This document shows, piece after piece, positions 1-64,000 of a DNA stretch of 64,000 bases. Source of the DNA: Acidobacteriota bacterium (lineage in GTDB: Bacteria > Acidobacteriota > Thermoanaerobaculia > Multivoradales > Multivoraceae); contig JAJCXN010000041.1 in the NCBI GenBank assembly GCA_029263415.1, positions 141,338 to 205,337 of the forward strand, in the 5' to 3' direction. The notes beneath the pieces were generated by a model. The model had not been told where the DNA came from, did no database searches, and worked only from the letters and a program-made list of their open reading frames with translations. Made by a program: the position numbers and the translations under genes. Numbering within the stretch: the first letter of the stretch is position 1; each line of letters starts with the position of its first letter.

Positions 1-1578
1 GAGAATCGTTGGCATAAGCCGTTCGTTGCGTACATCCACTCGCACTTTGTAGAGGTCGCCCGAGAGCTTCTCGACGGTTGGCTCAGCCATACTCATCAGC
101 GGCATCTGATCTGCGTGGTAGAGAGTGAAGGCCATGTTTCTGTGGAACAGCTCCATGCTTAAAAAGCGTGGGTTGACCCGGTTGGACAACTTCTTCCAGC
201 CGCCCATCTCCACCTTGCCGTAGGTGGGATGGTCAAACTCCGCCCACTCGACGAACTGGTCGCCGAACTCAAGGAAGTCGTCGAAGAAGAAGCGGCCTTT
301 GCCTCCCGAAATGGCTTGATCTGGATCCTCTTGTTGCTCTTGCAGCAGTGGGCTGTTGAAGTACTGCCCACCGTTCCATAGCTCGTTGGAGAAGGAGACC
401 GCGCCTATGCCGTCGTTGGTCCAGTCGATCGAGCCGCCGTGCACTGAGTAGAGGCCTTGCCAGATGACGATGTAGTCGTAGTAGGGAAGCATGCGCTCGC
501 CGTTTTCACCGAGTTCGTCGTACACCGCTAGGTCAGAGCGTGGGTAGTCGCCGTACCAAGCTGCTCCCGGGCCACGCAAGATCATGCCGCCGGTGTTGTG
601 GTACGACTGCATGCCCGCAATGTTGGGGCGCGTCATCATGAAGTCGTTGATGGCCCGTGCTTCCGGCAGCTGGAACGGATAGTCCATAGCGCCACCTTGG
701 ATGTATTCAGGCTGCCAATCGCTGGCGTAGTTGCGGTTAGGGTCGTAGCCGCCGATCGGGTCTTCGTTGACGCGACCGTCGCCGTCGTTATCAATGCCTT
801 CTTGACCGAGAAGTACCCAATCGCCAAACTCGCCTGCTGGTACGCGCTCGAGCATGCGTGGATCCGCGTGGCTGATGCGCAAGTTGCCTTCACCCGGAAC
901 GTGCTTGCGGATCTGCTCGATCACTCCGTTGCCGTTGAGGTCTTCGGGTGGATCCTCGTCGAACAAACCGTCGCCATCTGAGTCGACTGGAATGTGGCCG
1001 GTTCGAGCGCCTGAGCCGTGGTTGTCGAGAAAGTAGTCGCGACCGTCAGGGTTGACGCTGGGCACCAAGTAGATGACGCGTTCATCCACGATCCGCTGGA
1101 TGTCGGGGATGCGGTCGTAGTTCTCCATGAGGTACCAGAGGGTGTAGAGCGCCACCTCGGCGCCTTGGATTTCGTTGCCGTGCACGTTGGCCTCGATGAA
1201 CATCGCGGCCTTGTTTAACTCGGCGCCTGTGTCGGGGTTGTTGATCGTCATCATCCACATCTCGCGACCGCCATAGCTGTCGCCCAAGGACTGCAACGAG
1301 AGCATGTTGGGCCAGGTCTTCTCCATGGTGCGCAAGCGCTCGGAGATTTCGTCGTGATCGAGCCAACGATCCCATGTGAAGGGAAGGGTGTGCTCGGGGT
1401 CCGATCCGCGCAGCCCTTGCGACGCAGGTGCTTGCGCACTTGCCGTAAGGGTGCCTGCGGCTACCAGGCCGACGACCAAAGTCATCGTGACGAGAGTGGA
1501 GGAGCACAGTCGCCCAGCGCGAAGGCTCAAGGAACGGAGCGCGATTGAACTGAAGTAGGAAGAGTTGTTTGTGGTCAT
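1..1578 (-). CDS. Zinc carboxypeptidase, peptidase M14 family (paralog A). Truncated at its 3' end by the window edge. An alternative start at 1485 gives a signal-peptide-like N-terminus MTLVVGLVAAGTLTASA.
   Basis: I translated the minus strand by hand in the one frame absent from the ORF track; it is continuous from the ATG at 1578 down to position 1 with no stop. The translation contains a canonical M14 zinc motif NVHGNE (HxxE) and a second His-containing motif YHNTGGM. The segment DEDPPEDLNGNG is shared with the adjacent M14 gene. Confidence 0.65.
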   Translation of the reverse strand, partial: MTTNNSSYFSSIALRSLSLRAGRLCSSTLVTMTLVVGLVAAGTLTASAQAPASQGLRGSDPEHTLPFTWDRWLDHDEISERLRTMEKTWPNMLSLQSLGDSYGGREMWMMTINNPDTGAELNKAAMFIEANVHGNEIQGAEVALYTLWYLMENYDRIPDIQRIVDERVIYLVPSVNPDGRDYFLDNHGSGARTGHIPVDSDGDGLFDEDPPEDLNGNGVIEQIRKHVPGEGNLRISHADPRMLERVPAGEFGDWVLLGQEGIDNDGDGRVNEDPIGGYDPNRNYASDWQPEYIQGGAMDYPFQLPEARAINDFMMTRPNIAGMQSYHNTGGMILRGPGAAWYGDYPRSDLAVYDELGENGERMLPYYDYIVIWQGLYSVHGGSIDWTNDGIGAVSFSNELWNGGQYFNSPLLQEQQEDPDQAISGGKGRFFFDDFLEFGDQFVEWAEFDHPTYGKVEMGGWKKLSNRVNPRFLSMELFHRNMAFTLYHADQMPLMSMAEPTVEKLSGDLYKVRVDVRNERLMPTIL

Positions 1579-1587
1579 GATCGGTGC

Positions 1588-3609
1588 CTACCTCAGAGTG
1601 ACGCTGGTGGTGTCGCTGCCGCCCTTTTGGGCACGCAACGTGATGTCTATGGTGTCGCCGCGCTTACCGCGAATGATCCAAGTGAACGACTCTCTTGCCC
1701 CCGAGCCTGCGAGCGACGCCACCGTACTGGTCTTGGAGTTGCCGGTCATCACTGCTTCGGGTTCGATCTGGATCTGAACCGTCACAGGATCGACCGCTCG
1801 AGAGGTCACGCCGTGTTTGAGCGCTGTTGGGAAGTAGCCGGTGTTTTCGATCTCGGCGGTTACCGTGAAAATGCCGCCACCGTGATCTGTGACCTTGGTG
1901 TCTGCAAAGCTCACCTTGGGCAACATCTCGAGCAGTTGCACTGCGAACGCTCCATGCTTAGAGCCGAGCTCATCAACCGCGGCCGAAGGTGCCGGGTTGG
2001 TCAACGCGTAGGGTTCGAAGCCACCGATTTCGACCGCTCCCAGTTGAGGGTGATCGAAGCTTTCCCAGGTGCGGAAGCCGGGTGTCGGTTCGCCTTCTTG
2101 GACTTGGCTCGCGAGGCCCTTGAGTAGGGCTGCGTCTGAAGCGTCGGCTGCAGCGGCGCTGCCTGAAGCACCGCCCCGGCCGCCTCGTCCAGAGGCTCCA
2201 GGTGGTCCGCCTCTGCCTCCGCGTCCGCCCGGTCGGCCTCGACCCTGAGTCGACGTGGCCTCTCCAGCGGTTGCCGCAACGTCTGAAGCGCTGGTCTCTT
2301 CGCTAGGAGAACCGTCCCCTTCGTCAGGGGTTGCTTCGCCGGTTTCGGCCTTAACGAAGCTCCAGCCTGGAGTGGAGAAAGAGGGCACGCCGAACTGAAA
2401 GTAGCCGAACTGAAAGAAGGCGCCCTCGGGTGCCCTGCGGTAGACGGTTTCTGTCACCCCGGTGGTCTCTTTGTAGGTCTCGGCGACCTTCTTGAAGTAC
2501 GGTTGGTCTCCCTTGTTGACTGCAGTCTCGGGCCGGCGGCCTGAGGCAGGATCGTTGTCGCGACCCTTTTGCGCGCCACGCAATGGTGGAGTCGCAGATG
2601 CGACTCCGAAGAATCGGCCGAAGCGACGACCACCTGGCCCGCCTTCGCGATAGTTGCCCACGCTCAACGCAGGAGCATTGGAGGCGCTAGCGAATCGCTC
2701 GAGATCGATGGCGGTGGGGTCCTTTGGGTTGCCATCGCTATCGACGTCATTAGCGAGGTTGTCGCTGTGGCCGAAGGTCAGGATTGCCGCGATGTTGCGA
2801 TGACTGACCATGAAGTCCATCAGTGCTCGCGATTCGCTTTCGCTGACCATGTAGCGGCCAGCGTCTGCCTTCCAGTAGGGGTAGGCGTGCTGAAAGTTGC
2901 GGTTGAGATCGGTGCCGCCGGGGCCGTCTTCGTTGTAGAAGCCGTCGCCGTCGGTGTCTCGGCCCTCCCAGTAGACCGCGTGGGTTCCAGATTCGCCTTT
3001 AGCCGCGTCAGCTTTGGCCATCAAGCGCAATTCATCGGATTGGATCTGGTACTCGCCGTCGGTGTCGAGCACGCGCATCTGCGTGATGAAGCCATCGCCG
3101 TTGAGGTCTTCGGGTGGGTCCTCGTCAATACGACCGTCGTTGTCGTCGTCGTAAGGGGTTGCATTGCCGCGTCGGTTCCACTGCGGTGTTGAGAAGTAGC
3201 TCTCTGCACCGTCTGGGTTGAGGCGTGGAATCACATACACAACGTTGTCTTTGAGGGTGGCTGCCGCATCCTCCGATTGCAGCAGGTGCTCGATTGTCCC
3301 CACCGCGAGCGCGCTGCCGACTAGGTGGTCGCCCTCGAGGTTGGCGACGATCAGGAGGCCTGGTCGATGCTCCGGTTGTTGCGTTCCCTCGGCGGCAATC
3401 TCGACTACCCACAGCTCACGACCTTCTGAGGATGTGCCGATGGATGAGAGTTGGGCGAGCTCGGAAGTGCTGGCGAGTTGCCGGAGCTCTTGGGTCAATC
3501 CGTTGTGATCTTGATACGCCGGTTGCGCGCTCGCGGCGATGCTAGTGAGGGCGGCGGCGATCGCGATTGGCGCGATAGCGGACCAGCCGAGTTTGGAGGA
3601 TGGCGTCAC
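1588..3609 (-). CDS. Peptidase M14-family protein (paralog B), secreted, with a Gly/Arg-rich low-complexity insert
   Basis: 673-aa ORF with a signal peptide (MTPSSKLGWSAIAPIAIAAALTSIAASAQ). It carries M14-like segments (DEDPPEDLNGDGF, FGHSDNLANDVD) homologous to paralog A. A low-complexity tract GRGRPGGRGGRGGPPGASGRGGRGG is encoded around 2160-2260. Confidence 0.75.
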   Translation of the reverse strand: MTPSSKLGWSAIAPIAIAAALTSIAASAQPAYQDHNGLTQELRQLASTSELAQLSSIGTSSEGRELWVVEIAAEGTQQPEHRPGLLIVANLEGDHLVGSALAVGTIEHLLQSEDAAATLKDNVVYVIPRLNPDGAESYFSTPQWNRRGNATPYDDDNDGRIDEDPPEDLNGDGFITQMRVLDTDGEYQIQSDELRLMAKADAAKGESGTHAVYWEGRDTDGDGFYNEDGPGGTDLNRNFQHAYPYWKADAGRYMVSESESRALMDFMVSHRNIAAILTFGHSDNLANDVDSDGNPKDPTAIDLERFASASNAPALSVGNYREGGPGGRRFGRFFGVASATPPLRGAQKGRDNDPASGRRPETAVNKGDQPYFKKVAETYKETTGVTETVYRRAPEGAFFQFGYFQFGVPSFSTPGWSFVKAETGEATPDEGDGSPSEETSASDVAATAGEATSTQGRGRPGGRGGRGGPPGASGRGGRGGASGSAAAADASDAALLKGLASQVQEGEPTPGFRTWESFDHPQLGAVEIGGFEPYALTNPAPSAAVDELGSKHGAFAVQLLEMLPKVSFADTKVTDHGGGIFTVTAEIENTGYFPTALKHGVTSRAVDPVTVQIQIEPEAVMTGNSKTSTVASLAGSGARESFTWIIRGKRGDTIDITLRAQKGGSDTTSVTLR

Positions 3610-3948
3610 GAAGTGTCTCCTGGGAAGGGCGGTTGAGTTTCTCTGGTTCTATGACGTAGAAGCTGTGGGGCCTGTTTTGCTCTAGGTGAGAGTTTATTGG
3701 GCTTAGACTGGCCGAACCTGTTGTCTCAGCAGATGGTGGCAAGAATCGATGCCAAGAACGCTTGAGGATTCGGTGGTGGTTGCGCGCGTTCGTCAAGCAT
3801 ACGAGCAGTGATTGACCGACTCTGGGTTCAGGCGAGCTGACCTTGCCTTTTAACTGACCGATCGGTCAATATGGGCCAATAGAAGTTGTTGAGCAACTCA
3901 ACAAGAGCCCCGTTCCAAATGACCTTTTCGATGGATGAGTTTCGAAGA

Positions 3949-4269
3949 ATGCCCAAGATCAAGTTTGTTAGCCACGATGACACGGAGTTCGTCGTGGACG
4001 CTAAGGCCGGAGTGTCGGTAATGGAAGCTGCCATGGACCACAACGTCCCGGGTATCGACGCCGATTGTGGGGGCTGTTGCTCCTGCGCAACGTGCCATGT
4101 CGTCGTGTCCCCCGATTGGGTCGCGCGGGCCGGCAGCCCAGGAGACATGGAAGAAGACATGCTGTCGATCCACGATGATCGCCACCCCGGATCACGCCTC
4201 AGCTGCCAGATCGAAATGAGTGATGAACTCGATGGCCTAGAGGTCAGGGTCCCCGAATTTCAAATGTAG
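3949..4269 (+). CDS. [2Fe-2S] ferredoxin, putidaredoxin/adrenodoxin type
   Basis: The Cys motif CGGCCSCATCH...C is typical of adrenodoxin-family ferredoxins. The N-terminus MPKIKFVSHDDTEF aligns with putidaredoxin-like starts, so the internal ATG at 3949 is preferred over the track start 3886. It lies 76 bp upstream of a P450 gene. Confidence 0.85.
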   Translation: MPKIKFVSHDDTEFVVDAKAGVSVMEAAMDHNVPGIDADCGGCCSCATCHVVVSPDWVARAGSPGDMEEDMLSIHDDRHPGSRLSCQIEMSDELDGLEVRVPEFQM

Positions 4270-4345
4270 TGATGCTCCTTGGGCGCAAGCTTGAGGTCTG
4301 CAGCATGTTGCTAGTGACCGCAGTTTCTTTGAGCAGGAGAGAACG

Positions 4346-5638
4346 ATGACCACCGCCGAAGTACCGATTCCGCCAGCCTCAGCGCACGCTGAGGGAATGT
4401 TTGACGTCCCGTTGATGCCGCTCGATCCTTATGACGTTGCGATCGAGGATGTCGATGTTTCGCAGCCCCATCTATTCGAGGCCAATCGGCAGTACGACTA
4501 CTTTGCACGCATGCGCAAAGAAGCGCCGATCCACTACAGCGCGCGAGGCGAGTTCGGCCCGTATTGGTCGTTGACCAACTACCAGGACATCCAGCACGTC
4601 GATACCAACCACAAGGCGTACTCTTCAGAGCCTGCAATTGTGCTTCAGGATCCGCTAGTGGATTTCACCATGCCGATGTTCATTGCTATGGATCCACCCA
4701 AGCACGATCGTCAGCGCAAGGAAGTGAGTCCCGTGGTCGGGCCGCGCAACCTCAAGGCGCTCGAGCAGACGATCCGCTCCAGGGTTTGCACCATTCTCGA
4801 CTCGCTGCCCGTTGGCGAGTCCTTCAATTGGGTCGACCTGGTCTCGATCGAACTCACCACTCAGATGTTGGCGACGCTGTTCGACTTTCCATTCGAGGAT
4901 CGGCGCAAACTCACCTACTGGTCTGACGTCGCCACTGCTCGAATTGAACCTGGTGGCTTGGTGGAGTCGGATGAAGAACGCCAAGGTGTGCTGCGCGAGT
5001 GTTTGGAGTACTTCAGCAGGTTGTGGCAGGAGCGCGCTCACAAGGAGCCGGGCAACGACATGATCTCGATGCTGGCGCACGGCGAGTCGACCAAGGACAT
5101 GCCGCCGATGGAGTTCTTGGGCAACCTCGTCCTGCTGATCGTTGGCGGTAATGACACCACGCGTAATTCCATCAGTGCTGGCGTGCTCGGTCTGAACCAG
5201 TTCCCCGATGAGTATCAGAAACTACGCAACGATCCGTCGCTGATTCCTAACATGGTTTCGGAGACCATCCGTTGGCAGACACCACTGGCCTATATGCGTC
5301 GGACCGCTCTTGAAGACATCGAATACAAAGGGCACACCATCAAAGAAGGCGACAAGATCGCGATGTGGTATGCCAGTGGCAACCGTGATGCCGCAATCTT
5401 CGAAGACGCCGATCGAATGATCATAGATCGCGACAATGCGCGCAGGCACATTTCGTTCGGCTTTGGTATCCACCGTTGCATGGGTAACCGACTTGCCGAA
5501 CTTCAGTTGCGCGTCTTGTGGGAAGAGATCCTGCCTCGCTTCGAACAGGTCGAAGTGGTGGGTGACCCAGTGCGCGTGCGTTCGAGCTTTGTCCAGGGTT
5601 ACAGCGAGTTGCCGGTCCGCCTGCACGCAAGAGCGTAG
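4346..5638 (+). CDS. Cytochrome P450, CYP153-like family (alkane/terminal hydroxylase type)
   Basis: Heme-binding signature FGFGIHRCMGNRLAELQLRVLWEEI (FxxGxHxCxG). The N-terminal blocks GPYWSLTNYQDIQHVDTNHKAYSSE and MFIAMDPPKHDRQR match conserved CYP153A blocks from memory. It sits in a ferredoxin-P450 arrangement. Confidence 0.88.
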   Translation: MTTAEVPIPPASAHAEGMFDVPLMPLDPYDVAIEDVDVSQPHLFEANRQYDYFARMRKEAPIHYSARGEFGPYWSLTNYQDIQHVDTNHKAYSSEPAIVLQDPLVDFTMPMFIAMDPPKHDRQRKEVSPVVGPRNLKALEQTIRSRVCTILDSLPVGESFNWVDLVSIELTTQMLATLFDFPFEDRRKLTYWSDVATARIEPGGLVESDEERQGVLRECLEYFSRLWQERAHKEPGNDMISMLAHGESTKDMPPMEFLGNLVLLIVGGNDTTRNSISAGVLGLNQFPDEYQKLRNDPSLIPNMVSETIRWQTPLAYMRRTALEDIEYKGHTIKEGDKIAMWYASGNRDAAIFEDADRMIIDRDNARRHISFGFGIHRCMGNRLAELQLRVLWEEILPRFEQVEVVGDPVRVRSSFVQGYSELPVRLHARA

Positions 5639-5750
5639 GGCAGCGTGTCCGCTTTTGACAGCCGACTGCGAAGGATGGAGTGGTAACGAAGACTGTTGAT
5701 AGCTGGTCGGCTTAGCGGCGACGCCGCGCGGAGCCAAAGGGAGCTTTGGA

Positions 5751-6929
5751 GTGAAGCGGCTCGCGGTTTTTCTCGACGGGACCTGGAATGACCCAGCTAG
5801 CAGGACCAATGTGTCTCGGCTGCACGGCTTGGTCGCTGACGTTGGCACAGATGGCGCACGACAACTCGCGTACTACGACACAGGCGTCGGCACCAAACGC
5901 TTTGAGAAGCTGCGGGGTGGCGTGGGTGCTTATGGGCTCTCTAGGAACGTCAGACAAGCCTACGGCTGGCTGAAGGAGCAGTACGAAGAGGGAGATGAGG
6001 TCTTCGTCTTCGGTTTCAGTCGGGGAGCGTTCACCGCGCGCAGCGTTGCAGGAATGATCGCTCGCTATGGGTTGCTTATGCCCGACTCGTCGGTGACGGT
6101 GGATGAACTCTACGAGCTCTACCGCGCCGAAGCGAAAGGCAAGCCTGGGCCGGGCTCTGTGGAGGAGGCCCTTGTTAGTCGCTTGAAAGAGAATGCCCGC
6201 CGGATACGCGTCCGCTTTGTCGGCGTCTGGGACACGGTCGGTACTTTGGGTGTGCCGTTTGGAAACATCCCGGGTATCAGTCGCAAGCAGTTTCGCTTCC
6301 ACAACACCCGGCCCAGCCGATGGATCGACGAAGGGTGTCAGGCGCTTGCGATCAATGAGAATCGAAGGGCCTACGACGCCGTGTTGTGGACCAACTTTCT
6401 GGCCTTGAATCCTGCGACCGGGAAGATCGCCGACCCACTGCGCCGTTCGCAGGTTCACCATCCGTCGTTCGAACAACGGTGGTTCATTGGAGTGCACTCG
6501 AACGTCGGCGGTGGTTATCCAGATGACGTTCTAGCTCTGCCGCCACTGTCATGGATCCAACGCCGCGCCGCCGGTGCGGGCCTGGCCTTCACCGCTACTG
6601 TTGCGTTGAGCGGTGACGAGCACTTGCGAGGAGAGCTGGTTGACTCGTTCAAGAGGTTCATGAAGGGCATCTATCAGATCGTCCGGTTCAATCGGCGTCA
6701 CTATCGCGAGATCGGTCGAGCCCTGGTGGAACGCAGCGGTCGCTCGGTCGGCTTGCTGGAGACAGTCAACGAGAGCATCGATCGCACGGTGATCGAACGC
6801 TGGCAGCAGGACGGTGAATACCGGCCAAAGAATCTGCGCGAGTTCGCCGATCGAGCCGGCATCGACCTTGAGGCGCCGGCGCCTGCTGACAGCCTAAAGG
6901 TCGAGAGCGACTGGGACTCTCACACCTAG
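5751..6929 (+). CDS. DUF2235 alpha/beta-hydrolase (Tle1-like phospholipase family)
   Basis: The N-terminus MKRLAVFLDGTWND and YYDTGVGT are hallmarks of DUF2235. It has a GxSxG nucleophile elbow (GFSRG) and a VWDTVG block. GTG start, with AGGGA about 9 nt upstream. Confidence 0.7.
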   Translation: MKRLAVFLDGTWNDPASRTNVSRLHGLVADVGTDGARQLAYYDTGVGTKRFEKLRGGVGAYGLSRNVRQAYGWLKEQYEEGDEVFVFGFSRGAFTARSVAGMIARYGLLMPDSSVTVDELYELYRAEAKGKPGPGSVEEALVSRLKENARRIRVRFVGVWDTVGTLGVPFGNIPGISRKQFRFHNTRPSRWIDEGCQALAINENRRAYDAVLWTNFLALNPATGKIADPLRRSQVHHPSFEQRWFIGVHSNVGGGYPDDVLALPPLSWIQRRAAGAGLAFTATVALSGDEHLRGELVDSFKRFMKGIYQIVRFNRRHYREIGRALVERSGRSVGLLETVNESIDRTVIERWQQDGEYRPKNLREFADRAGIDLEAPAPADSLKVESDWDSHT

Positions 6930-7166
6930 GAACGACTCTGGCGTGGTCAACGGCACTCGCTGGACAGTCACAAAAAGCGACGTCAAGGAAGCGTGGAAAC
7001 CGTTGGTTCAGATACCCTTCAGGCCGCTCCCCCCTCTAGGGCGTCGAGCTTTGGTCCCTGGGCAATAGCCTGAGGACGAGGGTCGACCGCGACGGCGCTC
7101 GTCGATTGATGACCACACCGTGGCTCGATCCCACCTAGGGCCAACTGACTTTTGGACGATCTCGCT

Positions 7167-8393
7167 ATGGCGCAACCGCGCAAAGCCGCAGTCGGCTTCA
7201 TTCTGGTCACCCTGTTTCTCGACATCCTCGGCATCGGGATCATCATCCCGATCCTGCCCGGGCTGATCAAAGAGTTTGCCGGAGGCAGCACCGCGAGCGC
7301 GGGCTTCTACGTTGGCGTGATTTCCGCCAGCTATGCAGCGACACAATTCATCTTCGCGCCGATTCTCGGGGCGCTGTCTGACCGTTTCGGGCGCAGGCCG
7401 GTGATCCTGGTGGCCCTGTTCGGGCTTGGAATTGACTACCTGATTCAAGGTTTCGCGCCTAACCTGGCTTGGCTCTTTGTCGGTCGCATCATCGCTGGAG
7501 TCATGGGTGCCTCCTACACCAGCGCTAATGCTTACATCGCCGATGTGTCGACCCCAGAAACCCGCGCCCGGAACTTCGGGTTCGTTGGCGTCGCTTTTGG
7601 CCTCGGTTTCATCGCTGGCCCTGCCCTTGGCGGTTTCCTAGGCGGTATCAGTCTGCGGCTACCGTTCTTCGTTTCCGCAGGGCTGGTGCTGGTGAACTGG
7701 CTCTATGGTTTCTTCGTCTTGCCTGAGTCTTTGGCTCCTGAGAACCGCAGCCCCATGACGCTCTCGAAACTCAATCCTCTGGGCGCAATTGTGCATCTCA
7801 AGACCTATCCAATGGTGGCTGGACTCGCCGGAGCCTTCGTTTTCTTCGGTCTCGCGCAGCGCGGCCTTGAGAACGTCTGGGTGCTTTACACCACGCACCG
7901 CTACGGCTGGAACGAAGCCACCAATGGCCTAGCGCTCGCCTTGGTCGGGGTCATGGCAGTCATCGTCCAGGGTGGGCTGGTGAGGCCCGTGATCGGCTGG
8001 CTCGGTGAGCGCAAAGCGATCATCTATGGTCTTGCGTTAGGCGTCTTTACCTACATCTTCTACGGGCTCGCCAGCCAAGGCTGGATGCTGTACGTTGTAA
8101 TCATCGTTGGTTCCCTAGGAGGAGTCGCTGGTCCTGCCATCCAAGGCCTTGTCGCAGGCAGTGTCGCTCCCAACGAGCAAGGCCGCGTGCAGGGCGCCCT
8201 CGCCGCCCTCCAAAGCGCCACCAGCATCTTCGCCCCGCTCGTCTTCAGCGCCGGCCTGTTTAGCTTCTTCACCTCCGAGAACGCTCCCTTCCAACTTCCA
8301 GGGGCGCCCTTTTTCTTTGGCGCCGTCTGCACGCTAGCGGGCTTTGTCCTCGTGCTCCGCCAGTTCCGCCGAAGCCCAGAAGTTGCCGCCTAG
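7167..8393 (+). CDS. MFS efflux transporter, TetA/TCR-like family
   Basis: Multiple TM helices. MFS motif A region GALSDRFGRRPVILVAL; the N-terminal LDILGIGIIIPILPGL is similar to tetracycline-type MFS pumps. The ATG at 7167 is preferred over the TTG at 7152. Confidence 0.8.
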   Translation: MAQPRKAAVGFILVTLFLDILGIGIIIPILPGLIKEFAGGSTASAGFYVGVISASYAATQFIFAPILGALSDRFGRRPVILVALFGLGIDYLIQGFAPNLAWLFVGRIIAGVMGASYTSANAYIADVSTPETRARNFGFVGVAFGLGFIAGPALGGFLGGISLRLPFFVSAGLVLVNWLYGFFVLPESLAPENRSPMTLSKLNPLGAIVHLKTYPMVAGLAGAFVFFGLAQRGLENVWVLYTTHRYGWNEATNGLALALVGVMAVIVQGGLVRPVIGWLGERKAIIYGLALGVFTYIFYGLASQGWMLYVVIIVGSLGGVAGPAIQGLVAGSVAPNEQGRVQGALAALQSATSIFAPLVFSAGLFSFFTSENAPFQLPGAPFFFGAVCTLAGFVLVLRQFRRSPEVAA

Positions 8394-8417
8394 TAGCGAC
8401 CGCTAAGAGCTCCCGGC

Positions 8418-9074
8418 TCAGCGGCAAGTCCCGGTCAGTGGACTCTCCGATCGACTCCGCTCGGAATCGCGGTTGTCCCGCACAGATGTTGGTCCGCGCA
8501 GATGTTGGTCCGTAGTTCTTCGCCGAAGATGTTGAGAAACATGGGGATGCATAGGTGGAAAATCGGCAACCACCACTGCCCGGAGAGTGCGATACCGAAG
8601 AAGGGACCGGGCTGGATCAGGTTCATGAAATTGGAGACTTCGGCTGGCATGGTGTAGAACACGATTGAACTCAGCGGCCGGAAGAGCTGTGGCGAGAAGG
8701 CAGCAAATGCCGCAAAGCCAAGTACCCCGCCGATCATGGCAAGTAAAGCCTTTTTCCCCTTTGTTCTCCAAGAGGATTGCAAGGACCGCGACGCCGGCCG
8801 CCTTGGGATAGATCCATGGAAAGCCGAATGGAATCCAAAGAATCGTTAGTGCAAGTGGCCACAGCCAAACACTGTTCCCACCAAGAGTTTGCCGTCGCAT
8901 GCGATCCCGAAACCGCGCCCAGGTCCAGGAGTTGCCCTCTCGCCGATAGGCGATGAGGGCAAACGCGAACAACGCTGAAAGGGGAGCCACGAACACGGCC
9001 ACGAAGATGCTGAAGGGCGCGAACTCGCTATTCTTGGGAAGCCGAATCCCCACGAACAATAGCCAGGTAATCAC
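8418..9074 (-). pseudogene. Integral membrane protein gene with an apparent frameshift at an A/G homopolymer (~8760-8790); function unknown
   Basis: The 218-aa ORF is hydrophobic/TM-like for ~97 aa and then degenerates. A second ORF (8435-8782) in another frame begins exactly there and continues TM-like (LLAMIGGVLGFAAFAAF...WWLPIFHLCIPMFLNIFGEELR). The junction is in the run gagaacaaaggggaaaaaggc. Confidence 0.4.
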
Positions 9075-9246
9075 CGCCGACGGAACTGCGAAACATGAGT
9101 GCTGCTCTGGACAGACTGAGTGGCTTCAACTGACTCAGGCGACACTCCTGTCCGGGACGTTTCTGGTGGTTTTGGGAGGTGGGTGGAGTCGGCAAGGCTG
9201 GGCCTTAGGATCCAGGCGCGCCTGTCCTCGAAGCACCGGGCGACTG

Positions 9247-10248
9247 CTAGCGCTGCCGGGCCTGCCACTGCTTGCTCAACTGTTGCAAGCTTGCTGGTGT
9301 GAGTCGGCGATTGTCGAGCACCTTCGATAGTTCGAGAATGTGCGGTTGCAGCGGCATCATGACGCTGAGGGCCTGATAGGTCCCCATGGCCTTGCCGTAG
9401 TCTCCGTTGAACAAGTACGCGTCGCCTCGGCGAAAGTAGGCGCTGATCCCGCCGGGGTTGGCCTCAATGCTCCGGTCGAATGCCGCGATCGCTTCGGGAT
9501 ATCGATGTGTGAGCATTAGATACCAGCCGGCGTTCGACAGTTCGTCAGCCTTCTTGGGCAGTGCCGGAGGCGACCGATCGAGCGACGATGTGCTGATCCC
9601 AGTGGCCACCGCGCTCGCCGTGGTGTAGTTGAACAAGAAGAGGTCGAGATCGAATTCGAGAGTGGTCCCGAGCGAATCTAGACCTAGTTCCGAGGTGTCG
9701 ACCTTCATCTTTCCTTTGGCTTGGAGATAGCTTTCGTTTTTGCCGTTGACTTCTACTTTGCCAGGGGCGACAAGGTGCAAGGTTGCTGAGGTCGATCTCG
9801 ATTTCACAATCAACGTTCCTTTGAGTGCCACACCGCCCGGAGACTTGCTGGCGGACTCGCTTTGAAACGCGATGAATGGATGGTGCTCGAAATCGAATGC
9901 GTCGCTCAGTTTCTTGGCCACGCTGCCCTCGAGGTCTTCTAGGCCGTCAGTTCGCAAGAGCAGAGTTGCTGAGGTTGCTTCTGGCTGGTCGTGTCTATAG
10001 AAGAATGTTCCGTTGAACTTGGCCATGGCCGCTTTGCCAGCGCCGGGAACGCCCACCGCCACCTTCATCCGTTTGCCCGACGTCATCAGTCGCGAACTCA
10101 TTTCGAAGTTCGCAGAGGGGCCTGCGACTGGTATGTCTTTGATGGTCGGCTGCGCGGTGCCAAGAGCCGGAAGCGCTATCACGAACAGAAAGCCGATGCT
10201 CCACGAGACGATTTCGTTGATTTGACGATTGGGTTCGATTGATCTCAC
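9247..10248 (-). CDS. YceI-like domain protein with C-terminal TPR repeats, secreted
   Basis: YceI-like blocks (FDFEHHPFIAFQS, GTLIVKS) followed by TPR-like helices (AIAAFDRSIEANPGGISAYFRRGDAYLFNGDYGKAMGTY). GTG start with AAGAGGA upstream. Confidence 0.65.
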   Translation of the reverse strand: MRSIEPNRQINEIVSWSIGFLFVIALPALGTAQPTIKDIPVAGPSANFEMSSRLMTSGKRMKVAVGVPGAGKAAMAKFNGTFFYRHDQPEATSATLLLRTDGLEDLEGSVAKKLSDAFDFEHHPFIAFQSESASKSPGGVALKGTLIVKSRSTSATLHLVAPGKVEVNGKNESYLQAKGKMKVDTSELGLDSLGTTLEFDLDLFLFNYTTASAVATGISTSSLDRSPPALPKKADELSNAGWYLMLTHRYPEAIAAFDRSIEANPGGISAYFRRGDAYLFNGDYGKAMGTYQALSVMMPLQPHILELSKVLDNRRLTPASLQQLSKQWQARQR

Positions 10249-10374
10249 GCTGTGTTCCTCTTTGATTGGATCGACACGTCGCTGGACGCGTCACCTTGAG
10301 TCGAAATGGTGGCGACACGGTGTCGCTCCTTGGGCTTTGTCAACTTAGAACACGGCGGTTCAGTGCGTTTGACT

Positions 10375-10410
10375 GCGACGTGACCGCTTTGTGACAACCG
10401 GGTGACGCTC
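10375..10410. promoter_or_regulatory. Candidate operator: GCGAC then three GTGAC direct repeats at exact 11-bp spacing, ~130-160 bp upstream of the YceI-TPR start. A 7-bp-arm palindrome gcgacac-g-gtgtcgc lies at ~10312-10326.
   Basis: Read directly: gtgaccgctttgtgacaaccgggtgacgctc. One-helical-turn direct repeats are the binding architecture of OmpR/SARP-type winged-helix regulators (established knowledge); linking them to the adjacent regulator is inference. Confidence 0.3.
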
Positions 10411-10980
10411 AATGTAAGAGGCTGTTTGAGTAAGGCTGATCGTCAATCTTGGGCTTGCTTCGGTAAGCCATGCCGAAGAACTGCTGGCGACCTGTCAGCG
10501 GCCGGGCCGGGCGAAGGCAGTGAAGTGAGCGGTTAGAACTCTTGATCGGTGAGCAGGTGAGGGCTTCAGTGGCCTCGATAGGCCCGTGCCGTGGGGTAAG
10601 GGGTCAGGATGCAGTGGAGCCGTCGCCGCAGCTAGAGGGGCAAAGGGAGTTTGCCATTGCTTGCGAGCTGGTGGTTTCCCGGTCGCATGGTCGTTCGCCA
10701 CCTTTCAACAGGATCACAGCGACGACGAGGTGAGGACGGCAGGCCTGCCAGGCCTCTAGGTCAGCGAGGAGGCTGCTACCAATCGGTTTGAGGCATATCG
10801 GCAGTTGCGGGCCCGCCTCAAGGTTCGCCTCGAAGGTTCTGGCAACCTCCGTGACTTCGTGGCTCACGGCATGAACCGGCCGCGATCTGGCTGACGCTGC
10901 CCGAGCCACCGTCAAATAGTGGCTGTTCGGTGTGGTTACGGTGAGTGGACACCGCGCCGCACAGTTCGGTCCCAGCGCTC

Positions 10981-13608
10981 TTATGAACTGGACATAACGT
11001 GCACGTTGGTGTCCAACGGTTCGAGTTCGTCTTCGATCGCGTTTTCTGTTGGGAGTTCCAATTGGGCGGTTTTGAGGGTCAAGAGAAGTTGCGCCTCTCG
11101 AGCATCGGTCGAATCGTCGAATGCCCTGCCTGACTCGCAGTATCGTCGCAATTGTTCTCGAGCTTCGCCTTTGCGGCCAACTCGAACCAGGTGCCGAAAC
11201 AACGAATTCCTCGCCCGGAGTTCGTAAAGATAGGCGCCCTGTTGTTGAGCCATCTGAATGGCCAGGTGAAACCCCCGCTCTGATCCGGTCGTTGTTTCGA
11301 TGCCGTCGGCTTCGCGTTGCGCGAACTGGATTTCGGCCATCAAGCGCTGAAGCTCAGCAGAGTGAGCTTGGTCGGCGGCGATGCTGGGCTGAGTCAACGC
11401 TTTGTAGGCGCCCTCTAGGTCGCCCTGGCGCAGGTGCGCCTCGCTTTGCCAAGACCGGTAGAGGCCGCCGAGGAAGATCGGGCCGGTGGGTTCGCGCTTC
11501 TTAAAGACCTGGTCTAACCTCTCTACGGATTCGAGGCTCGGTTCGAGATTGTAGGACGCCCAAGTGTGCAGAACGCGGCCAGCATCTCCGTACCACTCGA
11601 AGCCGTTCTCGTCTGCGATGGTAATCGCCCGCTTGGCGGCCTTAGCGGCCACCTCGAAGTCGCGGGCGAGACAAGCCGCCGTCGCTTCTGACGCCCAAAT
11701 GAGTAGTCGATCGTAGGGATTGGTCGCGCTGTCGAGGCGCTTGAGCATCTGTCGGCGCGCGAGGAGCGCCTCGCGGTGCCGGCCCTGAATGTGCAGTGCC
11801 CAAGCGCTATAGCCGTGGGCTGCGACGATGATGTCCCAGGTCTGAGGCTCAAGCTCGTCCTCGTTCGCTTGAGTGACCTCTTGCATCAACTCCAAGGTTC
11901 GATCGAATCTGCCTCGTCCGTAAGCGTCAAATGCCGCACGAAGGCACGCCAAAGGATAGAAGCTCGGACGATCCTGAGCCAGTTCGAGCAAGTCTTCACA
12001 CAGTTGAGGTGCGTCTTCCGAGCCAGTGAGTGCTGCGTTCAGGGTCCGACCCATGTGACTCCTCAAGATGATGTCCGCATCTCCACTCGCCGCGCTCAGA
12101 GCGTAGGCTCGATCTAGCGCCTCTCGAACTTCTGGATGTGAGTAGCCTTCCAACCATGTCCTGACGGTGGCTAGCTGCGTCCACCGTTCCGCGCTGCGCC
12201 GAGCCTGCTGTTGCGGTTCTGGTAAGCCATCTAACGCTTCTGCCGCTCGCCGAAGAAGTACCACTGCATGGGAAAAGGAAAAACGTTGGTGTGCATGGCT
12301 TGCAGCGACCTCTAGGTAGCGCACGTGCCGTTCGATGTCGCCAGCAGCTTCAAAGTGACCCGCCAGCTGGGCCGCGATCTGTTCAGTGCAGCCCTCGTAG
12401 GCGGCTTCGAGCCGCAAACCAATCCGACGGTGAAGTTCGCGGCTGCGGACTGCGCTGAGGCCTTGCAACAGGTGCTGGCGGTAGACGTCGTGATGGAACG
12501 CAAACTGTGAGCTGACGGTGTTGTCCGGCCACCGACTGTCACCTGTCCGTTGGAGGAAAAAGTCAGCCGCAGCTAGTTGCTCGAAAAGGCGCTCGACGTG
12601 TAGCCCGTCGCTGTCCGTGCCGGCGGCAACTTCTGCGGCCGTGAACTGCCCGCCTGCCACACTTGCGGCTTTGAGGATCTCTTTTTGCAGCTTGGGAAGC
12701 TCAGCCAGCTGAAGCCTGAGGAGCGTGGCGATGCTCTCGGGCAGCGAGGCTCCGGATCGCTTATGCAAATCCTCTCCGCGCCTGACCGCCCCTGACAGTG
12801 CCTCCAAGAAGAGAGGGTTTCCCCCGCAACGATCCCGGACCGCCGCCCAGTCGAAGTCCTCCGTGTCGCCGAAGCGTTGGTCGAGGTAGTTCTCAACCTC
12901 GGTTTCGTTCAAAGCTGCAAGTTGTAGATGGACAACGTTGTCGAGAGGTGTGAGCGTATCGACCGATGCAGTCAACGGGTGTCCGGAGATCTGGGCTGCA
13001 GAGGCTCTGAATGTGCAGATCACCAGTAGCTGCGTTGGTGCTTGCCTTCTGGAAATGGTCGCCACGAGGTCCAAGGTAGCGCTGTCGCACCAATGAAGAT
13101 CCTCAATCCACAACACAAGAGGGGTGCTCTTGGCAAGCGAAGAAATCACGTGGGCGCCCTCTCGCAGCATGCGAGCTGGACCTATTCCTTGCACGCTCGC
13201 AGCGAGCTCTTGTAGCTGCTGGGCAGACCAAAGCCACGGCATTTGCACCGCCCAACTGGGAGCTTCTCGGGCGATGGTGTCGATCGCCAAGGCTCGATCC
13301 GGCTGAGCCTCGATCGCCTGCTCCAGCGCCTCTAGGGCCGGCATGAAGGGCTCACATTCTCCTTGTTGTAACTGGCAACGGCCAACCGCGACTACCGCTG
13401 GTTGTTCGCTGGGGCCGGGTTCATTCAACCGAGACACGAAGGCCTTGGCCAGGCTGGTCTTGCCGATGCCTGCTTCGCCGCTGACCAGAACGATCTGGGG
13501 CTCGCAATGCTGGGCCTTTTGCCAGGCTGCGAGAAGGGCCTGCAGCTCCTGTTCTCGACCGACAAAATGAGCCGGCGCTTCAGGTCGCGGTTGGTCGTGC
13601 GGTGTCAT
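10981..13608 (-). CDS. AAA_16 (STAND-like) ATPase with a TPR region; large ATP-dependent regulator module
   Basis: Walker A VSGEAGIGKTSLA near the N-terminus, Walker B-like LVLWIEDLHWCD, and a long helical TPR-like C-terminal region. Its start overlaps the upstream winged-helix ORF's stop by 1 nt (TAATG). Confidence 0.8.
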   Translation of the reverse strand: MTPHDQPRPEAPAHFVGREQELQALLAAWQKAQHCEPQIVLVSGEAGIGKTSLAKAFVSRLNEPGPSEQPAVVAVGRCQLQQGECEPFMPALEALEQAIEAQPDRALAIDTIAREAPSWAVQMPWLWSAQQLQELAASVQGIGPARMLREGAHVISSLAKSTPLVLWIEDLHWCDSATLDLVATISRRQAPTQLLVICTFRASAAQISGHPLTASVDTLTPLDNVVHLQLAALNETEVENYLDQRFGDTEDFDWAAVRDRCGGNPLFLEALSGAVRRGEDLHKRSGASLPESIATLLRLQLAELPKLQKEILKAASVAGGQFTAAEVAAGTDSDGLHVERLFEQLAAADFFLQRTGDSRWPDNTVSSQFAFHHDVYRQHLLQGLSAVRSRELHRRIGLRLEAAYEGCTEQIAAQLAGHFEAAGDIERHVRYLEVAASHAHQRFSFSHAVVLLRRAAEALDGLPEPQQQARRSAERWTQLATVRTWLEGYSHPEVREALDRAYALSAASGDADIILRSHMGRTLNAALTGSEDAPQLCEDLLELAQDRPSFYPLACLRAAFDAYGRGRFDRTLELMQEVTQANEDELEPQTWDIIVAAHGYSAWALHIQGRHREALLARRQMLKRLDSATNPYDRLLIWASEATAACLARDFEVAAKAAKRAITIADENGFEWYGDAGRVLHTWASYNLEPSLESVERLDQVFKKREPTGPIFLGGLYRSWQSEAHLRQGDLEGAYKALTQPSIAADQAHSAELQRLMAEIQFAQREADGIETTTGSERGFHLAIQMAQQQGAYLYELRARNSLFRHLVRVGRKGEAREQLRRYCESGRAFDDSTDAREAQLLLTLKTAQLELPTENAIEDELEPLDTNVHVMSSS

Positions 13609-13925
13609 TAGTGGACTTTCCTCAGCGACGGCGCAGAGTCGGACGGAGCGGAGCCGGTAGCCTCGCCCCGCACATTTTCGATCTGTGCACCCCGCCCCAG
13701 GATCCGTCTTGGTTCGCTGACCAAGTTGGTCAACGCCTGATCCGAAACCGCGGAATCGGGCCAGGCAGAAGCGAGCAATTCTTCAGTCGACCCCGTGTTT
13801 CCGTGACTTCTTGCCAGGCAGCACAACACGGCCCACGCCTTGGGGCGAGCACGAATGGGCCTGCCATTCTCGAACAGTTGGCCCGCCTTGAGATCTGGGG
13901 AAAGGGTTCCGATGGGCAGTTGCAT
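13608..13925 (-). CDS. Winged-helix DNA-binding domain protein (OmpR/CadC/SARP trans_reg_C type), translationally coupled to the downstream AAA/TPR ORF
   Basis: LFENGRPIRARPKAWAVLCCLARSHGNTGSTEELLASAWPDSAVSDQALTNLVSEPRRILG matches the trans_reg_C pattern (L..G..I.L.PKA..VL..L...G..VS.EEL...WPD..V.D..L...VS.LRR). GAGGAAAG Shine-Dalgarno-like sequence precedes the overlapping ATG of the next ORF. Confidence 0.6.
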   Translation of the reverse strand: MQLPIGTLSPDLKAGQLFENGRPIRARPKAWAVLCCLARSHGNTGSTEELLASAWPDSAVSDQALTNLVSEPRRILGRGAQIENVRGEATGSAPSDSAPSLRKVH

Positions 13926-14128
13926 GGTCCATCGCCGATTGTATCGACTATAGCTAGAACTATCTCTAGTTCAAGAGCAGGGTCATGGCTCCTTGCCCGG
14001 AGGACGAACTCAGCCAGCAACGCGAACTGGTGCTCCTCCGGCAACCTCGTGATCAGTCCTGGGCACCGATCGGTCCCGGGCACAGGGTAAGGTGGTCACC
14101 ACAGGACAAACAAAACGGGGGTTGGACA

Positions 14129-15091
14129 ATGAAGCAGAACCATTCGGGTGCGCAAGCCCGAGGAGCACGTAGCAAGGGTGGACGGCTGCGCTTGAAAACC
14201 AACTGTTCGCGTTCGCCGATGGCGCTGGTGGCGTTGCTGTCGCTCGTGCACGTCGCTGGTGGCGTTGGTAATGCTCAGTCACAGCTTGCTCAGCCGTCCG
14301 TGCCCAAGGCCACTGTCGAACGACTGTTGCGAGTCGGCAAGGCACTTCCTGGCCGTGTTGAACTCAAGCTTACCCTTGGCGAACCAGCAGATCCCTTAGG
14401 CGACTTCCTGCCACGGGATGCCCGCTTTGTAGCGGGCGTCAGTTGGGAATCTGGAGCGCTGGCGCTTCTCGAGATGAGGCTGCCGCAAGAGGAGATACGG
14501 GACCAGCTGTTGGCCGCGGTGTCGAATACCCAGCTCTCGCTCATCCTGCCTCAAGGTTATGGCTTTGTAGCAAGTCCCGAAGGCTTTCCCGTCGTTTTCT
14601 GCCAAGGCGCAGAACGGCGTCTGAGAGTATGGCTGGTCGATGGAGGCGAGCAAGCCTCGGCCGATGAGCCAGCAGACTTAGCGTTGTTGTACACGGAGGG
14701 CGCCAGCGCGTGCCCAGAGGCACGATCGCGTGCAGCGCGAGCCAGCGTGCTGCCCATTCTCGTCGCACCGCCAAACGTAGAGGTTACTCGCGGTGGGAGC
14801 ACCAGTAGCAGCGGCGAATCGGAGAGCCAGCACGTGACGCTATCTTCCAGTCTCACACCGACCGAGCTGGTTCGTCACTTCGCTCTCGGGATGGAGGAGC
14901 AGTCCTGGCAACCGAACGTCCCGGTGGAACTCGAAAGTTTCGCGATGCAGACCTTCACTGCCTATGTGTTAGACGAGGCGACTGCCCGGACGTTCGCCTG
15001 GCACGCCACTCTGACGGTGCGCAGGGTAGCCAATGTGAGGATGAGGAGCGGCCGTATCACTGTGGAAAAGCTGGGCCCTGTCGACGAATAA
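14129..15091 (+). CDS. Hypothetical secreted protein
   Basis: Long ORF with coding-like composition. The internal ATG at 14129 is preceded by GGGGG and followed by a signal-peptide-like MALVALLSLVHVAGGVGNAQS. No recognisable domain. Divergent from the wH/AAA regulator pair. Confidence 0.45.
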   Translation: MKQNHSGAQARGARSKGGRLRLKTNCSRSPMALVALLSLVHVAGGVGNAQSQLAQPSVPKATVERLLRVGKALPGRVELKLTLGEPADPLGDFLPRDARFVAGVSWESGALALLEMRLPQEEIRDQLLAAVSNTQLSLILPQGYGFVASPEGFPVVFCQGAERRLRVWLVDGGEQASADEPADLALLYTEGASACPEARSRAARASVLPILVAPPNVEVTRGGSTSSSGESESQHVTLSSSLTPTELVRHFALGMEEQSWQPNVPVELESFAMQTFTAYVLDEATARTFAWHATLTVRRVANVRMRSGRITVEKLGPVDE

Positions 15092-15226
15092 GACCACGGT
15101 GATGGATCAATCCAAGTGCTTTCCATCAGAGGCTGAGACGCCGAGCCTGACCACCAAGCTGGCGGACTTCTGATCCGTATTGGATTTGTGACTCAGCATG
15201 CCGAAGTGGAGATTGGTTAAGACTGG

Positions 15227-17143
15227 TCAGGACGAACTCAGGGCGTTCGACTCGCTTTTAGGACCGCGCCTGGAGCCAACACCCCGGGGATCCCACGCCA
15301 CCTTTTCTGGCTCCAGCCCAACCTCAACCTTCTTCGCCACAAAAGAGGTCTTTCCGGTGTTCTCTTCCCACAAGCCGACGGCCATGTCATAGGCGCCTTC
15401 CCCCAGGAAGAACTCCGCTCGTAGTGCGAAGTAGTGATCCTTTGCCGCTGCGTGATCCCGCCGTGGAACTTCCACCACGAACGCCAGGTTGCGCGGACTC
15501 AAGCGAACTCCCGCCGCGTTCCGGAGTTGCACTACCGAGCGAAAGTTTCCAGCCACCACATCCCCGTTGCGAACCAGCTCTAGTCCGCCGATCGGCATGC
15601 TGACCACTACCGTCATCTTGCGACGGTCCGGTTGCTCGCCCGCCGCTTGCGACTCGACGGCGGCCTGCTCGAAAGAGGTGTCGATTTCGAGACCGTGCTG
15701 GTTCTCCTGCCAATCGAACAGCAACGTACCCCAAGCGCGACTGGCCAGGTTCTCTTCCATGCTGAGCGGAACGTAGCTTGCCCTGTGTCGCACTCTCGAG
15801 CGTCGTTCCCGAACCTTGAGTTCTATCTCGCGGATGGCTGTGCCCTCGAGCGAGCCCGGTGGGGTGAAGCTCAACGAGTAGTAGTTGGAGACGTCGGCGC
15901 GCGCGGTATCGACAAACTTCCCAAGGCCACTGTCGGCGGAGAAGGCGAGGCCGCCGGTGGCGTGGGCGAGCGCTGCGAGTCCTGAGTTCATGTCGGTGAG
16001 TTCAGCGATCGATCCTCGTTGCCCCTTGTTGGTGCCGAGGCCGGTGAGAGAACTATCAGTGATCGGCGCCTTGATTGGATAGAAGGTCACTCGATGGGTG
16101 TTGGCAAGCGCTGCAAGACGCTCAAACTCCTTGAAATTGCTGAACTGAGACACCAGTCGTTGGAACTGGCCGGAGCCGCCGTCGTCGAGTTGTAGGACCG
16201 TTTCCCCACGGCCATCCCCCATCTCGGTACCGGTGGATCGGGCGTTGGTGGTATTGATCGGGATGACGTTGGGATCGTCAATTGTGTCGCCGCCTTCGAA
16301 GGTCGACGATGCCCCAGCAAGGCGGTCGTTCATGGTACTGGCGAGGATGTCTAGTGGCTCGCGAGCAAGACCATCGGTGATGAACAGCAACGCCTTGCGG
16401 CCGGGGAGAAACGACAACGCCGCGACCACTTCCTCCAGTGAGCGTAGGGTCCGGCGCGCATCGTGTGCCAGCGCTTCCGCGTAGCCCCGAGATTGGATCG
16501 CCAAGCCGCGCAGTTCCGCCTGGCCGTAGCGATACGCCGACCCTCTTTGAGAGAGCTTCTTCAGGGTGCTTTGAGTTGCAGCAGAGATGGCGCGCTGCAA
16601 GGGAATGAGTTCGGAGGTGCTGGTCAATCGTTGCTTCGCAGCGTCGATTGCGGTTTGTACGGCGCCCACGTTGCGAGTGGGTGCTAGGAGCGGCTCGACG
16701 GTGTCCGAAACTGCGACCATCGCCACCCAGGTTGGGCTTTCGTTCATTTCACGAACAAGGACCGGCTTGATGATGTCGAGGACTCGGTCGCGATGGGCGT
16801 ACATCAGGTTGCGTTCGTCCATGACGACAACCGCGGTGAGTCTCGCTCCGATCGAGTCGCGCACGGTGCGTGCGTCGGACACGCCAGTGACCTTGACCTT
16901 CTTGCCGTCGACCCTCAAATCGAAGTCAGCGGTGCTGAGATCGGCAAGGCGCTCTCCCGAGCGATCGGTAACTACCGCGTCCAAGTGGATCAGGCGAACA
17001 TCGATGGCCTCGTCGACAGTGAATCGGTCGGGATCTACCGTGTCCTTCTTCTGCGCAGCGCCAAGCGATGCAACAGCGCACAGTACGCTGGCGGCCAGTG
17101 CGATGCGTCGTTGCGCTCGTGATGTTGTTTGTCGTTGTGTCAT
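15227..17143 (-). CDS. VWA domain-containing secreted protein (Acidobacteria-type VWFA-related family)
   Basis: ~638 aa from the ATG at 17143 (signal peptide MTQRQTTSRAQRRIALAASVLCAVASLGAAQ). VWA-like core (TAVVVMDERN...ALLFITDG). The track ORF start at 17401 extends into an implausible Arg-rich leader. Confidence 0.65.
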   Translation of the reverse strand: MTQRQTTSRAQRRIALAASVLCAVASLGAAQKKDTVDPDRFTVDEAIDVRLIHLDAVVTDRSGERLADLSTADFDLRVDGKKVKVTGVSDARTVRDSIGARLTAVVVMDERNLMYAHRDRVLDIIKPVLVREMNESPTWVAMVAVSDTVEPLLAPTRNVGAVQTAIDAAKQRLTSTSELIPLQRAISAATQSTLKKLSQRGSAYRYGQAELRGLAIQSRGYAEALAHDARRTLRSLEEVVAALSFLPGRKALLFITDGLAREPLDILASTMNDRLAGASSTFEGGDTIDDPNVIPINTTNARSTGTEMGDGRGETVLQLDDGGSGQFQRLVSQFSNFKEFERLAALANTHRVTFYPIKAPITDSSLTGLGTNKGQRGSIAELTDMNSGLAALAHATGGLAFSADSGLGKFVDTARADVSNYYSLSFTPPGSLEGTAIREIELKVRERRSRVRHRASYVPLSMEENLASRAWGTLLFDWQENQHGLEIDTSFEQAAVESQAAGEQPDRRKMTVVVSMPIGGLELVRNGDVVAGNFRSVVQLRNAAGVRLSPRNLAFVVEVPRRDHAAAKDHYFALRAEFFLGEGAYDMAVGLWEENTGKTSFVAKKVEVGLEPEKVAWDPRGVGSRRGPKSESNALSSS

Positions 17144-17262
17144 CGAGTGGTTGACCAGGGCGTTAGCAAGTGTTGGCGGCCGCCTGCTAGGAGTAGTTCG
17201 ATGATCGATACCTCCTCGGAGGTTCAGCCGGTCCGGAGAATGGTCAAAAGATGAACGGGCGA

Positions 17263-18318
17263 TCAATCCTGGGTCGCTTCTTGCGCGCGGCGTTGCAACT
17301 CCTCCCTTTCTAGAAGTCGAGCTCCGCGCAGGATGCCGCCCATGGCGTAGTTGCCTTCGTGACAGGCGTATTCGTACAGCCGGTCGTCGGTCAGCGGCCA
17401 CATTTGCGCGCCCGAATAGGGGGCTGCATAGTTTGTATCGTTGACCGTGAACTCATAGAGCAGTTCGTTCTGATTCTTGCGAGTGAAACGTTCGACGATG
17501 TGCAAACCCTCGCGGGCTTGGTTGGGCGTTTCGAGGAAGTTAGTGGTATCCACAACCAGCGTGTCGCCTTCCCAATGGCCGATGGAGTCGCCGCCGAGTG
17601 ATCGGATGTCCGACGGCGGGTGTTCGCTATTGAGGCGAATGACGCGGGCCCAGTGCATCCATTCCACCAAGATCATCACGTGGTTGTCGGTCTGCACGAT
17701 CGTCTTGAGGTTGTTGTAGAGCACCGAGCGCATTGGCACGGTGGTGACTGTGAGATAGATGCAGCGCTCGATCAGCGGCAGCGTTTCCGGATTGTCGTAC
17801 GGTCCACTCTCGAGATCGAGCCACCAGGCGTTGCCGGTGTTCTCGAAGGTGTAGGGGCGGATCTTGGCGAGACGCGCTTTGCCCGCTGAGGACAACGCCG
17901 GCATCTGACCATTGGGCGGATCGGTGAGCACCGAGGTGCGGTACTTGTCGCCGATCTTGAACATGCTGTTGCCCGGGTCGACCCAGAAGCTGTTGTAGCC
18001 GCCAACTTTGCCGGCAGCGCCAGCCGAGCCGTCGCCTCCGGGAGGCGGTGCCTCGCGGTTGGGATCGCTGTCGCGATCGGCGAAAGCCATGGCCGCCGCT
18101 GCGGAGCGCTCGATGGCCTGCGCCTGTTCGTCGGTGAGTTCCTGTTGATCGCCGAGCCCTGCCGCGCGGGTGAAAGGGGTGAGGGTCGCGATGTCGTAGT
18201 TGCCGGAGAGGTCTGGACGACCGCTTGGGGTCCTCGGCACTTCGTCTTGACTCAGGACTGGAAGGGAAATGAGGCTGAGAAGAACAGCGAGTGGAATGAT
18301 GTGTGGTGTCTTGGACAT
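17263..18318 (-). CDS. Conserved secreted protein of unknown function (paralog 1 of 2 in the window)
   Basis: Signal peptide MSKTPHIIPLAVLLSLISLPVLSQ. Shares PRTPSG.PDLSG.YDIATLTP, GGYN.FWVD, VLYNN, WxGDTLVV.T.NF and the C-terminal YEYACHEGNYAMGGIL with the ORF at 55159-56271. GGAGAG lies upstream of the ATG at 18318. Confidence 0.6.
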   Translation of the reverse strand: MSKTPHIIPLAVLLSLISLPVLSQDEVPRTPSGRPDLSGNYDIATLTPFTRAAGLGDQQELTDEQAQAIERSAAAAMAFADRDSDPNREAPPPGGDGSAGAAGKVGGYNSFWVDPGNSMFKIGDKYRTSVLTDPPNGQMPALSSAGKARLAKIRPYTFENTGNAWWLDLESGPYDNPETLPLIERCIYLTVTTVPMRSVLYNNLKTIVQTDNHVMILVEWMHWARVIRLNSEHPPSDIRSLGGDSIGHWEGDTLVVDTTNFLETPNQAREGLHIVERFTRKNQNELLYEFTVNDTNYAAPYSGAQMWPLTDDRLYEYACHEGNYAMGGILRGARLLEREELQRRAQEATQD

Positions 18319-18557
18319 AGCGCTCTCCGGAAAGTTCACGCGTCGTTGCCAGAACCGTTGGGGCCTCGTCGAGGACAAGGGTGGTTTCGGTAGGAGGGGG
18401 CCTTTGATGGACGCGAACCCTGAGTGTACCGGTAGCGTGTTTGGCCGGAGCTAGATGGTGTCGGCGCCTAGCATCGCACGCTCCCACTTGCGGTGAGCGC
18501 GATTTGCCGATCAACTACTGCCCAATCCCGACGACGAACTGCTTGAGGCTCCTCGAT

Positions 18558-20603
18558 ATGACACGAATGAGAACAGTCCGCACGCTGGTGTACTGCTGCA
18601 TTGCGGCTGTATGGATGGTCGCCCTGGCGGCGCTGCCTGCAATAGCTCAAGAGCCAGCAGCGCCCACAGCGGCAGTAGATCAAGAGTGGCGCCACTACGG
18701 CTCGGACCGTCAGAGTTCCAAGTACTCGCCTGCGGATCAGATCGATGAAAACAACGTTGCCGAGCTTGAAGTTGCCTGGCGCTGGCAATCCCCAGACGGC
18801 GCAGTTGGCGGGCGAGGGGGAGTCAGTCCGCTCAAGGTCACGCCAATCTTGGTAGATGGCGTGCTCTATGCGATCAGCGCTCTGAATTTGCTCAGTGCGA
18901 TCAACCCGATCACCGGCGAGGAACTATGGCGCTACGACCCCAAGGCGTACGAAGGGACACGACCAACCCACGGGGGACTGAACCATCGAGGCCTCGAATC
19001 TTGGACCGGTCCGCGCGACCCGGAGGCGGTGCCAGGTGACGAGACCGAAGCTGTGACGCGCCTGGTCTATGGAACCGGGACGCAGCAATTGATCTCGATC
19101 GACCCTAGAACCGGGAAGCCTGATCCCGCATTCGGCGAAGGGGGAGTGGTCGACATGCGACCCGACGTGGCTGAAGAGAAGGACGTGCGCCACACGGGGC
19201 TCAACTCGCCGCCGATCGTTTGCGCCGACACCATCATCGTCGGCATGGTGGTGAATGACTTCGGCACTACGCAGAAGATGCCGGTCGGTCACGTGCGCGG
19301 CTACGATGTGCGAACCGGCGAGAAGCGCTGGACCTTCCACTCGATTCCTCAAGGTAATGAATTGGGCACCGAAACGTGGGAAGAGGAATCGTGGCGCTAC
19401 TCAGGCAACACCAATGTCTGGTCCTTGATGAGTTGCGACAATGAAACTGGCATAGCCTATCTGCCGTTTGGCACGCCGACCAACGACCACTACGGCGGGC
19501 ATCGCCTGGGCAACAATCTCTATGCCGAGAGCTTGGTTGCGGTTGACGCTGCAACGGGAAAGCGGGTCTGGCATTTTCAAGGAGTACACCACGGGCTGTG
19601 GGACTACGACTTTCCCTGTGCCCCCAACCTGATCGACGTCACGGTTGATGGCGAGTTGATTCCCGCGGTTGCTCAGGTTTCGAAGCAGGGCTACACCTAC
19701 GTGTTGAACCGCGTGACCGGCAAGCCGGTGTGGCCGATTGAAGAACGGAAGGTCGCGCCCAGCACGGTGCCCGGCGAACGGGCGTCTGAGACCCAGCCGA
19801 TTCCTAGCAAACCACCACCTTTTGATCTGGTTGGTATTGGGAAAGACGACTTGTTGGATCTGACTCCCGAGATCAAGGAAGCGGTTGTAGAGACTGCTTC
19901 GAAGTACAAGATGGGGCCGTTGTTTACTCCCCCCATCGTGGGTGGCGAAGACGGTAAGTACGCAACCATCATCTCGCCCGGACTCGCAGGTGGAGCGAAT
20001 TGGGGCGGCGCTGCGGTTGATCCCGAGTCCGGCGTGCTCTTCGTCCCGTCTCAGACTAGGGTGATGACGGTTTCGGTAGCGCCGCCTTCCGGGCGGCTGC
20101 GCGGCGACCTCGATTTCATGCGCCAGCATCCTCCGTTGTCGGGACCCGGCGGTTTGCCGATCACCAAGCCACCCTGGAGCCGGATCACGGCGATCGATCT
20201 CAACAAGGGAGAAATCCTGTGGCAGGTGGCCCATGGTGAAGGCCCGAAACATCACCCAGCTCTGGAAGGGCTCGAGCTCGAGGCATTGGGCTCTTGGCCG
20301 TTGGCGGGACTAGCCCCGGGCTGGCCGATGGCGACCAAGACGCTGTTGTTTGCAGCCCAGGGTGTGCAAGGGATTGCCGGGGGCGAAACCACTGGATACT
20401 TGCGGGCTTACGACAAGGCAAGCGGCGATCTGGTTTGGGAGAAGGACCTTGGTCATCCTGCGCGGGGTGCACCGATGACCTATGTGGTCGATGGCCAACA
20501 GTTCATTGTGGTGGCGATCGGTGATGCCTCGAAGGTCCGTGAGTTGGTCGCCTTCGCGCTACCAACGTCCGCGCCCCAAGCTGGGGGCGCCGAAACGGGG
20601 TGA
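18558..20603 (+). CDS. PQQ-dependent dehydrogenase (quinoprotein alcohol/sugar dehydrogenase family), periplasmic
   Basis: Signal peptide, then WRHYGSDRQSSKYSPADQIDENNVAELEVAW (typical quinoprotein N-terminal block). Repeated W-containing propeller motifs; ~680 aa. No CxxCH heme domain seen. Confidence 0.8.
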   Translation: MTRMRTVRTLVYCCIAAVWMVALAALPAIAQEPAAPTAAVDQEWRHYGSDRQSSKYSPADQIDENNVAELEVAWRWQSPDGAVGGRGGVSPLKVTPILVDGVLYAISALNLLSAINPITGEELWRYDPKAYEGTRPTHGGLNHRGLESWTGPRDPEAVPGDETEAVTRLVYGTGTQQLISIDPRTGKPDPAFGEGGVVDMRPDVAEEKDVRHTGLNSPPIVCADTIIVGMVVNDFGTTQKMPVGHVRGYDVRTGEKRWTFHSIPQGNELGTETWEEESWRYSGNTNVWSLMSCDNETGIAYLPFGTPTNDHYGGHRLGNNLYAESLVAVDAATGKRVWHFQGVHHGLWDYDFPCAPNLIDVTVDGELIPAVAQVSKQGYTYVLNRVTGKPVWPIEERKVAPSTVPGERASETQPIPSKPPPFDLVGIGKDDLLDLTPEIKEAVVETASKYKMGPLFTPPIVGGEDGKYATIISPGLAGGANWGGAAVDPESGVLFVPSQTRVMTVSVAPPSGRLRGDLDFMRQHPPLSGPGGLPITKPPWSRITAIDLNKGEILWQVAHGEGPKHHPALEGLELEALGSWPLAGLAPGWPMATKTLLFAAQGVQGIAGGETTGYLRAYDKASGDLVWEKDLGHPARGAPMTYVVDGQQFIVVAIGDASKVRELVAFALPTSAPQAGGAETG

Positions 20604-20666
20604 GGCCCGCTCGGAGGCCGGCACGCCCGAGCTCGGATTCGATCTTGGGGTAAGTAGCCTTCGCGG

Positions 20667-22526
20667 CTAGAGAGCGATCGGTCCGTGGCCCTCGATGAGT
20701 AGCTCGTCGACGGTCATGGTCACGTGCTCGCCTTGGCGGACGTCGTGATCAAACTTGTAGGTCACTCCGAGATCGCCCTTGCTCGCGGCCGCGTCGTACT
20801 CAGCGGCCTTGGCTCGTGTGATCTCAACGCGATCGCGCCAAGCGCTCATGGCGTCGCCACCAAACGTTTGCTCCAGCTGTTGTTGAACGACATGCGGACC
20901 AGCCACCCAGGCAGTTGCGTTGTTGCCGCCAAAGCCTTTGGCGTTGAGAAACGCGACGTCGTAGTCGGTAGCAGCGCCCGTGATGTGTTCGCTGTCGATG
21001 CGCAATCGATCGCCTGAAATGTCGTCGGCAGGTCCGTCGATGGTGGCGATGCCGGGGATCACACCGTCGGCCCAGGTACCCAAGCAGGAAGCCAACTGGT
21101 CGCCACCGGCAGCTGCCATGGTGTGACCGACGAAGCACTTGATGGCGGCGACTGGCCATTCCTGGATGTCGAAGGTTTTGGCAACTAGATCGAGAATCTC
21201 GGATTCACTCGTGCGGTTCTGCGGCGTCCCCGTGCCGTGAGCGTGTACGAAGCTGCGTTGTGCGATGGCTTCAGTACCGAGCACCTTGCGCGCCGACGCG
21301 ACGGCCTTGGCAAAGGTGATGTAGTTGCCCACCCCAGGAGAGGAGATCGATTTTTTGTGTCCGTCAGCGTGCACAAAGACGTCGCCGACAGCGCCCAAGA
21401 TGTTGGCGCCCATCTCGACCGCGAGCTCGGCGTCCATCAAGACGCAGAACTGGGCCCCCTCGCCCATGACGAAACCACCGTTGATGCCAAAGGGACGGCA
21501 GGCCCTTCGATGATTGGGAGTCTCGCCCGGCTGCTTGCCTTCGAGCTGGAGCAAAGCGGCGTCGCCAATCAAAGCGCCCATGGTGGCGAGTCCATCCATC
21601 GCGTCCGCCACCAGCGGCGCCTCGACGCCGCCAATCACCGCGACGCGCGAGCGACCTTCACGAATGTCCTGTACGCCTAAGCGCAGGTTGTAGTGGAAGG
21701 TGGCGCATGCGCCCATGTTGTGGCCGGTTTGGCCCATGCTGCCGAGTACGTAGGCGTTGGTGAAGTCGGCGGCCATCTCGCCAAGGCCCATTGGTACCTG
21801 CTTCGAAGATACCCGCTTGCCCCGTTGGCGAGAGGAGAGCAGGCCACCGTTGCCGTTTTGATCGAGCTGGGTCATGGCGCTGCCAGCGTAGGTTGAGAAC
21901 TGGTCGGGTGGTACTCGATCAAGGATGGTCTGCCAGTCGATACCAAGACTGTTGATCGCATCGCTCGCTGCCACGACCGTGAGTTCCAGGCCGCGAGGAT
22001 GACTGCGTGCGGGATAGTGGTCGCCGGGCTCGAAGCCAGTGGGAACCATGCCGCCCGCTGCAACTCCGAGGTCGCGCGTGTCGGGCACGAACAGTTCTGT
22101 TTGGTCGGTGACCGTGATGGTGATGCGTTGCTTGTTGCCTTCGCCCTTTGTGCTTTCGACAGTCCACCCTGGCGGCATGGCCTCAGGCAACTCGCGCTTG
22201 CTGATCTCGAAGCGGAGTGGAGTGTCTGTGGCTTGCAGGCAAACGCGTCGGTTCCAAGGAGCAGCGTTGGGATTGAAGAACGACGGCTCAATGCGGCGGA
22301 CTAAGGACCCGGTCCTTAGGCGCTCAATGGCAGCTTGGTCGAGGCTATCGGCGTTCTTGCTACCTGTGAGGCCGGCTAGGCTGCGCCACATCGCGTCGAC
22401 TTTGGCGGTGGGGAGGGCTGAGTGCGTGGTACGTCGGTAGGCTTGGTGAGAGGAACTTCGACCGGCGGCACCGACACCGCCGAAACTGACAATGACCGGG
22501 AGTCGCTGAGAAAAGTTAGTGGACAC
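20667..22526 (-). CDS. Beta-ketoacyl-ACP synthase with a long N-terminal extension (FabY-like KAS I/II-type initiating condensing enzyme)
   Basis: KS active-site Cys context GHNMGACATF, HAHGTGT and CFVGHTMAAAGG (KAS His/His). At 619 aa with a ~250-aa N-terminal extension it resembles the P. aeruginosa FabY class; that assignment is from memory. Confidence 0.7.
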   Translation of the reverse strand: MSTNFSQRLPVIVSFGGVGAAGRSSSHQAYRRTTHSALPTAKVDAMWRSLAGLTGSKNADSLDQAAIERLRTGSLVRRIEPSFFNPNAAPWNRRVCLQATDTPLRFEISKRELPEAMPPGWTVESTKGEGNKQRITITVTDQTELFVPDTRDLGVAAGGMVPTGFEPGDHYPARSHPRGLELTVVAASDAINSLGIDWQTILDRVPPDQFSTYAGSAMTQLDQNGNGGLLSSRQRGKRVSSKQVPMGLGEMAADFTNAYVLGSMGQTGHNMGACATFHYNLRLGVQDIREGRSRVAVIGGVEAPLVADAMDGLATMGALIGDAALLQLEGKQPGETPNHRRACRPFGINGGFVMGEGAQFCVLMDAELAVEMGANILGAVGDVFVHADGHKKSISSPGVGNYITFAKAVASARKVLGTEAIAQRSFVHAHGTGTPQNRTSESEILDLVAKTFDIQEWPVAAIKCFVGHTMAAAGGDQLASCLGTWADGVIPGIATIDGPADDISGDRLRIDSEHITGAATDYDVAFLNAKGFGGNNATAWVAGPHVVQQQLEQTFGGDAMSAWRDRVEITRAKAAEYDAAASKGDLGVTYKFDHDVRQGEHVTMTVDELLIEGHGPIAL

Positions 22527-22688
22527 AGAAACCCTCTTTGGAGGTCATGGGGCGAGAGAGGTTCCGCATGGAATGCGGGGTCCAGCGCCTGAGGTGTAGC
22601 TCGATCGTTCGGCGGTACGTCAGTCTAGGACAGCGATTGGTTCGTAGTTTGTTGAAATGGACAACTAGTTTGTCAGAATGGTCATTCC

Positions 22689-23681
22689 GTGTTCCACGTT
22701 GCATTCATCGTCCATCCGCGCGCTCTCCTCACAGGCCTGACGATCCCGCTCGAGATGCTGCGGGCTGCAGACGAGATCGATCGCGTCAGCAGACGAGAAC
22801 CGTCACGCTTGAGGGTGAGCATTGCCACCACCGGCGATCGTGCTTTTGAGGCGCTGGGTGCTCTGACCGTAGTGCCTCAGCAGCCTCTCGCCGAGCTAAG
22901 ACATGTCGATTTGGTGTTCATCCCTCCGTTCTGGAGGAAGCCGAAGGTCAATCTTCCTGCTGTGATCCATCAACTGGTCGAACTCGAGGCGCAGGGTGCA
23001 TCGATCTGCGCGGTGAGCACTGGGTCGTTCCTGTTAGCGGAGGCGGGGCTGCTGGACGGGCGCGCAGCCACAACACACTGGTCCTTTCTGAACGACTTCG
23101 CCGAGCGCTACCCTAGTGTCCTGCTTAAGCGCCATCATTTGATTACTCGTTCTGAGCGACTCTTCTGTGCAGGAAGTCTAAATGCCACGGCCGATCTCAC
23201 CGCGTTCTTCATCGAGCGATGGTTGGGCACCGAGACCGCACGATTGGTCGAGGCTCAGTTCTCGCCTGAGATTAGGCAACCGGTGCGACAACAAGGGTAC
23301 TTCGACGGTGAGATCAACGAACAGCCCGACGAACTCATGGCAGTGGCTCAAGGGTGGTTGACGGAACGGCTCGCTGGGCCAGTGCGAGTGACCGAGTTGG
23401 CTAAGCATCTCGGTGTGAGTCAGCGCTCCTTAAATCGAAGGTTCCAGATTGCCGTTGGTTGCACTCCCGGGAAGTACCTGAGGGACTTGAGGGTGGAGGC
23501 CGCAACTGGACTCTTGAGGAACAGCAACTTGTCGGTGGCAGAGATTGGGGTCCGCGTGGGCTACGTCGATGCGGGGCACTTCTCGACCGTCTATCGTCGC
23601 AGTACGGGCAGATCGCCGCGAGCGTTCAGAGCGGCAGTGAGGGTGAAGTTGTTTGGTTCCGGGGTCGAGACCGCCAAGTAG
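22689..23681 (+). CDS. GlxA-family transcriptional regulator (DJ-1/PfpI-like domain + AraC HTH)
   Basis: N-terminal DJ-1/PfpI-like region (VFIPPFW...ICAVSTGSFLLAEAGLLDGRAATTHW). C-terminal AraC-type HTH (LAKHLGVSQRSLNRRFQ...GYVDAGHFSTVYRRSTGRSP). GTG start. Confidence 0.8.
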   Translation: MFHVAFIVHPRALLTGLTIPLEMLRAADEIDRVSRREPSRLRVSIATTGDRAFEALGALTVVPQQPLAELRHVDLVFIPPFWRKPKVNLPAVIHQLVELEAQGASICAVSTGSFLLAEAGLLDGRAATTHWSFLNDFAERYPSVLLKRHHLITRSERLFCAGSLNATADLTAFFIERWLGTETARLVEAQFSPEIRQPVRQQGYFDGEINEQPDELMAVAQGWLTERLAGPVRVTELAKHLGVSQRSLNRRFQIAVGCTPGKYLRDLRVEAATGLLRNSNLSVAEIGVRVGYVDAGHFSTVYRRSTGRSPRAFRAAVRVKLFGSGVETAK

Positions 23682-23801
23682 GCGCATTCGGACAGTACTC
23701 GTGAGAATCGACACAGCTTCAAGAGAGCTCCTCAGGGGAGAGTTCGCCTTCATAGGCTAGGCTATGGGGTAGTTCCATTCTTGAGAGGATCCCCAAAGGC
23801 C

Positions 23802-25259
23802 ATGTTCAAAGTCAAATCCCGTTCCCTAGCGCGGCTGTCCGTGCTGTTTTCATGCGCTGCGTTACTCGCAGCCTCAGCGTTTGCCGCAGCCCCAGTGGAG
23901 ACCGACAACTGGCCATCCTTCCGAGGCTCGAAGGCATTGTCGATTGCGGATGATGATCCCCGCTTGCCGACCAGCTGGAGTACCGAAGAGAACGTGGCAT
24001 GGAAGGTGCCGGTTGATGGACTGGGCTGGTCGTCGCCCGTGATTTGGGGCAACAAAGTCTTTGTGACCACGGTTGTTAGCGACGGTGAGGTTGAAGAGCC
24101 AAAGATGGGCCTCTACTTTCCGTATGGCTCGCCAGAGTCTGGCGGATTCCCGACCAAGGACGGCGTCTTGATGGAGCGCGCGAAGGACCAGCATCATTGG
24201 TGGGTGTATGCCTTCGATTTCGAGACTGGCGAGTCACTGTGGAAGACCAAAGTGCACAGTTCAGTGCCCAATTTTGATCGCCATTTGAAGAACACCTATG
24301 CGTCGGAGACCCCGGTCACCGACGGCGAACGTGTCTATGCGATGTTCGGCAACGTTGGTGTATGGGCCTTGGACATGGACGGCAAGATTTTGTGGAACAA
24401 GCCCATGGAGGCCAGTGCCACTCGACTAGGTTGGGGAACCGCCGCATCACCGGTGTTGCACGGCGAGACCTTGGTGGTGGTCAACGACAACGACGACCAG
24501 TCCTACATGATGGGCTTAGCCGCAAGGACCGGCGAAGTCGGCTTCACGGTCAAACGCGAAGAGGGCACCAACTGGTCGACACCGTTTGTGTGGGAGCACG
24601 AGGGTCGTACGGAGATCGTCACCGCTGGCAGCGATCAAGTGAGGTCCTATGACCTCGAAGGTCGGCAACTGTGGAGTCTGAGCGGCATGGATTCGATTTC
24701 GATTCCGCAACCGTTCAGCGCGCACGGTCTTCTCTATCTGACGTCCGGCTACGTCGGCGACAAGATTAAGCCAGTGTTTGCGATCCGTCCCGGCGCTACT
24801 GGTGACATCACTTTAGAAGAAGGACAACAGAGCAACGAATACGTTGTTTGGTACAACGACTCTGCGGGCCCTTATCATCCGACCCCGCTGGTCTACGGCG
24901 ACTACTACTTCACCTTGCTCGACCTTGGTTTCTTCACTGTGCACAACGCCAAGACCGGTGAGGAGTTGTACTTCACCGAGGATCAAAAGGCGTCCAAGCA
25001 AGTCAAGCGCAGGATCAAGCGTGGGTCCGGTGGATTCACCGCGTCGCCTTGGGCCTACAACGGCAAGATCTTTGTGCTGAGTGAAGATGGCGATACTTAC
25101 GTTCTCGACAGCGCCAACAACTTTGAGCTGGTGGGCACGAACTCGCTGGACGAAGTGGCGATGTCGACACCGGCAATGGCTAGGGGTTCGTTGTTCATCC
25201 GAACGCGCGGTCATCTCTATCGCTTGACCAATGCTGATGCGAAGGTGAGTGGCCCGTAG
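23802..25259 (+). CDS. PQQ-like beta-propeller repeat protein (BamB-like fold), secreted
   Basis: Signal peptide MFKVKSRSLARLSVLFSCAALLAASAFAA. Repeated [WSSP.I.....VFV.T..G] propeller blades (WSSPVIWGNKVFVTT, ETPVTDGERVYAMFGN, VWALDMDGKILW). Confidence 0.7.
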   Translation: MFKVKSRSLARLSVLFSCAALLAASAFAAAPVETDNWPSFRGSKALSIADDDPRLPTSWSTEENVAWKVPVDGLGWSSPVIWGNKVFVTTVVSDGEVEEPKMGLYFPYGSPESGGFPTKDGVLMERAKDQHHWWVYAFDFETGESLWKTKVHSSVPNFDRHLKNTYASETPVTDGERVYAMFGNVGVWALDMDGKILWNKPMEASATRLGWGTAASPVLHGETLVVVNDNDDQSYMMGLAARTGEVGFTVKREEGTNWSTPFVWEHEGRTEIVTAGSDQVRSYDLEGRQLWSLSGMDSISIPQPFSAHGLLYLTSGYVGDKIKPVFAIRPGATGDITLEEGQQSNEYVVWYNDSAGPYHPTPLVYGDYYFTLLDLGFFTVHNAKTGEELYFTEDQKASKQVKRRIKRGSGGFTASPWAYNGKIFVLSEDGDTYVLDSANNFELVGTNSLDEVAMSTPAMARGSLFIRTRGHLYRLTNADAKVSGP

Positions 25260-25314
25260 CGGTCCTCGGCGAAACGACGGTTGCGTCGGTTCGCTTTCCA
25301 AGGCTTGGTGCAGG

Positions 25315-26595
25315 ATGGAGCAGGCTGATTATGAGCCAGCGCTCGTGCGCACAGGCGCACGTCTGGCGGGCTGGGGCCCGGTTCTGAGACGCGGTGCGAG
25401 TGCGCCGCGAGTGCCATGCTTTGGAGGAGTGCTGCTAGTGCTCTTTGCCGGCGCGACAGCGGAGGCGCAGGACGATACCTGGGTCGGCGGAGCCGCTCAG
25501 GTGGTGCATGCGCACTGTGCGAGTTGCCATCACGTCGGCGGGCCAGGGCCGATGGCTTTGGTGACGTATGACCAAGTGCGGCCTTGGGGCAAAGCGATTG
25601 CCCGGCAGGTGCAGAACGGCCGGATGCCGCCGTGGCACGCGGTCGCGGGTGGTGAGTTTTCGAACGACCGTCGGCTAGACGACGCTGAACGCGAGCTGCT
25701 GTTGCGGTGGGTGGCTGGCGGAATGGCTCGCGGCGAGGGCGTGGTTGAACTGCCAGAATTCGAGCAGGGCTGGCGGATCGGAGAGCCCGATCTAGTGATC
25801 GAGATGCCCGAGGTGGTGACCGTCCCAGCGAGCGGAGAGCTGCCATACCACGACTACCTGGTAGACCCGGGCTTCACCGAGGACGTCTGGGTTAAGGCCG
25901 CCGAGTCGCGCCCGGGCAATTCCAAGGTTGTGCACCACATCATCGTCGGCTACTTGATCGAAGACCCGTTGGCGCGACGACGGCTAGCAGCGCAGGGGCA
26001 AGAGGGCCGGGTGCAAGGTAGCTTGGGTGGCTATGTGCCAGGAGATGAACCGTTGATTCTCGAACCGGGCTTGGCTCGGCTGATTCCGAAGGGTTCGAAG
26101 ATCTACTTTCAGATGCACTACACGCCGAACGGCGAAGAGCAGACGGATCGTTCGCGACTGGGTCTGGTGTTCGCCGACGGGCCGCCCAATCACGAAGTCA
26201 AGACTGGTATTGCATCGAGTCCGTTCATCCGAATTCCGGCGGGGTCGGAGGACACTTCGTTGTCTGCGACGTTTCGGTTCACGAGCGAGAGCGTCCTGCT
26301 TTCAATGAGGCCGCACATGCACCTGCGTGGCAAGACCTTTGAATATCGCGTGCGCTATCCAGACGCGAGCGAAGAAGTTCTGCTCAAGGTCGATGACTAT
26401 GACTTTGGATGGCAGACCAACTACATGCTGCAAACCCCAAAGGTCTTGCCTGCGGGAACTGAACTGATTTGTACGGGATCGTGGGACAACACGGCCGCAA
26501 ATCCCAACAATCCCGATGCAGGCAAGACTGCGTCGTGGGGTCAGCAAACCGATGACGAGATGATGATCGGGTTCTTCGAGTACTACCACCGCTAG
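25315..26595 (+). CDS. Mono-heme cytochrome c domain fused to a copper type-II ascorbate-dependent-monooxygenase-like (PHM/DBH-like) domain; secreted. The start is uncertain (possible GTG near 25405).
   Basis: CASCHH heme c site. PHM-like ligand pattern with near-canonical spacing: HH (aa 229-230), H (290), HMH (356-358), M (438-439), counted on the track ORF. Confidence 0.55.
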   Translation: MEQADYEPALVRTGARLAGWGPVLRRGASAPRVPCFGGVLLVLFAGATAEAQDDTWVGGAAQVVHAHCASCHHVGGPGPMALVTYDQVRPWGKAIARQVQNGRMPPWHAVAGGEFSNDRRLDDAERELLLRWVAGGMARGEGVVELPEFEQGWRIGEPDLVIEMPEVVTVPASGELPYHDYLVDPGFTEDVWVKAAESRPGNSKVVHHIIVGYLIEDPLARRRLAAQGQEGRVQGSLGGYVPGDEPLILEPGLARLIPKGSKIYFQMHYTPNGEEQTDRSRLGLVFADGPPNHEVKTGIASSPFIRIPAGSEDTSLSATFRFTSESVLLSMRPHMHLRGKTFEYRVRYPDASEEVLLKVDDYDFGWQTNYMLQTPKVLPAGTELICTGSWDNTAANPNNPDAGKTASWGQQTDDEMMIGFFEYYHR

Positions 26596-26941
26596 CAGTC
26601 CGTGGTGAAACTCGCGCGGGACTGAGCGCGGGGATCTGGGTGGTCAGTTCGTGGTGCGCCGGCCTCCCGCGGGACCGCAGTGAGGAGTACCCGAGCAAGC
26701 TCGAGCACAGGTAGATGTTCCACGGAAGGCTTCGCACTCCCGCGGGAGGCTTGCGCACCGGGGTATCGTTGACGAGCATCGGTCCCACGGGAGGCTCGCG
26801 CACTACGATTTGGCCGCCCAAACCCCGTGGGACGGCGCTCGAACTCAGCCCACGGGAACTTCACCACTCACTGCTAGCCGGGTCGACTATCATCTCGACT
26901 TCCTTGTCCAGACAACACGTCCTCTTCATTGCGAGATCCTC

Positions 26942-28483
26942 ATGACCTCAGCCATTGTCATCTTCGGGTATCTGGCGGTGGTGACCGCCGTTGGTTCACT
27001 ACTCGCGCGCCGCACGCAGTCGTCGTCGGATTGGGCGGTTGCCGACGGTCGGATGGGAATCATCCTGGTCGCGGCGGGCGTTGCCGGCACCAGAATCGGT
27101 GGTGTTGGCACCTACGGAGTGGCGGGAGATGTGCTCCAAGACGGTCTGTGGAGTCTCTGGTACGCGGTGAACACGTTCCTTGCTCTAGCCATGGTTGGGC
27201 TGTTCTTTGCCGTTCCTTTCCGCCGGCTCAAGCTGCAGACGGTGGGCGAGGTGTTCACCAAGCGCTTTGGCAGCAGGCGTTGCCAGAGCTTGACCAGCCT
27301 GTGTGTGCAGACTGAATACTTCATTATCAACATCCTCGAGCCGTTCATCATCGGCAGCATTGTCAGCACAGTGCTCGATATTCCGTTTGCACTAGGTGTG
27401 CTCATTGGCGCGGTGTGCTTGATTCTTTATACCGCGCTCGGCGGGCTCTGGGGGTCGGCAGCGACCAACGTGATCCACTGCACTGTGGTGCTGGCTGGCC
27501 TGGCGATGGTTAGCTGGATCGGGCTACGTGACGCCGGAGGTTGGACCGCTCTTAAGATGTCGGTGGATAGTGCTCTTGCGGCGAACCTCGCTGCTAACCC
27601 GAACGCGGTTCCAGCCGCCGAGTGGTGGAGTTTCATTGGGCCCGGGTGGGCGGTGGTGATTGCGATGTTTTTTTCCGCGACTATCCACACACCCGCGGCG
27701 TCTGTGTATGTCAATTTCTCGAGTGCAGCGCGCCGCGAGCGCACCTTGCTGCCCGCCTTTCTCTTGGCCGGTGGAGTCGCAGCGCTGATGCCGCTTTTGG
27801 CGGGGTTTGTGGGCATGCTGACGCTCGGTAAGTACGGTGCTGATTCGGGGCTTTCCAGTTATCGCTCGATCACGCAGCTTGCACTCGACATCAGTCCGCT
27901 CTTGGGCGGTATCGCCTTAGCAGCGATCCTTGCTGCGGTGATTTCTTCGGGCGGACCAATCCTGCTCTCGAGTTCCACCATGCTGGTGCGTGACTGGTTG
28001 CCTAAGATTGATGGGCTTGCTCAATCGCAGCAGTTGATGGCACTGCGTGTGACCACCGTGATCTACGGTTTGGTCGCAGCGCTGATCGCGTGGAAGGGGC
28101 AGATCGGCTCCATCCTCGACTTGCTGTTGCTCGGGTTTGCGATGGTGGTGCCTCCCGCGATCGCGCTGGCCTACGTGCTCTATTGGCGCCGGACCACCGA
28201 AGCAGCAAGCTTTTGGGGGATCGCGGTCGGTTACGGCGCGGGGCTTGCTTGGTACGCCGGCATTCGCTGGGCCGAGTCCGCAGGATGGAGCGCCGGTGAA
28301 GGTGCGGGGGCATTGGCCAACTTTGCGCAGTGGGGGTTTGTTAACGGCGGCGGCGTCGATCCGTCGTACATCACCACGCTGGTTCCGCTGGTCTTGATCC
28401 CGGTGATGAGCCTGCTCGGCAAGGACGTTGTGAATGGCACCAGCACGGCGTTCAGAAAGCAGCTCTCAACGCCCGCGGGGTGA
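26942..28483 (+). CDS. Sodium:solute symporter family (SSS) transporter
   Basis: ~13 TM segments. SSS-like N-terminus MTSAIVIFGYLAVVTAVGSLLARRTQSSSDWAVADGRMG and glycine-rich helices. Start at the internal ATG 26942; the upstream track extension is non-coding-like. Confidence 0.8.
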   Translation: MTSAIVIFGYLAVVTAVGSLLARRTQSSSDWAVADGRMGIILVAAGVAGTRIGGVGTYGVAGDVLQDGLWSLWYAVNTFLALAMVGLFFAVPFRRLKLQTVGEVFTKRFGSRRCQSLTSLCVQTEYFIINILEPFIIGSIVSTVLDIPFALGVLIGAVCLILYTALGGLWGSAATNVIHCTVVLAGLAMVSWIGLRDAGGWTALKMSVDSALAANLAANPNAVPAAEWWSFIGPGWAVVIAMFFSATIHTPAASVYVNFSSAARRERTLLPAFLLAGGVAALMPLLAGFVGMLTLGKYGADSGLSSYRSITQLALDISPLLGGIALAAILAAVISSGGPILLSSSTMLVRDWLPKIDGLAQSQQLMALRVTTVIYGLVAALIAWKGQIGSILDLLLLGFAMVVPPAIALAYVLYWRRTTEAASFWGIAVGYGAGLAWYAGIRWAESAGWSAGEGAGALANFAQWGFVNGGGVDPSYITTLVPLVLIPVMSLLGKDVVNGTSTAFRKQLSTPAG

Positions 28484-28505
28484 GGGGCCTCGGACCTCAC
28501 GAAAT

Positions 28506-28542
28506 GAGTTGACCTCGGTCCGCTAGGCCCGAGGTCAACCTC
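28506..28542. terminator. Candidate bidirectional terminator hairpin between the convergent SSS and TPR genes
   Basis: ttgacctcgg / ccgaggtcaa is a perfect 10-bp stem with a 10-nt loop. The flanking T-rich tract is weak. Confidence 0.35.
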
Positions 28543-28571
28543 TTGTAGATGGCGCGGGAGGAACGGCGTCC

Positions 28572-29771
28572 CTAGCTGGGAGTGGGCGGTGGCCCACCGG
28601 TTCGAATGTTGACCGCAGCCTCATCGGCTTGGCGCTTTTGTTCGATCAGATCGGCGCGCTGCTTGTTGAACTCCTCGGCTTTTGCGTTCTCCAGCGCGAT
28701 CAAGCGGTTGGCCTCGACGCGTGCAACGTCGTCGGTCCTATTTGCCGCCGTGTAGGCAGAGATGGCCTCGTCGTACCTCTTCTGCATTTCAAAGATGAAG
28801 CCGAGTTGTTCCGAGGTCTGCGTTGTCTGATGCGCATCGGTCGCGAGCCCAAGAGCCATGGTCAGTTGCCCTTCTGCCGCTACGTACTTCTGGTCGAGGA
28901 GAAGTGCGCGTCCGCTAAGGAACGTGAGCAACCAATCGCCCTTTGTTGCAACCGCCGCAACGGTCGCGGTGCTCAGTAGCTCCGCTGCTTGGCTGTAACG
29001 TTGAGCGTTGATCAGTACGTCGGCGTAGAGCGCTGTCGTGTTGCGGTTTGGATTCGCCTCAAAGGCCAATGCGGCCGGTTCCAGGGCAACTGTGTAAAGG
29101 GCGAGTCGCTCAGGCGCTTCAGCAGCGAGCGCTTGGTCGACCAACGCGGCAACTTGAGCCCTGCGAATTTTCGCGTCGGTAGGCTCGATCTCGACGGCCT
29201 TCGCGAACGCCGAGGCTGCGTCGGTGAAGCGGTTCGCCTTCTTTAGCGCGACCCCGTAGGTCGCCCAAGCGCTGGCGGTGCCGGTGACTTTGGCGAGTTG
29301 TTCGAGGTCGCCGAGTCGATCGCCACTGCATGCCGCTTTGGCCCGCAGCTTGTAGAGGGCGACCTGGAACTGTGCGCTCACCGTCGCGGCGTCGACGCGA
29401 TCAAGAACCACGCAGGCATCTTCGGGTTTCTCGATCGCTAATAGCGCCTTTGCCAAGGTCAGCAGGATCGCTGGTTGACCGCTGTGTAGCTCATCTGCGC
29501 GCCTTAGGTGTGCCGCCGCTTTCTGAGCGTCACCGGCGTTCAACAGCCCGGTGTTCAACAGTGCGGTGCCGAGCATTTGGTGGCCTTGATATGCGTCGGG
29601 CGCAGTTTCGACGTAGCGCGCAAAGGCAGCGGCAGCTTCTTCATGCTTGCCAGCCTGGTACGCGGTCACGCCTTGGTCCCAATCGCCGTTCGCCCAAACG
29701 GACGGCGCCAAGGCCGCCATCGCTAGTAAAGCGAGGAGTGGGGTGAACCGGGTGTTGGTGGGCTTGCGCAT
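28572..29771 (-). CDS. TPR-repeat protein with signal peptide
   Basis: Signal peptide MRKPTNTRFTPLLALLAMAALAPSVWA. Multiple TPR-like helical pairs (AYQAGKHEEAAAAFARYVETAPDAYQGHQMLGTALLNTG...). Confidence 0.65.
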   Translation of the reverse strand: MRKPTNTRFTPLLALLAMAALAPSVWANGDWDQGVTAYQAGKHEEAAAAFARYVETAPDAYQGHQMLGTALLNTGLLNAGDAQKAAAHLRRADELHSGQPAILLTLAKALLAIEKPEDACVVLDRVDAATVSAQFQVALYKLRAKAACSGDRLGDLEQLAKVTGTASAWATYGVALKKANRFTDAASAFAKAVEIEPTDAKIRRAQVAALVDQALAAEAPERLALYTVALEPAALAFEANPNRNTTALYADVLINAQRYSQAAELLSTATVAAVATKGDWLLTFLSGRALLLDQKYVAAEGQLTMALGLATDAHQTTQTSEQLGFIFEMQKRYDEAISAYTAANRTDDVARVEANRLIALENAKAEEFNKQRADLIEQKRQADEAAVNIRTGGPPPTPS

Positions 29772-30007
29772 GTGTGGCTCCTTTGGTTGTTGAGCCGGAG
29801 ATCTCGACTGAGATGCTCCAAGGCGTCACGGAAGTCTCTGCCACATCGGCCGGTTTCCGGCGCGCAGAGCTTGGAGTTGCAACTCTCGTACCGGTTTGCT
29901 CGCGCTTGCCGCTTCGATTGTCTTGTCTGGGCGCATGTAGACTCTGCGGCCTGACATCCACGTCCAAGCCACATATCCAAACAATGCGGAAGGGTAGAGA
30001 CACGCGC

Positions 30008-31699
30008 ATGCCGAGCAGATCCGAAGCCCTGAGCCAACTCACTGCAGCCGGTGAACCGTTCGAACTAGACCTGTGTGAGCTGTACGGACAAGAGTGTCGG
30101 TACTTCAAGACGGCACCGCCGACGCTGCACGAGCTGTACGAGAGAGCTCGAGGTGCCTTGGACTTCGTGGTGTACCAAGAGGAGCGGTACAGCTATGAGG
30201 AGACCTATCGCGCGGCGTGCCGAATCGCAACGGTGTTGGTCGAGCAATACGGGATCGAGCGTGGTGATCGGGTGGCGATTTCGATGCGCAACTATCCCGA
30301 GTGGATTTTTTCATTCATGGCTGTGACCTCGATTGGAGCCGTCGCGGTGGCGATGAACGCGCTGTGGGAATCGGACGAAATGGCCTACGGCCTGGCCGAC
30401 AGCGGCGCCAAGGTTTTGTTGGCCGATCAAGAAAGGTTGGATCGCTTTGTCGGTTGCTCAGAACCGCCCGATCTCAAGGTCATCGTCGTGCGTCCCACCG
30501 AAGATCTACCTGAGGGCGTAGCGGACCTTGTTGATCTGCTGAGCGCCCTACCGTCGGAGGTCGCAGAGATGCCAGCTGTGGATTTCGGCCCTAACGACGA
30601 TGCGATAATTCTCTACACCTCGGGTTCAACCGGGCATCCAAAGGGCGCGGTGAGCTGTCACCGCAACGTGATCAGTGCGCTGTATTCGTGGCAACTAGAT
30701 CTTGCGGCGCATGTGATCGAAACCGAAGTGGTGCCTGAAGAGCCAGAGCATCAGCCGGCAACACTGCTGGCGGTGCCGCTGTTTCATGCAACTGGATCGC
30801 ATGCTGTCTTTCTGAACTCGTTCCCGACGCAACGCAAGATCGTGTCCATGTACAAATGGGACACCGAACTCGCAGCCGAACTGATCGAACGTGAACACAT
30901 TTCTTCGTTCATCGGCCCAGCAGCGATGACCGGTGATCTAGTGCTCGCGGCACATCGGAGCCAGCGCGACCTGAGCTCGTTGGTGAGCGTTGGCGGCGGT
31001 GGTGCGCCTCGAGCTCCCGAGCAAGTGGCGGGGATCGATGCAGCATTCACCAACGCGCTACCTGGAACCGGCTGGGGGATGACCGAGACCAACGCTATCG
31101 GTGTGGGGATCGGTGGCGAGCACTATCTCGAGCGACCGGAGAGTTCGGGGCGTTGTTCGGCTGTGCTTGAGCTAAAGGTGGTTGATGAGGCTGGAGCCGA
31201 GGTGGCCACTGGGGAGCGGGGTGAGTTGTTGGTGCGTGGCACGTCGGTCATCCGTGGGTACTGGAATCGGCCCGACGCGAATGCTGAGACCTTCGTCGAT
31301 GGTTGGTTGCGGACTGGCGACGTTGCGTATCTCGATGAAGATGGATTCTTGTTCATCGTCGATCGAATCAAGGACTTGGTGATCCGAGGTGGGGAGAACA
31401 TTGGCTGCGGTGAAGTTGAGGCGGCCTTGCTGGAACATCCGGAGGTACTCGAGGCATCGGTGTATGCGGTGCCGGATGAGCGGTTGGGAGAAGAGGTTGG
31501 GGCGACTGTTTACTGCGGAGTGGGTGGTGGTGTGGATGAGGGCGTGCTGCGGGAGTTCTTGGTTGGGCGATTGGCGAAGTTCAAGGTGCCTAGGTATTTG
31601 CGGGTGGTGGATGAGGCGTTGCCACGGATTGCTTCGGGCAAGATTTTCAAGCGGGGGATTCGGGAGGCGGCTTTGGGGGAGTTGGGGGTTTCGGTATAG
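30008..31699 (+). CDS. AMP-dependent synthetase/ligase (acyl-CoA synthetase family)
   Basis: AMP-binding motif ILYTSGSTGHPKGAV and a C-terminal lid (GWLRTGDVAYLDEDGFLFIVDRIKDLVIRGGENI). Start chosen at the ATG at 30008 (MPSRSEAL...); the track start 29774 is likely an over-extension. Confidence 0.8.
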   Translation: MPSRSEALSQLTAAGEPFELDLCELYGQECRYFKTAPPTLHELYERARGALDFVVYQEERYSYEETYRAACRIATVLVEQYGIERGDRVAISMRNYPEWIFSFMAVTSIGAVAVAMNALWESDEMAYGLADSGAKVLLADQERLDRFVGCSEPPDLKVIVVRPTEDLPEGVADLVDLLSALPSEVAEMPAVDFGPNDDAIILYTSGSTGHPKGAVSCHRNVISALYSWQLDLAAHVIETEVVPEEPEHQPATLLAVPLFHATGSHAVFLNSFPTQRKIVSMYKWDTELAAELIEREHISSFIGPAAMTGDLVLAAHRSQRDLSSLVSVGGGGAPRAPEQVAGIDAAFTNALPGTGWGMTETNAIGVGIGGEHYLERPESSGRCSAVLELKVVDEAGAEVATGERGELLVRGTSVIRGYWNRPDANAETFVDGWLRTGDVAYLDEDGFLFIVDRIKDLVIRGGENIGCGEVEAALLEHPEVLEASVYAVPDERLGEEVGATVYCGVGGGVDEGVLREFLVGRLAKFKVPRYLRVVDEALPRIASGKIFKRGIREAALGELGVSV

Positions 31700-31914
31700 T
31701 GGTCGCGGTCGCGGTCGCGGTGGCGGTGGCGATGCTGTGGGGCGCGAGCGATCGTTCGGTGATTGATCGCGATTGGAGTGGCGTCTTCGCTCCTTTCGGC
31801 GGATCGGGATCCCCCTCGTAGGCACCGGCTGCGGCCTTGTCTTGAGCGGTTAGGCGTTGCCTTGCCTGCGCACTCGTCGCTCACATCGCGGTGGGCTTCA
31901 CGAGCGCGTTTGTG

Positions 31915-32570
31915 AAGGGCTCCTCGCGAGCTGCCGACTCGGGGGACGCCCTCACCGCCTTCGTCGCTAGTGAAGCTGAATCGCGATGGTGTTTGCGAAG
32001 AGGGCATCTTGGGACGTGGTGGCAAAGGGGGAGAGCTGTGCCCGGGAGTGGAAAGTCGAGGCCTGGGCTGCGTGAACGGAACCCACAAGGGGGTGAGGGC
32101 TCAGTCCACGCAGCCCAGGCCGATGGTTCATGATCCTTCTCGACGCTGCGCGCCTCGACGAGGGATGTAGAGCTCCTTCTTGGGGCTCAACGGTTCGCTC
32201 GTCTAGGGTCGCTCCAAGCCACCGGGTAGATCCGCGATTGTGGCGTCGGTTCAATGACGGGCATTGGACACGGCGGGCAACCTACTTCAACTTGCCGGTG
32301 ATCAACGTCACCTCCACGAGTTTGGCGTAGCCAAACGAGCCGATCCTCCGAAACACTTGGTTTGGGCTGCGTGAACGGAGCCCTCACCTGTTGCGGGTTC
32401 CGTTCACGCAGCCCAAGCCTCCCGCGCCCAAACCCCGGCGACCACCTTTCCCCTTTGCCATCGCGCCCCAAGCTGCCCCGATCGCAAGCACCGCGAGATC
32501 AAGCTTCACTAGCGACGAAGGCGGTGAGGGCGTCCCCGACGGGGGCAGCTCGCGAGAGAGCCCTTCAACA
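31915..32570. repeat. Large imperfect nested inverted repeat (~650 bp) containing two REP-like hairpins
   Basis: The left arm 31924-31987 is nearly identical to the reverse complement of 32502-32566. The inner hairpins 32071-32130 and 32362-32416 are reverse complements of each other, and each is itself a hairpin (gggctgcgtgaacgga ... tccgttcacgcagccc, 16-bp stem). Confidence 0.6.
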
Positions 32571-33361
32571 GCACCAATCGAGAAGCACACCAAGTTGCGG
32601 GCGACCGAGTGGCAGGCAAGACCACGCCTACCCGCTCAGGACAAGGTCGCAGCCGGTGCCCCCAGAGGGGATCCCCGATCCGCCGAAAGGAGCGAAGACG
32701 CCCAGGATCTCGAAGCTGTTCAGCTTCTTCGCCCTCCCTCCCTCCCTCCCACCGCATTCCAGTCACCCTTTCGATCGTGATCCCAAACGCTCCACCCTCA
32801 CCCCCAAACCCGAGAGTCGCCAATAACTTCACCCTTGCGCTCCTCCAACCTCAACCGCTAGAGTCCCCGCGAGTCGAGACCCACTCAATCGCCGCCACCC
32901 TCCTGGCCCCGATCGAGTCCCAAACCAAAGAGGCTATGAATATGTGTGACACAACAGCAACACAAGTAGCGATTGTCGGTTTACCGACGATGATGCTGAT
33001 GAGCCCTCTTGGTACTGAGACTTCTCTAATCGCCGAGCTCTCTCAGAAGATGGAGTCTCCTCAACTGGTCACCAAGATCCGCTAACGCCTTCCGGGATCT
33101 TCGCGCCAGTTATTTGCAGGCTCTTGTTCCTAGAGCCACTCTTCGGCATCCCCAGTCGGGACGACGCTGCGTTCAGCCTTAGCCAGGCGTGCGGCGTTGT
33201 TGCGTTCTTGGCTGATTGTTGATGACTGCGCTTGACGGTTGCCTCCTGTGGTCGCCTGCCGACCCGGGGGACCGTTAAGCATGAATCTGATTTCACTGTT
33301 TGGTTAGGTGTCATTCCTTCCAAGGGTTGATCGCCTGCAAACGTTCTTGAGTATTTAAGTT

Positions 33362-34768
33362 ATGTCTCATATCGATACTTCGTACCGTCGCATCATCCGT
33401 ATTGGTTCGCCGGTAATCATCTCTCAATTGTCCTACACGGCTATGGGCGTCATCGACACCATGATGGTTGGTCGGCTTGGTATTGCCGAGCTGGGGGGCG
33501 TGGGCCTGGGCAACATGATCGCTTGGTGGCTCTTGAGCGGTTTTTACGGCGTCTTGAGCGTGGTGAATACCTACGTTGCACAGTCGGTGGGGGCGAATGA
33601 CCGGCGAGGCGTTGGGCGTACACTGTGGCACGGCATCTACCTGGCGATCGGGTTTGGTGCACTGATCACTGTGTCTTCGCTGTTTGTGCCTTGGTTGTTG
33701 AGTCTGACCGGCGCGAACTCTGGTTTCCTTGAGCTCGCGACCAGCTACGCACAGGTGCGCTTGCTGGGCGGTTTCGGGCTCACGATGCTCTTGGTCGCTG
33801 ACAATTTCTACCGAGGCCTAGGCCGCACCGATATTCCGATGTGGGGTGCGTGGTGTCAGTTGTTGCTCAACTGCGGACTCAACTATGCGTTGATCTTCGG
33901 CAAGTTCGGTGCCCCGGCGATGGGTGTCGTTGGAGCTGCGCTGGGAACTGTGATCGCTCAGACGTTGGTGGGGTTCTCGCTGTTGGCGAGCATCTTCATG
34001 GCCAAGACCTATCGTCGTCGCTACTTACTACCTAGAACCCGACGGCTCGATCCTGCTGTGCTGAAGACCCTGCTTGTGGTCGGGTTGCCTATCGGCGTTC
34101 AGTTCTTCATGGAGATGGGAGGCATTGCGCTCTTTTCAGCGCTGATCTCGCGCTTGGGGGAAGCGGAGATGGCGGCGACCAACGCTGTGATTCAAGCGTG
34201 GAGCGTCACTTTCATGATCGGGGCTGCGCTAGCGGTCACAGCCACGACCTTGGTCGGACAGTGTCTCGGTGCTCGCCAGCTGGAAGATGCTCGAGTGGCG
34301 GTCGCCAAGATCATGAAGTTGGGTGGGGCGTTCACCGCCGCTTGTTCGGTGTTCTACATCGGCTTCCCCGAGTTCTTGATGCGAGCCTTTGTCGAGGAGG
34401 GCGATGTGGCGGAGCTGATCCCCTACGCGCGCCCGCTCTTCGCCATTGTGGTGGTGTGCCTGTTCTTTGATTTGCGCTTCAATCTGATTTCAGGGGCGCT
34501 GCGCGGCGCTGGGGATACCACCTACAGCATGTTGGTCAACATCGGCAGCGCTTGGTTGGTGTTCGTTCCACTCACCTTCTTGATGATCGATCGTTTTGGC
34601 TTGGTGGGGGCATGGTGGTGTTTGGCGGTGCATGTGGCGTTGATGGCGTTGTTGCTCGAGATTCGGTACCGCGGCTCACGCTGGATCGAAGTGTTTCTTG
34701 CGCGTCAGGATCCAGCGAAGAAGAGGCGGGCGCAACAGGTGTCTGCGACTGAAGCACCGGTGGTTTGA
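33362..34768 (+). CDS. MATE family efflux transporter (NorM-like)
   Basis: 12-TM protein. The N-terminal SPVIISQLSYTAMGVIDTMMVGRLG matches the MATE signature region. Confidence 0.85.
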   Translation: MSHIDTSYRRIIRIGSPVIISQLSYTAMGVIDTMMVGRLGIAELGGVGLGNMIAWWLLSGFYGVLSVVNTYVAQSVGANDRRGVGRTLWHGIYLAIGFGALITVSSLFVPWLLSLTGANSGFLELATSYAQVRLLGGFGLTMLLVADNFYRGLGRTDIPMWGAWCQLLLNCGLNYALIFGKFGAPAMGVVGAALGTVIAQTLVGFSLLASIFMAKTYRRRYLLPRTRRLDPAVLKTLLVVGLPIGVQFFMEMGGIALFSALISRLGEAEMAATNAVIQAWSVTFMIGAALAVTATTLVGQCLGARQLEDARVAVAKIMKLGGAFTAACSVFYIGFPEFLMRAFVEEGDVAELIPYARPLFAIVVVCLFFDLRFNLISGALRGAGDTTYSMLVNIGSAWLVFVPLTFLMIDRFGLVGAWWCLAVHVALMALLLEIRYRGSRWIEVFLARQDPAKKRRAQQVSATEAPVV

Positions 34769-34843
34769 CCGAGTGTTATCGCTGTTACAATCAGCGTTGG
34801 TACCGATCCCCTGTCTTCTCCACCGATTCTCAAGGACCCTACA

Positions 34844-35443
34844 ATGATGAAATTCAACACCTCACGCGACTTGCGCAGTCCTCTGCTTCTGCTTCTTATC
34901 CTCTTTGTTGGTTTTGGGCTTGGTGCTTGTGCCAGCGGCGGTGGTTCTGTGGATGCACCTGCTGCCGCGCCTGCCCCAGTGAAGAAGGCGTTCGTCGCGC
35001 CTGAGTGGGACTCAACCGAGTTCCGCAGCGAGGACGGGGTGTTCTTCCTCCACTATCCCTCAGATTTTGAAGTGCAACCCGTGCAGGCTGGTGGCCTACT
35101 CAGTGTTGCGTCTCCCTCGTTGGTGCCGCGGGTGGATGTCAACCAGTTGGCGGGCATTGGTGATTCCTCGATGGAGGAGGTCGGTTCAGGGCTTGTGACG
35201 ACAATGAAGCAGCTTGGCGGCGGTGAAGCGGAAATCACCGCCGCGAAAATGGTGAAGCTCAGCGACGAGGTCACCGATGCCATGCGCTTCGACATCAACT
35301 GGTCGTTTCAGGGGTTCCCGTTGAGCAGTGTCGCACTAGTAGTGCCCACGGATGACTACGCCATCAATGTGTTGGTGACTGGTATGGATGGCGGTGACGT
35401 AGCTGAGCTTGAGGGCATCGCCAATACGCTGACTCTTCCCTAG
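34844..35443 (+). CDS. Hypothetical lipoprotein
   Basis: Lipobox-like signal LLLILFVGFGLGAC with AAGGA upstream. No known domain recognised. Confidence 0.5.
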   Translation: MMKFNTSRDLRSPLLLLLILFVGFGLGACASGGGSVDAPAAAPAPVKKAFVAPEWDSTEFRSEDGVFFLHYPSDFEVQPVQAGGLLSVASPSLVPRVDVNQLAGIGDSSMEEVGSGLVTTMKQLGGGEAEITAAKMVKLSDEVTDAMRFDINWSFQGFPLSSVALVVPTDDYAINVLVTGMDGGDVAELEGIANTLTLP

Positions 35444-35645
35444 TTCTATTCCCCAGTCCTAGGCCCAATCCCGAGGCCCAATCCCGAGGCATCCCAAGGG
35501 CTACCTCGGGCGCCTGACCCGGAGTGGGCCCGTGCAGTCGCTTTCGGTATTCCTTCTTGCAAACCGCTGAGTGCTTCGATGAGCAGCCTTGGTCCCTCTT
35601 TTCGGCTGTGCCTCTTCGTTCTCTACTCCCTCGCTTTCCTCACCT

Positions 35646-38114
35646 ATGACAATGCGTAGTACCGGTTCTCGAATGGCTGAAGCGTCTCCAGTGTCTCCGC
35701 CTCGCGCGGCAACGGACGAATTCGTTTCGAGCCTGGATGGGCTCCCGGTTGAGGCGATACTGCTCGATCCTGTCGGCGCTGTGTTGGCTGCCAACACTCG
35801 CTGGGCCGAGGGCTCTCGGTCGCGTAGTCAGGGGGATGGTCTGGGGAGTTTCATCGGACATCCTCTGTCAGAGGTAATGCTTGGGTCCGATTCGAGTGCG
35901 CCAGATAGTGTTCGAGTGTTCGAAGGCATCATGGCGGTGGTTGGCAACCGGGACCGCTCCTTTGTTGGTGAGTATCGGACCGGAGACTCGGCCTCTGCGA
36001 GCGCCGCCGTCCAGGTGCAGGCAAGCGCAGTAGAGCAAGGCGGTGAGCGTCGGGTCTTGGTGACGCGGATCGATGTAGTCGACGGGCAGTCGCTCGAACA
36101 GCGCTGCGAAGAACTTCATGTGGCCCTACAGAGGGCAAATGAGTTCATTTTCTTTGTCGAGCCATCTGGAGCACTCAAGCTCGCCAATGAGCGTTTGCGT
36201 CGCATTCTCAAACGCCCAAAGGATGACTGGGAGGGACTGTCGCTGTGGGACATCTGTCCCGATTTCAACTCCGACCAGTGGCGGACTTGTCTCGAGGAAC
36301 TGCGCGAACTTGGCACGCTCAGCATGAGAAGTTCGTTCCTGACCCAGGAGAGCGTCACCTTTCCAGTGGAACTGGTCGCGAAGTACTTCGATACTGGTGG
36401 CGAGACCGTGTTCTTCTACGGGCGAGAATCCAGTGGTCAGGCCATTGACAGTACTGGATTCCGCTTTCGCCAGCGGCTGCGCGAGAAGACTTCTAGGTTG
36501 GAAGCGTTCAATACACGCCTGCAATCGGAGATGGCGAATCGTATTGAGACCGAGAACAAGCTGCGCGAGAGCCAGGATCGCCTAGAACTCGCCATTTGGG
36601 CTACTGAACTTGGACTTTGGGATTGGCGACTCGCGCAGGACCGGCTTAGCCTGGACCAACGTGCACTGACCCTTCTTGGACTCGAAGCAGACCTTGCGGC
36701 GTTCTCGATGGATCGGCTGCGAGCGCGGATCCACCGAGACGACCAGGTGGGCTTTGACAATCGCCTTGAGCGTCATCTGCGCGGTGATACAGACGGTCTC
36801 GACAGCATTCATCGGATGATTCAGGCCGACGGGAGCTTTCGTTGGTATCAGGTGCAGGGGCGAGCAAGCGATCGCAACGATGAGGGTCTGGTTCAACGCA
36901 TGATTGGCACGGTGCAAGACGTCTCGGAACGCAAGGCGCTCGAAGACGAACTGCTGCAGTCTCAGAAGATGGAGGCCATCGGCCGACTTGCTGGCGGTGT
37001 CGCGCATGATTTCAACAATCTGTTGACCGCGATCAATGGCTACTCGGATCTTGTGCTGCGGACGCTGGAAGATGGAAGTCCCCACCGCGGTCGCATCGAG
37101 GAGATCAATAAGGCCGGCCAGCGCGCCGCAGTGCTGACCAATCGACTCCTATCCTTCGGCCGCAAGCAGATTCAACAACCGGAACCTCTTGAACTGAGCG
37201 CCACGATCCGAGAACTCAAGCCGCTCCTTATTCCTGCCCTGGGCGAGGACATCGAACTGATGCTCGACCTGCAGGATGTGCCACGAGTCCGCGCTGACCT
37301 TCATCAAGTCGAGCAGGCGATTCTCAACTTGGTGGTGAACGGTCGCGACGCAATGCCCAAGGGCGGACTGCTGGCGATTTCGGTGCGAGAAGTTCAGGCT
37401 TCTCCGCGCGTGGGCGCCCCGCCTACTTCGCATGTGCGAATCAGTGTCAAGGACGAGGGCTTAGGCATTGACGAGAGTATTCGCGAGCACATCTTCGAAC
37501 CGTTTTTTACCACCAAGGCTAGCGGTGACGGTTCGGGGCTGGGGCTTCCGATGGTTTATGGTCTGGTGCGACAGTGCGACGGCCTAATCGAAATCGAATC
37601 CGCGCCCGGGGCCGGGACGGCGTTCCACCTGTACTTCCCGGTTGTTGAGGAGAATCTCGATTCGAGTGTGGAGCACCTCAGAGTGCAGGCTGAACCGTCG
37701 CTGCGGGGTGAGGGGTCTTTGCTGCTCGTAGAAGACGAAGATGCTGTTCGCAACCTGGTGCGAGAGACTCTCACCGAGCAGGGTTATAGCGTGGTTGCTG
37801 TTGGCAGTGCCGACCAGGCTCTGGAAGCGGTCGCGAAGGCCGGAGAACCGTTCGATATGTTGGTGACCGATGTCGTGCTTGGGGGCACCACCGGCGTCGA
37901 GCTGGCTCGTATGTTGCGCGAGTCGCGGCCCGGGTTACCGGTTCTCTTCGTCTCTGGTTACGCCGAGCATGCTGTCGACGGCGCGTTGACCGTGGAGCCG
38001 GGCATGGCGTTCTTGAGAAAACCCTTCCTTGCGGACAAGCTCTATGAACATATTACACATCTACTTCGCTGGCGCACCAGTCGTCAGAAACGAGAAGGTT
38101 CCGGCGACCCGTAG
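35646..38114 (+). CDS. Hybrid sensor histidine kinase (PAS/PAC domains, HisKA, HATPase_c, C-terminal receiver)
   Basis: HisKA H-box VAHDFNNLLTAINGYSDL. HATPase N/G boxes (NLVVNGRDAM, DEGLGID, GSGLGLPMV). Receiver domain LLLVEDEDAVRNL...MLVTDVVLGG...LRKPF. Confidence 0.85.
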   Translation: MTMRSTGSRMAEASPVSPPRAATDEFVSSLDGLPVEAILLDPVGAVLAANTRWAEGSRSRSQGDGLGSFIGHPLSEVMLGSDSSAPDSVRVFEGIMAVVGNRDRSFVGEYRTGDSASASAAVQVQASAVEQGGERRVLVTRIDVVDGQSLEQRCEELHVALQRANEFIFFVEPSGALKLANERLRRILKRPKDDWEGLSLWDICPDFNSDQWRTCLEELRELGTLSMRSSFLTQESVTFPVELVAKYFDTGGETVFFYGRESSGQAIDSTGFRFRQRLREKTSRLEAFNTRLQSEMANRIETENKLRESQDRLELAIWATELGLWDWRLAQDRLSLDQRALTLLGLEADLAAFSMDRLRARIHRDDQVGFDNRLERHLRGDTDGLDSIHRMIQADGSFRWYQVQGRASDRNDEGLVQRMIGTVQDVSERKALEDELLQSQKMEAIGRLAGGVAHDFNNLLTAINGYSDLVLRTLEDGSPHRGRIEEINKAGQRAAVLTNRLLSFGRKQIQQPEPLELSATIRELKPLLIPALGEDIELMLDLQDVPRVRADLHQVEQAILNLVVNGRDAMPKGGLLAISVREVQASPRVGAPPTSHVRISVKDEGLGIDESIREHIFEPFFTTKASGDGSGLGLPMVYGLVRQCDGLIEIESAPGAGTAFHLYFPVVEENLDSSVEHLRVQAEPSLRGEGSLLLVEDEDAVRNLVRETLTEQGYSVVAVGSADQALEAVAKAGEPFDMLVTDVVLGGTTGVELARMLRESRPGLPVLFVSGYAEHAVDGALTVEPGMAFLRKPFLADKLYEHITHLLRWRTSRQKREGSGDP

Positions 38115-38131
38115 TTGGAGCTGGTGCGACA

Positions 38132-38983
38132 TTGAGTGATCGGCGGCCTGTTGATCGCAACCTGGAAGCCTCGGTTGCCGAGTTGTATCGCGGTCCCCGC
38201 GAGCAGTTTGTCGTGGGTCGCAAAGCGCTGGTTGACCAGTTGGAGGGCACGGCCCCGGAGTCTGTTCCGTGGGTAAAGAGGCTCAAGAAGCCGAGCATCT
38301 TGGCGTGGGCTATCAACCGATTTCGGACCGATCATCCGATCGAGTTCGCCGCGCTGGTCGAGAGTGGAGGGAACCTGCGGCGGGCTCTCGAGGCAGGCGA
38401 CCCCACCGTGGCGATGGCAGCGCGTCGTGCAGCGGTCGAGGAGGCTCTCGAGTGCCTGGATGAGGATTGGAGCCGTCTCGGCAGTGATCTGACCGTGTCT
38501 CAACGGCGAAAACTTGCTGCGACGCTCGAGGCACTGTCCGTTGGAGGTGGGGATGATGATGAGGTGGCTGCCGGCCTTGCTGGCAGGTTGGAACGGGACC
38601 TGAGTCCGCCGGGATTGGAGAGTTTGGTTGGGTTGGTGGTGGGCGGCGCAGCAAAGCAAGGAGCGGTGAGGACCAGAAGTCCGGTGCTCCGCGGCAGGCG
38701 AGGCAAGAGTGCAGGCGCTCGCGCTCCATCTGACAGTGACGTGCTCGCACAAAAGAAGAAGGACGTGTCCGTGGCGCGCGCTAAACTCAAGCGCTCACAG
38801 AAAGCGCTGGCCGCGCTGGAGGCACAGGGCGAGGCGGCTCGAGCGCGGGTACTCGAGGTGCAAACTCAACTGACTGAAGTGCGGGCTGCACGGGCCGAGC
38901 TGCGCGGTCGGATCGAGAAGGCGCGGGGTGAGGCCAGGCGTGCGGAGAGAGCGGTCAACGGTCTAGAGCGGGACTTCGTTTGA
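38132..38983 (+). CDS. Hypothetical protein with coiled-coil C-terminus, 17 bp downstream of the hybrid kinase (likely co-transcribed)
   Basis: TTG-start ORF with coding-like composition and an Arg/Ala/Glu-rich coiled-coil tail. No recognisable domain. Confidence 0.4.
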   Translation: MSDRRPVDRNLEASVAELYRGPREQFVVGRKALVDQLEGTAPESVPWVKRLKKPSILAWAINRFRTDHPIEFAALVESGGNLRRALEAGDPTVAMAARRAAVEEALECLDEDWSRLGSDLTVSQRRKLAATLEALSVGGGDDDEVAAGLAGRLERDLSPPGLESLVGLVVGGAAKQGAVRTRSPVLRGRRGKSAGARAPSDSDVLAQKKKDVSVARAKLKRSQKALAALEAQGEAARARVLEVQTQLTEVRAARAELRGRIEKARGEARRAERAVNGLERDFV

Positions 38984-38990
38984 GCGCGGC

Positions 38991-40229
38991 CTAGCGGACC
39001 ACCCGTTGGCTGAACAGCTCAGTGACCTCAGCCTCAGGGTAGCCGAGTTCAGCGAGAATCTCCTTGGTGTGCTGCCCAAGGTCGGGGGCGGGCTTTGGCG
39101 TTGGGCGAGCGGACCCGTCGATCTGAATCGGATTGTTGATTGTGCGGTGTCTGCCAATTCTCGGATGGTCGATGTCGATAAAGACGTCGGTGTCGGCCAT
39201 TTGGGCGTCGTTGGCAATCTCATCGAAGGTCGGCAAGGTGCTGAAGGCAATGTCGTTGTGCTCGAACACATCCATCCAATGTTCAAGATCGTGCTTGGCA
39301 AACTCGGCGTCAGCTAGGCGGACGATCTTGCCCATCACCTGTTGCCTCGCTTCAAAGGTGCCGAACTCTGGGTCGGTGGCGAGCTCCGGGCGGTTGATCG
39401 CGGAGCAGAAACGAGGCCAGTTGCCGACGTGATCAATGATTGTAAATTTGAACCGTCGGCCACACCTTGCTCGGTAGTACACGGCTGCAAAGTTGCGCGG
39501 ATTGTCTCGAGGTCGGCGTTCGAGAAACTCGGCGTCGAGCAGGCGAGCCTGAATCGTAATGGCGTTCGCCCAGGCGCCGTTGGCAAGAAGGGAGGTCGAT
39601 ACGCGCGTGCCCTTGCCGGTCTTCTGGCGCTCGAGCACAGCCATGAGGACTGCCGTCAGCAAGGTCATCCCACTGGGGTGATCACCGGTGCCATAGGGGA
39701 TGGCGCCGAGTTCACCCTCGATGGGAAAAATCGTTGATTCGATGCCAGATCGAGACCAGTAACAAACTGCATCAAAACCAGGCTTGTTGCACTCTGCTCC
39801 ACCATCGCCGTAGCCAGTCCCGTGAGCGAAAATGAGCCGTCGGTTGAGCGCGTGAAGCGTTTCGAAATCGAGGCCCAGACGTTCGAGAGCTGCTGTTCGC
39901 GTGTTGGTGAAGAAGACGTCGGCATCGGTCAGCAGCCGCTTGAGAACTTCTAAGCCGGAGTCGGTCTTGAGATCGAGGGCGATGCTGCGTTTGCTGCGAT
40001 TGTCGGCGATAAAACAATATTCCTCTTTGTGCAGAGGCATGCCGGGGATCAGGTGCCCGCGCCGGTTGAGATCGCCGACCAGCGGCTCGACTTTGACCAC
40101 ATCGGCTCCGAAGTCAGCCATGACCACCGCGGCGGACGGGACCATCACCATGCTCGACGCATCGATGACCTTGAGGCCCGCAAGGGGCCCGACTTGCTGT
40201 GCGCCGGAGATGGCGGTGGAGGAACTCAT
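38991..40229 (-). CDS. CoA-transferase family III (CaiB/BaiF/Frc-like)
   Basis: N-terminal GPLAGLKVIDASSMVMVPSAAVVMADFGADVVKVEP is the family-III CoA-transferase signature. ~410 aa. Confidence 0.85.
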   Translation of the reverse strand: MSSSTAISGAQQVGPLAGLKVIDASSMVMVPSAAVVMADFGADVVKVEPLVGDLNRRGHLIPGMPLHKEEYCFIADNRSKRSIALDLKTDSGLEVLKRLLTDADVFFTNTRTAALERLGLDFETLHALNRRLIFAHGTGYGDGGAECNKPGFDAVCYWSRSGIESTIFPIEGELGAIPYGTGDHPSGMTLLTAVLMAVLERQKTGKGTRVSTSLLANGAWANAITIQARLLDAEFLERRPRDNPRNFAAVYYRARCGRRFKFTIIDHVGNWPRFCSAINRPELATDPEFGTFEARQQVMGKIVRLADAEFAKHDLEHWMDVFEHNDIAFSTLPTFDEIANDAQMADTDVFIDIDHPRIGRHRTINNPIQIDGSARPTPKPAPDLGQHTKEILAELGYPEAEVTELFSQRVVR

Positions 40230-40340
40230 CAGTGGGGTCTTCTCAAACGTGGTTTGGGAGCAATGGCAGTGAATTGCGGTTGAGACCGACGAGTCTAGCT
40301 ACAATGCCGTCCTCGTTGAGGACTCAGAAAGGGCATACGG

Positions 40341-41651
40341 ATGTTGACCACAATTGAATCGGGCTCCTGTTTGCGCGATGACGGGCTCCTTGCACAGCTT
40401 GCGGATCGATTCGGCACGCCGCTCTTTGTGTATGACGGTGATCGCATCGTTCAGCGATTTGAGTCGCTTGCCACCGCCTTCGATGGCTACGCTGGAGGTG
40501 TGCGCTTTCACTATGCGTTGAAGGCGAACACCAACCTGGCCGTGGTCAAACTGCTGCTCGCCGCAGGCGCTCATCCTGAGTGCATCTCAGGAGGGGAAGT
40601 GGAATTGGCCAAGCGGCTGGGTGCGGCTGGCAGCGACATTCTTTTGACCTCGAGCAGCAAGAGTCCGGCTGAGCTAGAACTCGCTTGCCGAGATGACGTG
40701 CTGGTGAATGTCGATTCACTCGACGAGCTGCAACAGTTAGAGGCTATTGCGCGTCGCCTCGATCGCCCGGTACGAGTCTCGTTCAGGGTCAATCCGGACG
40801 TCGACCCGCAGACCCATCGTCACATCGCAACCGGACACAAGCTGACCAAGTTCGGCCTGCTGCTTGAGGATGCTCACTACCTCGAAGGGTTCAAGATTGC
40901 TCACAAGAGTGAGTGGCTGCGGCCGGTTGGCATTCAGGCTCACATCGGATCGCAGATCATGACGCTCGAACCGTTCGAGCGCAACGCGCGTCTTTTGTGC
41001 GCAGCCTTTCTCGAGCTGGAAGCGGAACTTGGATTTCGTCTCGAATTCATCGATCTTGGAGGTGGCATTGGCATTCGCTATCAGCCGCAGCACGTCGAAC
41101 TCCAACCGAGCGACATCGCCTCGGCGGTCTGTGGCATCGTCACGAGCGCTTTGGGACAGACCCGGCTTCCACAACTGTGGTTCGAGCCGGGACGCTATTT
41201 CGTCGGGGGGTCTGGGGTACTCGTCGCTCGAGTGCATTCGGTGAAGCACACACCATTTCGTAACTTCATCAACGTCGATACTGGCTTCAATCAGTTCTTG
41301 CGTCCGCTGCTTTACGAAGCACACCACCACGTCAGGATGATTGGCAACGCGGGGCTAGGCGAGCAACGCTACGATGTTGCCGGCAACATCTGTGAGACGG
41401 GCGACATTCTCGCCGAGGATCGTGAGCTGCCGACGCCAGTCGCGGGCGACTTGGTTGCCCTCGAAGGAGCCGGAGCCTATTGTTACGCGCTGGCCTCTGA
41501 GTACAACAGCTTTCCGCTGCCGGCAGAGGTGCTGGTGCGCGGAGACAGCCAAGTCGACTTGATTCGGCGCCGCGGCACGATTGACGACCTCTTAAGAGCG
41601 CAGCAGTGGCCCTCCGATTTTGGAGAGGCGCCTTCCGGTGTAGAGGCCTGA
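40341..41651 (+). CDS. PLP-dependent decarboxylase, Orn/DAP/Arg decarboxylase family 2 (diaminopimelate decarboxylase LysA-like)
   Basis: PLP-lysine motif HYALKANTNLAVV, an FEPGRYFVG block and a CETGD motif. Confidence 0.8.
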   Translation: MLTTIESGSCLRDDGLLAQLADRFGTPLFVYDGDRIVQRFESLATAFDGYAGGVRFHYALKANTNLAVVKLLLAAGAHPECISGGEVELAKRLGAAGSDILLTSSSKSPAELELACRDDVLVNVDSLDELQQLEAIARRLDRPVRVSFRVNPDVDPQTHRHIATGHKLTKFGLLLEDAHYLEGFKIAHKSEWLRPVGIQAHIGSQIMTLEPFERNARLLCAAFLELEAELGFRLEFIDLGGGIGIRYQPQHVELQPSDIASAVCGIVTSALGQTRLPQLWFEPGRYFVGGSGVLVARVHSVKHTPFRNFINVDTGFNQFLRPLLYEAHHHVRMIGNAGLGEQRYDVAGNICETGDILAEDRELPTPVAGDLVALEGAGAYCYALASEYNSFPLPAEVLVRGDSQVDLIRRRGTIDDLLRAQQWPSDFGEAPSGVEA

Positions 41652-41782
41652 GGGCTGCGAAGCGCTAGGGGCCTGCTCGGGAGTATTGCTTAAGCGGCTC
41701 TATGTTGCTTGGATCCGGAGATCCTGGCGGGGCTTCTTCAGTAAGCTTCTTAGACCATTTACTGGAGTATTGGAGTAGCCGT

Positions 41783-42682
41783 ATGAGGTTGGCGTCGATC
41801 AAGGTTGGTGGCAGAAGCAGTATTGCAGTCGCGGTCAACCGTGGAGGGGCGACCTCGCTTTTGCCGTTGGCCGCGGTCGCAGAAGACCTGCCGCGCGGTA
41901 TGTGTCGCTTCTTGGCGACCGGCAACGACGCTTTCGATGTTGCCGCTCAGGTTCTGCGAGAAGCGCTCGATGGTCACCACGCGGAACACCTCATCGCACT
42001 GGATCGCGTTGCTTGGCTTCCGGTTGTGCCGAAGCCGCGGAAGTTCCTTGCCATCGGGTTGAACTATGCGGCGCATGCTGAGGAGACGGGGCGCCAGCCG
42101 CCGGAGTTTCCGACGGTCTTCAACAAGCAGTCGACCTGCACCAACGCTCACAAGGGCGAGATATTGATGCCGCCCGAAAGCTCTGCGCTGGACTACGAGG
42201 GTGAGTTGGCGTTCGTGATCGGCAAACGCTGCCGTCGGGTCGAGCGAGCGGATGCAGCGTCGGTGATCGCCGGTTACACCATTGTCAACGATGTTTCAGT
42301 GCGCGATTGGCAGCGCCGATCGCCGACCATGATGATGGGCAAGGGTTGGGATTCGCATGGTCCAATGGGACCGTGGCTGGTCACTCCAGATGAGGCTGGG
42401 GATCCGCACGATCTCAAGCTTCGCACCTTCGTCAACGGCGAGCTACGTCAAGAGGGCCATACTGGATCGCTTTTGTTCGATTGCTTCGAACTGGTTGAAA
42501 CGCTGTCGACTGCGTTCACTCTCGAGCCAGGGGATGTGGTGAGCACCGGGACCCCGAGTGGTGTTGGCGTAGCGTTCACGCCCCCTCGATTCTTGAGAGA
42601 CGGCGATCGAGTGCGGATCGAAGTGGAGAACATCGGGGTTCTCGAGAATCGGGTGGCCTTTGAGAGTTCGGGCGAAACCTGA
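41783..42682 (+). CDS. Fumarylacetoacetate hydrolase (FAH) family protein (2-keto-4-pentenoate hydratase / HpcE-like)
   Basis: FAH-fold blocks KFLAIGLNYAAHAEE, DYEGELAFVIGKRCRRV and GTPSGVG. GGAG precedes the ATG at 41783. Confidence 0.85.
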   Translation: MRLASIKVGGRSSIAVAVNRGGATSLLPLAAVAEDLPRGMCRFLATGNDAFDVAAQVLREALDGHHAEHLIALDRVAWLPVVPKPRKFLAIGLNYAAHAEETGRQPPEFPTVFNKQSTCTNAHKGEILMPPESSALDYEGELAFVIGKRCRRVERADAASVIAGYTIVNDVSVRDWQRRSPTMMMGKGWDSHGPMGPWLVTPDEAGDPHDLKLRTFVNGELRQEGHTGSLLFDCFELVETLSTAFTLEPGDVVSTGTPSGVGVAFTPPRFLRDGDRVRIEVENIGVLENRVAFESSGET

Positions 42683-42688
42683 GCGCCG

Positions 42689-44515
42689 CTAGGATACGTG
42701 ACGCGGCACCCTGCCCTCGTCGCGCCAGGGATCAGCGTCCGGTTTGCCTTCCCGAGATTTGGAAGTGGCCGCGGTCTCGGAATCGGTTTCTCGCAGCCTG
42801 CGAATGATCCTCTCGAAGGCGGCTCCGGCGGCCTCCGATAGCGCGAGAAATTCATTGAGCGGCTGGCCTGTGACCGTGTCGTTCTCGTTGTCACCGTAGA
42901 AAAAACCAACAATGAAGCTGCCGGCCTTTAGCGGCAAGATCATGCAATCCGGGGCCTGGACCGGACCCAGCGCTGAGGACAAAGCGTCGAAGGCGCGGTC
43001 TTGGCGGTAGGAGCTGAGCCAGAAACGCGAGCCGCTTTGAATAGCAAGGAACGGTGTACCGTCGCCGACCAGAAAGCTCAAGGTCGACAAGACGCGCGGT
43101 CTTACCCCTGGACCGTCCGCTCTCCAGCCACGGACTTGATCGCCGCGTTTGGCAAGTAGCACCCGCCGCTTGAAGAACGGTCTAAGCCCTTGCATAAGGA
43201 TGCGACCAACGGTCTCACGATTGGTGGCCTCGAGGAGCGCAGCGTGAGCGTCTTCAAGGGTAGCGGTCGAAAGGCCGCGCTGTGGTGAGCTCACTGCAGC
43301 GAGCTCGTTGGACTCAATCGTTGGAACCCGTGCTCCAGGTTCTTGGGTTGCGATCGGGTTGAGGTCGGCGTTGGCGCGCGGCTTTCGTTGGCGGCCTGCT
43401 CGCACCGCGAAGGGGAACTGATGAAGACTGTCTCCGCCTCTGGCTGCGACGCTTCTTGCTTCTTCGGCTCTTGCTTCTTCGGCTCTTGCTTCACCTGGGT
43501 CCAGCAAGGCTTGCACCGCCGATTTGCCGGGCACGCTCGGTTGGTTCGCGACTTGGGCCGCTGCTGGCTTGTCTAGAGGGGGAGTGGCGACCGAATCCCG
43601 TTGACGGGTGGCGGAACTCTTCGCAGCTCGGTCAGCGTCGTCAGGAGCACTCTTCCCGGCTGCGTTGACGCCAGATTGGTCCGGGTTGCCCTCATGGACT
43701 TCACTGACTTCAAAGTCCTTCCACTTGATCCTCCGTCCGACGGTGCTAGACAGGGTCGGATCGAAGTTGTCTGCCGTCGTTTGGCCAAGCACTCGAAAGA
43801 CGTCGGGCTGCCTCGCGTCGGTCAAGTCTTCGCCGGGTTTTCCTAGAGGGATGGAAACCGAGACGTCCTTTTCCGGACCGGTTGGTACAGAGTTGGCGAA
43901 TGAAGAACGCCCACCACCTGATGAGCCAGAGATCCACTCCGATGAGTCCGCGCGCTCTGGTTCGAGGACGAAGCTGGCCGCTGTCGAAGGAGGATCGGGC
44001 GTGCCAGAACTCGGTGCGGGGAGGGGGTCGCCATTGAGCTTCGCGGCCAGTCGGGAGAAGCGAAGGGGTAACGAATGACCGTGGTATCGATGTAGTGCCT
44101 CTTGGACCCTGACCTCGAGGCCAACGAAGGTTCGCGTGAGACGCGACGTAGCCAGAGTCACCTCGTTCTCGATGTGAATATCCCCTGGCCGTTGTGAGGC
44201 GATGTAGACGGTGTTGCCGTTTAGGGCGAAGGGAACGATGCTGTGACGGCGCACCAGGTCCCGGGGCACCTTTGACGACACCTCTTTGGGAATATTCGCC
44301 AAGCGATGACCAGCGACTGTGGGGTTCTCGTGCAACAAACCGATGGCCTCGAGCAGGATAGCTTCGTCGATGGCCTCCAACTCCAAAAGGTTGGTGCCGA
44401 GGTGCCCGCCGGCAACACGCTGGATCTCCAGTGCCCTTTCGAGATCGCGCCTCTGAAGGTGGCCCGACTCGATCAGAAGTTCGCCCAAGCGGCCGCTGGG
44501 CTTGCGTTTTTGCAA
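42689..44515 (-). CDS. Protein with an N-terminal T2SS/T4P GspE-N (MshEN-like) domain, a long Pro/Ser/Ala/Arg-rich low-complexity linker, and a C-terminal domain of unknown function
   Basis: N-terminal LGELLIESGHLQRRDLERALEIQRVAGGHLGTNLLELEAIDEAILLEAIG resembles the GspE N-terminal (MshEN) fold repeat. The middle is low complexity with an (EEARA)3 repeat. The C-terminal region is not recognised. Confidence 0.5.
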   Translation of the reverse strand: MQKRKPSGRLGELLIESGHLQRRDLERALEIQRVAGGHLGTNLLELEAIDEAILLEAIGLLHENPTVAGHRLANIPKEVSSKVPRDLVRRHSIVPFALNGNTVYIASQRPGDIHIENEVTLATSRLTRTFVGLEVRVQEALHRYHGHSLPLRFSRLAAKLNGDPLPAPSSGTPDPPSTAASFVLEPERADSSEWISGSSGGGRSSFANSVPTGPEKDVSVSIPLGKPGEDLTDARQPDVFRVLGQTTADNFDPTLSSTVGRRIKWKDFEVSEVHEGNPDQSGVNAAGKSAPDDADRAAKSSATRQRDSVATPPLDKPAAAQVANQPSVPGKSAVQALLDPGEARAEEARAEEARSVAARGGDSLHQFPFAVRAGRQRKPRANADLNPIATQEPGARVPTIESNELAAVSSPQRGLSTATLEDAHAALLEATNRETVGRILMQGLRPFFKRRVLLAKRGDQVRGWRADGPGVRPRVLSTLSFLVGDGTPFLAIQSGSRFWLSSYRQDRAFDALSSALGPVQAPDCMILPLKAGSFIVGFFYGDNENDTVTGQPLNEFLALSEAAGAAFERIIRRLRETDSETAATSKSREGKPDADPWRDEGRVPRHVS

Positions 44516-44659
44516 GAAAAAAGTCCTCCAGTATCGTCGACAGCCTGTGACCGAGTGGCCGGCTTTGGCGCAGGTCGTCGCAACGTTGCGGACCGCTCAT
44601 CGTAGCAAGTGGCGTGGAGGCTCGCTAGCTGGCATCGATCCCTTCTTGATCTCTTTCCG

Positions 44660-45841
44660 TCAGCAGCAGGCAGAGGTGGTGCAGGAAGTAGTGGACTCCG
44701 TCGTGGCCCCTGCCGGGGCCTCGCAGCCAGATCCCTTCGTTTCTTCGGGGTGCCTGCGTGCTGAGCGAGTGCGATCGAACGGCTGGGCGTTCTCCGAACG
44801 AACCGCGATACGCGGTTCGATGAACTCGAACTGACCGTCGTATACGCTACCTTGGTAGAGGTTGAAGGTCTTGTTGCAGACCGCCATGCGATCGCCGCGC
44901 ACGAGACGATGGCCGTCGTCGTCCAGCACTTCTCGGAAGGGGCCCTTATAGATCACCGCTTGGTTGTGCTCCATGCAAGGACCCACTTTGCCTTTGTGCG
45001 CTTCGATGACGACTGAGCGAAACTCGATCCCTTGGACCGTTTGCCAGGGTTCATGTTCACGTTCGAGTAGGCGAATACCAAAGAAACCCGCGTCTTCGAA
45101 AGCTTGGATGAAGCCCGTTTCGGTCAATGCCCCAGAGATGCATCCGCTCCACAGGTCGGCGTCTTGCTGCATTTCAAGAGGGATCTCTTCATCAGAAACA
45201 ATGTCGGAGATGACCGCTCGTCCGCCATTGCGGAGCACACGGTGCAGTTCGCGAAAAAGTTCCGGTTTCTCGGTTGCAGCCACCAGATTCAGAACGCAAT
45301 TGGACACCACGACGTCGATGGTGTCGTTTGCGATCAAGGGGCTGGTCCGGCGAAGGTCGTTCGCTTCTTGCTGCAAGCGGAACATGTCGTCCGCAGAGTT
45401 GACTGGATTGGTGCTCAACACCTCATCCACTGCATCCAGGTCAAGGCCAAGATCTTGAATTCGCCCGCGTTTGAACTCGACGTTTGAAAAGCCGATACGT
45501 TCGGCGACAATCGGTGCGTTGCGCCTTGCGACGTTCAGCATGTCGTGGGTCATATCGACGCCGATGACCTTGCCTTCCGATCCGACAACCTGGGCTGCGA
45601 TGAAGCAGATCTTCCCCGTGCCGCTGCCCAGGTCAAGCACGGTCTCGCCTGGCTTTAGATAGCGACTTGGATCGCCGCAACCATAGTCGCGCTCGATCAC
45701 CTCTTGGGGGATGACTTCAAGGAACTTAGGGTCGTAGTTGACCGGGCAGCACAGTGCCTCGACTTGTTGGTGGGCACCTGTTGCGTAGCGATCTTTGACG
45801 ATCTGCTCGACGTCGAGTTCGGAGGGCGAATCAGCAGTCAT
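44660..45841 (-). CDS. SAM-dependent methyltransferase, ArsM-like (arsenite methyltransferase family) with Cys-rich C-terminal tail
   Basis: Vicinal Cys (ALCCP), YGCGDP, a SAM motif GETVLDLGSGTGKICFIAAQ, and a C-terminal CTTSACC. Confidence 0.7.
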   Translation of the reverse strand: MTADSPSELDVEQIVKDRYATGAHQQVEALCCPVNYDPKFLEVIPQEVIERDYGCGDPSRYLKPGETVLDLGSGTGKICFIAAQVVGSEGKVIGVDMTHDMLNVARRNAPIVAERIGFSNVEFKRGRIQDLGLDLDAVDEVLSTNPVNSADDMFRLQQEANDLRRTSPLIANDTIDVVVSNCVLNLVAATEKPELFRELHRVLRNGGRAVISDIVSDEEIPLEMQQDADLWSGCISGALTETGFIQAFEDAGFFGIRLLEREHEPWQTVQGIEFRSVVIEAHKGKVGPCMEHNQAVIYKGPFREVLDDDGHRLVRGDRMAVCNKTFNLYQGSVYDGQFEFIEPRIAVRSENAQPFDRTRSARRHPEETKGSGCEAPAGATTESTTSCTTSACC

Positions 45842-46034
45842 TGAACGAGGCTCCGGGTTTGCATTGAGTTGGGATCGCGCTGAGTTCTTGGTGCAGGCGC
45901 TTCCAGATAACTAGGCAGTGGACTGTACGTGGCCCCGCCTCGATCGGATCAAAGGGCGCAAGGTCGGTGTATGGTGGGCGCGATCAACACGGAGCAGAAG
46001 TCTGCCTCCTCCCGAGCTGCCAAGGAGCAATTTT

Positions 46035-46622
46035 ATGAGCGATCTAGAACCGACCGATCCTATTCGAGAGTCCGCGACCGCTGCGGGTGAATACGCCGCG
46101 CTGAGTGGGGCGACGTTTGATTCCCGGCTGCGGTGGTATTGGTTTTGGCAGGTCGCTCTCATTCTGATCTTGACTGGAGTGGGAGTACTGGCGTTGCCGT
46201 TCTGGTTGTTTGGGATCGGGCAAGTCTGGACTCGGAAACTGTTCGAGTCGATGCAGGCTGAACTCACCGAGAAGTCGCTCAACTATCGCAAGGGAGTGTT
46301 CTTCAAGGTCGAGAAGACCATTCCGCTCGAACAGATACAGGATCTCACCATTCACGAGGGACCGCTGCTGAAGGCGCTCGGAATCTGTTCACTGGCGGTG
46401 GAAACCGCCGGTCAGAACACGGCAGGTGGTGGCGTAGCTCGACTGACCGGCATTGCCGGCGCCCGCGAGTTTCGCAATTCGGTGCTTGCGTCTCGCGACG
46501 CGGTCAAGGCCGGAGGATGGACCGCTGCTAGTCGGGCTGACGCATCGGCGACGGCGACCGATGACGAGATGTCTCGAGTGGTCGATCTCCTGACCGAGAT
46601 TCGCGACCTGCTGGCCAAGTAG
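46035..46622 (+). CDS. Bacterial PH domain (bPH_2/DUF304, YdbS-like) membrane protein
   Basis: Two TM helices followed by IPLEQIQDLTIHEGPLLKALGICSLAVETAGQN, a typical bPH_2 block. Perfect AAGGAG Shine-Dalgarno sequence 7 nt upstream of the ATG. Confidence 0.7.
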   Translation: MSDLEPTDPIRESATAAGEYAALSGATFDSRLRWYWFWQVALILILTGVGVLALPFWLFGIGQVWTRKLFESMQAELTEKSLNYRKGVFFKVEKTIPLEQIQDLTIHEGPLLKALGICSLAVETAGQNTAGGGVARLTGIAGAREFRNSVLASRDAVKAGGWTAASRADASATATDDEMSRVVDLLTEIRDLLAK

Positions 46623-46642
46623 ACCTGCTGGCCAAGTAGAGG

Positions 46643-47848
46643 TCAAGCCGTTTCGCAGAGGGCTCTTGCTAGGGACTGATTGATTGACACTGCTTGCTCT
46701 AGTTCCCGCAGATCGATCCTCTCATCGAGGGTGTGTGCCAAGGTTTCGTCCCCCGGTGCGAAGCCGATGGGCACGGCACCAGATGCAGCGAAATGTCCAC
46801 CATCGGTGGCGAAGTTCCAGGGTTCTGATCCTGAGGGGCCGCCGTGTTCAACAACGATCCTGACGGCTTCTTGAACTGCAGGATGCTCGCTTGGCAACAG
46901 GTAGGTTGGATTGCTGGCTGGGATGGGGCGAGATAGACCAGTGTAGGTTTGCCGCGGATACGTGGGAATCTCCACCTGACACGTGCAGCGGTCGTGCTCC
47001 TCCACGGAGTTGCAGGCAAGCGTGGCCAACTCAAGCAGGCCGGCTCGAGCCTGCTCAGCGTCTTGCCCCGGAACGGTGCGGATGTCGATGGTTTGGTGAA
47101 CCTCTGCGGGGATCACGTTAGCGCTGGTTTGATCGGTCTCGAGCAACGTGGGGGCGAGCGTAGAGGGCCCTAGTTCGTCATGGTCGTCGAGTGGCAGGCG
47201 GCCGAGTAGGTTCATGAACCTGCCGTATGGGTACAAGGGGTTCCTGGCTCGGTGGGGAACGCTGGCGTGCGCGCTACGACCAAAGAAAGAGATCATGAGT
47301 TCGATCCGTCCTCGATGGCCACGTCTGACCTGATTGGAGCTGGGCTCGCCAACGATTACGATCGGCGGTTGGTCTGACGCGCCACCACTCAGCGCCTTCA
47401 GGCGTGGCGCTAGGTGTCGTGCTCCAACACCACCGATCTCTTCTTGCACCACCGCAGTAACCCAGACGTCGCCTGCGGCTGGTGCCTTGAGCAACGCCGC
47501 CGCTCCGTACACCTGAGCAGCAAGTGGCCCTTTGATATCGACGGTCCCCCGTCCGAAGAGAATGTCGCCCTCGAAGTGGGCTGCGAACGGCGGATGAGGC
47601 CAACGCGTCTGATCGCCCACGTCGACGTGATCTAGATGGGTGTTGAAGAACAGTCCAGGCGCTCGACCCGCTCCAGGCGCTCGAGCAAGGACGTTGCCGA
47701 CCTCGTCGATGTGAATGTCAGCGAAACCGAGCTCTTCGAGCTCCTTCGACATCACCTGGGCGATGGCGCCCTCGTGACCTGGTAGTGACTCGGTTTGGAC
47801 TAGACGCTTGAGGAATTCGACGCAGTTGGCCTGGGTGGGAGCCTTCAT
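46643..47848 (-). CDS. M20 family metallopeptidase (ArgE/DapE/acetylornithine deacetylase-like)
   Basis: N-terminal LVQTESLPGHEGAIAQVMSKELEELGF...FNTHLDHVDVGD and C-terminal GGHFAASGAVPIGFAPGDETLAHTLDERIDL are M20 blocks. Confidence 0.8.
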   Translation of the reverse strand: MKAPTQANCVEFLKRLVQTESLPGHEGAIAQVMSKELEELGFADIHIDEVGNVLARAPGAGRAPGLFFNTHLDHVDVGDQTRWPHPPFAAHFEGDILFGRGTVDIKGPLAAQVYGAAALLKAPAAGDVWVTAVVQEEIGGVGARHLAPRLKALSGGASDQPPIVIVGEPSSNQVRRGHRGRIELMISFFGRSAHASVPHRARNPLYPYGRFMNLLGRLPLDDHDELGPSTLAPTLLETDQTSANVIPAEVHQTIDIRTVPGQDAEQARAGLLELATLACNSVEEHDRCTCQVEIPTYPRQTYTGLSRPIPASNPTYLLPSEHPAVQEAVRIVVEHGGPSGSEPWNFATDGGHFAASGAVPIGFAPGDETLAHTLDERIDLRELEQAVSINQSLARALCETA

Positions 47849-48072
47849 GAGACGGGGCTTCTTCCTTGATTTGCTGCGGCCGGGAGGGAACTGTCTTCGG
47901 ATGCCGCCGTTATGATGGTGCTACCAACGTTACCGATCGTCGCCATCGCAGCACGATGGCACCTCTAACCTCTACCAGTAGTCGTCGAATTCAGGGGACC
48001 TGCGGTCTCGAATTCGGCACAGTTTGCAGCGCACGACATTGAGATCGTACGCATTAATGGAGAATCGAAATC

Positions 48073-49095
48073 ATGCGAAACCACAAGTCTAAACGTACCC
48101 TGTCTTGGGCTCTGATTGCCGCCTTGGCGAGCCTCTTTGTGCTTGGCACCTCGAGCACCGCGTCTGCTCAGGATGACTCTGAAGTGAAGAAGAAGGTCCG
48201 GGTGATGGTCAAGAAGCACGTTCAATGCGAGGGTGACGATTGTGAAGATGCCAGCGCCAATGTCTGGGTCGGTGAGGATGGCTCCACACATACCCTCCAC
48301 GCCGGGCAGGGGACGAGAGTCATGTTTGTCGGCGGCAACGACGACGGCGAGAGCGGCCATGGCGAAGGTGGGCACCTAGTCCGCGAGTTCATCGTCAAAG
48401 GATCGGGCGAGCCCAGCACCAGCGGTAATCACACCTGGGTTAGCGCCAACGGTGACCACAGTATCTTCTCAACTGGTGGCGGTGGCTTTCTGGGTGTGCA
48501 GCTGGTCGAACTGACCGATGCTCTCCGTGATCGTTTCGACGTGGCCGCGGGCGTGGGCGTCATGGTCAGCGAGGTGGTTGCCGGATCCCCTGCTGAACAG
48601 GCTGGTATCACCGCCGGTGACGTGATCGTTGCGGTGGATGGCGAGACCGTTTCTGGCGCCTCTTCGTTGACCCGTAAGGTCAGCTCGCTCGAAGAGGGCG
48701 AGAATGTAGCGTTCGAGATTTCGAGCGACGGTCAGAGCCGCACAGTGAATGCAACTCTCGCCAAGCGCGAGGGTGGCATGGCGATGAGGCGATCCCTCAG
48801 TCTGCCCGGCACGGGTGGCAACGTCATGAAGTTTCGCACTCACGGTGCAGGTGACGGAAACGTGTTCGTTGAAGACTGCGATGAAGAGGGCGACGGCTGC
48901 GACGTCGAAATGATCATCGAACGGGTAGTCGGCGAGCACGGCGGGGCCCACGTGATTGATCTCGAGGGCGTTGACTTCGGCGGACTCGACTGTGGTGATG
49001 GAGACAGCTGTGAAATCGAAGTGACCTGCGAGGAAGGCGGCTGCGTGTGCGTGGTCGACGGAGATGAGGTCGCTTGCGAGGGGCTCGGCGAGTAG
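48073..49095 (+). CDS. Secreted PDZ-domain protein with an acidic, Cys-rich C-terminal tail
   Basis: Signal peptide. PDZ-like GVQLVELTDALRDRFDV...GVMVSEVVAGSPAEQAGITAGDVIVAVDGETVSGASSL. Tail DCDEEGDGCDVE...CGDGDSCEIEVTCEEGGCVCVVDGDEVACEG. Confidence 0.6.
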   Translation: MRNHKSKRTLSWALIAALASLFVLGTSSTASAQDDSEVKKKVRVMVKKHVQCEGDDCEDASANVWVGEDGSTHTLHAGQGTRVMFVGGNDDGESGHGEGGHLVREFIVKGSGEPSTSGNHTWVSANGDHSIFSTGGGGFLGVQLVELTDALRDRFDVAAGVGVMVSEVVAGSPAEQAGITAGDVIVAVDGETVSGASSLTRKVSSLEEGENVAFEISSDGQSRTVNATLAKREGGMAMRRSLSLPGTGGNVMKFRTHGAGDGNVFVEDCDEEGDGCDVEMIIERVVGEHGGAHVIDLEGVDFGGLDCGDGDSCEIEVTCEEGGCVCVVDGDEVACEGLGE

Positions 49096-49370
49096 CTTGA
49101 TCGCAGCGTCGGCTCCTAGTGGAGGAAACGGTCGTGTCATTGGCACGGCCGTTTCTGCGTACGGCCGCCGCCGCCGAATGTGGACGAGGGCGAGCATCAA
49201 CGACGGGGTGTTCGCAGTCTCGAGCGCGGCCCTGATCTGCGAGTCGGAAGCAGTGATCCTGGGCAGTTCGGAGGGGTGAGACTGGGCCTGTCATAGGGCG
49301 CTGTGTTGCTTGGATCCGGATGCGAGTAGTTCCGAATCTTAGGCCGCGGCGTAGACCTTGAACTGGGCCT

Positions 49371-50432
49371 TCAGGCGACGTCGGTTGTGGACGGATCGCG
49401 TGCGAGAACTGAGCTGAGTTGGCGAAGTTCGGTGGGTAGGGGTGAGCTGATGGTCAGCTGCCGATTGGTACTCGGGTGCGGGAACGAGAGGGACGTTGCG
49501 TGGAGCGCTAGTCGAGGTGATTGAAGAACACGGAGATCTTCGTCAGTGAGCGAGTTGGAAATGGCCCGCAGGAAAAGGCTGTCGCCAGCGGTGTACAAGG
49601 AGTCACCGAGGATGGGGTGGCCGATCGCAGCCAGGTGAACCCTGAGTTGATGTTGGCGACCGGTGGCGGGTTTGAGTTCGAGCAGAGTGCATTGTGGCTG
49701 TGATCCGGTCGGCGTGTTGGTCGAGAGGCTTCGATAGCGGGTCAGAGCCGATTGGCCGTTGGCGACAGTTGCCTGGCGAATCGGGACATTGCTTTGAGTG
49801 TCCCGCCCTATTGGTGTGTCGATCACGCCAGTCGGTTGCAAGAGCAGGCCGGCGACGATCGCTTGGTAGCTCTTGGCAAGCTTGTGGCCCTCGAACAGGC
49901 GCCCCACCTTGCTGCGGGCATCGCTAGTCTTGGCGAAAAGGACTACGCCGGAAGTCTCTCGATCGAGTCGGTGACACGGAGTTGCGCGGCCGGTCTGATG
50001 CGCCTCAGCTTGGTACCGGTGCACCTGTTCGAGCAGCGAGTTGGCGCGGTGGCTGCGAGTTGGATGGATCGCACAACCTGAGGCCTTGTCGATGGCGATG
50101 AGGGCGTCGTCCTCGTAGAGGATGGCCGACTTCCGCAAGGTGAGAGGTGAACTGTCCGCTTCACCGTCAACAAAGGGTGCGTCTAGATTCACCACGACCA
50201 ACTGTCCGGCTCGAACGCGCGCTGCAGGTCGATGCTGGATGACCGGTACGCCGCGCTGCTGCCAGTCCGGGTAAACCGTGATGCGTCGGTCCAAGAGGAG
50301 CATCTGGACCTGGGTGCGCGACTTGAACTGAAGGCGGCGCGCTAGGAGCCGATCGATGCGCTCGCCGTCCTCGGCTGAGCCGACCTGCACCGGCCACTCC
50401 TGGACGGGCAAGCTCATATCTCTTTGGCGCAC
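49371..50432 (-). CDS. RluA-family pseudouridine synthase (RluC/RluD-like, with S4 domain)
   Basis: Catalytic block HRLDRETSGVVLFAKT. S4-like N-terminus ERIDRLLARRLQFKSRTQVQMLLLDRRITV. Confidence 0.85.
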   Translation of the reverse strand: MRQRDMSLPVQEWPVQVGSAEDGERIDRLLARRLQFKSRTQVQMLLLDRRITVYPDWQQRGVPVIQHRPAARVRAGQLVVVNLDAPFVDGEADSSPLTLRKSAILYEDDALIAIDKASGCAIHPTRSHRANSLLEQVHRYQAEAHQTGRATPCHRLDRETSGVVLFAKTSDARSKVGRLFEGHKLAKSYQAIVAGLLLQPTGVIDTPIGRDTQSNVPIRQATVANGQSALTRYRSLSTNTPTGSQPQCTLLELKPATGRQHQLRVHLAAIGHPILGDSLYTAGDSLFLRAISNSLTDEDLRVLQSPRLALHATSLSFPHPSTNRQLTISSPLPTELRQLSSVLARDPSTTDVA

Positions 50433-50448
50433 TTTGCTTTTGGAGGCC

Positions 50449-51387
50449 TTAGATAAAGAGGTCGATCGCGCCAGGCACGATATCGATCGCCTCGATATGG
50501 AGCGTCCGGATCTCGCCGTCGATCATGACCAACTGCTCCTGGCCTGAGTTGAATTTGACGTTGCTGAACTGTCGGATGTGAGCGGCTGGGTGTTCTAGAT
50601 GGCTTCCGTCGTAGACCTTGGGCAGAGTCTGAAGCAGTTGCAGCCGAGACACGGGGTCGACGTACACCAAATCTCCAAGGCCATCGTTGGTGTTCGCGGG
50701 TGGCGCGATTTGCATGCCCTTGCCGAAGGTGATGGTGTTCTGAAAAGCGACGAGCGGCGTTTCCTGCTTGATGTTGCTAGTGGTCCCGTCTTGGGTGACG
50801 TCGCAGTTCAACTCGATGTTGGTGAGCCGTATGGCCTCAAGCAAAGCGCCGACGTTGTAGGCGGCCGACCGCAGGGGCTTTAAATAGCGATTGACGGTTT
50901 GTGCAACCAGGGTTGGAATGCCGAGTGTGATGGTTGACAGGGCGATCAGTTCCGAATTGCCGCTGGAGTCGGGTTGATGGCGCAAGCGAAGAACATCCAG
51001 CGGCTCGGTACGATTGTGCTCGAGTGCTTCGAGCACTGCATCGACATCTTTTGCAAAGTGCGCAACCAACGAGTTTCCAGTGCCTAGCGGCAGCACGCCG
51101 AGGCGAACGCGTTCATGCGCTTTTGAGGCTGGGCCAACGACGCCGTTGGCAACTTCGAACGCCGTCCCGTCGCCGCCGACTGCGAGAAAGTCGCGTGTGC
51201 CACTAGCAAAAGCACGGCGGGCGATCGCCTCGGCCTCCATCGGACCGGCGGTGCGCTGGACGTCGAGATGGATTCCCGACTGCTCGAGCTGGGCGAGCTG
51301 GGCGAGCACAGATCCCGCCCGACGACCGCAGCGGCCAGAACCGGCATTGGGGTTGATGATCGCTAACAGCGTACGCATAAATGGCAA
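50449..51387 (-). CDS. Lipid kinase, diacylglycerol kinase catalytic domain family (YegS/BmrU-like)
   Basis: LAIINPNAGSG...FLAVGGDGTAFEVANG is the DAGK_cat signature. Confidence 0.8.
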   Translation of the reverse strand: MPFMRTLLAIINPNAGSGRCGRRAGSVLAQLAQLEQSGIHLDVQRTAGPMEAEAIARRAFASGTRDFLAVGGDGTAFEVANGVVGPASKAHERVRLGVLPLGTGNSLVAHFAKDVDAVLEALEHNRTEPLDVLRLRHQPDSSGNSELIALSTITLGIPTLVAQTVNRYLKPLRSAAYNVGALLEAIRLTNIELNCDVTQDGTTSNIKQETPLVAFQNTITFGKGMQIAPPANTNDGLGDLVYVDPVSRLQLLQTLPKVYDGSHLEHPAAHIRQFSNVKFNSGQEQLVMIDGEIRTLHIEAIDIVPGAIDLFI

Positions 51388-51409
51388 CCTAGAAGTGGTG
51401 GGGGCGGTG

Positions 51410-53599
51410 TCAGTTCCACTGGCTCGTGTCGCCAGTCTCGAACCCGCTACGAAAGAGCCCGCTGTCCATGGCGCACCAGAGTTCCCATTGATACTCCGTG
51501 AACGTGCTAGTCGGGTTGTCCGGCGTCGCGTTTACGCTGACTCTTATTGCCAGGGGGCGGTCGTGGGGGGCGCGCTCAGCGTTGAAGACGTCGCTTGAGA
51601 TGTCGAGATCGATTTCGGCCCAGCGCCGCTGCTGATTGCCGGCGGAGAATGGTAAGCCTATGGTGATGGGTGGCCCGAGCAGCTGGTCGCTCTCACCCAG
51701 AGGCTGAAACCCGATGGTGGCGCTCTGCCCGGGCATTGTCGCATCGTAGAGGCGCCGCAGTCGGATCTCTGGCCCACACCCGTCGGCGTTCAGTATGAAG
51801 CTCGAGGTTCCGGTGCTGCGTTCGATCCCGCTCCAGGTGGCTTCATGGCCCGGGTTCCCTTCGTATTTCGCGGTGAGTGTTCGCTCGGACCATGTGCCAC
51901 TGTGTTGGTATTGATGCTCTGCACGGTTCTCCTCGGAGCCGGTGTTGAAGCGATCGGCTTGACGCCACTCGACTCCACTCGACGGTGCCGCGTAGAAGAA
52001 GTTGGTATGGCGGGCTGTCATCGCGTCGGTGCCGGTTGCGCCGGCCTCGAGGCGAGCGTCGATCGACGATCTGGCGATCGGCGCGTCGGCCGGTGTCCAG
52101 CGATACATGGTGGTATGCGCGGGCGGTTGCTGCGCGCTGCCACGATTGGTTCGTTGACCGGGTCGCCGTGACCACTCGCTTTGGGTGATCATCCCGGACA
52201 ACGCGTGGGCGTAGGGACCTTGGTCGAAATAGAAGCCTCCTGCGTAGTAGTCCTCGGTGCCGGTTCCATAGTGAGCTGGATGCTTGCTGCCATCGAGGTA
52301 GATGCGTTCGTCGCCTTCGAGGTAAGGGTGGCGGTTCACCTTGCTTGCACTCAGATGAGCGAAGGTTCCCACCCATTTGGTGGCGCTGCGGGTACGCAGC
52401 ATCTCAAGGTCGCGACCCGGTTCGGTTTGGTCGGTCACCGTTGTGACTGCCAAGAGGCCCGCGTTCGGGTCGACCTGCCCTGCTCGATTGCGAACACGAA
52501 TGGTGATCGGGATCGACCCTGTGCTTGCTGTCGAACGAACGGTAATCTGAGCGTTCCTGCGAAACGGCATTGGCAAGTAGAGCGTCGCGGTGTCGCCGAC
52601 CCGCGGGGACAAGAACAGTGACCCCGGGACCGAACTGGCTTGCTCCGGTGTTGCAAACAGATCGCGGACGGCGACGTTGCTGCTGATCGTGTCGAACGTC
52701 AGCGTGTCGAACGTCAGTGCGATCTCCAAGTCGTCCCAGTGCGAGCGCGGTGCAGTCAGCTCGACCCCCGTCAGCATGCCCGGCCCTACCTCCGAGAGTG
52801 CGGCCGAGTCGCCAGGGACGAGAACCGCGGTCTGCTCTGACCACTTTCCAGGTCGGACTGACCAAGGATCTGTGCCGGGTTGCTCCAGACGGTCCCGCAG
52901 TTTAGTGAGCCGTTGCTCGGCCCCAGCGAAGCTGAAAGAAGAGACATTCAGGTCGTTGCGACCGCGGTGGAAGTGGAACTGAAACCACAGGGTTTCATCG
53001 TCAGCATCGGACACCGTGACTCGACACCGGTGTTGGTAGGGAATCGGTACTACCGTGAAGTTGCCGCCGCTGGCGGCGTCTCGATCTTCGGCAAGCGGAG
53101 ACGTGAAGGGTTCTACGGTTCCATCAAACAAGGCCCGCAGTGGGAGGTCGATCGCTGGCGTCGGAGAGTCGTCGAGGTAGAAACGGATGCGGACAGTCTC
53201 GCTCAAGGGAGCACTGGTCCCGTGGCCCGAGGTCATCCAGATCCGGGTGATGGCTCCCGGTCCTGTTTCATCAAAGATAACGCCCTCGTCGCCGTCGACC
53301 GAAAGGTAGCGATCGTCACCTTGCGAGTGGCGATCGTACCGACAGCCGCCGTTGCAGAACGAGCTGCGAAGTTCGACGCGACTCCGAAAATCGAGAGCCG
53401 CTACCGAGGCAAGATCTAGCCAAGACTCCCAGGGCTGCGACACGTCCTCAGCCAACGGCTCAGCAGTCCCCACCTGAACGGATTGATTGCTCGACGTGTG
53501 CGCTTGCAGGCTTTCATTCGCGCCACATGCAGTTAGACCTACGAGCAGCGGCAGCAGCATTGGGGCGGACCAGCCCGTTGGCCGCAGTGATGGTTGCAT
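51410..53599 (-). CDS. Large secreted lipoprotein; possibly DUF2961/GH172-like (uncertain)
   Basis: Lipobox LLPLLVGLTACG. The block IYLDGSKHPAHYGTGTEDYYAGGFYF resembles the DUF2961 signature as I remember it. The rest is unrecognised. Confidence 0.45.
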   Translation of the reverse strand: MQPSLRPTGWSAPMLLPLLVGLTACGANESLQAHTSSNQSVQVGTAEPLAEDVSQPWESWLDLASVAALDFRSRVELRSSFCNGGCRYDRHSQGDDRYLSVDGDEGVIFDETGPGAITRIWMTSGHGTSAPLSETVRIRFYLDDSPTPAIDLPLRALFDGTVEPFTSPLAEDRDAASGGNFTVVPIPYQHRCRVTVSDADDETLWFQFHFHRGRNDLNVSSFSFAGAEQRLTKLRDRLEQPGTDPWSVRPGKWSEQTAVLVPGDSAALSEVGPGMLTGVELTAPRSHWDDLEIALTFDTLTFDTISSNVAVRDLFATPEQASSVPGSLFLSPRVGDTATLYLPMPFRRNAQITVRSTASTGSIPITIRVRNRAGQVDPNAGLLAVTTVTDQTEPGRDLEMLRTRSATKWVGTFAHLSASKVNRHPYLEGDERIYLDGSKHPAHYGTGTEDYYAGGFYFDQGPYAHALSGMITQSEWSRRPGQRTNRGSAQQPPAHTTMYRWTPADAPIARSSIDARLEAGATGTDAMTARHTNFFYAAPSSGVEWRQADRFNTGSEENRAEHQYQHSGTWSERTLTAKYEGNPGHEATWSGIERSTGTSSFILNADGCGPEIRLRRLYDATMPGQSATIGFQPLGESDQLLGPPITIGLPFSAGNQQRRWAEIDLDISSDVFNAERAPHDRPLAIRVSVNATPDNPTSTFTEYQWELWCAMDSGLFRSGFETGDTSQWN

Positions 53600-53758
53600 C
53601 CGTGCGAGCATGAGCTGAGATTGTAGCTCGCGAGTCGTGGCTTTCCTCAAAAATTCCCTGTGGCCGACGCCGTGCAAGAGTCTTTCGGAAGGCCCGGTCG
53701 AATTGACCGAAGGAAAGTCCAGCGCTCCTCGTAAGCCGGTTCGCCATCTAGCGGCGTT

Positions 53759-55027
53759 CTACCGATCGAACGCTACGGACTGTAAGTCTTGCCAAGCCAC
53801 GAGCGTCTCGGTCGAGCCGTTGATGACTAGAACCCCCGCATTGTCTTCTGCTGCATCCTGGGTTTCGGAGAGGGCGAGCGTATCGCCGCTGCGCAGTTTC
53901 ACCGCGCAGCCGTTGTCACCAGTCGGAGCGATTGATTGGATCAATCCAAAAGGGATGAAGTAGATGATGCCATCGAGTTCGCCGTCGAACAGCTCCCAGT
54001 CGCGCTCCTCATCGAGATCGAAAACGATCTGGCCCTGCAGCCGCTCGCCGGCTTTGGTCGTGACTGTCCCCCGGAGGCCTCCGAGGGGTGCGAAACTGTC
54101 GTACCCCGGCCCAGACGCCAGCAGCTGATCGGTGAAGGTCACCTTGTTGAAGGACATCCACGGGATCTCGACTTTTCCGAAGCGCGGGTCCTCGACCAAT
54201 AGCCCTCTATTGTCGTCATCGACGTCGTTGCTGTCTGTGAGTGTCAATGAGCGGCCATCGCGCAGCTCAACGACTGAAGCGTCGTCTCCATCCCGAGTGA
54301 TGCTTCGCAAGTTGCCCATCGGGATCGAGAAATCGATGTCGTCCTCTTCGCCGTCGAGTCGATCGACGCTGATCGATTCTTGCTTGTCCCACTGCACGTA
54401 ACCTCGGAAGGTGCCGGCCGCGGTTTCGATGGTGCCGTGCAGTCGTTCGCCCCAAGGCTCAGAGGATGCAGGCGCCTGGGAAAAGGTGATGGTGTCAACG
54501 CGTTTCCAAGCGATTTCGATGTCGCCGAGCGAGGGGTCGCGGATAGAGATGGCCGGATTAACATCGTTGGACGATCCTTCTACATGGACGTTCGAGCCAT
54601 CCTTCATCAGCAGATTGGCTTCATTGTCGTCGAGCACTTCAATCACGCTGATGTCGCCAAAGCGCGCCACGAAGCTGCGTTGCTTCGAGGAGTTGCCCCA
54701 ATCGAAGCTGATCTTGCGACCAAAGACTTCGTACTCGCGCTTGGCGCCCCCGCCGTCGCCGTGATCGTCGAGGTACGGCGTGTCCTGTTTTCTACTGTTG
54801 AAGAGGTCGCCCCAGAAGGTCTCTTCGTCGTCCCAGCGCAGCAAGCCGGTGAAGCTTTGACCTTTCTTCGTCATGACAGTGCCGTGAATGGAGCCAGTCG
54901 TGCTCGATTGTTCGAGGGCGGACTGGGCCTCCTGTGCCTCTGATTGTGCGCTCGAAGTTCCTGTGCTGAGAACTAGAGCGAGGAGAATCAAGGCTGGGGT
55001 AAGAGGGCGGCATTTAGAGGTCGGCAT
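53759..55027 (-). CDS. Hypothetical secreted protein with ~3-4 internal sequence repeats
   Basis: Signal peptide MPTSKCRPLTPALILLALVLSTGTSSAQS. Repeated modules of the form GT(V/I)xTxxGxxFxGxxxWDxxExxxxxLxG. Confidence 0.5.
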   Translation of the reverse strand: MPTSKCRPLTPALILLALVLSTGTSSAQSEAQEAQSALEQSSTTGSIHGTVMTKKGQSFTGLLRWDDEETFWGDLFNSRKQDTPYLDDHGDGGGAKREYEVFGRKISFDWGNSSKQRSFVARFGDISVIEVLDDNEANLLMKDGSNVHVEGSSNDVNPAISIRDPSLGDIEIAWKRVDTITFSQAPASSEPWGERLHGTIETAAGTFRGYVQWDKQESISVDRLDGEEDDIDFSIPMGNLRSITRDGDDASVVELRDGRSLTLTDSNDVDDDNRGLLVEDPRFGKVEIPWMSFNKVTFTDQLLASGPGYDSFAPLGGLRGTVTTKAGERLQGQIVFDLDEERDWELFDGELDGIIYFIPFGLIQSIAPTGDNGCAVKLRSGDTLALSETQDAAEDNAGVLVINGSTETLVAWQDLQSVAFDR

Positions 55028-55158
55028 CAAAGTGTCTTTCGGTTGTCGGCTTAAGGGGGCGGGCTGAGAGGGTGGACCTGTGCCTGGATGGGCGTCCTGC
55101 GTCTCAGCTACGATAGCGCCAACCCGCATTGTTCAAGAACAGATAAGGAGGTAGTGCT

Positions 55159-56271
55159 GTGACTTTTGTAGGTTCGGTTCGTGTCCCCGTACTGTTATAC
55201 GCGATCGCACTGCTTCTGATTGCATCTCCTGGCCAAGGTCAGGAGATTCCTCGCACCCCAAGTGGCATGCCCGACCTCTCAGGCACCTACGACATCGCCA
55301 CTCTTACGCCGCTGTCGCGACCAGAGGAGTTCGGTGACAAGTTGTTCTTGACCCAGGAAGAAGCCGATGCGATCCGCACCCGTGAGGCCGAGTATCGCCA
55401 GTTGCGGGACCTGCCTACCGATCCCGACCGCTCCGCGCCTCGCGCGGGAGGCGCACCGCCGGTTGGGTTGGACGATTCTCAGAGTGAACGCAGTGGCGCC
55501 GGCAACGTTGGTGGGTACAACAACTTTTGGGTCGATCGGGGTAGTGAGGCCTTTGCCGTGGACGGTCGCTACCGCACGTCGATCATCACCGACCCCAAGA
55601 ACGGTCGCCAGCCAGCCATGACCCCAGAGGCCCGCGCTCGACGGGCCCAGCGTTTTCGTTTCTACAAGCCTAACGACGGCAAGGCGTGGTGGGTGGCGAG
55701 CAAGGATCCTGGCCCCTACGACGGACCGGAAAGTCTGTCGTTGGGAGAACGTTGCTTGGTTGGGTTTGGTTCAACCGGGGGCCCGCCGATGCTTTCGGTG
55801 CTCTACAACAATCACAAACGGCTCGTTCTAACCGATGATCACCTGATGATTCTCACTGAGATGGTGCATGACGTGCGCATTGTGCGGATCGCACAACCGG
55901 GAGAAGGAGAGCACAGCCCGGCTGATCTTCGCCATTGGCTCGGCGATTCGGTCGGCCGTTGGCAGGGTGACACTCTGGTGGTCACCACCAAGAACTTTCG
56001 GGAAACACCCGCCTTTACTTCAGCCAGTCCCGAAATGGTGGTGACCGAGCGCTTCTCGATGCTCGACGGCGACACGCTGTTCTATGAGTTCACAGTCGAC
56101 GACGCCGCCACCTGGACTGCGCCCTGGGCCGGTTCTTACACCTGGCCCGCGACCGACAAGAAGGTATACGAGTACGCCTGTCACGAAGGCAACTACGCCA
56201 TGGAGGGCATTCTCAAGGGCGCCCGGCTGCTCGAAGCGGAAGCACTAGCCGCGGCTTCGACTGACGACTGA
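55159..56271 (+). CDS. Conserved secreted protein of unknown function (paralog 2 of 2)
   Basis: GTG start with a perfect AAGGAGG Shine-Dalgarno sequence. Signal peptide. ~50% identical by eye to the ORF at 17263-18318, including the C-terminal YEYACHEGNYAMEGIL. Confidence 0.65.
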   Translation: MTFVGSVRVPVLLYAIALLLIASPGQGQEIPRTPSGMPDLSGTYDIATLTPLSRPEEFGDKLFLTQEEADAIRTREAEYRQLRDLPTDPDRSAPRAGGAPPVGLDDSQSERSGAGNVGGYNNFWVDRGSEAFAVDGRYRTSIITDPKNGRQPAMTPEARARRAQRFRFYKPNDGKAWWVASKDPGPYDGPESLSLGERCLVGFGSTGGPPMLSVLYNNHKRLVLTDDHLMILTEMVHDVRIVRIAQPGEGEHSPADLRHWLGDSVGRWQGDTLVVTTKNFRETPAFTSASPEMVVTERFSMLDGDTLFYEFTVDDAATWTAPWAGSYTWPATDKKVYEYACHEGNYAMEGILKGARLLEAEALAAASTDD

Positions 56272-56445
56272 CGACTGACGACATACGACTGACCATCTGA
56301 CGATCGACCATGTGACGACCGACCACGTTCTAGAACTTTCCCGGGTACCTGCTTCTCGGAGCATCGTCGCCCCAACGAGGGGCACACAAAGGGGCAAGCG
56401 AGGGTTGCCGAAGCGAGTGCTAAGAGGACTTCTTCAGCACGCTTC

Positions 56446-58446
56446 TCAGTTGCACTTGCCCAGATGCTTTTCGAAGAAGTTCTCCAGGCGTGTGTACATG
56501 TCAGTCAGGTTGGCCGGGTCGCGAAACCCGTGCCCCTCGGGATAGGTCTTTGACTCGAACTCTTTGCCGAGCTCTTCGAGTCGCTCGACCGCGAGTTCGA
56601 AGTTGCGGAACGGTGCACGTACGTCACGCTCGCCGTGCATCATCAAGACGGGTGCGGTGATCTTGTCCATGCGTTCGAGTGTTTCGCTCTTGCGGTAGGT
56701 GTCGGGTCGTTCCTCGGGGGTTCCGCCATGGCCGGTGATGGTGAAGATCTTGCCGAGTCGATCAGCGAACGGCAGAGTGAGCGCCTCAGAGTAGATGCCG
56801 CGCATCGGTACAGCCGCGTCGAACTTTTCCGGCGTTCGGGTGATCGCTGACATTGATTGCATGCCGCCGTAGCTGCCACCGTAGATTCCAACTTTGCCAT
56901 TTGACCACGGCTGCGCGCGCAGCCAGTCGGCGGCGGCGCCTGGGTCTTTGGACTGATCGTTGAGCCAGTCCTCAACGTTCAGATCTTGAAACTCGCGACC
57001 GAAGCCTGAACCTCCTCGATAGTTGATCGCGAGCACCGGGAAGCCGCGGGCTGCTAGTACTTGCTCGGTGAGGTTGGTGCCCTGGTAGTAGGAGTTGGTG
57101 CCGCCGCCATGCACTTGCACTATGGCGGGGCAGCTGTTGGTATCTCCAGCGGTCTCGTGCAATAGGGTCGGAGGTAGATAGAGGAAACCCTGCAGATAGA
57201 GACCGTCAAAGGTGCGGAACGAGATCTCTTGCGGTACCTGCACGCCTTGGAAGCGGGGCGTGTGCGCAGTGAGTGCGCGTGGAGGTTCGCCAGCTGACTC
57301 AATCAGCCAAGCCTCCCGGCCCTCAGTGGGTGCGTCGCGCACTACCACCGCCTTGGTGCCATCCGAGCTGGCGTGCAGCGAAGACCAGGCGCCGCCTAGG
57401 TTGGTGACCCGGGTGGCAACGCCACCGACGGCGGGTACCGCCCAGAGGTCAAAAGTTCCGCGTTCGTGGTAGGGGAAGAATACGGTTTTGCCATCACCGG
57501 AGAAATACGGATCGAAGCGCATGATGAAGTCGGTTGCGTAGACCTGCATCTTGATCGGTGCTTCTCTTGTAGTGATTGGCTCCGTACCGCTGAGGTCCAA
57601 ATCGATGCGGAAGAGGTCGGCAAGATCTTGGTACCAATAGCCATCTTTGGCTGTACCCATGGTCACCAAGGTGGCGCTGCCGGTGGTCGACGTTGGCGAC
57701 CAGATGGGAGACGAAGACGCCATGAACTGGAGCGAGATCTGATGAGTCTTGCCACTTGCAACGTTGACCAGCCAAACGTCGTCGTGCCACCAGTCGTTCT
57801 GATTCGAGATGTAAGCGATCCACTTCCCATCGGGTGACCATTGGGGAGTGAAGCGGATGTCGTCGCCAACCGCAGCGCTGCTAGTGAGTTGATACCGCGC
57901 TGGCTCGTTGCCACCGTCATCGGTTTCCAGCAGGTAGATGTCTTGGTGACCTTCGGGACCGTACTGCGCACCGAACACCGCGATTTGATCCCCGTTGGGT
58001 GACCAAGACGGACTGCGCATCCCAGCTAGCGTCGAGGAAATGGGCGCCGGGTTGACGATGGCGGGTCGACCATCGGCGGTAACCTCTCCGAGCCAAAGTC
58101 TCTGGCCGTTGATCCAGGAGAGCTGGCGGCCGTCCGGCGACCACTCCGGCCAACGTCCGTCGACGGCCTCGCTCGCCACAGCATTCTCAGTGGTCGACCT
58201 CACCGTGATCCGTGAGCCTTGCACAACCGCCGCCACCAGTCCGTTGGGCGACAGCACAGCTCTTGAGACACCATCGTGGTGAAAGACGGTCTCCCAGGTC
58301 AGCGGCGGTGCGGCCTCTCCTTGGGTCTGTGGAAATCTCGGTTTCGTGCAGCCCAGGTTCAGTAGTGCGAGCGTGACGATTCCCAAGGATGCGAGGCGAG
58401 CAGACGAACGCGCCGCTATATGGCATCGGATTGACATGGTGTGCAC
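56446..58446 (-). CDS. S9 family serine peptidase (prolyl oligopeptidase/dipeptidyl aminopeptidase-like) with N-terminal TolB-like beta-propeller
   Basis: Catalytic Ser context GGSYGG, Asp in MMHGERDVRAP, His in EGHGF. N-terminal WSPDG repeats. Confidence 0.85.
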   Translation of the reverse strand: MHTMSIRCHIAARSSARLASLGIVTLALLNLGCTKPRFPQTQGEAAPPLTWETVFHHDGVSRAVLSPNGLVAAVVQGSRITVRSTTENAVASEAVDGRWPEWSPDGRQLSWINGQRLWLGEVTADGRPAIVNPAPISSTLAGMRSPSWSPNGDQIAVFGAQYGPEGHQDIYLLETDDGGNEPARYQLTSSAAVGDDIRFTPQWSPDGKWIAYISNQNDWWHDDVWLVNVASGKTHQISLQFMASSSPIWSPTSTTGSATLVTMGTAKDGYWYQDLADLFRIDLDLSGTEPITTREAPIKMQVYATDFIMRFDPYFSGDGKTVFFPYHERGTFDLWAVPAVGGVATRVTNLGGAWSSLHASSDGTKAVVVRDAPTEGREAWLIESAGEPPRALTAHTPRFQGVQVPQEISFRTFDGLYLQGFLYLPPTLLHETAGDTNSCPAIVQVHGGGTNSYYQGTNLTEQVLAARGFPVLAINYRGGSGFGREFQDLNVEDWLNDQSKDPGAAADWLRAQPWSNGKVGIYGGSYGGMQSMSAITRTPEKFDAAVPMRGIYSEALTLPFADRLGKIFTITGHGGTPEERPDTYRKSETLERMDKITAPVLMMHGERDVRAPFRNFELAVERLEELGKEFESKTYPEGHGFRDPANLTDMYTRLENFFEKHLGKCN

Positions 58447-59038
58447 CTCATGCAGGAGTTGGACTCAAGAACATTGCTTATTTGAGTCAGGAACAAGCTT
58501 AGAGGTTCCGCAGGAGGGCGAACGGTGTATAGGGGTTTTGCCGCCCTGAGATTAGGTGCCTCGGGTGGTACCGAGAGCGTCTTGATCGTGATCGCTGTGG
58601 CCCGCGACAACCATGTTCTTGTGATTGGGCAATGCAGGTTTGGTTCAGCACAACTGAGGGTCTTGCTCGACAAGTGCAGCCCGTCACTCTCAGGTGAGTC
58701 GCCGAATAATACACAGCTGCTCGTCGAGGAACTGAACGGCCTTAGCCGAGCTGGCGGGCGTAGCTGCTGGAGCTGAGAAGGCAGTCAGTGGCGCTCACGT
58801 TTTCCTGAAAAGCTGATCGCCGATTCCTAGTTTTGCTATGGTAAGTGAGACCGAGGACTCTCGGACTTTGAGTCCGGCGCACATCCAACGAGGAGCGAGC
58901 GCCGAACCTATTTGCGGATCATCTAACTTTTTCTTGTGCTTCCGTCGTTTCGCGCCTACCTCCTGGCGCCAACGATCCCCCCTCTTTCGGAGGGTTCCCT
59001 GTTTCGTACGCTTTGTGCGTACCTGTGCGGTATAGTCG

Positions 59039-59056
59039 ATCGAATTCAAATTCGAT
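59039..59056. promoter_or_regulatory. Perfect 8-bp-arm palindrome ATCGAATT-ca-AATTCGAT ~125 bp upstream of the TonB-dependent receptor gene, in an AT-richer divergent intergenic region
   Basis: Read directly from the sequence. Candidate dimeric-regulator operator by position only. Confidence 0.25.
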
Positions 59057-59180
59057 AAGAGACAGATCGGTTGGTTGGCCCTAAAGCCAATGTCCCACGA
59101 CGGGTGTTGACCGGTCGATCGATCCCTAAGGCTCTGAAACCCAGATGAGGCTTGAAAGCCCACAACCGGAGGTTGCATCC

Positions 59181-62100
59181 ATGAAGAACAGAATCGCATT
59201 AACCCTTGTCCTCGCCGGGACGATCGTCGCATTGCTCGGAGCGCCGCTCTTTGCAGACGGCGCCGAGACTGGCGTCGTCAGTGGCACGATTACGGACCCG
59301 GGTGGCGCTCCACTTCCCGGCGTTTCAGTCCTACTTGCAGGTGACCGTGGAGAGAATAATGCGATCACCGGCGCAGACGGCGGCTTTCGCTTCGCGCTGG
59401 TCCAACCTGGTAGCTACATCCTGACCGCCGAACTCGAAGGCTTAGGCAAGGCCCAGTCGGATGTCAACGTGACGGCTGGTAAACGTCAGAACCTCACGCT
59501 CGCTCTGCAGGCTGAAACATCTGAGACCATCACGGTGACCTCCGAGGCGCCAATGGTCGACAAGTTCAACGTCTCGGCTGGCCAGACGCTGAACGCAGAA
59601 GTGGGTACTGAAATTACCGGTGAAAATCGCACCTACTACGGTGTGATCAATTTCATGCCCGGGGTAACCAACGATGACGAGAACGCTGATCTCAGTAGCA
59701 GCCGTCCCAACATCAATGGCGCAACCTGGGCCGACTCCACCGTCTACATCGACGGTGTTGACACGACCTTTGCTCGTTACGGCGGCTCGCGCGTGTTCTT
59801 GCCCTCCTCGGCGACCACCGAAGTCACCCTTGAGTCTGGCGGCTTGTCAGCGGACTACGGTCGAACCGTTGGTTCTGCAACCAATGTTGTCGTCAAGTCG
59901 GGCACCAACAAGTACCACGGTGAAGCGGTCTACGGTCGCACCGAGGAAAGCTGGAACGATGAGTTCGACAGCCATCCCGAAATCGCGCAGCGGCAGACCA
60001 ATCCGCAACCCGCTGATTTCTTCAAGCGCACCGAACTTGAGAAGGAAGCCGAAGACAACCAGTATGAAATCGCTATCGGCGGTCCGTTCAAGCGCGACAA
60101 GGCGTGGTTCTTCCTTTCCGCAAACGACCTCAACTCCAACCGCACCGGAAAGACCATCAACGGTGATGCGGTGGACGAGAGTGGCGTGACCAAGTCACGC
60201 ATCGTGAAGCTGAATTTCCAGCCGAGCAACAAACAGTCGATCGCCCTGAGCTACATCGACACTCCGGTGTTCCGCAACTTCCGTTTGGCGCAGGTATTCG
60301 ATCGCTACACGATGACCCCGCACGACATCAGTGGTGAGTTGTTCTCCTTGAGCTACAACTACTCGTTGACTGAAAACCTGTTTGGCGAACTCAAGCTCGC
60401 TGATCAGACTTCAGGTGAGAACAAACTGCTGGCTTTCGGCGGTTTCGATCTTGACGAGGCGGTTCGGATCAAACAGCAAGATCCACGCTTCGCAGGCAAC
60501 CCTGCGTTCGGCTCTGACTTTCCCGGCAACAACTACAGTACCTACATTGATGAAGGTGGTTGGCACAACGGCTGGCTGCTCGACAATGGCTTCGGCACGA
60601 ACGAGTTCCCGAGGAAGCAGCTCAACTTGGCGCTCACTCAGTTTGTCGGTGACAACCACGAACTGAAGTACGGGCTCGATGCTCAAGAAGTGGAATGGAA
60701 CGGCGATGTGGCTCTTCCGAACCTCTACAGCGGCTCAGGCAACAACATCTTTGATTCGACGTCCATCTCTGGCTATCGCAATGACTTCGCGTTGAACCCG
60801 TTTGGCGTCGCCTGCGACTTTCGCAACGGTGACAGCTGTGTGAAGCAGGACTACAACACGCCCGAGCTCCTCGCGGACCTCGGTTCCAACGACACTGTCA
60901 GCCAGAATGTGGCTCTCTATCTAAGGGATCGGTTCACCGCTGGTGATCGTTGGACCTTCAACTTTGGGCTGCGTGCAGAGAACCAAGAGCACACCAATGA
61001 CATTGGCCGGGTCGTCATGGATTCCACTGACGTCTCACCGCGCTTGTCGATGGCCTATGACGTCACCGGCGATGGCAAGCAGTTGATCACGGCCTTCGTC
61101 GGCCGGAGTTTCAATCAGCTGCCGCAGCAGGCAATCAACGAGTACCTGCAGGATCAGTTCAACGGGTACAACGGGTACGAGCGTACGCTCTATCTCGACT
61201 GTGCATTCGTTGAATGCACACCCTTTCCGGGATTCCATTTTCCACTACCGCTTGGTTACAGCCTCAGCCTCGGTACCATCGTGCCGGGCGCACACTGGGA
61301 CTTAGTCGACGCTGGCGTCTACCAGTCTGATCTTGAGGCGTACCACAAGGACGAGGCAATCCTCGGTTGGGAATGGCAGTTCAGCAGGAACTGGGCATTT
61401 GACGCTAAGGGCATCTACTGGAAGGTCGACAACCTGATTGGTTCCACCACTCAATTGGCGGAGATCAATGGCCGGGTCAACGTCTTCACCTTGACCGCAA
61501 ACCATGACGACTACCCGACCATCCTGAACGCAATCCGCGACGCTGCGTCACCGGCGGCGCAGACGCGACTCGCAACACCCGAGGCTATCGCTCAGTACCA
61601 ACAACCGGAACGGAGTTACAAAGCGCTGCAGATGCAGCTCAACCGTCGTTTCGCTGAGGGCTGGGGCTGGTTCAACAACGTGACCTTTAGTCGGGCTGAA
61701 GGCTCGTCATTCGGCTCGGTGTTCAACAACACCAACGATACCTACGGCGAGAACATTGAGCAGGTCTTGACAACTGGGGACGTCGACAACTGCCAGGCAG
61801 CCCAAGCCAACCGGACGGTCCCAGTTGATTGTCATGCGGCTCTGGATCGGTTCGTCGGAACGCCGTTGTCGATCATCAACCGTGAGGGTCGCGCGGACTT
61901 TGATCGGGAAGTTATTTTCAAGTCGAGTGGCTGGAAGATCTTCAATTTCACCGACAAGCAGCACCTGACCTTGGGTGGTCATTTCACTTACCAATCTGGC
62001 AAACCCTGGGCGCGGACTGAGAGTGCTGGCGGTTCCGTGACTGGTGACATCCCGATCGGTCTTTCGGTCGGCGTGCCACTTGAGGCACCAGGCAGTCGTG

Positions 62101-62312
62101 AGCTGAGCTCACACTGGTGGATGAACCTCTCCGGTGCGTATGGTTTCCCGCTCTCAAGGAACAGAGTTCTTGGTGAGCTGCGAGTGGAAATCCAGAACGT
62201 CACGAACAACCAGGACCAGGTCGGCGTCACCAGTCGTGGTGAAGCGCGGGCTCTGCGTCGTGGCTTCCAGCGTCCGCGTCGCTTCCGGGTCTTGGCTTCG
62301 ATCAAGTTCTAA
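59181..62312 (+). CDS. TonB-dependent outer membrane receptor with N-terminal carboxypeptidase-regulatory-like domain (Oar-like)
   Basis: Signal peptide. CarboxypepD_reg-like GVVSGTITDPGGAPLPGVSVLLAG...GFRFALVQPGSYILTAEL. Plug region. C-terminal ...LASIKF aromatic terminus. GGAGG Shine-Dalgarno sequence 8 nt upstream. Confidence 0.85.
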   Translation: MKNRIALTLVLAGTIVALLGAPLFADGAETGVVSGTITDPGGAPLPGVSVLLAGDRGENNAITGADGGFRFALVQPGSYILTAELEGLGKAQSDVNVTAGKRQNLTLALQAETSETITVTSEAPMVDKFNVSAGQTLNAEVGTEITGENRTYYGVINFMPGVTNDDENADLSSSRPNINGATWADSTVYIDGVDTTFARYGGSRVFLPSSATTEVTLESGGLSADYGRTVGSATNVVVKSGTNKYHGEAVYGRTEESWNDEFDSHPEIAQRQTNPQPADFFKRTELEKEAEDNQYEIAIGGPFKRDKAWFFLSANDLNSNRTGKTINGDAVDESGVTKSRIVKLNFQPSNKQSIALSYIDTPVFRNFRLAQVFDRYTMTPHDISGELFSLSYNYSLTENLFGELKLADQTSGENKLLAFGGFDLDEAVRIKQQDPRFAGNPAFGSDFPGNNYSTYIDEGGWHNGWLLDNGFGTNEFPRKQLNLALTQFVGDNHELKYGLDAQEVEWNGDVALPNLYSGSGNNIFDSTSISGYRNDFALNPFGVACDFRNGDSCVKQDYNTPELLADLGSNDTVSQNVALYLRDRFTAGDRWTFNFGLRAENQEHTNDIGRVVMDSTDVSPRLSMAYDVTGDGKQLITAFVGRSFNQLPQQAINEYLQDQFNGYNGYERTLYLDCAFVECTPFPGFHFPLPLGYSLSLGTIVPGAHWDLVDAGVYQSDLEAYHKDEAILGWEWQFSRNWAFDAKGIYWKVDNLIGSTTQLAEINGRVNVFTLTANHDDYPTILNAIRDAASPAAQTRLATPEAIAQYQQPERSYKALQMQLNRRFAEGWGWFNNVTFSRAEGSSFGSVFNNTNDTYGENIEQVLTTGDVDNCQAAQANRTVPVDCHAALDRFVGTPLSIINREGRADFDREVIFKSSGWKIFNFTDKQHLTLGGHFTYQSGKPWARTESAGGSVTGDIPIGLSVGVPLEAPGSRELSSHWWMNLSGAYGFPLSRNRVLGELRVEIQNVTNNQDQVGVTSRGEARALRRGFQRPRRFRVLASIKF

Positions 62313-62627
62313 GCGACCTCTAACGAGCTAGCGGTGCCAGGTGGCACCTAAGTCTCGATAGCGCAAGACTCTCGTCGGGCGCTCTCCAAAGGGAGAGAGC
62401 TTGGCGGGAGTTTTCGCGTTCTAGGGGAGCGCGTAGCGGTCGGGGGAGTCTTGGTGTTGAGGCGATTCCGAGTTACCATCGCGCCTCTTCCAGTAGCTAT
62501 CATCACCGTCTCACGGCCCAAAGCCAGCTTGAGGATTCGCCCTCCGGTTTGGGTACTCACTCAGGCCCCCGCCCAGCCCTTCGCTGGGCCCTTCGCTTGG
62601 GCCCCCACTTCTAGACTCCCTATTGCC

Positions 62628-64000
62628 ATGCTGCCATTGACGTCAGACATCGACCCGCGGTCGCCCGAGTTCACCAAGAACAAGGCCGACATGCTGGAAC
62701 AGGTCGAAGAGATGAACGGCCTGCTCGCTGATGTTGCTCGTGGTGGCGGCGAAGAGGCGATGGCCCGGTTGCGCAAACGGGGAAAGATGCCGGTGCGCCA
62801 ACGGGTTGCGATGGCGCTTGACCGTGATACCGCGTTCCTGGAGATCAGCCTGCTGGCTGCGTGGGACTCCAACTACACGGTTGGTTCTGGTTTCATCGTT
62901 GGCATAGGTGTCATCTCTGGGGTTGAGTGCGTGATCCTTGGACATGATCCTTCGGTCCGCGCTGGCGCATTCAATGATTTCAATGCCAAGAAGCTCATGC
63001 GCGGCTTGGAGATCGCTCGCGTTAATCGACTGCCCTACGTGCAGTTCGTTGAGTCCGCAGGCGCCGATCTAAGAGGCGACGCCGGCGAGTCGCCAGAAGC
63101 GGCCCTCAAGCGTACGGTTGGACATTTTGCTGAGTCGGGCCGACTGTTCTATGAAATCTCAGAACTCTCGAAGTTGCGAATTCCCACGGTCTCGGTGGTG
63201 TTCGGTGCATCGACCGCGGGCGGCGCTTACCAACCCGGGATGAGTGACTACAACATCTTCGTCAAGAAGCAGGCCATGGTCTCGTTGGGTGGCCCACCCT
63301 TGGTCAAGATGGCGACAGGAGAAGATGCAGATCCTGAGAGCATCGGCGGCGCGGAAATGCATACCGCCACCTCGGGCCTCGGCGACTACCTGGCTGAAGA
63401 TGAGCGCGATGGTATTCGCATCCTGCGCGAGGTGGTCAGTCATCTCAACTGGAGCAAGAAGGGGCCTGGCCCCACGCTGCCAGCAGACGAACCTATCTAC
63501 GACTCAGAAGAACTGCTCGGTCTGATCGATCGGGATCTACGCGGTGCCGTTGATATCCGTGATGTTATTGCCCGGATTGTGGACGGTTCTCGCTTCGAAG
63601 AATTCAAGGCACGCTACGGCCCCACGCTGGTCTGCGGTTGGTCGTCCATTCATGGATTCCCGATCGGCATTCTGGGCAACAATGGTGCTCTGTTCTCGGA
63701 ATCGGCGGAGAAGGCAACCCAGTTCATCCAGCTGTGCAACCAGATCAACGTGCCGCTGCTGTTCCTGCACAACATCACTGGTTACATCGTTGGCACCGAT
63801 TTCGAGCAAGGTGGCATCACCAAGAACGGCTCGAAGATGATCAACGCAGTATCCAACTCAGAGGTACCGCATCTATCGGTGGTCGTGGGTGCCTCTTATG
63901 GTGCCGGCAACTACGGCATGAGTGGTCGGGCCTTCGACACACGGTTCATGTACGTTTGGCCAACCTCGAAGATCGCGGTGATGGGTGGCAAGCAGATGGC
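62628..64000 (+). CDS. Acyl-CoA carboxylase carboxyltransferase (beta) subunit, methylcrotonoyl-CoA carboxylase beta-like; 3' end truncated by the window edge
   Basis: Not in the ORF track because no stop occurs before the window end. Direct translation gives MLPLTSDIDPRSPEFTKNKADMLEQVEEMNGLLADVARGGGEEAMARLRKRGKMPVRQRVAMALDRDTAFLEIS...GVECVILGHDPSVRAGAFN, the carboxyltransferase N-domain signature. Confidence 0.75.
   Translation, partial: MLPLTSDIDPRSPEFTKNKADMLEQVEEMNGLLADVARGGGEEAMARLRKRGKMPVRQRVAMALDRDTAFLEISLLAAWDSNYTVGSGFIVGIGVISGVECVILGHDPSVRAGAFNDFNAKKLMRGLEIARVNRLPYVQFVESAGADLRGDAGESPEAALKRTVGHFAESGRLFYEISELSKLRIPTVSVVFGASTAGGAYQPGMSDYNIFVKKQAMVSLGGPPLVKMATGEDADPESIGGAEMHTATSGLGDYLAEDERDGIRILREVVSHLNWSKKGPGPTLPADEPIYDSEELLGLIDRDLRGAVDIRDVIARIVDGSRFEEFKARYGPTLVCGWSSIHGFPIGILGNNGALFSESAEKATQFIQLCNQINVPLLFLHNITGYIVGTDFEQGGITKNGSKMINAVSNSEVPHLSVVVGASYGAGNYGMSGRAFDTRFMYVWPTSKIAVMGGKQM

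What the first reader, a model, noticed from the sequence alone, without database searches (positions are those of the whole stretch)
3949..6929. Ferredoxin-CYP153 pair followed by a DUF2235 hydrolase instead of a ferredoxin reductase
Class I CYP153 systems need an FAD ferredoxin reductase. Characterised clusters are usually fdx-CYP153-fdR with an AraC regulator. Here the gene after the P450 is a Tle1-like DUF2235 alpha/beta hydrolase (GFSRG nucleophile), and no reductase or regulator is present in the window. This is either a trans-supplied reductase or an atypical operon pairing a hydroxylase with a lipase/esterase-like enzyme.
Basis: partly seen in the sequence, partly recalled or inferred. 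Interest (0 to 1): 0.5.

Follow-up and report, generated by a model that had tools for sequence, protein, structure and literature searches.

The report
Ferredoxin-CYP153A pair beside unrelated hydrolase
A ferredoxin gene and a CYP153A-type cytochrome P450 gene form an ordinary two-gene unit whose reductase is encoded elsewhere, as in its relatives, and the hydrolase gene after it looks like a chance neighbour.

Summary
The three genes lie on the + strand:
- 3949-4269: a putidaredoxin-type [2Fe-2S] ferredoxin.
- 4346-5638: a P450 that is 60% identical to CYP153A7.
- 5751-6929: a DUF2235/Tle1-like serine hydrolase (GFSRG, invariant Ser90/Asp161/His249).

No ferredoxin reductase is encoded anywhere in the 64 kb.

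The arrangement is not unusual for this clade. All five closest CYP153 relatives recovered with context (72-76% identity, Acidobacteriota-type metagenome contigs) carry ferredoxin then P450, followed by a convergent unrelated gene. None has a reductase. Across 87 related CYP153 loci, 3 have a reductase in the flanks fetched, up to 8-10 kb but often much shorter (2 of the 24 with at least 5 kb on both sides), and 0 have a DUF2235 gene. Across 40 DUF2235 loci (best 57% identity), none has a P450 or ferredoxin nearby, and no neighbour is conserved.

The best reading is a self-contained ferredoxin-CYP153A module served by a reductase encoded elsewhere. The hydrolase is a lineage-specific neighbour that may be co-transcribed but shows no sign of functional coupling.

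One small extra finding: a palindrome, TGRCCG-NN-CGGYCA, lies 85-188 nt upstream of the ferredoxin gene in this window and in several relatives. It is probably an operator site.

Interest is low.

The parts
3855..3868 (.). Perfect palindrome TGACCGATCGGTCA, 94 nt upstream of the ferredoxin ATG. Probably an operator for a regulator encoded elsewhere.
   Evidence: The pattern TGRCCG-NN-CGGYCA matches exactly upstream of the ferredoxin gene in L041 (-188) and L126 (-85). It matches with 1 mismatch in L040 (-143) and 2 mismatches in L038 (-141). In the 1.54 Mb of sequence held when the background was scanned, the only exact matches were the two upstream of ferredoxin genes. L126 was fetched later, and only the 400 nt upstream of its ferredoxin gene were scanned, giving the third exact match. 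Function is inferred.
3886..3904 (.). Second perfect palindrome, TTGTTGAGCAACTCAACAA, between the first palindrome and the ferredoxin start.
   Evidence: Seen in the sequence and picked up as a hairpin by the terminator scan. Not found on a visual reading of the upstream regions of the relatives. Significance is unknown.
3949..4269 (+). Putidaredoxin/adrenodoxin-type [2Fe-2S] ferredoxin, 106 aa. It is the electron donor to the P450.
   Evidence: Pfam Fer2. PDB 3hui 4e-32 and putidaredoxin about 1e-21. Cys40/46/49/86 are present. A 106-aa orthologue sits directly upstream of the P450 in L038, L040, L041, L042 and L126 at 64-71% identity.
4346..5638 (+). CYP153A-subfamily cytochrome P450, 430 aa. 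The predicted activity is terminal hydroxylation of alkanes or other aliphatic chains.
   Evidence: PDB 6hqg 2.5e-164 and CYP153A7 3rwl 3.7e-160, with 60% identity. Haem, I-helix and ExxR motifs are intact. AGGAG lies 8 nt upstream of the ATG. Activity is inferred from family membership.
5751..6929 (+). Compact cytoplasmic DUF2235 (Tle1-like) alpha/beta serine hydrolase, 392 aa. It is a same-strand neighbour and most likely functionally independent of the P450.
   Evidence: PF09994 at 227 bits. Ser90, Asp161, His249 and the FLDGTWND motif are invariant or nearly so across 18 and 38 homologues. The AlphaFold model has pLDDT 88.6. Its best structural matches are Tle1 6sjl and 4o5p, E about 1e-9. 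A profile search against PDB finds 4o5p at 6.5e-5. No signal peptide is evident: the fold starts at residue 2. It is not linked to a P450 in any of 40 homologous loci.
7167..8393 (+). MFS efflux-type transporter (DHA1/Tet(A)-like). It is the next same-strand neighbour and is not part of the module.
   Evidence: Pfam MFS_1 1.6e-49. NCBIfam Tet(A/B/C) scores 325 bits, below the 475 cut-off. No homologue occurs in any DUF2235 or CYP153 locus. The start at ATG 7167 is inferred from the sequence. The 7152 TTG product is not on record.

Best explanation
The locus holds a self-contained two-gene module: a putidaredoxin-type [2Fe-2S] ferredoxin followed by a CYP153A P450. The organism is probably an Acidobacteriota bacterium.

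**How it most likely works**
- The P450 hydroxylates terminal methyl groups of alkanes or related aliphatic chains (inferred from family).
- It receives electrons from the co-encoded ferredoxin.
- That ferredoxin is reduced by an NAD(P)H-dependent flavoprotein reductase encoded elsewhere in the genome (inferred).
- A conserved palindrome upstream of the ferredoxin gene suggests control by a regulator that is also encoded elsewhere (inferred).

**The hydrolase**
- The DUF2235 gene downstream encodes a catalytically intact, cytoplasmic Tle1-superfamily serine hydrolase.
- It landed next to the module in this lineage only.
- It may be read through from the P450 promoter, but nothing indicates that it works with the P450.
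For: **Shown: gene identities and intact motifs**.

**Shown: no reductase in 64 kb**
- Pfam on the ORFs of 150 aa or more that looked like genes found none.
- tblastn with validated reductase queries found none.
- Neither partial ORF at the window ends looks like a reductase on reading its translation: the 5' one resembles the neighbouring M14 peptidase, and the 3' one was confirmed as a carboxyltransferase.

**Shown: the two-gene unit is the conserved one**
- L038, L040, L041, L042 and L126 (72-76% P450 identity) all have a 106-aa ferredoxin, then the P450, then a convergent unrelated gene.
- None of them has a reductase or a DUF2235 gene.

**Shown: the wider sample**
- Of 87 CYP153 loci, 3 have a reductase, and two of those three are near-duplicates.
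- Of the 24 loci with at least 5 kb on both sides, 2 have a reductase.
- None of the 87 has a DUF2235 gene.

**Shown: the DUF2235 side**
- 37 species-representative loci plus the three closest homologues (51-57% identity) have no P450 or ferredoxin nearby.
- No neighbour is conserved among them.

**Shown: the palindrome.** It is conserved upstream of the ferredoxin gene in the window, L041 and L126 (exact) and in L040 (1 mismatch).

**Shown: composition.** Base composition and codon usage of all four genes are native.

[quoted passage not shown] Sharing a single reductase among P450s is established for class I systems such as those of Rhodopseudomonas palustris and Novosphingobium aromaticivorans; this last point rests on my own knowledge and was not checked here.
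Against: - The rest of the genome could not be read. The exact proteins are recorded on a 355,580-bp contig, but the locus was not retrievable. A reductase encoded elsewhere is therefore inferred, not seen.
- The DUF2235 gene is on the same strand, only 112 nt downstream. No intrinsic terminator is predicted in the gap, so co-transcription is possible.
- Many comparison loci are short contigs. Reductase types other than the putidaredoxin-reductase type would have escaped the tblastn screen of those loci.
- Substrate and activity of the P450 are inferred only from family membership.
- The best NCBIfam hit, below its cut-off, is a secondary-metabolism P450: SolI, 446 bits against 850.
Confidence: 0.8

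Rival explanations
1. A genuine four-gene operon (ferredoxin, CYP153A, DUF2235 hydrolase, MFS transporter). In this reading the hydrolase releases fatty acids or alcohols from esters or lipids for omega-hydroxylation, or hydrolyses esters of the hydroxylated product. The transporter then moves substrate or product.
For: - All four genes are on the same strand, with gaps of 76, 112 and about 237 nt.
- No intrinsic terminator is predicted in the junctions.
- The hydrolase has an intact Ser-Asp-His set.
- Other alpha/beta hydrolase or esterase genes occur near two CYP153 relatives, L127 and L128.
Against: - The pairing is found in 0 of 87 CYP153 loci and 0 of 40 DUF2235 loci.
- In the five closest relatives the position after the P450 is taken by a convergent unrelated gene.
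- The MFS gene is not conserved next to either partner.
- The DUF2235 gene has its own Shine-Dalgarno sequence and a 112-nt spacer.
Confidence: 0.07
2. The P450 is not an alkane or fatty-acid hydroxylase. It would instead be a CYP153-like tailoring enzyme of secondary or other specialised metabolism, with a different physiological substrate.
For: - The best NCBIfam model is the solanimycin P450 SolI, 446 bits.
- A ketosynthase-like gene (20667-22526) is present in the window.
- CYP153 loci in relatives sit in very varied contexts.
Against: - The SolI score is far below its cut-off of 850.
- Identity to the alkane hydroxylase CYP153A7 is 60%, with all signature motifs present.
- No biosynthetic genes are adjacent.
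- Two relatives at 69-71% identity are followed by a Zn-dependent alcohol dehydrogenase or a GMC (AlkJ-like) oxidoreductase, as in alkane pathways.
Confidence: 0.1
3. The hydrolase is a type VI secretion phospholipase effector (Tle1), as the Pfam name suggests.
For: - PF09994 match.
- The best structural matches are Tle1 and TleB.
Against: - It is 392 aa against 520-880 aa for solved Tle1 proteins. Identity to them is only 15-20% and TM-scores are 0.34-0.43.
- A plain sequence search against PDB finds nothing. A profile search gives only E 6.5e-5.
- No VgrG, Hcp or other T6SS domain appears in any scanned ORF of the window.
- No adjacent immunity-like lipoprotein gene is present.
Confidence: 0.03

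Closest known systems
Class I CYP153A alkane/fatty-acid omega-hydroxylase systems (CYP153A7 of Sphingopyxis, PDB 3rwl; the Alcanivorax borkumensis ABO_0200-0203 operon)
   Same: - The P450 is 60% identical to CYP153A7 and carries the haem-binding, GGNDTTRN and ExxR motifs.
- A putidaredoxin-type [2Fe-2S] ferredoxin gene lies directly upstream, as with ABO_0200 and ABO_0201.
   Different: - No ferredoxin reductase, alcohol dehydrogenase or AraC regulator is in the operon.
- The unit is only two genes.
- The host is probably Acidobacteriota, not Proteobacteria or Actinobacteria.
Ferredoxin-CYP153 two-gene modules in uncultured Acidobacteriota-type genomes
   Same: - The same 106-aa ferredoxin (64-71% identity) followed by the P450 (72-76% identity).
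- No linked reductase.
- The same upstream palindrome in L041, L126 and L040.
   Different: In those loci the P450 is followed by a convergent unrelated gene. Here a same-strand DUF2235 gene and an MFS gene follow it.
Class I P450 systems with unlinked shared reductases (palustrisredoxin reductase of R. palustris; ArR/Arx of N. aromaticivorans). From my own knowledge, not checked here.
   Same: The ferredoxin resembles Pux (3hui, E 4e-32) and Arx (3lxf, E 5e-24). The reductase is not encoded next to the P450.
   Different: The reductase of this organism has not been identified.
Tle1 type VI phospholipase effectors (PDB 4o5p, 6sjl, 9j3f) and DUF2235 proteins in general
   Same: - The alpha/beta-hydrolase core.
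- The FDGT-like N-terminal motif, the GFSRG nucleophile elbow, the DTV Asp and the HS(D/N)VGGGY His motif.
   Different: - About half the size, with no accessory or VgrG-binding domains.
- No T6SS genes or immunity gene nearby.
- It belongs to a widespread subfamily of roughly 370-410 aa with no conserved gene neighbourhood.

Membership tests
CYP153 family, subfamily A (cytochrome P450 nomenclature) | More than 40% amino-acid identity to a named family member, and more than 55% for the subfamily | tested here: met
   60.1% identity over 396 aligned residues to CYP153A7 (3rwl), E 3.7e-160. The match to CYP153D17 (5h1z) is weaker, 1e-127.
CYP153 family, subfamily A (cytochrome P450 nomenclature) | Intact haem-thiolate motif FxxGxHxCxG, ExxR, and the CYP153 I-helix signature GGNDTTRN | tested here: met
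   FGFGIHRCMG at 371-380, ETIRW at 306-310, GGNDTTRN at 267-274.
CYP153 family, subfamily A (cytochrome P450 nomenclature) | Terminal hydroxylation of alkanes or fatty acids | not testable with these tools
   Needs expression with redox partners and product analysis.
Canonical three-component CYP153 operon (ferredoxin, P450, ferredoxin reductase, with or without AraC) | [2Fe-2S] ferredoxin gene adjacent to the P450 | tested here: met
   3949-4269, 76 nt upstream of the P450.
Canonical three-component CYP153 operon (ferredoxin, P450, ferredoxin reductase, with or without AraC) | FAD-dependent ferredoxin reductase (Pyr_redox_2 + Reductase_C) in the same operon | tested here: not met
   None in 64 kb by Pfam or tblastn. 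The upstream gene is divergent, so the operon cannot extend out of the window.
Canonical three-component CYP153 operon (ferredoxin, P450, ferredoxin reductase, with or without AraC) | Adjacent AraC-family regulator | tested here: not met
   The only AraC-type gene is at 22689-23681, 17 kb away, beside PQQ dehydrogenase genes.
DUF2235 / Tle1-like catalytic domain (PF09994) | Pfam match above the gathering score | tested here: met
   227.2 bits against 27, residues 2-270 covering profile positions 1-285 of 287.
DUF2235 / Tle1-like catalytic domain (PF09994) | Conserved GxSxG nucleophile with Asp and His partners | tested here: met
   Ser90 and His249 are invariant. Asp161 is invariant among 18 homologues and conserved in at least 90% of 38. 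These residues align with the GFSRGA, DTV and HSDVGGGY motifs of Tle1 4o5p.
DUF2235 / Tle1-like catalytic domain (PF09994) | Tle1-like fold | tested here: met
   The model has pLDDT 88.6 and pTM 0.90. Top Foldseek PDB hits are 6sjl_E at 1.5e-9, 4o5p at 2.7e-9 and 9j3f at 6.5e-8. TM-scores are only 0.34-0.43 because the targets are much larger.
Type VI secretion effector Tle1 | Encoded with VgrG or other T6SS genes and a cognate immunity gene | tested here: not met
   No T6SS-related Pfam domain in any scanned ORF of the window. The neighbours are a P450 and an MFS transporter.
Type VI secretion effector Tle1 | Multi-domain architecture (520-880 aa) with accessory or VgrG-binding modules | tested here: not met
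   392 aa. The catalytic core begins at residue 2.

The most novel reading that the evidence does not exclude
In this lineage the DUF2235 hydrolase has been recruited into the CYP153 transcription unit and acts on the same lipid pool. For example, it could release fatty acids or alcohols from wax or other esters for omega-hydroxylation. That would give the first physiological role for a non-T6SS DUF2235 enzyme. Separately, the conserved TGRCCG-NN-CGGYCA palindrome may define an undescribed regulon controlling CYP153 in Acidobacteriota.
Probability: 0.07. Interest if true: 0.5.

Novelty: new member of a known kind. Interest (0 to 1): 0.15.

Why it matters
It matters mainly as a correction of expectation. 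The textbook operon of ferredoxin, CYP153 and reductase comes from a handful of cultivated alkane degraders. In the environmental relatives sampled here, a linked reductase is the exception: 3 of 87 loci.

Annotation pipelines and surveys of hydrocarbon-degradation potential should therefore not require a linked reductase before calling a CYP153 system functional. Anyone expressing this enzyme will need a surrogate reductase.

The conserved upstream palindrome gives a concrete handle for finding the regulator. The DUF2235 adjacency by itself does not justify experiments.

Tried and rejected
1. **Retrieving the source contig to look for the reductase.** The exact P450, ferredoxin and hydrolase are on record for a 355,580-bp NCBI contig, but the locus could not be fetched.
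2. **Conserved neighbours of the DUF2235 subfamily.** ORFs within 5 kb in 18 loci were clustered. Nothing recurred beyond pairs of close relatives.
3. **Clustering neighbours of 84 CYP153 loci to find a recurrent reductase.** None emerged. Reductase queries had to be picked by motif from L074 and L078.
4. **Defence-system reading of the hydrolase and nearby unknown ORFs.** There were no PADLOC hits.
5. **Intrinsic terminators or structured RNA in the junctions.** No terminator was predicted. Folding energies equal those of shuffled sequence, z about 0. There are no Rfam families or tRNAs in the window.
6. **Horizontal-transfer signal.** GC, GC3 and codon usage of the four genes are typical of the window.
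7. **The divergent 464-aa flavoprotein next to the ferredoxin gene in L042 as a possible alternative reductase.** It has only weak Rossmann-motif hits, is unique to that locus and has no homologue in the window.
8. **van Beilen et al. 2006 (PMC1352210).** It is not held in the library. Nie et al. 2014 gives domain fusions but no operon statistics.
Full report
**1. What is there**

*Ferredoxin, 3949-4269.* This gene encodes a 106-aa [2Fe-2S] ferredoxin.
- Pfam Fer2, E 3e-9.
- Its best solved relatives are P450-associated ferredoxins: 3hui at 4e-32, 4ltu, 3lxf, terpredoxin and putidaredoxin.
- It has the Cys40-X5-Cys46-X2-Cys49-X36-Cys86 ligand pattern.

*P450, 4346-5638.* This gene encodes a 430-aa P450.
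- It matches solved CYP153 structures at E 1e-150 to 1e-164.
- Identity is 60.1% to CYP153A7 (3rwl) and 61.8% to 6hqg. This is above the 40% family and 55% subfamily thresholds of P450 nomenclature.
- The haem-binding FGFGIHRCMG, the I-helix GGNDTTRN and ExxR are intact.

*Hydrolase, 5751-6929.* This gene has a GTG start with GGAG 7 nt upstream. It encodes a 392-aa protein matching Pfam PF09994 (T6SS_Tle1-like_cat, formerly DUF2235) at 227 bits. It carries GFSRG at residues 88-92.

*Neighbours.*
- The gene upstream of the ferredoxin is a divergent M14 carboxypeptidase (1588-3609, minus strand).
- A Tet(A)-like MFS transporter follows on the + strand, probably starting at ATG 7167.

**2. Is a reductase or regulator present?**

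I scanned the ORFs of 150 aa or more that looked like genes against Pfam; overlapping shadow ORFs and four short ORFs of 154-192 aa were skipped. I also inspected the two partial ORFs that run off the window ends. These are a second M14-like peptidase and an acyl-CoA carboxyltransferase.
- None is a Pyr_redox_2, FNR or FprA-type flavoprotein.
- tblastn of the window with two genuine ferredoxin reductases taken from related loci finds nothing at E <= 1e-3. One of the two queries was confirmed as Pyr_redox_2 + Reductase_C.

So the absence of a reductase in 64 kb is real. The upstream gene is divergent, so the operon cannot extend beyond the window.

The window does hold an AraC-type regulator (DJ-1/PfpI + HTH_18, 22689-23681). 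It sits 17 kb away among PQQ-dehydrogenase genes.

**3. Is this unusual for this P450?**

No.

*The closest relatives.* The exact protein is on record only for one 355,580-bp contig that could not be fetched. Its closest relatives could be read in context.
- L038 (76% identity, Acidobacteria MAG), L040, L041, L042 and L126 (72-74%) all carry a 106-aa ferredoxin directly upstream of the P450.
- In every case the next gene is an unrelated convergent gene.
- None has a reductase or a DUF2235 gene within 8-10 kb.
- Two further relatives (69-71%) lack the ferredoxin. They are followed by a Zn-dependent alcohol dehydrogenase or a GMC oxidoreductase, and again have no reductase.

*The metagenome scan.* This added 80 loci at 56-65% identity.

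| Set of loci | Loci | With a putidaredoxin-reductase-type gene | With a DUF2235 gene |
|---|---|---|---|
| First 84 loci | 84 | 3 (two are near-duplicates) | 0 |
| At least 5 kb on both sides | 24 | 2 | 0 |
| Ferredoxin directly upstream of the P450 | 14 | 1 | 0 |

*Conclusion.* The characterised operon with a linked reductase, such as A. borkumensis ABO_0200-0203 (PMC6850023), is not the rule among this enzyme's relatives.

**4. Is the hydrolase linked to the P450?**

*Comparative evidence.*
- A scan of one genome per species found 37 loci encoding relatives of the hydrolase. The best was 49% identical, and the hosts included Verrucomicrobiales, Pirellulaceae, Acidimicrobiia and Gammaproteobacteria.
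- None has a P450, a ferredoxin, or homologues of the window's MFS or M14 genes within 10 kb.
- Clustering of their neighbours shows no conserved partner at all.
- The closest homologues in the large protein collection are only 51-57% identical. Their loci (L123-L125) also lack a P450.

*A possible related genome.* One of those loci lies on a 4.4-Mb contig that also encodes an 80%-identical copy of the window's carboxyltransferase. That genome is therefore fairly closely related. In it the hydrolase sits between transglutaminase-like genes and an F420H2-quinone-reductase-like gene.

*Composition and transcription signals.*
- Composition and codon usage of the four window genes are native.
- No intrinsic terminator is predicted in the 112-nt spacer, and the spacer has no unusual structure.

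Read-through transcription therefore cannot be excluded. Nothing comparative supports a functional pairing.

**5. What the hydrolase is**

- Across 18 and 38 homologues, the N-terminal FLDGTWND motif, Ser90 in GFSRG, Asp161 in VWDTVG and His249 in GxHSNVGGGY are invariant or nearly so.
- A profile of the subfamily reaches Tle1 (4o5p) only at E 6.5e-5, aligning exactly these motifs. The single sequence finds no solved relative.
- An AlphaFold model has pLDDT 88.6 and pTM 0.90. Its best structural matches are Tle1 (6sjl, 4o5p), TleB (9j3f) and Legionella lpg2422, at E 1e-9 to 4e-6. Identity is 14-20% and TM-scores are 0.34-0.43, because these proteins are about twice as large.
- The fold starts at residue 2, so the protein is probably cytoplasmic (inference).
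- No T6SS domains occur in the window, and there are no PADLOC defence models.

It is best described as a compact, catalytically competent member of the DUF2235 superfamily with unknown substrate. It is not a type VI effector.

**6. A regulatory element seen on the way**

A perfect palindrome, TGACCGATCGGTCA, lies at 3855-3868, 94 nt upstream of the ferredoxin ATG. Matches to the pattern TGRCCG-NN-CGGYCA upstream of ferredoxin genes in relatives:

| Locus | Mismatches | Position relative to the ferredoxin start |
|---|---|---|
| window | 0 | -94 |
| L126 | 0 | -85 |
| L041 | 0 | -188 |
| L040 | 1 | -143 |
| L038 | 2 | -141 |

- The motif is absent upstream of relatives that lack the ferredoxin gene.
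- In the 1.54 Mb of sequence held at that point, the only exact matches were the two upstream of ferredoxin genes (window and L041). There were 22 one-mismatch matches in the same 1.54 Mb. L126, fetched later, added a third exact match at the same relative position; only the 400 nt upstream of its ferredoxin gene were scanned.
- Within the window alone, one match is what chance would give. The evidence is the positional conservation.

I read this as the operator of a regulator that is not encoded next to the module (inference). A second palindrome at 3886-3904 is specific to the window.

**7. Mechanism and comparison with known systems**

*Mechanism.* The most likely mechanism is an ordinary class I P450 chain:
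1. NAD(P)H reduces an FAD reductase encoded elsewhere.
2. The reductase reduces the [2Fe-2S] ferredoxin (3949-4269).
3. The ferredoxin reduces CYP153A (4346-5638).
4. CYP153A hydroxylates a terminal methyl group.

The first step is inferred from family knowledge and from the comparative pattern. The substrate is inferred from 60% identity to CYP153A7 and from alcohol-oxidising genes next to two relatives.

*Comparison with known systems.*
- It works like the characterised CYP153 systems.
- It does not meet the operon definition of ferredoxin, P450 and reductase with an AraC regulator.
- It matches a two-gene arrangement that is common in uncultured Acidobacteriota-type genomes.

*Host.* The assignment to Acidobacteriota rests only on the names of best hits.

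**8. Verdict**

- The reductase-in-trans alternative is supported.
- The operon pairing a hydroxylase with a lipase is not supported.
- This is a new member of a known kind, of low interest.
- The small residual novelty is twofold: the hydrolase might have been recruited in this lineage (about 7%), and the upstream palindrome looks like a real and testable operator.

Noticed in passing
window 3855-3868; L041 7419-7432; L126 7544-7557; L040 5813-5826; L038 9436-9449: A conserved palindrome, TGRCCG-NN-CGGYCA, lies 85-188 nt upstream of the ferredoxin gene of the ferredoxin-CYP153 module in several lineages. In the 1.54 Mb scanned for background, the only exact matches were those upstream of the ferredoxin genes of the window and L041. 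L126, fetched later, has a third exact match; only the 400 nt upstream of its ferredoxin gene were scanned. It is probably an operator. The regulator is unknown and not adjacent.
   Followed up: partly
window 3886-3904: A second perfect palindrome, TTGTTGAGCAACTCAACAA, lies just upstream of the ferredoxin start. It was not seen in the relatives' upstream regions.
   Followed up: no
window 18441-26595: A cluster of possible alcohol-oxidation genes lies 12-20 kb downstream of the P450.
- PQQ-dependent alcohol/glucose dehydrogenase (18441-20603)
- Ketosynthase-like protein (20667-22526)
- AraC/DJ-1 regulator (22689-23681)
- Second PQQ-like beta-propeller (23781-25259)
- Cytochrome-c/Cu-monooxygenase-like protein (25249-26595)

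These could oxidise alcohols made by the P450. This was not tested.
   Followed up: no
window 1-3609 (minus strand): Two tandem M14 zinc-carboxypeptidase-like genes. One is 1588-3609. The other is a partial paralogue running off the window start at 1-1587. Both share an EDPPEDLNG(D/N)G motif.
   Followed up: partly
window 7167-8393: An MFS transporter that resembles Tet(A/B/C) tetracycline efflux pumps. It scores 325 bits, below the 475-bit cut-off, so it is a DHA1-type pump of unknown substrate and not a called resistance gene.
   Followed up: partly
window 8418-9074 (minus strand): A 218-aa ORF with no family match and atypical codon usage: GC3 is 0.56 against about 0.69, and the correlation with window codon usage is 0.29. 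It is either not a real gene or a foreign one.
   Followed up: no
window 10981-13608 (minus strand): An 875-aa AAA_16/STAND-type NTPase. It partly resembles the C-terminal part of the TOMM kinase/cyclase fusion protein, far below the cut-off. It has no PADLOC hit.
   Followed up: partly
window 13985-15091, 15227-17401, 17263-18378, 53759-55129, 55159-56271: Five sizeable ORFs (368-724 aa) have no Pfam match even at E 0.1. The 15227-17401 ORF was tested only at E 0.001.
   Followed up: partly
L125 1-14666; L124 2976-4145: Two of the closest DUF2235 homologues sit in mobile or defence-like surroundings. In L125 these are LmuB_C, DUF6119 and a phage integrase. In L124 there is a Fic protein. This hints that the hydrolase subfamily travels as an accessory gene.
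   Followed up: no
L042 and L126 (P450 relatives) and L123 (DUF2235 relative), all from ENA sample ERZ25072999: One metagenome holds CYP153 relatives at 73-74% identity on 1.28-Mb and 12.6-kb contigs. It also holds a 57% DUF2235 homologue and an 80% carboxyltransferase homologue on a 4.4-Mb contig. If the 1.28-Mb and 4.4-Mb contigs (11x and 12x coverage) belong to one genome, the two genes are unlinked in a relative of this organism.
   Followed up: partly
L127 9594-10607; L128 9312-10964 and 7094-7846: CYP153 relatives at 69-71% identity that lack the ferredoxin gene are followed by a Zn-dependent alcohol dehydrogenase or a GMC (AlkJ-like) oxidoreductase. L128 also has a divergent small esterase-like hydrolase upstream.
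   Followed up: no
L043-L122: Only 14 of the first 84 CYP153 loci have a putidaredoxin-type ferredoxin directly upstream. Most environmental CYP153 genes sampled here have neither redox partner nearby.
   Followed up: partly

Follow-up and report, generated by a model that had tools for sequence, protein, structure and literature searches.

A single-base frameshift inside the winged helix divides a STAND-type regulator gene into two overlapping reading frames

Two overlapping reading frames on the minus strand

As annotated, the locus consists of two open reading frames on the minus strand of the 64-kb window (i.e. the whole stretch of DNA that was analysed): ORF1 (13925-13608; 105 aa) and ORF2 (13608-10981; 875 aa), the latter covering a NOD ATPase, an arm and a TPR-like sensor. 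Base 13608 is common to the TAA stop codon of ORF1 and the ATG start codon of ORF2, and the TAATG overlap and the ORF coordinates given in an earlier, sequence-only reading were confirmed. Each ORF is called as a gene in the public record; in a cluster look-up both were singletons, and no intact 981-aa allele was on record. Upstream of the ORF2 ATG lies GAGGAAAG, the GAGG of which begins at position -15 and stands 11 nt upstream of the ATG. A Shine-Dalgarno-like sequence is thus present, as had been claimed, but the same 4-mers precede 41 of the 302 in-frame internal ATG codons of the window (14%); the frequency of the motif here is not above chance and gives no evidence of design. A promoter-like site (TTGAAC, 16 nt, TATAGT; 13947..13974, minus strand) precedes the ORF1 ATG by 22 nt. 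Recognized by consensus match only, with one site found versus 0.5 expected from shuffles, it is the sole promoter candidate for the entire gene. An inverted repeat is also present in the intergenic DNA at 13926-14125.

The break lies within the winged helix

Residues 1-87 of ORF1 correspond to the native N-terminus and most of an OmpR/PhoB-type winged helix, according to both the Trans_reg_C match and the alignment with homologues. The Pfam HMM Trans_reg_C matched residues 21-87 with 33.6 bits (E=4.3e-8), so that the winged-helix similarity proposed by the sequence-only reading was found by HMM search. The domain in ORF1 is incomplete, however: the match covers profile positions 1-72 of 77, and residues 88-105 (EATGSAPSDSAPSLRKVH) are an out-of-frame read-through that ends at the stop codon TAA (13610-13608), the frameshifted product carrying ...NVRGEATGSAPSDSAPSLRK. 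The end of the winged helix that is absent from ORF1, including its last β-strand (RGYRL), is encoded in the frame of ORF2 upstream of its ATG. Before that ATG this frame stays open for 58 codons, reading ...AGRGYRLRSVRL..., and the 19 codons before the ATG (RGYRLRSVRLCAVAEESPL; 13609..13665, minus strand), which hold the last wing β-strand and the linker, are translated by neither annotated ORF.

When the GGGG run at 13669-13666 was lengthened by one G, a single ORF of 981 aa resulted, in which Trans_reg_C matched over its entire length (1-77 of 77, 40.4 bits, with a cut-off of 26.2 bits). The complete winged helix of the repaired gene (residues 21-92; 13651..13865, minus strand) spans the frameshift, and the start Met of ORF2 becomes the internal M106 of the linker. 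When the repaired protein was used in tblastn, the frame switch fell at residues 77-87. The repaired segment IENVRGRGYRL aligned with the family consensus ETVRGRGYRF (40 aligned homologues), and the conserved family columns R88, G89 (100%), Y90, R91 and P105 were all kept within 13609..13665.

The position of the lesion was located by a repair scan, in which every repair position was scored against a family HMM built without the query. The best score (725.2 bits) was obtained at 13666/13669; placing the repair at the TAATG gave 704-706 bits, ~20 bits less, and placing it at the upstream limit gave 663 bits. Unrepaired, ORF1 and ORF2 reached 61.1 and 637.3 bits, respectively, the fused repair being 27 bits above their sum. 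From the frame and HMM evidence, the GGGG run (13666..13669, minus strand) is the inferred site of a 1-nt deletion from an ancestral GGGGG. The break is therefore inside the winged helix and not at a domain boundary. Since the indel lies ~60 nt upstream of them, inside the winged helix, the TAATG overlap and the 'Shine-Dalgarno' sequence are by-products of the shifted frame. A 1-nt indel splitting the gene was one of the options offered by the sequence-only reading, and it is strongly supported by the finding that a single-base repair restores the family consensus; the interval suggested there for resequencing (13590-13630), though, does not include the lesion.

Relatives are nearly all encoded as single polypeptides

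Among 8,000 candidates scored, 1,281 matched at E<=1e-5, the best of them with 30-37% identity. PF00486 was fused to PF13191 in 115 of the 119 best non-self homologues, which had a median length of 983 aa, and no example of a winged helix split from the ATPase was found among these 119. This agrees with the earlier expectation that the architecture is usually a single polypeptide of ~1000 aa, and the ortholog comparison that had been suggested as a check (fused or split) came out as nearly uniformly fused. In the two inspected homologues that have no winged helix (P0086 and P0091), no winged-helix ORF was present upstream on the same strand. Fusions of this type are labelled 'DNA-binding winged helix-turn-helix (wHTH) protein/predicted ATPase/TPR repeat protein' by JGI and 'AAA family ATPase' by NCBI.

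After the one-base repair, the gene shares with the wHTH-AAA_16-TPR fusion family the domain order, the length of ~980 aa, the linker length and the motifs: 57 aa separate the GYRF motif and Walker A (family median, 58), and 143 of the 191 highly conserved family columns are kept. Whereas the family proteins are one polypeptide, this gene as sequenced is two ORFs, frameshifted in the winged helix, and is very divergent. Four residues are deleted before the wing, and A26, G45 and N84 are unusual at conserved winged-helix positions. No orthologue above ~37% identity was found in any collection searched.

ATPase and predicted sensor of ORF2

The AAA_16 P-loop domain occupies ORF2 residues 15-197 (13018..13566, minus strand; Pfam E=2.9e-25, 90.1 bits), as the sequence-only reading had it. 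Walker A (GEAGIGKT; 13479-13456) and the Walker B region (LWIEDLHWCD; 13113-13084, with its ED..W.D motif), both on the minus strand, are kept at invariant columns, and the invariant family columns G44, G47, G49, K50, D170, W173 and D175 are all kept. In the predicted structure of ORF2 (pLDDT 90.9), residues ~19-382 (12463..13554, minus strand) form a putative NOD module made up of an α/β nucleotide-binding domain (NBD), a helical domain (HD) and a winged-helix domain (WHD) with a β-hairpin. Residues ~386-844 (11077..12453, minus strand) are modelled as an all-helical arm and TPR-like repeat sensor of continuous helix pairs, for which pLDDT was >90. The best PDB match to the ORF2 model in Foldseek was PH0952 (6mfv_A; E=7.9e-11, 740 columns), and other matches included MalT (8bob_C, E=5.9e-6), CED-4 (4m9s), Orc1/Cdc6 and Avs3. 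By fold, the sensor region resembles the TPR sensor of PH0952 and TPR proteins such as APC/C subunits and LGN. No Pfam TPR family matched ORF2, even at E<=1, so that for the TPR part of the earlier assignment the predicted fold and the homologues, which do carry TPR_12 and related families, are what supports a TPR-type nature of the C-terminal half. The modelled fold places ORF2 among NODs of the MalT/PH0952 type that have a TPR sensor.

Comparison with known regulators and defence systems

The order NOD (NBD-HD-WHD), arm and helical-repeat sensor predicted for ORF2 is that of MalT and of PH0952 from P. horikoshii, with ~14-18% identity in structural alignments. The effector of MalT is a C-terminal LuxR-type HTH, whereas here it is an N-terminal OmpR/PhoB-type winged helix. 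For STAND proteins of the MalT/PH0952 clade, an ADP/ATP switch, autoinhibition by the arm and sensor and inducer-triggered multimerisation have been described (PMC6468293), and by analogy the same ADP/ATP switch as in PH0952 and MalT would likely operate in the intact protein.

AfsR, a large SARP of Streptomyces, is a STAND transcription activator with an N-terminal OmpR-type DNA-binding domain, a NOD and TPRs (PMC10936776). The present gene is AfsR-like in this respect, its DNA-binding domain being complete only after repair. SARPs, however, are defined by an additional BTA domain of ~150 residues that is packed on the DNA-binding domain and contacts RNA polymerase in the AfsR structures (PMC10936776). 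Unlike AfsR, this gene has ~30 linker residues between the winged helix and the NOD, with 57 residues from the wing motif to Walker A, and the BTA domain (PF03704, BTAD) gave no match at E<=1 or E<=0.01. The SARP label of the sequence-only reading was rejected for lack of a BTA domain. Its CadC-like label was given up as well, since the domain matches and the model show no membrane or periplasmic part: in CadC/ToxR-like regulators an N-terminal winged helix leads into a transmembrane helix and then a sensor domain in the periplasm, whereas a soluble NOD-TPR part is predicted here. The winged helix itself resembles that of CadC weakly (NF007540, 18.5 bits versus a cut-off of 400; PDB 5ju7, E=0.0022).

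An Avs-like layout had also been raised. Avs proteins are STAND NTPases with a TPR-like sensor, as is this protein, and Avs3 was the second-best structural match; judged from the model, the likeness does not go beyond the generic STAND fold. The effector of Avs is a cell-killing domain (nuclease, protease or the like), whereas the only domain here other than NOD and TPR is Trans_reg_C. No PADLOC model was matched (the sole match at E<=0.01 was an insignificant one to a RecD P-loop, E=0.0071), and no defence-island context was seen around the gene in the 64-kb window. For lack of a PADLOC match, the reading as a defence system was rejected.

Origin of the frameshift and alternative explanations

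A look-up of contigs encoding ORF2 gave no record, but the one for ORF1 did. The Logan assembly of SRR15505518 showed 100% identity across 3,730 bp that include the G4 run, with the reservation that the Logan and NCBI assemblies may rest on the same reads, in which case a systematic homopolymer miscall would be possible. Because the two assemblies agree, the sequenced DNA does carry the lesion, and therefore the gene is most likely recently inactivated (pseudogenised) or a crippled copy. We consider it a good deal more probable than any one alternative that the locus is one STAND regulator gene of ~981 residues that has lost one G from a G5 run, and we infer that the lesion is biological, with loss of function. 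A base-calling or consensus error, in which case the organism would have an intact gene for a functional 981-aa wHTH-NOD-TPR regulator, is less probable, although it deserves to be taken seriously. The break sits in a homopolymer, and the sequence downstream of it is fully preserved, including residues that the shifted reading leaves untranslated, Walker A, Walker B and all invariant family columns. Such an absence of decay is as compatible with a read error as with a very recent mutation. Neither an intact nor a broken second allele was found for comparison in the collections searched: a pattern search of genome_contigs and metagenome_contigs, with run lengths from G3 to G6 accepted, gave no match, the locus being absent from both in either allele, and a literature search for SRR15505518 returned no papers. 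Against an error stand the identical 3.7 kb, with its G4, from an independent assembler, the length of the run, four bases being short for homopolymer errors, and the rest of the window, where no other broken gene was seen. That remainder carries 43 long ORFs at a coding density of ~90%, its domains match over their full length, and widespread indel noise is therefore absent from the window.

The sequence-only reading had also considered a natural, translationally coupled two-component regulator, i.e. an evolved STAND system with a 105-aa DNA-binding subunit and an 875-aa ATPase/TPR subunit, produced by termination-reinitiation at the TAATG and assembled non-covalently. The TAATG overlap and the upstream GAGG exist, both ORFs are called as genes and relatives without a winged helix are known (P0086 and P0091). 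Yet the split cuts the winged helix at profile position 72 of 77 instead of separating domains, the 18-residue tail of ORF1 matches nothing in the family, and the other frame still codes for the missing strand, family-invariant residues included, which argues against a split gene, since selection on a split gene would not preserve that strand. Together with the absence of splits among the best homologues and of winged-helix ORFs upstream of P0086 and P0091, the commonness of the SD-like motif before internal ATGs and the higher HMM score of the fused form, this makes a two-protein system very improbable and already largely refuted. Even less credible is programmed recoding or phase variation, whether by -1 ribosomal frameshifting, polymerase slippage or an on/off switch in the G run. 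Slipping by -1 once GGC (13667-13665) has been read would yield precisely the consensus VRGRGYRL; however, the stretch that is open in both frames has no X_XXY_YYZ slippery heptamer, no homologue needs recoding, and the predicted folding of the downstream 81 nt was poorer than in shuffled controls (z=+1.43), 191 of 200 shuffles being at least as stable. A run of 4 nt is, moreover, far below the length of known slippage or phase-variation tracts.

Proposed function of the intact protein and effect of the lesion

The intact protein would comprise, in order, an OmpR/PhoB-type winged helix effector, a linker of ~30 residues, a NOD (NBD-HD-WHD), an arm and a sensor of TPR fold. By analogy with MalT, PH0952 and AfsR, it may rest with an ADP-bound, closed NOD kept inactive by the arm and the TPR sensor. 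Ligand binding to the sensor would open the NOD, and exchange of ADP for ATP would lead to multimerisation, which could gather the N-terminal winged helices on promoter repeats and so activate transcription. Loss of one G from the G5 run, inside the last β-hairpin of the winged helix, would have shifted the frame into 18 junk codons followed by a TAA that by chance overlaps the codon of an internal linker Met, and it is because of this overlap that the locus looks like two coupled ORFs. As sequenced, it would thus specify a winged helix without its last β-strand and an ATPase/sensor part without an effector, the latter presumably made only if ribosomes reinitiate at the TAATG, in which case its N-terminus would read MTPHDQPR. 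The overlap of the ORF2 ATG, with its GAGG, and the ORF1 stop could allow some reinitiation and possibly residual function. There is a slim chance that the frameshift is tolerated, with the wing-truncated 105-aa protein and a reinitiated, effector-less NOD-TPR protein cooperating, or with the NOD-TPR protein acting as a ligand sink or dominant-negative form; if so, the locus would show a STAND regulator caught in the course of gene fission.

Significance and genomic surroundings

The finding is an ordinary one and not a purpose-built two-protein system; as a correction, annotation as a frameshifted gene or pseudogene is called for, and the locus should not be mined for a new architecture. The wHTH-NOD-TPR family without BTA domain is very large in environmental bacteria and has no characterised member, and a repaired copy could serve as one representative of it. 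Before stop/start overlaps are read as design, a useful check is whether the missing end of a domain is found in the frame of the neighbouring ORF.

No paralogue of the regulator was present in the window, and scans of its full 64 kb with Rfam and for tRNAs gave no match. No syntenic regulator was found beside relatives of the neighbouring PQQ dehydrogenase (10-kb flanks), the sole match being a 26% AAA match in L014. These relatives share <=56% identity with the dehydrogenase and are scattered over several phyla (Hydrogenedentota, Acidobacteriota, Steroidobacteraceae and others).

One gene split into two ORFs by a frameshift

Two overlapping ORFs, ORF1 (13925..13608, 105 aa) and ORF2 (13608..10981, 875 aa), are present on the minus strand as the sequence-only reading had described, with base 13608 common to the ORF1 stop codon (TAA) and the ORF2 start codon (ATG) (…GTC CAC TAATG ACA…) and GAGGAAAG upstream of the TAATG overlap. 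In Pfam, ORF1 matched Trans_reg_C (E=4.3e-8) and ORF2 matched AAA_16 (E=2.9e-25), the latter also giving weak matches to NACHT, NB-ARC and other P-loop families. The winged helix (wHTH) proposed for ORF1 is thus present but is not a separate complete domain. That is, the match covers only profile positions 1-72 of 77, after which the protein ends in …IENVRGEATGSAPSDSAPSLRKVH. OmpR/PhoB-type winged helices usually carry a terminal β-strand of the form …VRGxGYRF/L. All-frame translation revealed that the ORF2 frame is open for 58 codons 5′ of its ATG and that this upstream stretch reads …AGRGYRLRSVRLCAVAEESPL-MTPHDQ…. The terminal strand, absent from ORF1, can be read there, meaning that the missing strand of the wHTH is encoded in the frame of the other ORF, in a stretch translated by neither annotated ORF.

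Lengthening the GGGG run at 13669-13666 by one G converts GTG CGG GGC GAG into GTG CGG GGG CGA GGC TAC CGG CTC and produces a single uninterrupted 981-aa ORF (the repaired protein), reading …IENVRGRGYRLRS…, in which the Trans_reg_C match extends over 1-77 of 77 positions and scores 40.4 instead of 33.6 bits. Comparison of the repaired protein with the window by tblastn placed the frame switch at residues 77-87 and detected no paralogue of the regulator in the window. With a family HMM made without the query, ORF1 alone scored 61.1 bits and ORF2 alone 637.3 bits, and each possible one-base repair position was scored across the zone in which both frames are open. The score climbed steadily from 663 bits at the upstream limit to a maximum of 725.2 bits at the G-run (13666/13669) and dropped beyond it, with 704-706 bits at the TAATG junction. 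This peak places the indel in the G-run within the winged helix, about 60 nt 5′ of the junction and beyond the interval (13590-13630) earlier proposed for resequencing. The repair and the HMM therefore support the 1-nt indel that had been considered, but not its presumed location. The two-component, translationally coupled appearance is an artefact of this one-base frameshift inside the DNA-binding domain, and the idea of a natural coupled regulator is not supported.

The Shine-Dalgarno-like sequence had been thought correctly placed; however, SD-like 4-mers (GGAG, GAGG or AGGA) precede 41 of the 302 in-frame internal ATG codons in the window (14%), which is the background of any 17-nt coding window, and GAGG at -15 of the ORF2 ATG lies at the outer limit of the distances observed before likely true starts. 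In the repaired frame, GAGG belongs to the codons for linker residues A-E-E-S. Programmed -1 frameshifting was rejected, as no canonical slippery heptamer occurs in the permissive zone and the 81 nt 3′ of the G-run form a less stable fold than shuffled controls do (z=+1.43).

Relatives of the repaired gene

When 5.8 billion protein clusters were searched, at least 1,281 of the 8,000 candidates scored matched at E<=1e-5; the best non-self matches were only 28-37% identical, and ORF2's own match was a singleton from one 355,580-bp NCBI contig. As to whether orthologues are fused or split, PF00486 and PF13191 lie on one polypeptide in 115 of the 119 best non-self matches (median length of the best non-self homologues, 983 aa). 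The spacing from the wing motif G[YF]R[FL] to Walker A has a family median of 58 residues, compared with 57 in the repaired gene. When 40 homologues were aligned, the consensus …ETV(R/H)(G/R)RGYRF… was the residue-for-residue partner of the repaired IENVRGRGYRL, and the actual ORF1 tail had no aligned counterpart. Across 111 full-length homologues, 191 columns reach 80% conservation or more, and the repaired protein keeps the conserved residue at 143 of them, including R88, G89 (100% conserved), Y90, R91 and P105 from the stretch translated in neither ORF.

The repaired wHTH also departs from highly conserved family residues (L→A26, V→G45, D→R78 and T→N84, this T being 99% conserved) and has a 4-residue deletion before the wing, ahead of IENV, in window positions ~13850-13675. 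These features could reflect divergence of the lineage or earlier relaxed selection on the DNA-binding domain.

Fold, proposed mechanism and family assignment

ORF2 was modelled confidently with AlphaFold2 using 67 homologues (pLDDT 90.9, pTM 0.82). The model comprises an α/β nucleotide-binding domain together with a helical domain and a winged-helix domain bearing a β-hairpin, and its C-terminal part consists of about 460 residues in paired helices. These helices fit the TPR region earlier assigned to ORF2 alongside AAA_16, although no Pfam TPR family was matched even at E<=1. With Foldseek the top PDB match was PH0952 (6mfv; E=7.9e-11, 740 columns), which is the archetype of STAND ATPases with a TPR sensor. 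The next matches to the ATPase switch module (NOD) were Avs3, SAMD9, MalT (8bob), CED-4 and Orc1/Cdc6, and the C-terminal half matched many TPR proteins, e.g. APC/C subunits and LGN. In NCBIfam, ORF2 residues 15-803 showed a below-threshold resemblance to TOMM kinase/cyclase fusion proteins, in their ATPase/TPR part. The fold search and domain matches together identify the repaired protein as a transcription regulator of the STAND type, in which an OmpR-type winged helix serves as the N-terminal effector and is followed by a NOD and then by an arm and TPR sensor.

By analogy with MalT/PH0952 (PMC6468293) and AfsR (PMC10936776), the arm and sensor would autoinhibit a closed, ADP-bound NOD; inducer binding would open the NOD, permitting ATP binding and then multimerisation, and the clustered winged helices would bind the promoter. 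In the OmpR-type domain as described for AfsR, a β-hairpin follows the HTH and packs on the remainder of the domain (PMC10936776). The frameshift takes away the second strand of this hairpin, so that the 105-aa product is probably defective.

The earlier likening to SARPs does not hold, since their defining BTA domain is unmatched in the repaired regulator and the 57 residues between wing and Walker A leave no room for one. CadC/ToxR membership was likewise rejected: similarity to the wHTH is weak, and the wHTH is followed by a soluble NOD-TPR part in which nothing points to a membrane or periplasmic module. An Avs-like layout had also been suggested; however, the regulator has no PADLOC match and no toxic effector, and the neighbouring genes are metabolic or transport genes. 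It is not a recognised Avs member, and the Avs3 structural match reflects the common STAND fold. The best fit is a large uncharacterised environmental family (JGI 'wHTH protein/predicted ATPase/TPR repeat protein') in the MalT/PH0952-type STAND class.

Mutation or sequencing artefact

A record of the 105-aa frameshifted product also exists for the Logan assembly of run SRR15505518, a run on which no literature was found. The 3,730-bp Logan contig is 100% identical to window positions 12625-16354, G4 run included, although both assemblies may share reads; the lesion is therefore present in the reads and is not the quirk of one assembler. The remainder of the window holds 43 long high-GC3 ORFs at ~90% coding density, and the 20 neighbour ORFs scanned gave full-length domain matches, which argues against a noisy, indel-prone assembly. 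A base-calling error that dropped one G would fit the lack of decay downstream of the break, as would a recent frameshift equally; given the shared G4 run and the otherwise clean window, we regard such an error as rather unlikely and favour a genuine recent frameshift as the likelier origin. No intact allele was found: both ORFs are singletons, and a G3-G6 pattern search of genome and metagenome collections was empty. The lineage is poorly sampled: even for the neighbouring PQQ dehydrogenase no relative exceeds 56% identity, and a syntenic regulator is present at none of its relatives' loci. A gene fission in progress, tolerated by the cell, seems very improbable. No natural split was seen, and of the existing wHTH-less relatives the two inspected (P0086 and P0091) have no upstream same-strand wHTH ORF. 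The gene is a frameshifted and divergent representative of an already known regulator type, and has probably become a pseudogene only recently.

Promoter region and neighbouring genes

A single promoter-like candidate (TTGAAC-16-TATAGT, 13974..13947) precedes the ORF1 ATG. It is overlapped (13947-13975) by a 9-nt inverted repeat, CTAGAACTA/TAGTTCAAG (arms 13954-13962 and 13967-13975, 4-nt spacer), and by the palindromes CTATAG and TAGCTA (13948-13956), which are intergenic between the regulator and the ORF at 13985-15091. The inverted repeat, in the divergent intergenic region, is a possible operator or autoregulation site. The flanking ORFs 13985-15091 (plus strand, 368 aa) and 15227-17401 (minus strand, 724 aa) had no Pfam match at E<=0.001. 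The 368-aa ORF contains an internal Met followed by a hydrophobic, signal-like stretch, MALVALLSLVHVAGG, and its true start is probably later than called, in which case the divergent intergenic region would be ~200 nt.

Immediately downstream of the regulator region, 9247-10248 (minus strand) encodes a 333-aa protein with an unusual combination of a weak YceI-like domain and C-terminal TPR repeats. The protein encoded at 5751-6929 (plus strand) matches the T6SS Tle1-like phospholipase catalytic domain over its full length (E=3.4e-67). Its gene adjoins those of an MFS transporter and of a P450/ferredoxin pair, and the ORFs scanned in the window included no T6SS structural genes. The gaps at 17402-18440 (1,039 nt) and 58447-59144 (698 nt) hold no long high-GC3 ORF, and Rfam (gathering threshold) and ARAGORN detected nothing anywhere in the window. 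Finally, in a 619-aa ketoacyl-synthase-like protein (20667-22526, minus strand) the match to the KS N-terminal domain (profile 91-250 of 252) begins only at residue 181, leaving a long unmatched N-terminal extension.

Follow-up and report, generated by a model that had tools for sequence, protein, structure and literature searches.

To our knowledge, thorough study of non-coupled binuclear copper monooxygenases has been confined to three enzymes, all of them eukaryotic and ascorbate-dependent: peptidylglycine alpha-hydroxylating monooxygenase (PHM), which forms the catalytic core of eukaryotic PAM, dopamine beta-hydroxylase (DBH) and tyramine beta-monooxygenase. In the PAM layout, a PHM-type enzyme is accompanied by the PAL propeller (PDB 5wm0 was the entry matched in our comparison). 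In a second design, electrons reach a periplasmic catalytic domain through a c-type haem domain that is covalently fused to it; examples are the cytochrome c-fused NirK and quinohaemoprotein dehydrogenases (type II ADH, PDB 1kb0). We know of no characterised PHM-type domain fused to a cytochrome c. We analysed a 64-kb stretch of acidobacterial DNA (hereafter, the window), for which a four-gene periplasmic module had been predicted with the remark that no characterised system of such composition was known. The literature that we searched likewise gave none, and it contained no characterised bacterial PHM-like or cytochrome-fused member of the protein family described below. The genes and other features of the locus are as follows.

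18441–20603: true PQQ dehydrogenase (615 bits), 3 kb upstream in the window
20667–22526, minus strand: KAS-like gene, divergent from g1
22689–23681, plus strand: g1, GlxA-type regulator (DJ-1/PfpI plus AraC HTH, from Pfam)
23802–25259, plus strand: g2, secreted 8-bladed PQQ_2/BamB-like beta-propeller, 485 aa from ATG; first gene of the conserved pair
25315–26595, plus strand: g3, secreted cytochrome c::PHM/DBH-like copper monooxygenase (putative), 426 aa; second gene of the conserved pair
26591–26878, no strand: nested palindrome of ~290 nt, REP-cluster or MITE-like, in the g3–g4 spacer from the g3 stop codon, with inverted repeats I1–I3
26942–28483, plus strand: g4, sodium:solute symporter family transporter (PF00474), 513 aa; outside the conserved unit
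28506–28541, no strand: 13-bp hairpin between the convergent g4 and TPR genes
28572–29771, minus strand: TPR gene, convergent with g4

Four co-directional plus-strand ORFs indeed occupy 22689–28483 with the boundaries first proposed, and they encode the domains that had been assigned to them, namely a GlxA-type AraC regulator, a PQQ_2/BamB-like propeller, a cytochrome c::PHM-like copper protein and an SSS symporter, with no opposite-strand gene interrupting the series. Their junctions had been described as short or overlapping, and this is true of g2/g3, where g3 starts either at GTG 25249, giving an 11-nt overlap, or at ATG 25315, giving a 55-nt gap, whereas g1 and g2 are separated by 99–120 nt (TTG 23781 being an alternative start of g2) and g3 and g4 by 346 nt. 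A promoter/terminator scan called no canonical terminator or promoter inside the g1–g4 block, and the single promoter-like site found lies upstream of g1 (22652–22679). The hairpin behind g4, originally taken for a convergent terminator, has a real 13-bp stem but no U tract, and it is not among the terminators that the scan called; the whole g4–TPR spacer folds just 1.8 sd better than shuffles. Furthermore, an Rfam search (E ≤ 1) returned no riboswitch or known RNA in the g3–g4 spacer or elsewhere in the 18–32 kb region, and no paralogues of g2 or g3 and no PAL-like paralogues were found elsewhere in the 64-kb window.

The predicted haem-copper protein g3 and its family

The original prediction described g3 as a secreted protein that joins a c-type haem domain to a PHM-like bicopper site. 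This description held, and the ligand set proved to be complete, with the following residues.

25516–25530, plus strand: CxxCH haem c attachment motif (C68, C71, H72), in at least 90% of 27 aligned homologues
25624–25626, plus strand: probable axial Met104, in an MPPW motif that is invariant in the 27 homologues
25933–26118, plus strand: CuH-type ligands H207 and H208 (25933–25938) and H268 (26116–26118), invariant columns that align with PHM H107, H108 and H172
26314–26562, plus strand: CuM-type ligands H334 (26314–26316), H336 (26320–26322) and M416 (26560–26562), invariant and aligned with PHM H242, H244 and M314

The protein begins with a hydrophobic signal-like segment, read directly from the sequence, and its N terminus unites CxxCH, a distal Met and predicted periplasmic export, the combination that marks class I c-type cytochromes. 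The Cytochrome_CBB3 model (PF13442) gave 24.9 bits for g3, below its gathering score of 27, and was matched by 25 of the 27 family members. For the copper domain, where an HMM check had been called for, g3 scores just above threshold with Cu2_monoox_C (PF03712; 24.9 bits, gathering score 23), and the copper assignment holds with the Foldseek matches and the six aligned ligands beside it. PF03712 matches 22 of the 27 family members at E ≤ 0.01, and the model of the PHM N domain (PF01082) matches a single one (E 0.002). When the AF2 model of g3 (pLDDT 82) was compared with the PDB by Foldseek, ranks 1–31 were all PHM or DBH (E 5e-12 to 3.5e-9), with a target-normalised TM of ~0.6 over ~290 aligned columns, and the two-domain beta-sandwich core was present. 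The copper ligands were mapped by hhalign against the verified rat PHMcc sequence (E 1.5e-4 over 220 columns, probability 51%) and by invariance over the 27 homologues. A search of the PDB with the g3 family HMM did not retrieve PHM, and the sequence link between g3 and PHM is weak, the connection being drawn solely from hhalign (E 1.5e-4), Pfam and the comparison of folds. From the ligands alone, we infer that g3 binds copper and haem.

As in the case of PHM and DBH, g3 has the two-domain beta-sandwich fold, all six copper ligands (HH...H for CuH and HxH...M for CuM) and the local motifs VHH, Q-x-HY, R-x-H-x-H-x-x-GK and DEM. It differs from these enzymes in that it is bacterial, Sec-exported and fused to an N-terminal cytochrome c, which PHM and DBH do not have, while the sequence identity is ~15% and the N-domain Pfam model of PHM gives no match. 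The fused haem port is a design that g3 shares with the cytochrome c-fused NirK and type II ADH, with a catalytic domain of the PHM type. R332 sits at the position of PHM R240; this Arg is kept in the g3 clade, and its conservation is confined to the unfused acidobacterial clade. The peptidylglycine-binding residues N316 and Y318 of PHM are not conserved, being replaced by I418 and F420, and g3 is therefore not to be classed among the peptidylglycine hydroxylases.

The g3 family comprises 2,326 clusters at 50% identity (E ≤ 1e-30), and the g2–g3 pair belongs to a large, apparently uncharacterised bacterial family. Most members of the g3 family carry an extra N-terminal AhpC/TSA-type redoxin domain, sometimes with EF-hands, and the closest solved relatives of this redoxin domain are thiol-disulfide oxidoreductases; the window g3 and its clade are without it. 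The redoxin-cytochrome c-PHM-like proteins of Planctomycetota and Verrucomicrobiota, which are annotated as "redoxin domain-containing protein" or "peroxiredoxin / mono-diheme cytochrome c family protein", are homologous to g3 over the whole length of the cytochrome c::PHM-like core (37–50% identity) and have the same invariant ligands. Unlike g3, they have the redoxin domain added, no g2-type propeller nearby and no equivalent of R240.

The propeller g2 and its pairing with g3

The product of g2 has a signal peptide and matches PQQ_2 with 53.6 bits. Among its structural neighbours, BamB, YxaL and Rv3035 outscore the quinoproteins, in keeping with the earlier impression that the propeller looks non-catalytic. 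The g2 family nevertheless has ~150 invariant positions, including four His and many acidic and aromatic residues, and such extreme conservation argues for a specific site or interface. One preprint on PQQ propellers does not cover the g2–g3 family.

We considered three known types of propeller for g2, and all were rejected. A true quinoprotein was dismissed on the HMM scores and the structural ranking, with g2 giving no full-length match to PF01011 or TIGR03074/03075, by which PQQ-dependent dehydrogenases are recognised. A PAL-like lyase propeller was rejected on the fold, as g2 is of the 8-bladed BamB type and has no NHL repeats; no NHL Pfam model matched, the fold matches were 8-bladed, and PAL was not among the top structural matches. 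The propeller beside g3 is thus of another class than the PAL of PAM. BamB itself was rejected with an NF008351 score of 32.7 bits against a cut-off of 423 and with no conserved lipobox Cys in the alignment, the fold alone being in common. Compared with BamB, YxaL and Rv3035, whose 8-bladed BamB-like fold it shares, g2 is ~100 residues longer, is far more highly conserved and is tied to a redox enzyme, not to the BAM complex.

A secreted propeller had been proposed as the partner immediately upstream of g3, and this was borne out by comparison across genomes. The two genes are adjacent in 13 of the 15 independent loci with an unfused g3 homologue, a g2 orthologue (57–83% identity) lying upstream of, and on the same strand as, the g3 homologue (48–67% identity) in L003, L004/L014, L015, L016, L017, L019, L020, L021, L023, L024, L025 and L104 as well as in the window; L018 has a single further gene between g2 and g3. 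Where it could be measured, every directly paired locus has 117–257 nt between the stop codon of g2 and the CxxCH of g3, which leaves room for a signal peptide only. Two lineages, L002 and L102/L103, have a g3 homologue with no adjoining g2, and in the L002 genome a 74%-identical g2 homologue (P0133) is encoded on the same chromosome, not within 8 kb of the g3 homologue. Most metagenomic g2 homologues, in turn, have no adjoining g3. Among 80 loci of metagenomic g2 homologues, a close g3 was present in three (L023–L025), and a distant g3 stood beside the g2 homologue in three assemblies of one sequence. Since most of these homologues have no g3 neighbour, g2 may also have a function of its own.

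Counted by gene over the 15 independent g3 loci, the pair was found in 13; outside the window, g1 accompanies it in one locus and g4 in none. A lack of synteny of the four-gene block in other genomes had been named beforehand as a refutation of the module; the block did not occur in any other locus, and the conserved unit is most likely a two-gene g2–g3 periplasmic cassette rather than four genes. The genes that flank the pair differ at nearly every locus, and no common functional theme was found among them. Ada/Ogt genes lie upstream in L019 and L021, and Ogt alone in L020, with GFO_IDH_MocA downstream in L019–L021; these flanks look like lineage synteny. OsmC and thioredoxin genes are located near some of the loci (L021, L017).

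Proposed mechanism and alternative readings

Taken together, we consider it fairly probable that g2–g3 is a two-gene periplasmic cassette, consisting of a haem c-fed PHM-type monooxygenase and a dedicated propeller partner, with g1 as a local gene and g4 unlinked to it. In the mechanism that we propose, g3 would be a single polypeptide in which an N-terminal monohaem class-I-like cytochrome c is followed by both PHM/DBH-type beta-sandwich domains with their non-coupled binuclear copper. No obvious supply of ascorbate is expected in the bacterial periplasm, and the haem c domain may therefore serve as the built-in electron entry of g3. A periplasmic donor would reduce this domain one electron at a time, and the electrons would move on to CuH and from there to CuM, where O2 would be activated and a C–H bond of a periplasmic substrate hydroxylated. 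The substrate in the g3 clade may carry a carboxylate, given that the clade retains the counterpart of PHM R240. As for g2, we do not take it for a quinoprotein dehydrogenase; it would be a dedicated partner of g3, to which it might dock or for which it might bind or present the substrate. Its gene is probably translationally coupled to g3.

A bolder reading, which we rate as less likely than not, is that g2–g3 is an ascorbate-independent periplasmic PHM-type system, in which CuH and CuM are wired through the haem to respiratory or periplasmic donors, with the propeller in charge of substrate binding or of a subsequent step. Outside the cytoplasm, such a system might act on a peptide or small molecule that bears a carboxylate, hydroxylating it and possibly dealkylating or amidating it. 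The relatives with a redoxin fusion, which number in the thousands in Planctomycetota and Verrucomicrobiota, might perform the same chemistry with another electron input. If true, a bacterial branch with a haem electron port would make the inter-copper electron transfer, a matter of long debate, accessible in a tractable system and would show how PHM-type chemistry runs without ascorbate. It would also suggest that an extracytoplasmic hydroxylation or amidation has gone unrecognised in Acidobacteriota, Planctomycetota and Verrucomicrobiota, phyla that are abundant in soil and the sea. For the window, the practical message is that the unit worth study is the g2–g3 pair and not the four-gene block.

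Alternatively, the g3 family could consist of periplasmic redox-protection or electron-sink proteins (an oxidase, peroxidase or thiol-linked reductase), in which copper would reduce O2 or peroxide with electrons from haem or redoxin and no substrate would be hydroxylated. Thiol or peroxide chemistry could be suggested by the N-terminal AhpC/TSA-redoxin that most homologues have instead of a propeller partner, by the thiol-disulfide oxidoreductases that are the nearest solved relatives of this domain, and by the OsmC/thioredoxin genes mentioned above. However, no ligand of the full PHM-type set varies, the CuM methionine among them, and there are two separate copper sites, an arrangement that PHM and DBH use for C–H hydroxylation, and the window g3 with its redoxin-free clade keeps the Arg equivalent to the substrate-binding R240. 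We thus regard such a role as unlikely.

It seems very improbable that g2–g3 is a bacterial analogue of bifunctional PAM, in which g3 would hydroxylate a substrate that is glycine-extended or of a similar kind, and a second, lyase-type step would fall to the propeller, as it does to PAL in animals. The presence of a PHM-type enzyme beside a propeller mirrors the PAM layout, R332 is found where PHM has its carboxylate-binding R240, and the invariant His, acidic and aromatic residues of g2 would also fit. In addition, a distant paralogue of g3 (30% identity) is flanked in L033–L035 by a g2 homologue on one side and, on the other, by a propeller with NHL repeats whose match to PAL has E 1e-23. 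Yet g2 is an 8-bladed BamB-type propeller and not a 6-bladed NHL one, with PAL missing from its top structural matches, while the NHL protein of L033 matches generic NHL proteins better than PAL and the L033–L035 arrangement is known from a single organism.

We also give little credence to g2 as a dehydrogenase, PQQ-dependent or otherwise, that would feed electrons to the haem c domain of g3. Quinoproteins do use cytochrome c as an electron acceptor, PQQ_2 repeats are present in g2, in L027, L028 and L030 the gene directly after the g2 homologue encodes a true PQQ dehydrogenase, and the window has another such enzyme encoded 3 kb upstream; the HMM scores and structural ranking given above speak against a quinoprotein.

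The regulator, the symporter and the g3–g4 palindrome

The conserved cassette, which we favour, has g1 and g4 as its neighbours in the window. g1 combines a DJ-1/PfpI-like N domain (PF01965, 29.3 bits; gathering score 26.6) with an AraC HTH domain (PF12833 HTH_18, 83.8 bits; gathering score 33.6), as do GlxA/GATR-type regulators, and it stays under the equivalog cut-offs of FtrA (152.7 against 425) and GbdR (122.3 against 480). It is conserved beside g2–g3 only in the nearest relative, L104 (69.5% identity), and no operator motifs shared by the window and L104 were readable in the KAS/g1 and g1/g2 spacers, where the sequences are too diverged. g1 is a lineage-specific neighbour and a possible local regulator that may control g2–g3, the divergent KAS-like gene, or both.

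For g4, the SSF model (PF00474) gave 106.6 bits against 22.8, and the scores were below every equivalog cut-off compared (PutP, 60.6 against 515.5; PanF, 45.1 against 328; ActP, 20.6 against 1099). The SSS domain begins at around residue 45 of the long TTG ORF, and NCBI and Logan sources contain an identical 513-aa protein, read from ATG 26942 (P0241). No SSS gene was found beside the g2/g3 homologues in any other locus that extends past g3; the sequences of L104 and L025, which end inside or at g3, are uninformative on this point. The closest g4 homologue with a readable context (75% identity) follows PadR–MacB/FtsX genes, and none of g1–g3 lies nearby. No evolutionary link between g4 and the g2–g3 pair was detected, and the 346-nt spacer with its large palindrome sets this neighbour apart; g4 may still be co-transcribed with the pair.

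The idea of an oxidation-then-uptake module was therefore not supported, with no SSS gene beside g2/g3 in the other informative loci, the closest readable g4 homologue apart and the regulator restricted to L104. It is highly improbable that g1–g4 form one regulated operon, whose propeller would bind a substrate, whose haem-copper enzyme would oxidise it and whose Na+/solute symporter would import the product: the genes are co-directional with no opposite-strand gene or canonical terminator between them, g1 is kept beside g2–g3 in L104, and regulators of the GlxA/GATR type, GbdR for example, often govern genes for catabolism and uptake, but against this stand the missing SSS gene in the other loci extending past g3, the 75%-identical g4 homologue behind PadR–MacB/FtsX genes, the 346-nt g3–g4 spacer with its palindrome of -180 kcal/mol, and the absence of the regulator from all but one other locus.

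The palindrome itself was considered as a repeat dispersed through the window and rejected as such, since within the window its 20–26-mers are confined to the g3–g4 spacer. One 20–21-mer is present there in three copies, with none elsewhere in the window, and the palindrome is predicted to fold as RNA with -180.4 kcal/mol (z = -6.3).

The g2-g3 pair and its genomic contexts

We examined the four plus-strand open reading frames that the original prediction had placed between 22689 and 28483, and all of them are indeed present there, as follows:

g1, 22689-23681, + strand: GlxA-type AraC regulator (AraC HTH PF12833, 83.8 bits; DJ-1/PfpI, 29.3 bits)
g2, ATG 23802 (or TTG 23781) to 25259, + strand: beta-propeller with an N-terminal signal-like segment (PQQ_2 repeats, 53.6 bits)
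g3, ATG 25315 (or GTG 25249) to 26595, + strand: cytochrome c::PHM-like copper protein (Cytochrome_CBB3, 24.9 bits, gathering score 27; Cu2_monoox_C, 24.9 bits, gathering score 23)
g4, from ATG 26942, + strand: 513-aa sodium:solute symporter (SSS; PF00474, 106.6 bits)

The nearest relatives of the window, whose GC content is ~60%, are Acidobacteriota and Thermoanaerobaculia MAGs, and the Logan contig L001 has the same sequence, with the protein recorded in both NCBI and Logan sources (longest contig, 355,580 bp).

Comparison of loci with unfused g3 homologues revealed a g2 orthologue (57-83% identity) on the same strand and 5' of the g3 homologue in L003, L004/L014, L015, L016, L017, L019, L020, L021, L023, L024, L025 and L104, as in the window. 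An AlkZ-like glycosylase gene separates the two in L018, and g2 is missing beside the g3 homologue only in L002 and L102/L103. The adjacency amounts to 13 of 15 independent loci, or 12 of 14 if L016 and L023, which may share one lineage, are merged. The neighbours of the pair vary at almost all loci (for example, Nramp/GSDH/TauD, FtsX, carbamoyltransferase/amine oxidase, DPP-IV/ETF-QO, Ada/Ogt/GFO_IDH and ACAD), and the pairing has therefore outlasted a near-complete turnover of its surroundings. Furthermore, the distance from the g2 stop codon to the CxxCH motif of g3 is 117-257 nt at all directly paired loci that could be measured, which leaves room for a signal peptide only, and thus the two genes abut or overlap. 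That g2 and g3 constitute a two-gene unit is, in our judgement, very probable.

Some contexts recur among the relatives of ~50% identity (L018-L021): the pair lies just 3' of the DNA-alkylation repair genes Ada/AlkA and Ogt in L019 and L021, and of Ogt alone in L020, with a GFO_IDH_MocA gene 3' of the pair in L019-L021, which is probably lineage synteny. In L002, the Thermoanaerobaculia chromosome OY761158.1, the g3 homologue (68% identity) follows genes for enoyl-CoA hydratase and acyl-CoA dehydrogenase, and a g2 homologue of 74% identity (P0133) is also present on this chromosome, although not within 8 kb of the g3 homologue. The g3 homologue of L102/L103 (68% identity) is followed by a Glyoxalase_3 gene.

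Copper and haem sites of g3

The assignment of a copper domain to g3 proved sound, with agreement among the invariant ligands, the fold matches, the hhalign profile and the ligand-by-ligand correspondence. In an alignment of 27 homologues, the MPPW motif, H207/H208, H268, H334-x-H336 and M416 are invariant, and CxxCH is near-invariant. For the AF2 model (pLDDT 82), the first 31 PDB matches were all to PHM or human DBH (E 5e-12 to 3.5e-9), over ~290 aligned columns that correspond to both catalytic domains. When the PHM-like part of the family profile was compared with the rat PHM catalytic core (reference sequence matched to PDB 4e4z/1sdw at E 2e-219), hhalign aligned 220 columns (E 1.5e-4, probability 51%) and paired H207/H208, H268, H334/H336 and M416 of g3 with H107/H108, H172, H242/H244 and M314 of PHM, respectively; the local motifs VHH, Q-x-HY, R-x-H-x-H-x-x-GK and DEM are also common to both. 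Apart from the Cu2_monoox_C match, hhalign and these motifs, the sequence link to PHM is weak; PF01082 matched one of the 27 family members, and the g3 family HMM did not retrieve PHM from the PDB.

As modelled, g3 is a PHM/DBH-type enzyme by its fold and metal sites. We rejected peptidylglycine hydroxylase as its identity, because N316 and Y318 of PHM are replaced, the R240 equivalent being the only PHM substrate-binding residue present. R240 of PHM binds the carboxylate of the substrate, and the aligned residue in g3 is R332 (26308-26310), located two positions ahead of the HxH motif of CuM. In the alignment of g3 homologues (A1), RPH[ML]H is kept throughout the unfused, propeller-linked acidobacterial clade, and the redoxin-fused planctomycete forms have F, N, M, S, L or T at the R332 position.

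In g3, a cytochrome c domain and a PHM-type part are joined in one secreted protein that has every metal ligand intact, and its gene is tightly and persistently linked to that of the secreted and highly conserved g2 propeller. On the basis of the sequences, the fold and the synteny, we infer with moderate confidence that g2 and g3 form a periplasmic cassette with a haem-fed PHM-type hydroxylase. The haem c domain would be the electron entry in the place of ascorbate, delivering electrons to CuH and then to CuM, where O2 activation would lead to the hydroxylation of a periplasmic substrate. Since the R240 equivalent is present, this substrate may carry a carboxylate in the unfused acidobacterial clade, and the g2 propeller may bind or present the substrate, or dock onto g3. 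PHM/DBH-type copper monooxygenases are already known as a kind of enzyme; the bacterial periplasmic setting, the fused haem c electron port and the dedicated propeller partner would be new. The g3 family is not peculiar to the window and is already in databases as unnamed proteins, and copper-enzyme specialists would want it characterised.

When 1.84 billion cluster representatives were scanned in full with HMMER, 2,326 clusters fell within the family at E<=1e-30 and 8,026 did so at E<=1e-10, and no characterised member was found in the literature searched. The closest homologues (63-73% identity) are unfused, g3-like acidobacterial proteins, and from ~50% identity down they are mostly ~580-600-aa proteins of Planctomycetota and Verrucomicrobiota, which bear an extra N-terminal AhpC/TSA-type redoxin domain, with EF-hands in some, and are annotated as 'peroxiredoxin / mono-diheme cytochrome c family protein'. 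These redoxin fusions, present in most of the family, suggest that g3 may serve in redox protection or as an oxidase, not in hydroxylation; however, the PHM-type sites are intact, and we regard such a role as unlikely.

Other neighbours recur at the redoxin-fused planctomycete and verrucomicrobial loci L005, L007, L010, L012 and L013. A small monohaem cytochrome c, with a 163-aa unknown on the opposite strand, is encoded beside the homologue in L007, with ORFs of equal sizes and arrangement in L005, and an MMPL/RND-type transporter gene lies directly 3' of the homologue in L012, with a similar-sized ORF at the same position in L013. EF-hand domains are fused to the homologues in L010 and L012. 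In addition, g3 matched the homologous proteins P0361 (1251 aa) and P0363 (1064 aa) in two separate stretches each, and members of this type may contain two cytochrome c::PHM-like modules per polypeptide.

We also considered g2 and g3 as a PAM-like pair of hydroxylase and lyase, for which the layout is attractive. In the metagenomic locus L033 (5914-12596; the same sequence as in L034 and L035), a g2 homologue of 67% identity comes first, then a 295-aa secreted protein without a Pfam match, then a distant g3 paralogue of the cytochrome c::PHM-like type, which is 30% identical to g3 and retains all ligands, and last an NHL-repeat propeller, whose reading frame is broken near 11400 and which matched PAL (3fvz) at E 1e-23. 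In the eukaryotic PAM layout, a PHM-like gene stands beside an NHL propeller, and L033 is similar in this adjacency. However, g2 itself is not NHL-like and L033-L035 represent one organism, and a PAM-like pair is thus very unlikely.

The g2 propeller

g2 was modelled as an 8-bladed propeller (pLDDT 78), for which the best Foldseek match was BamB (E 1e-17), followed by tetrathionate hydrolase (1e-14). The protein fails the BamB equivalog and has no conserved lipobox, and BamB was rejected. Among 23-25 homologues of 57-83% identity, ~150 columns are invariant, four His among them, and the invariant motifs include DRHLKNTYASETPVTDG, VNDND, IPQPFS, SGYVGD, AGPYHPTPL and SPWAYN. In each pair, g2 exceeds g3 in conservation by 6-18 identity points. 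Such extraordinary conservation fits a protein that has a specific active site or keeps a fixed interface with another protein, and is not what a bland scaffold would show.

The g2 family is wider than its g3-linked subset. Among the best 80 metagenomic g2 loci, a close g3 follows only in L023, L024 and L025, the closest ones (73-74% identity), and at the others g2 precedes the gene of a true PQQ dehydrogenase (L027, L028 and L030), paralogous propellers or unrelated genes. The dehydrogenases directly 3' of g2 in L027, L028 and L030 are 44% identical to the true soluble PQQ dehydrogenase encoded 3 kb 5' of g2 in the window (18441-20603, + strand; PF01011, 615 bits), a member of the glucose/quinate family without a membrane anchor, and because of these positions the g2 family may have a recurring link to quinoproteins. 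This repeated adjacency also raises the idea that g2 itself is a dehydrogenase donating electrons, but g2 fails the quinoprotein models and the structural ranking is contrary, so that its identity as a quinoprotein was rejected and the idea is very improbable. In the soil loci L042-L047, L055, L056, L073 and others, g2 homologues (~55% identity) belong to tandem arrays on both strands, in which three to six paralogous PQQ_2 propellers have 21-33% identity to g2.

The flanking genes g1 and g4

The architecture of g1 is GlxA/GATR, and its best NCBIfam matches, FtrA and GbdR, are both far under their equivalog cut-offs. It recurs in L104 alone, the nearest relative, where the order is KAS-like(-)/g1 (69.5% identity)/g2 (83%)/g3 (65%). 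The KAS-like gene of the window (20667-22526, - strand), divergent from g1, encodes a 619-aa beta-ketoacyl synthase-like protein with a long N-terminal extension and KS domains from ~residue 180 (FabF, 113 bits, far under the cut-off of 494). Since this divergence seems to be kept in L104, where a fragment of 49% identity lies at the contig end, g1 may regulate the KAS-like gene; it would be a local, lineage-specific regulator that could equally serve either side.

In the case of g4, the NCBIfam comparison reached no subfamily cut-off. The SSS domain begins ~45 residues into the long TTG ORF, and the 513-aa protein from ATG 26942 is recorded, identical to the window reading, in NCBI and Logan sources (P0241). 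No SSS gene was found near the g2-g3 pair at any other locus reaching past g3 (L104 and L025 end inside or at g3). The closest g4 homologue with a readable context (P0243, 75% identity) sits after PadR-MacB/FtsX genes with a 160-nt upstream spacer and has no g1-g3-like genes around it, and g4 would be a neighbour with no detectable evolutionary link to the pair. The four-gene oxidation-uptake operon of the original prediction, of which g2-g3 is kept across genomes, g1 only in L104 and g4 nowhere else, is thus unsupported and highly improbable, as it fails synteny and the g3-g4 spacer is long and structured.

The short or overlapping junctions that had been claimed for the block exist between g2 and g3 only, which overlap by 11 nt or lie 55 nt apart according to the start codon chosen, and the distances are 99-120 nt for g1-g2 and 346 nt for g3-g4. 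Similarly, the proposed terminator hairpin after g4 has a real 13-bp stem, but no U tract, and the terminator scan did not call it. The g3-g4 spacer is nearly filled by a ~290-nt nested palindrome (26591-26878), whose outer arms are GCTAGCAGTCCGTGGTGAAACTCGCGCGGG and its complement, the left arm starting at the stop codon of g3. Its RNA fold has an energy of -180 kcal/mol (z = -6.3), and no Rfam match was obtained for it. A 20-21-mer (20-mer, CCCRCGGGAGGCYYGCGCAC) occurs three times in the palindrome and is absent from the rest of the 64 kb, and the element resembles a REP cluster or a MITE.
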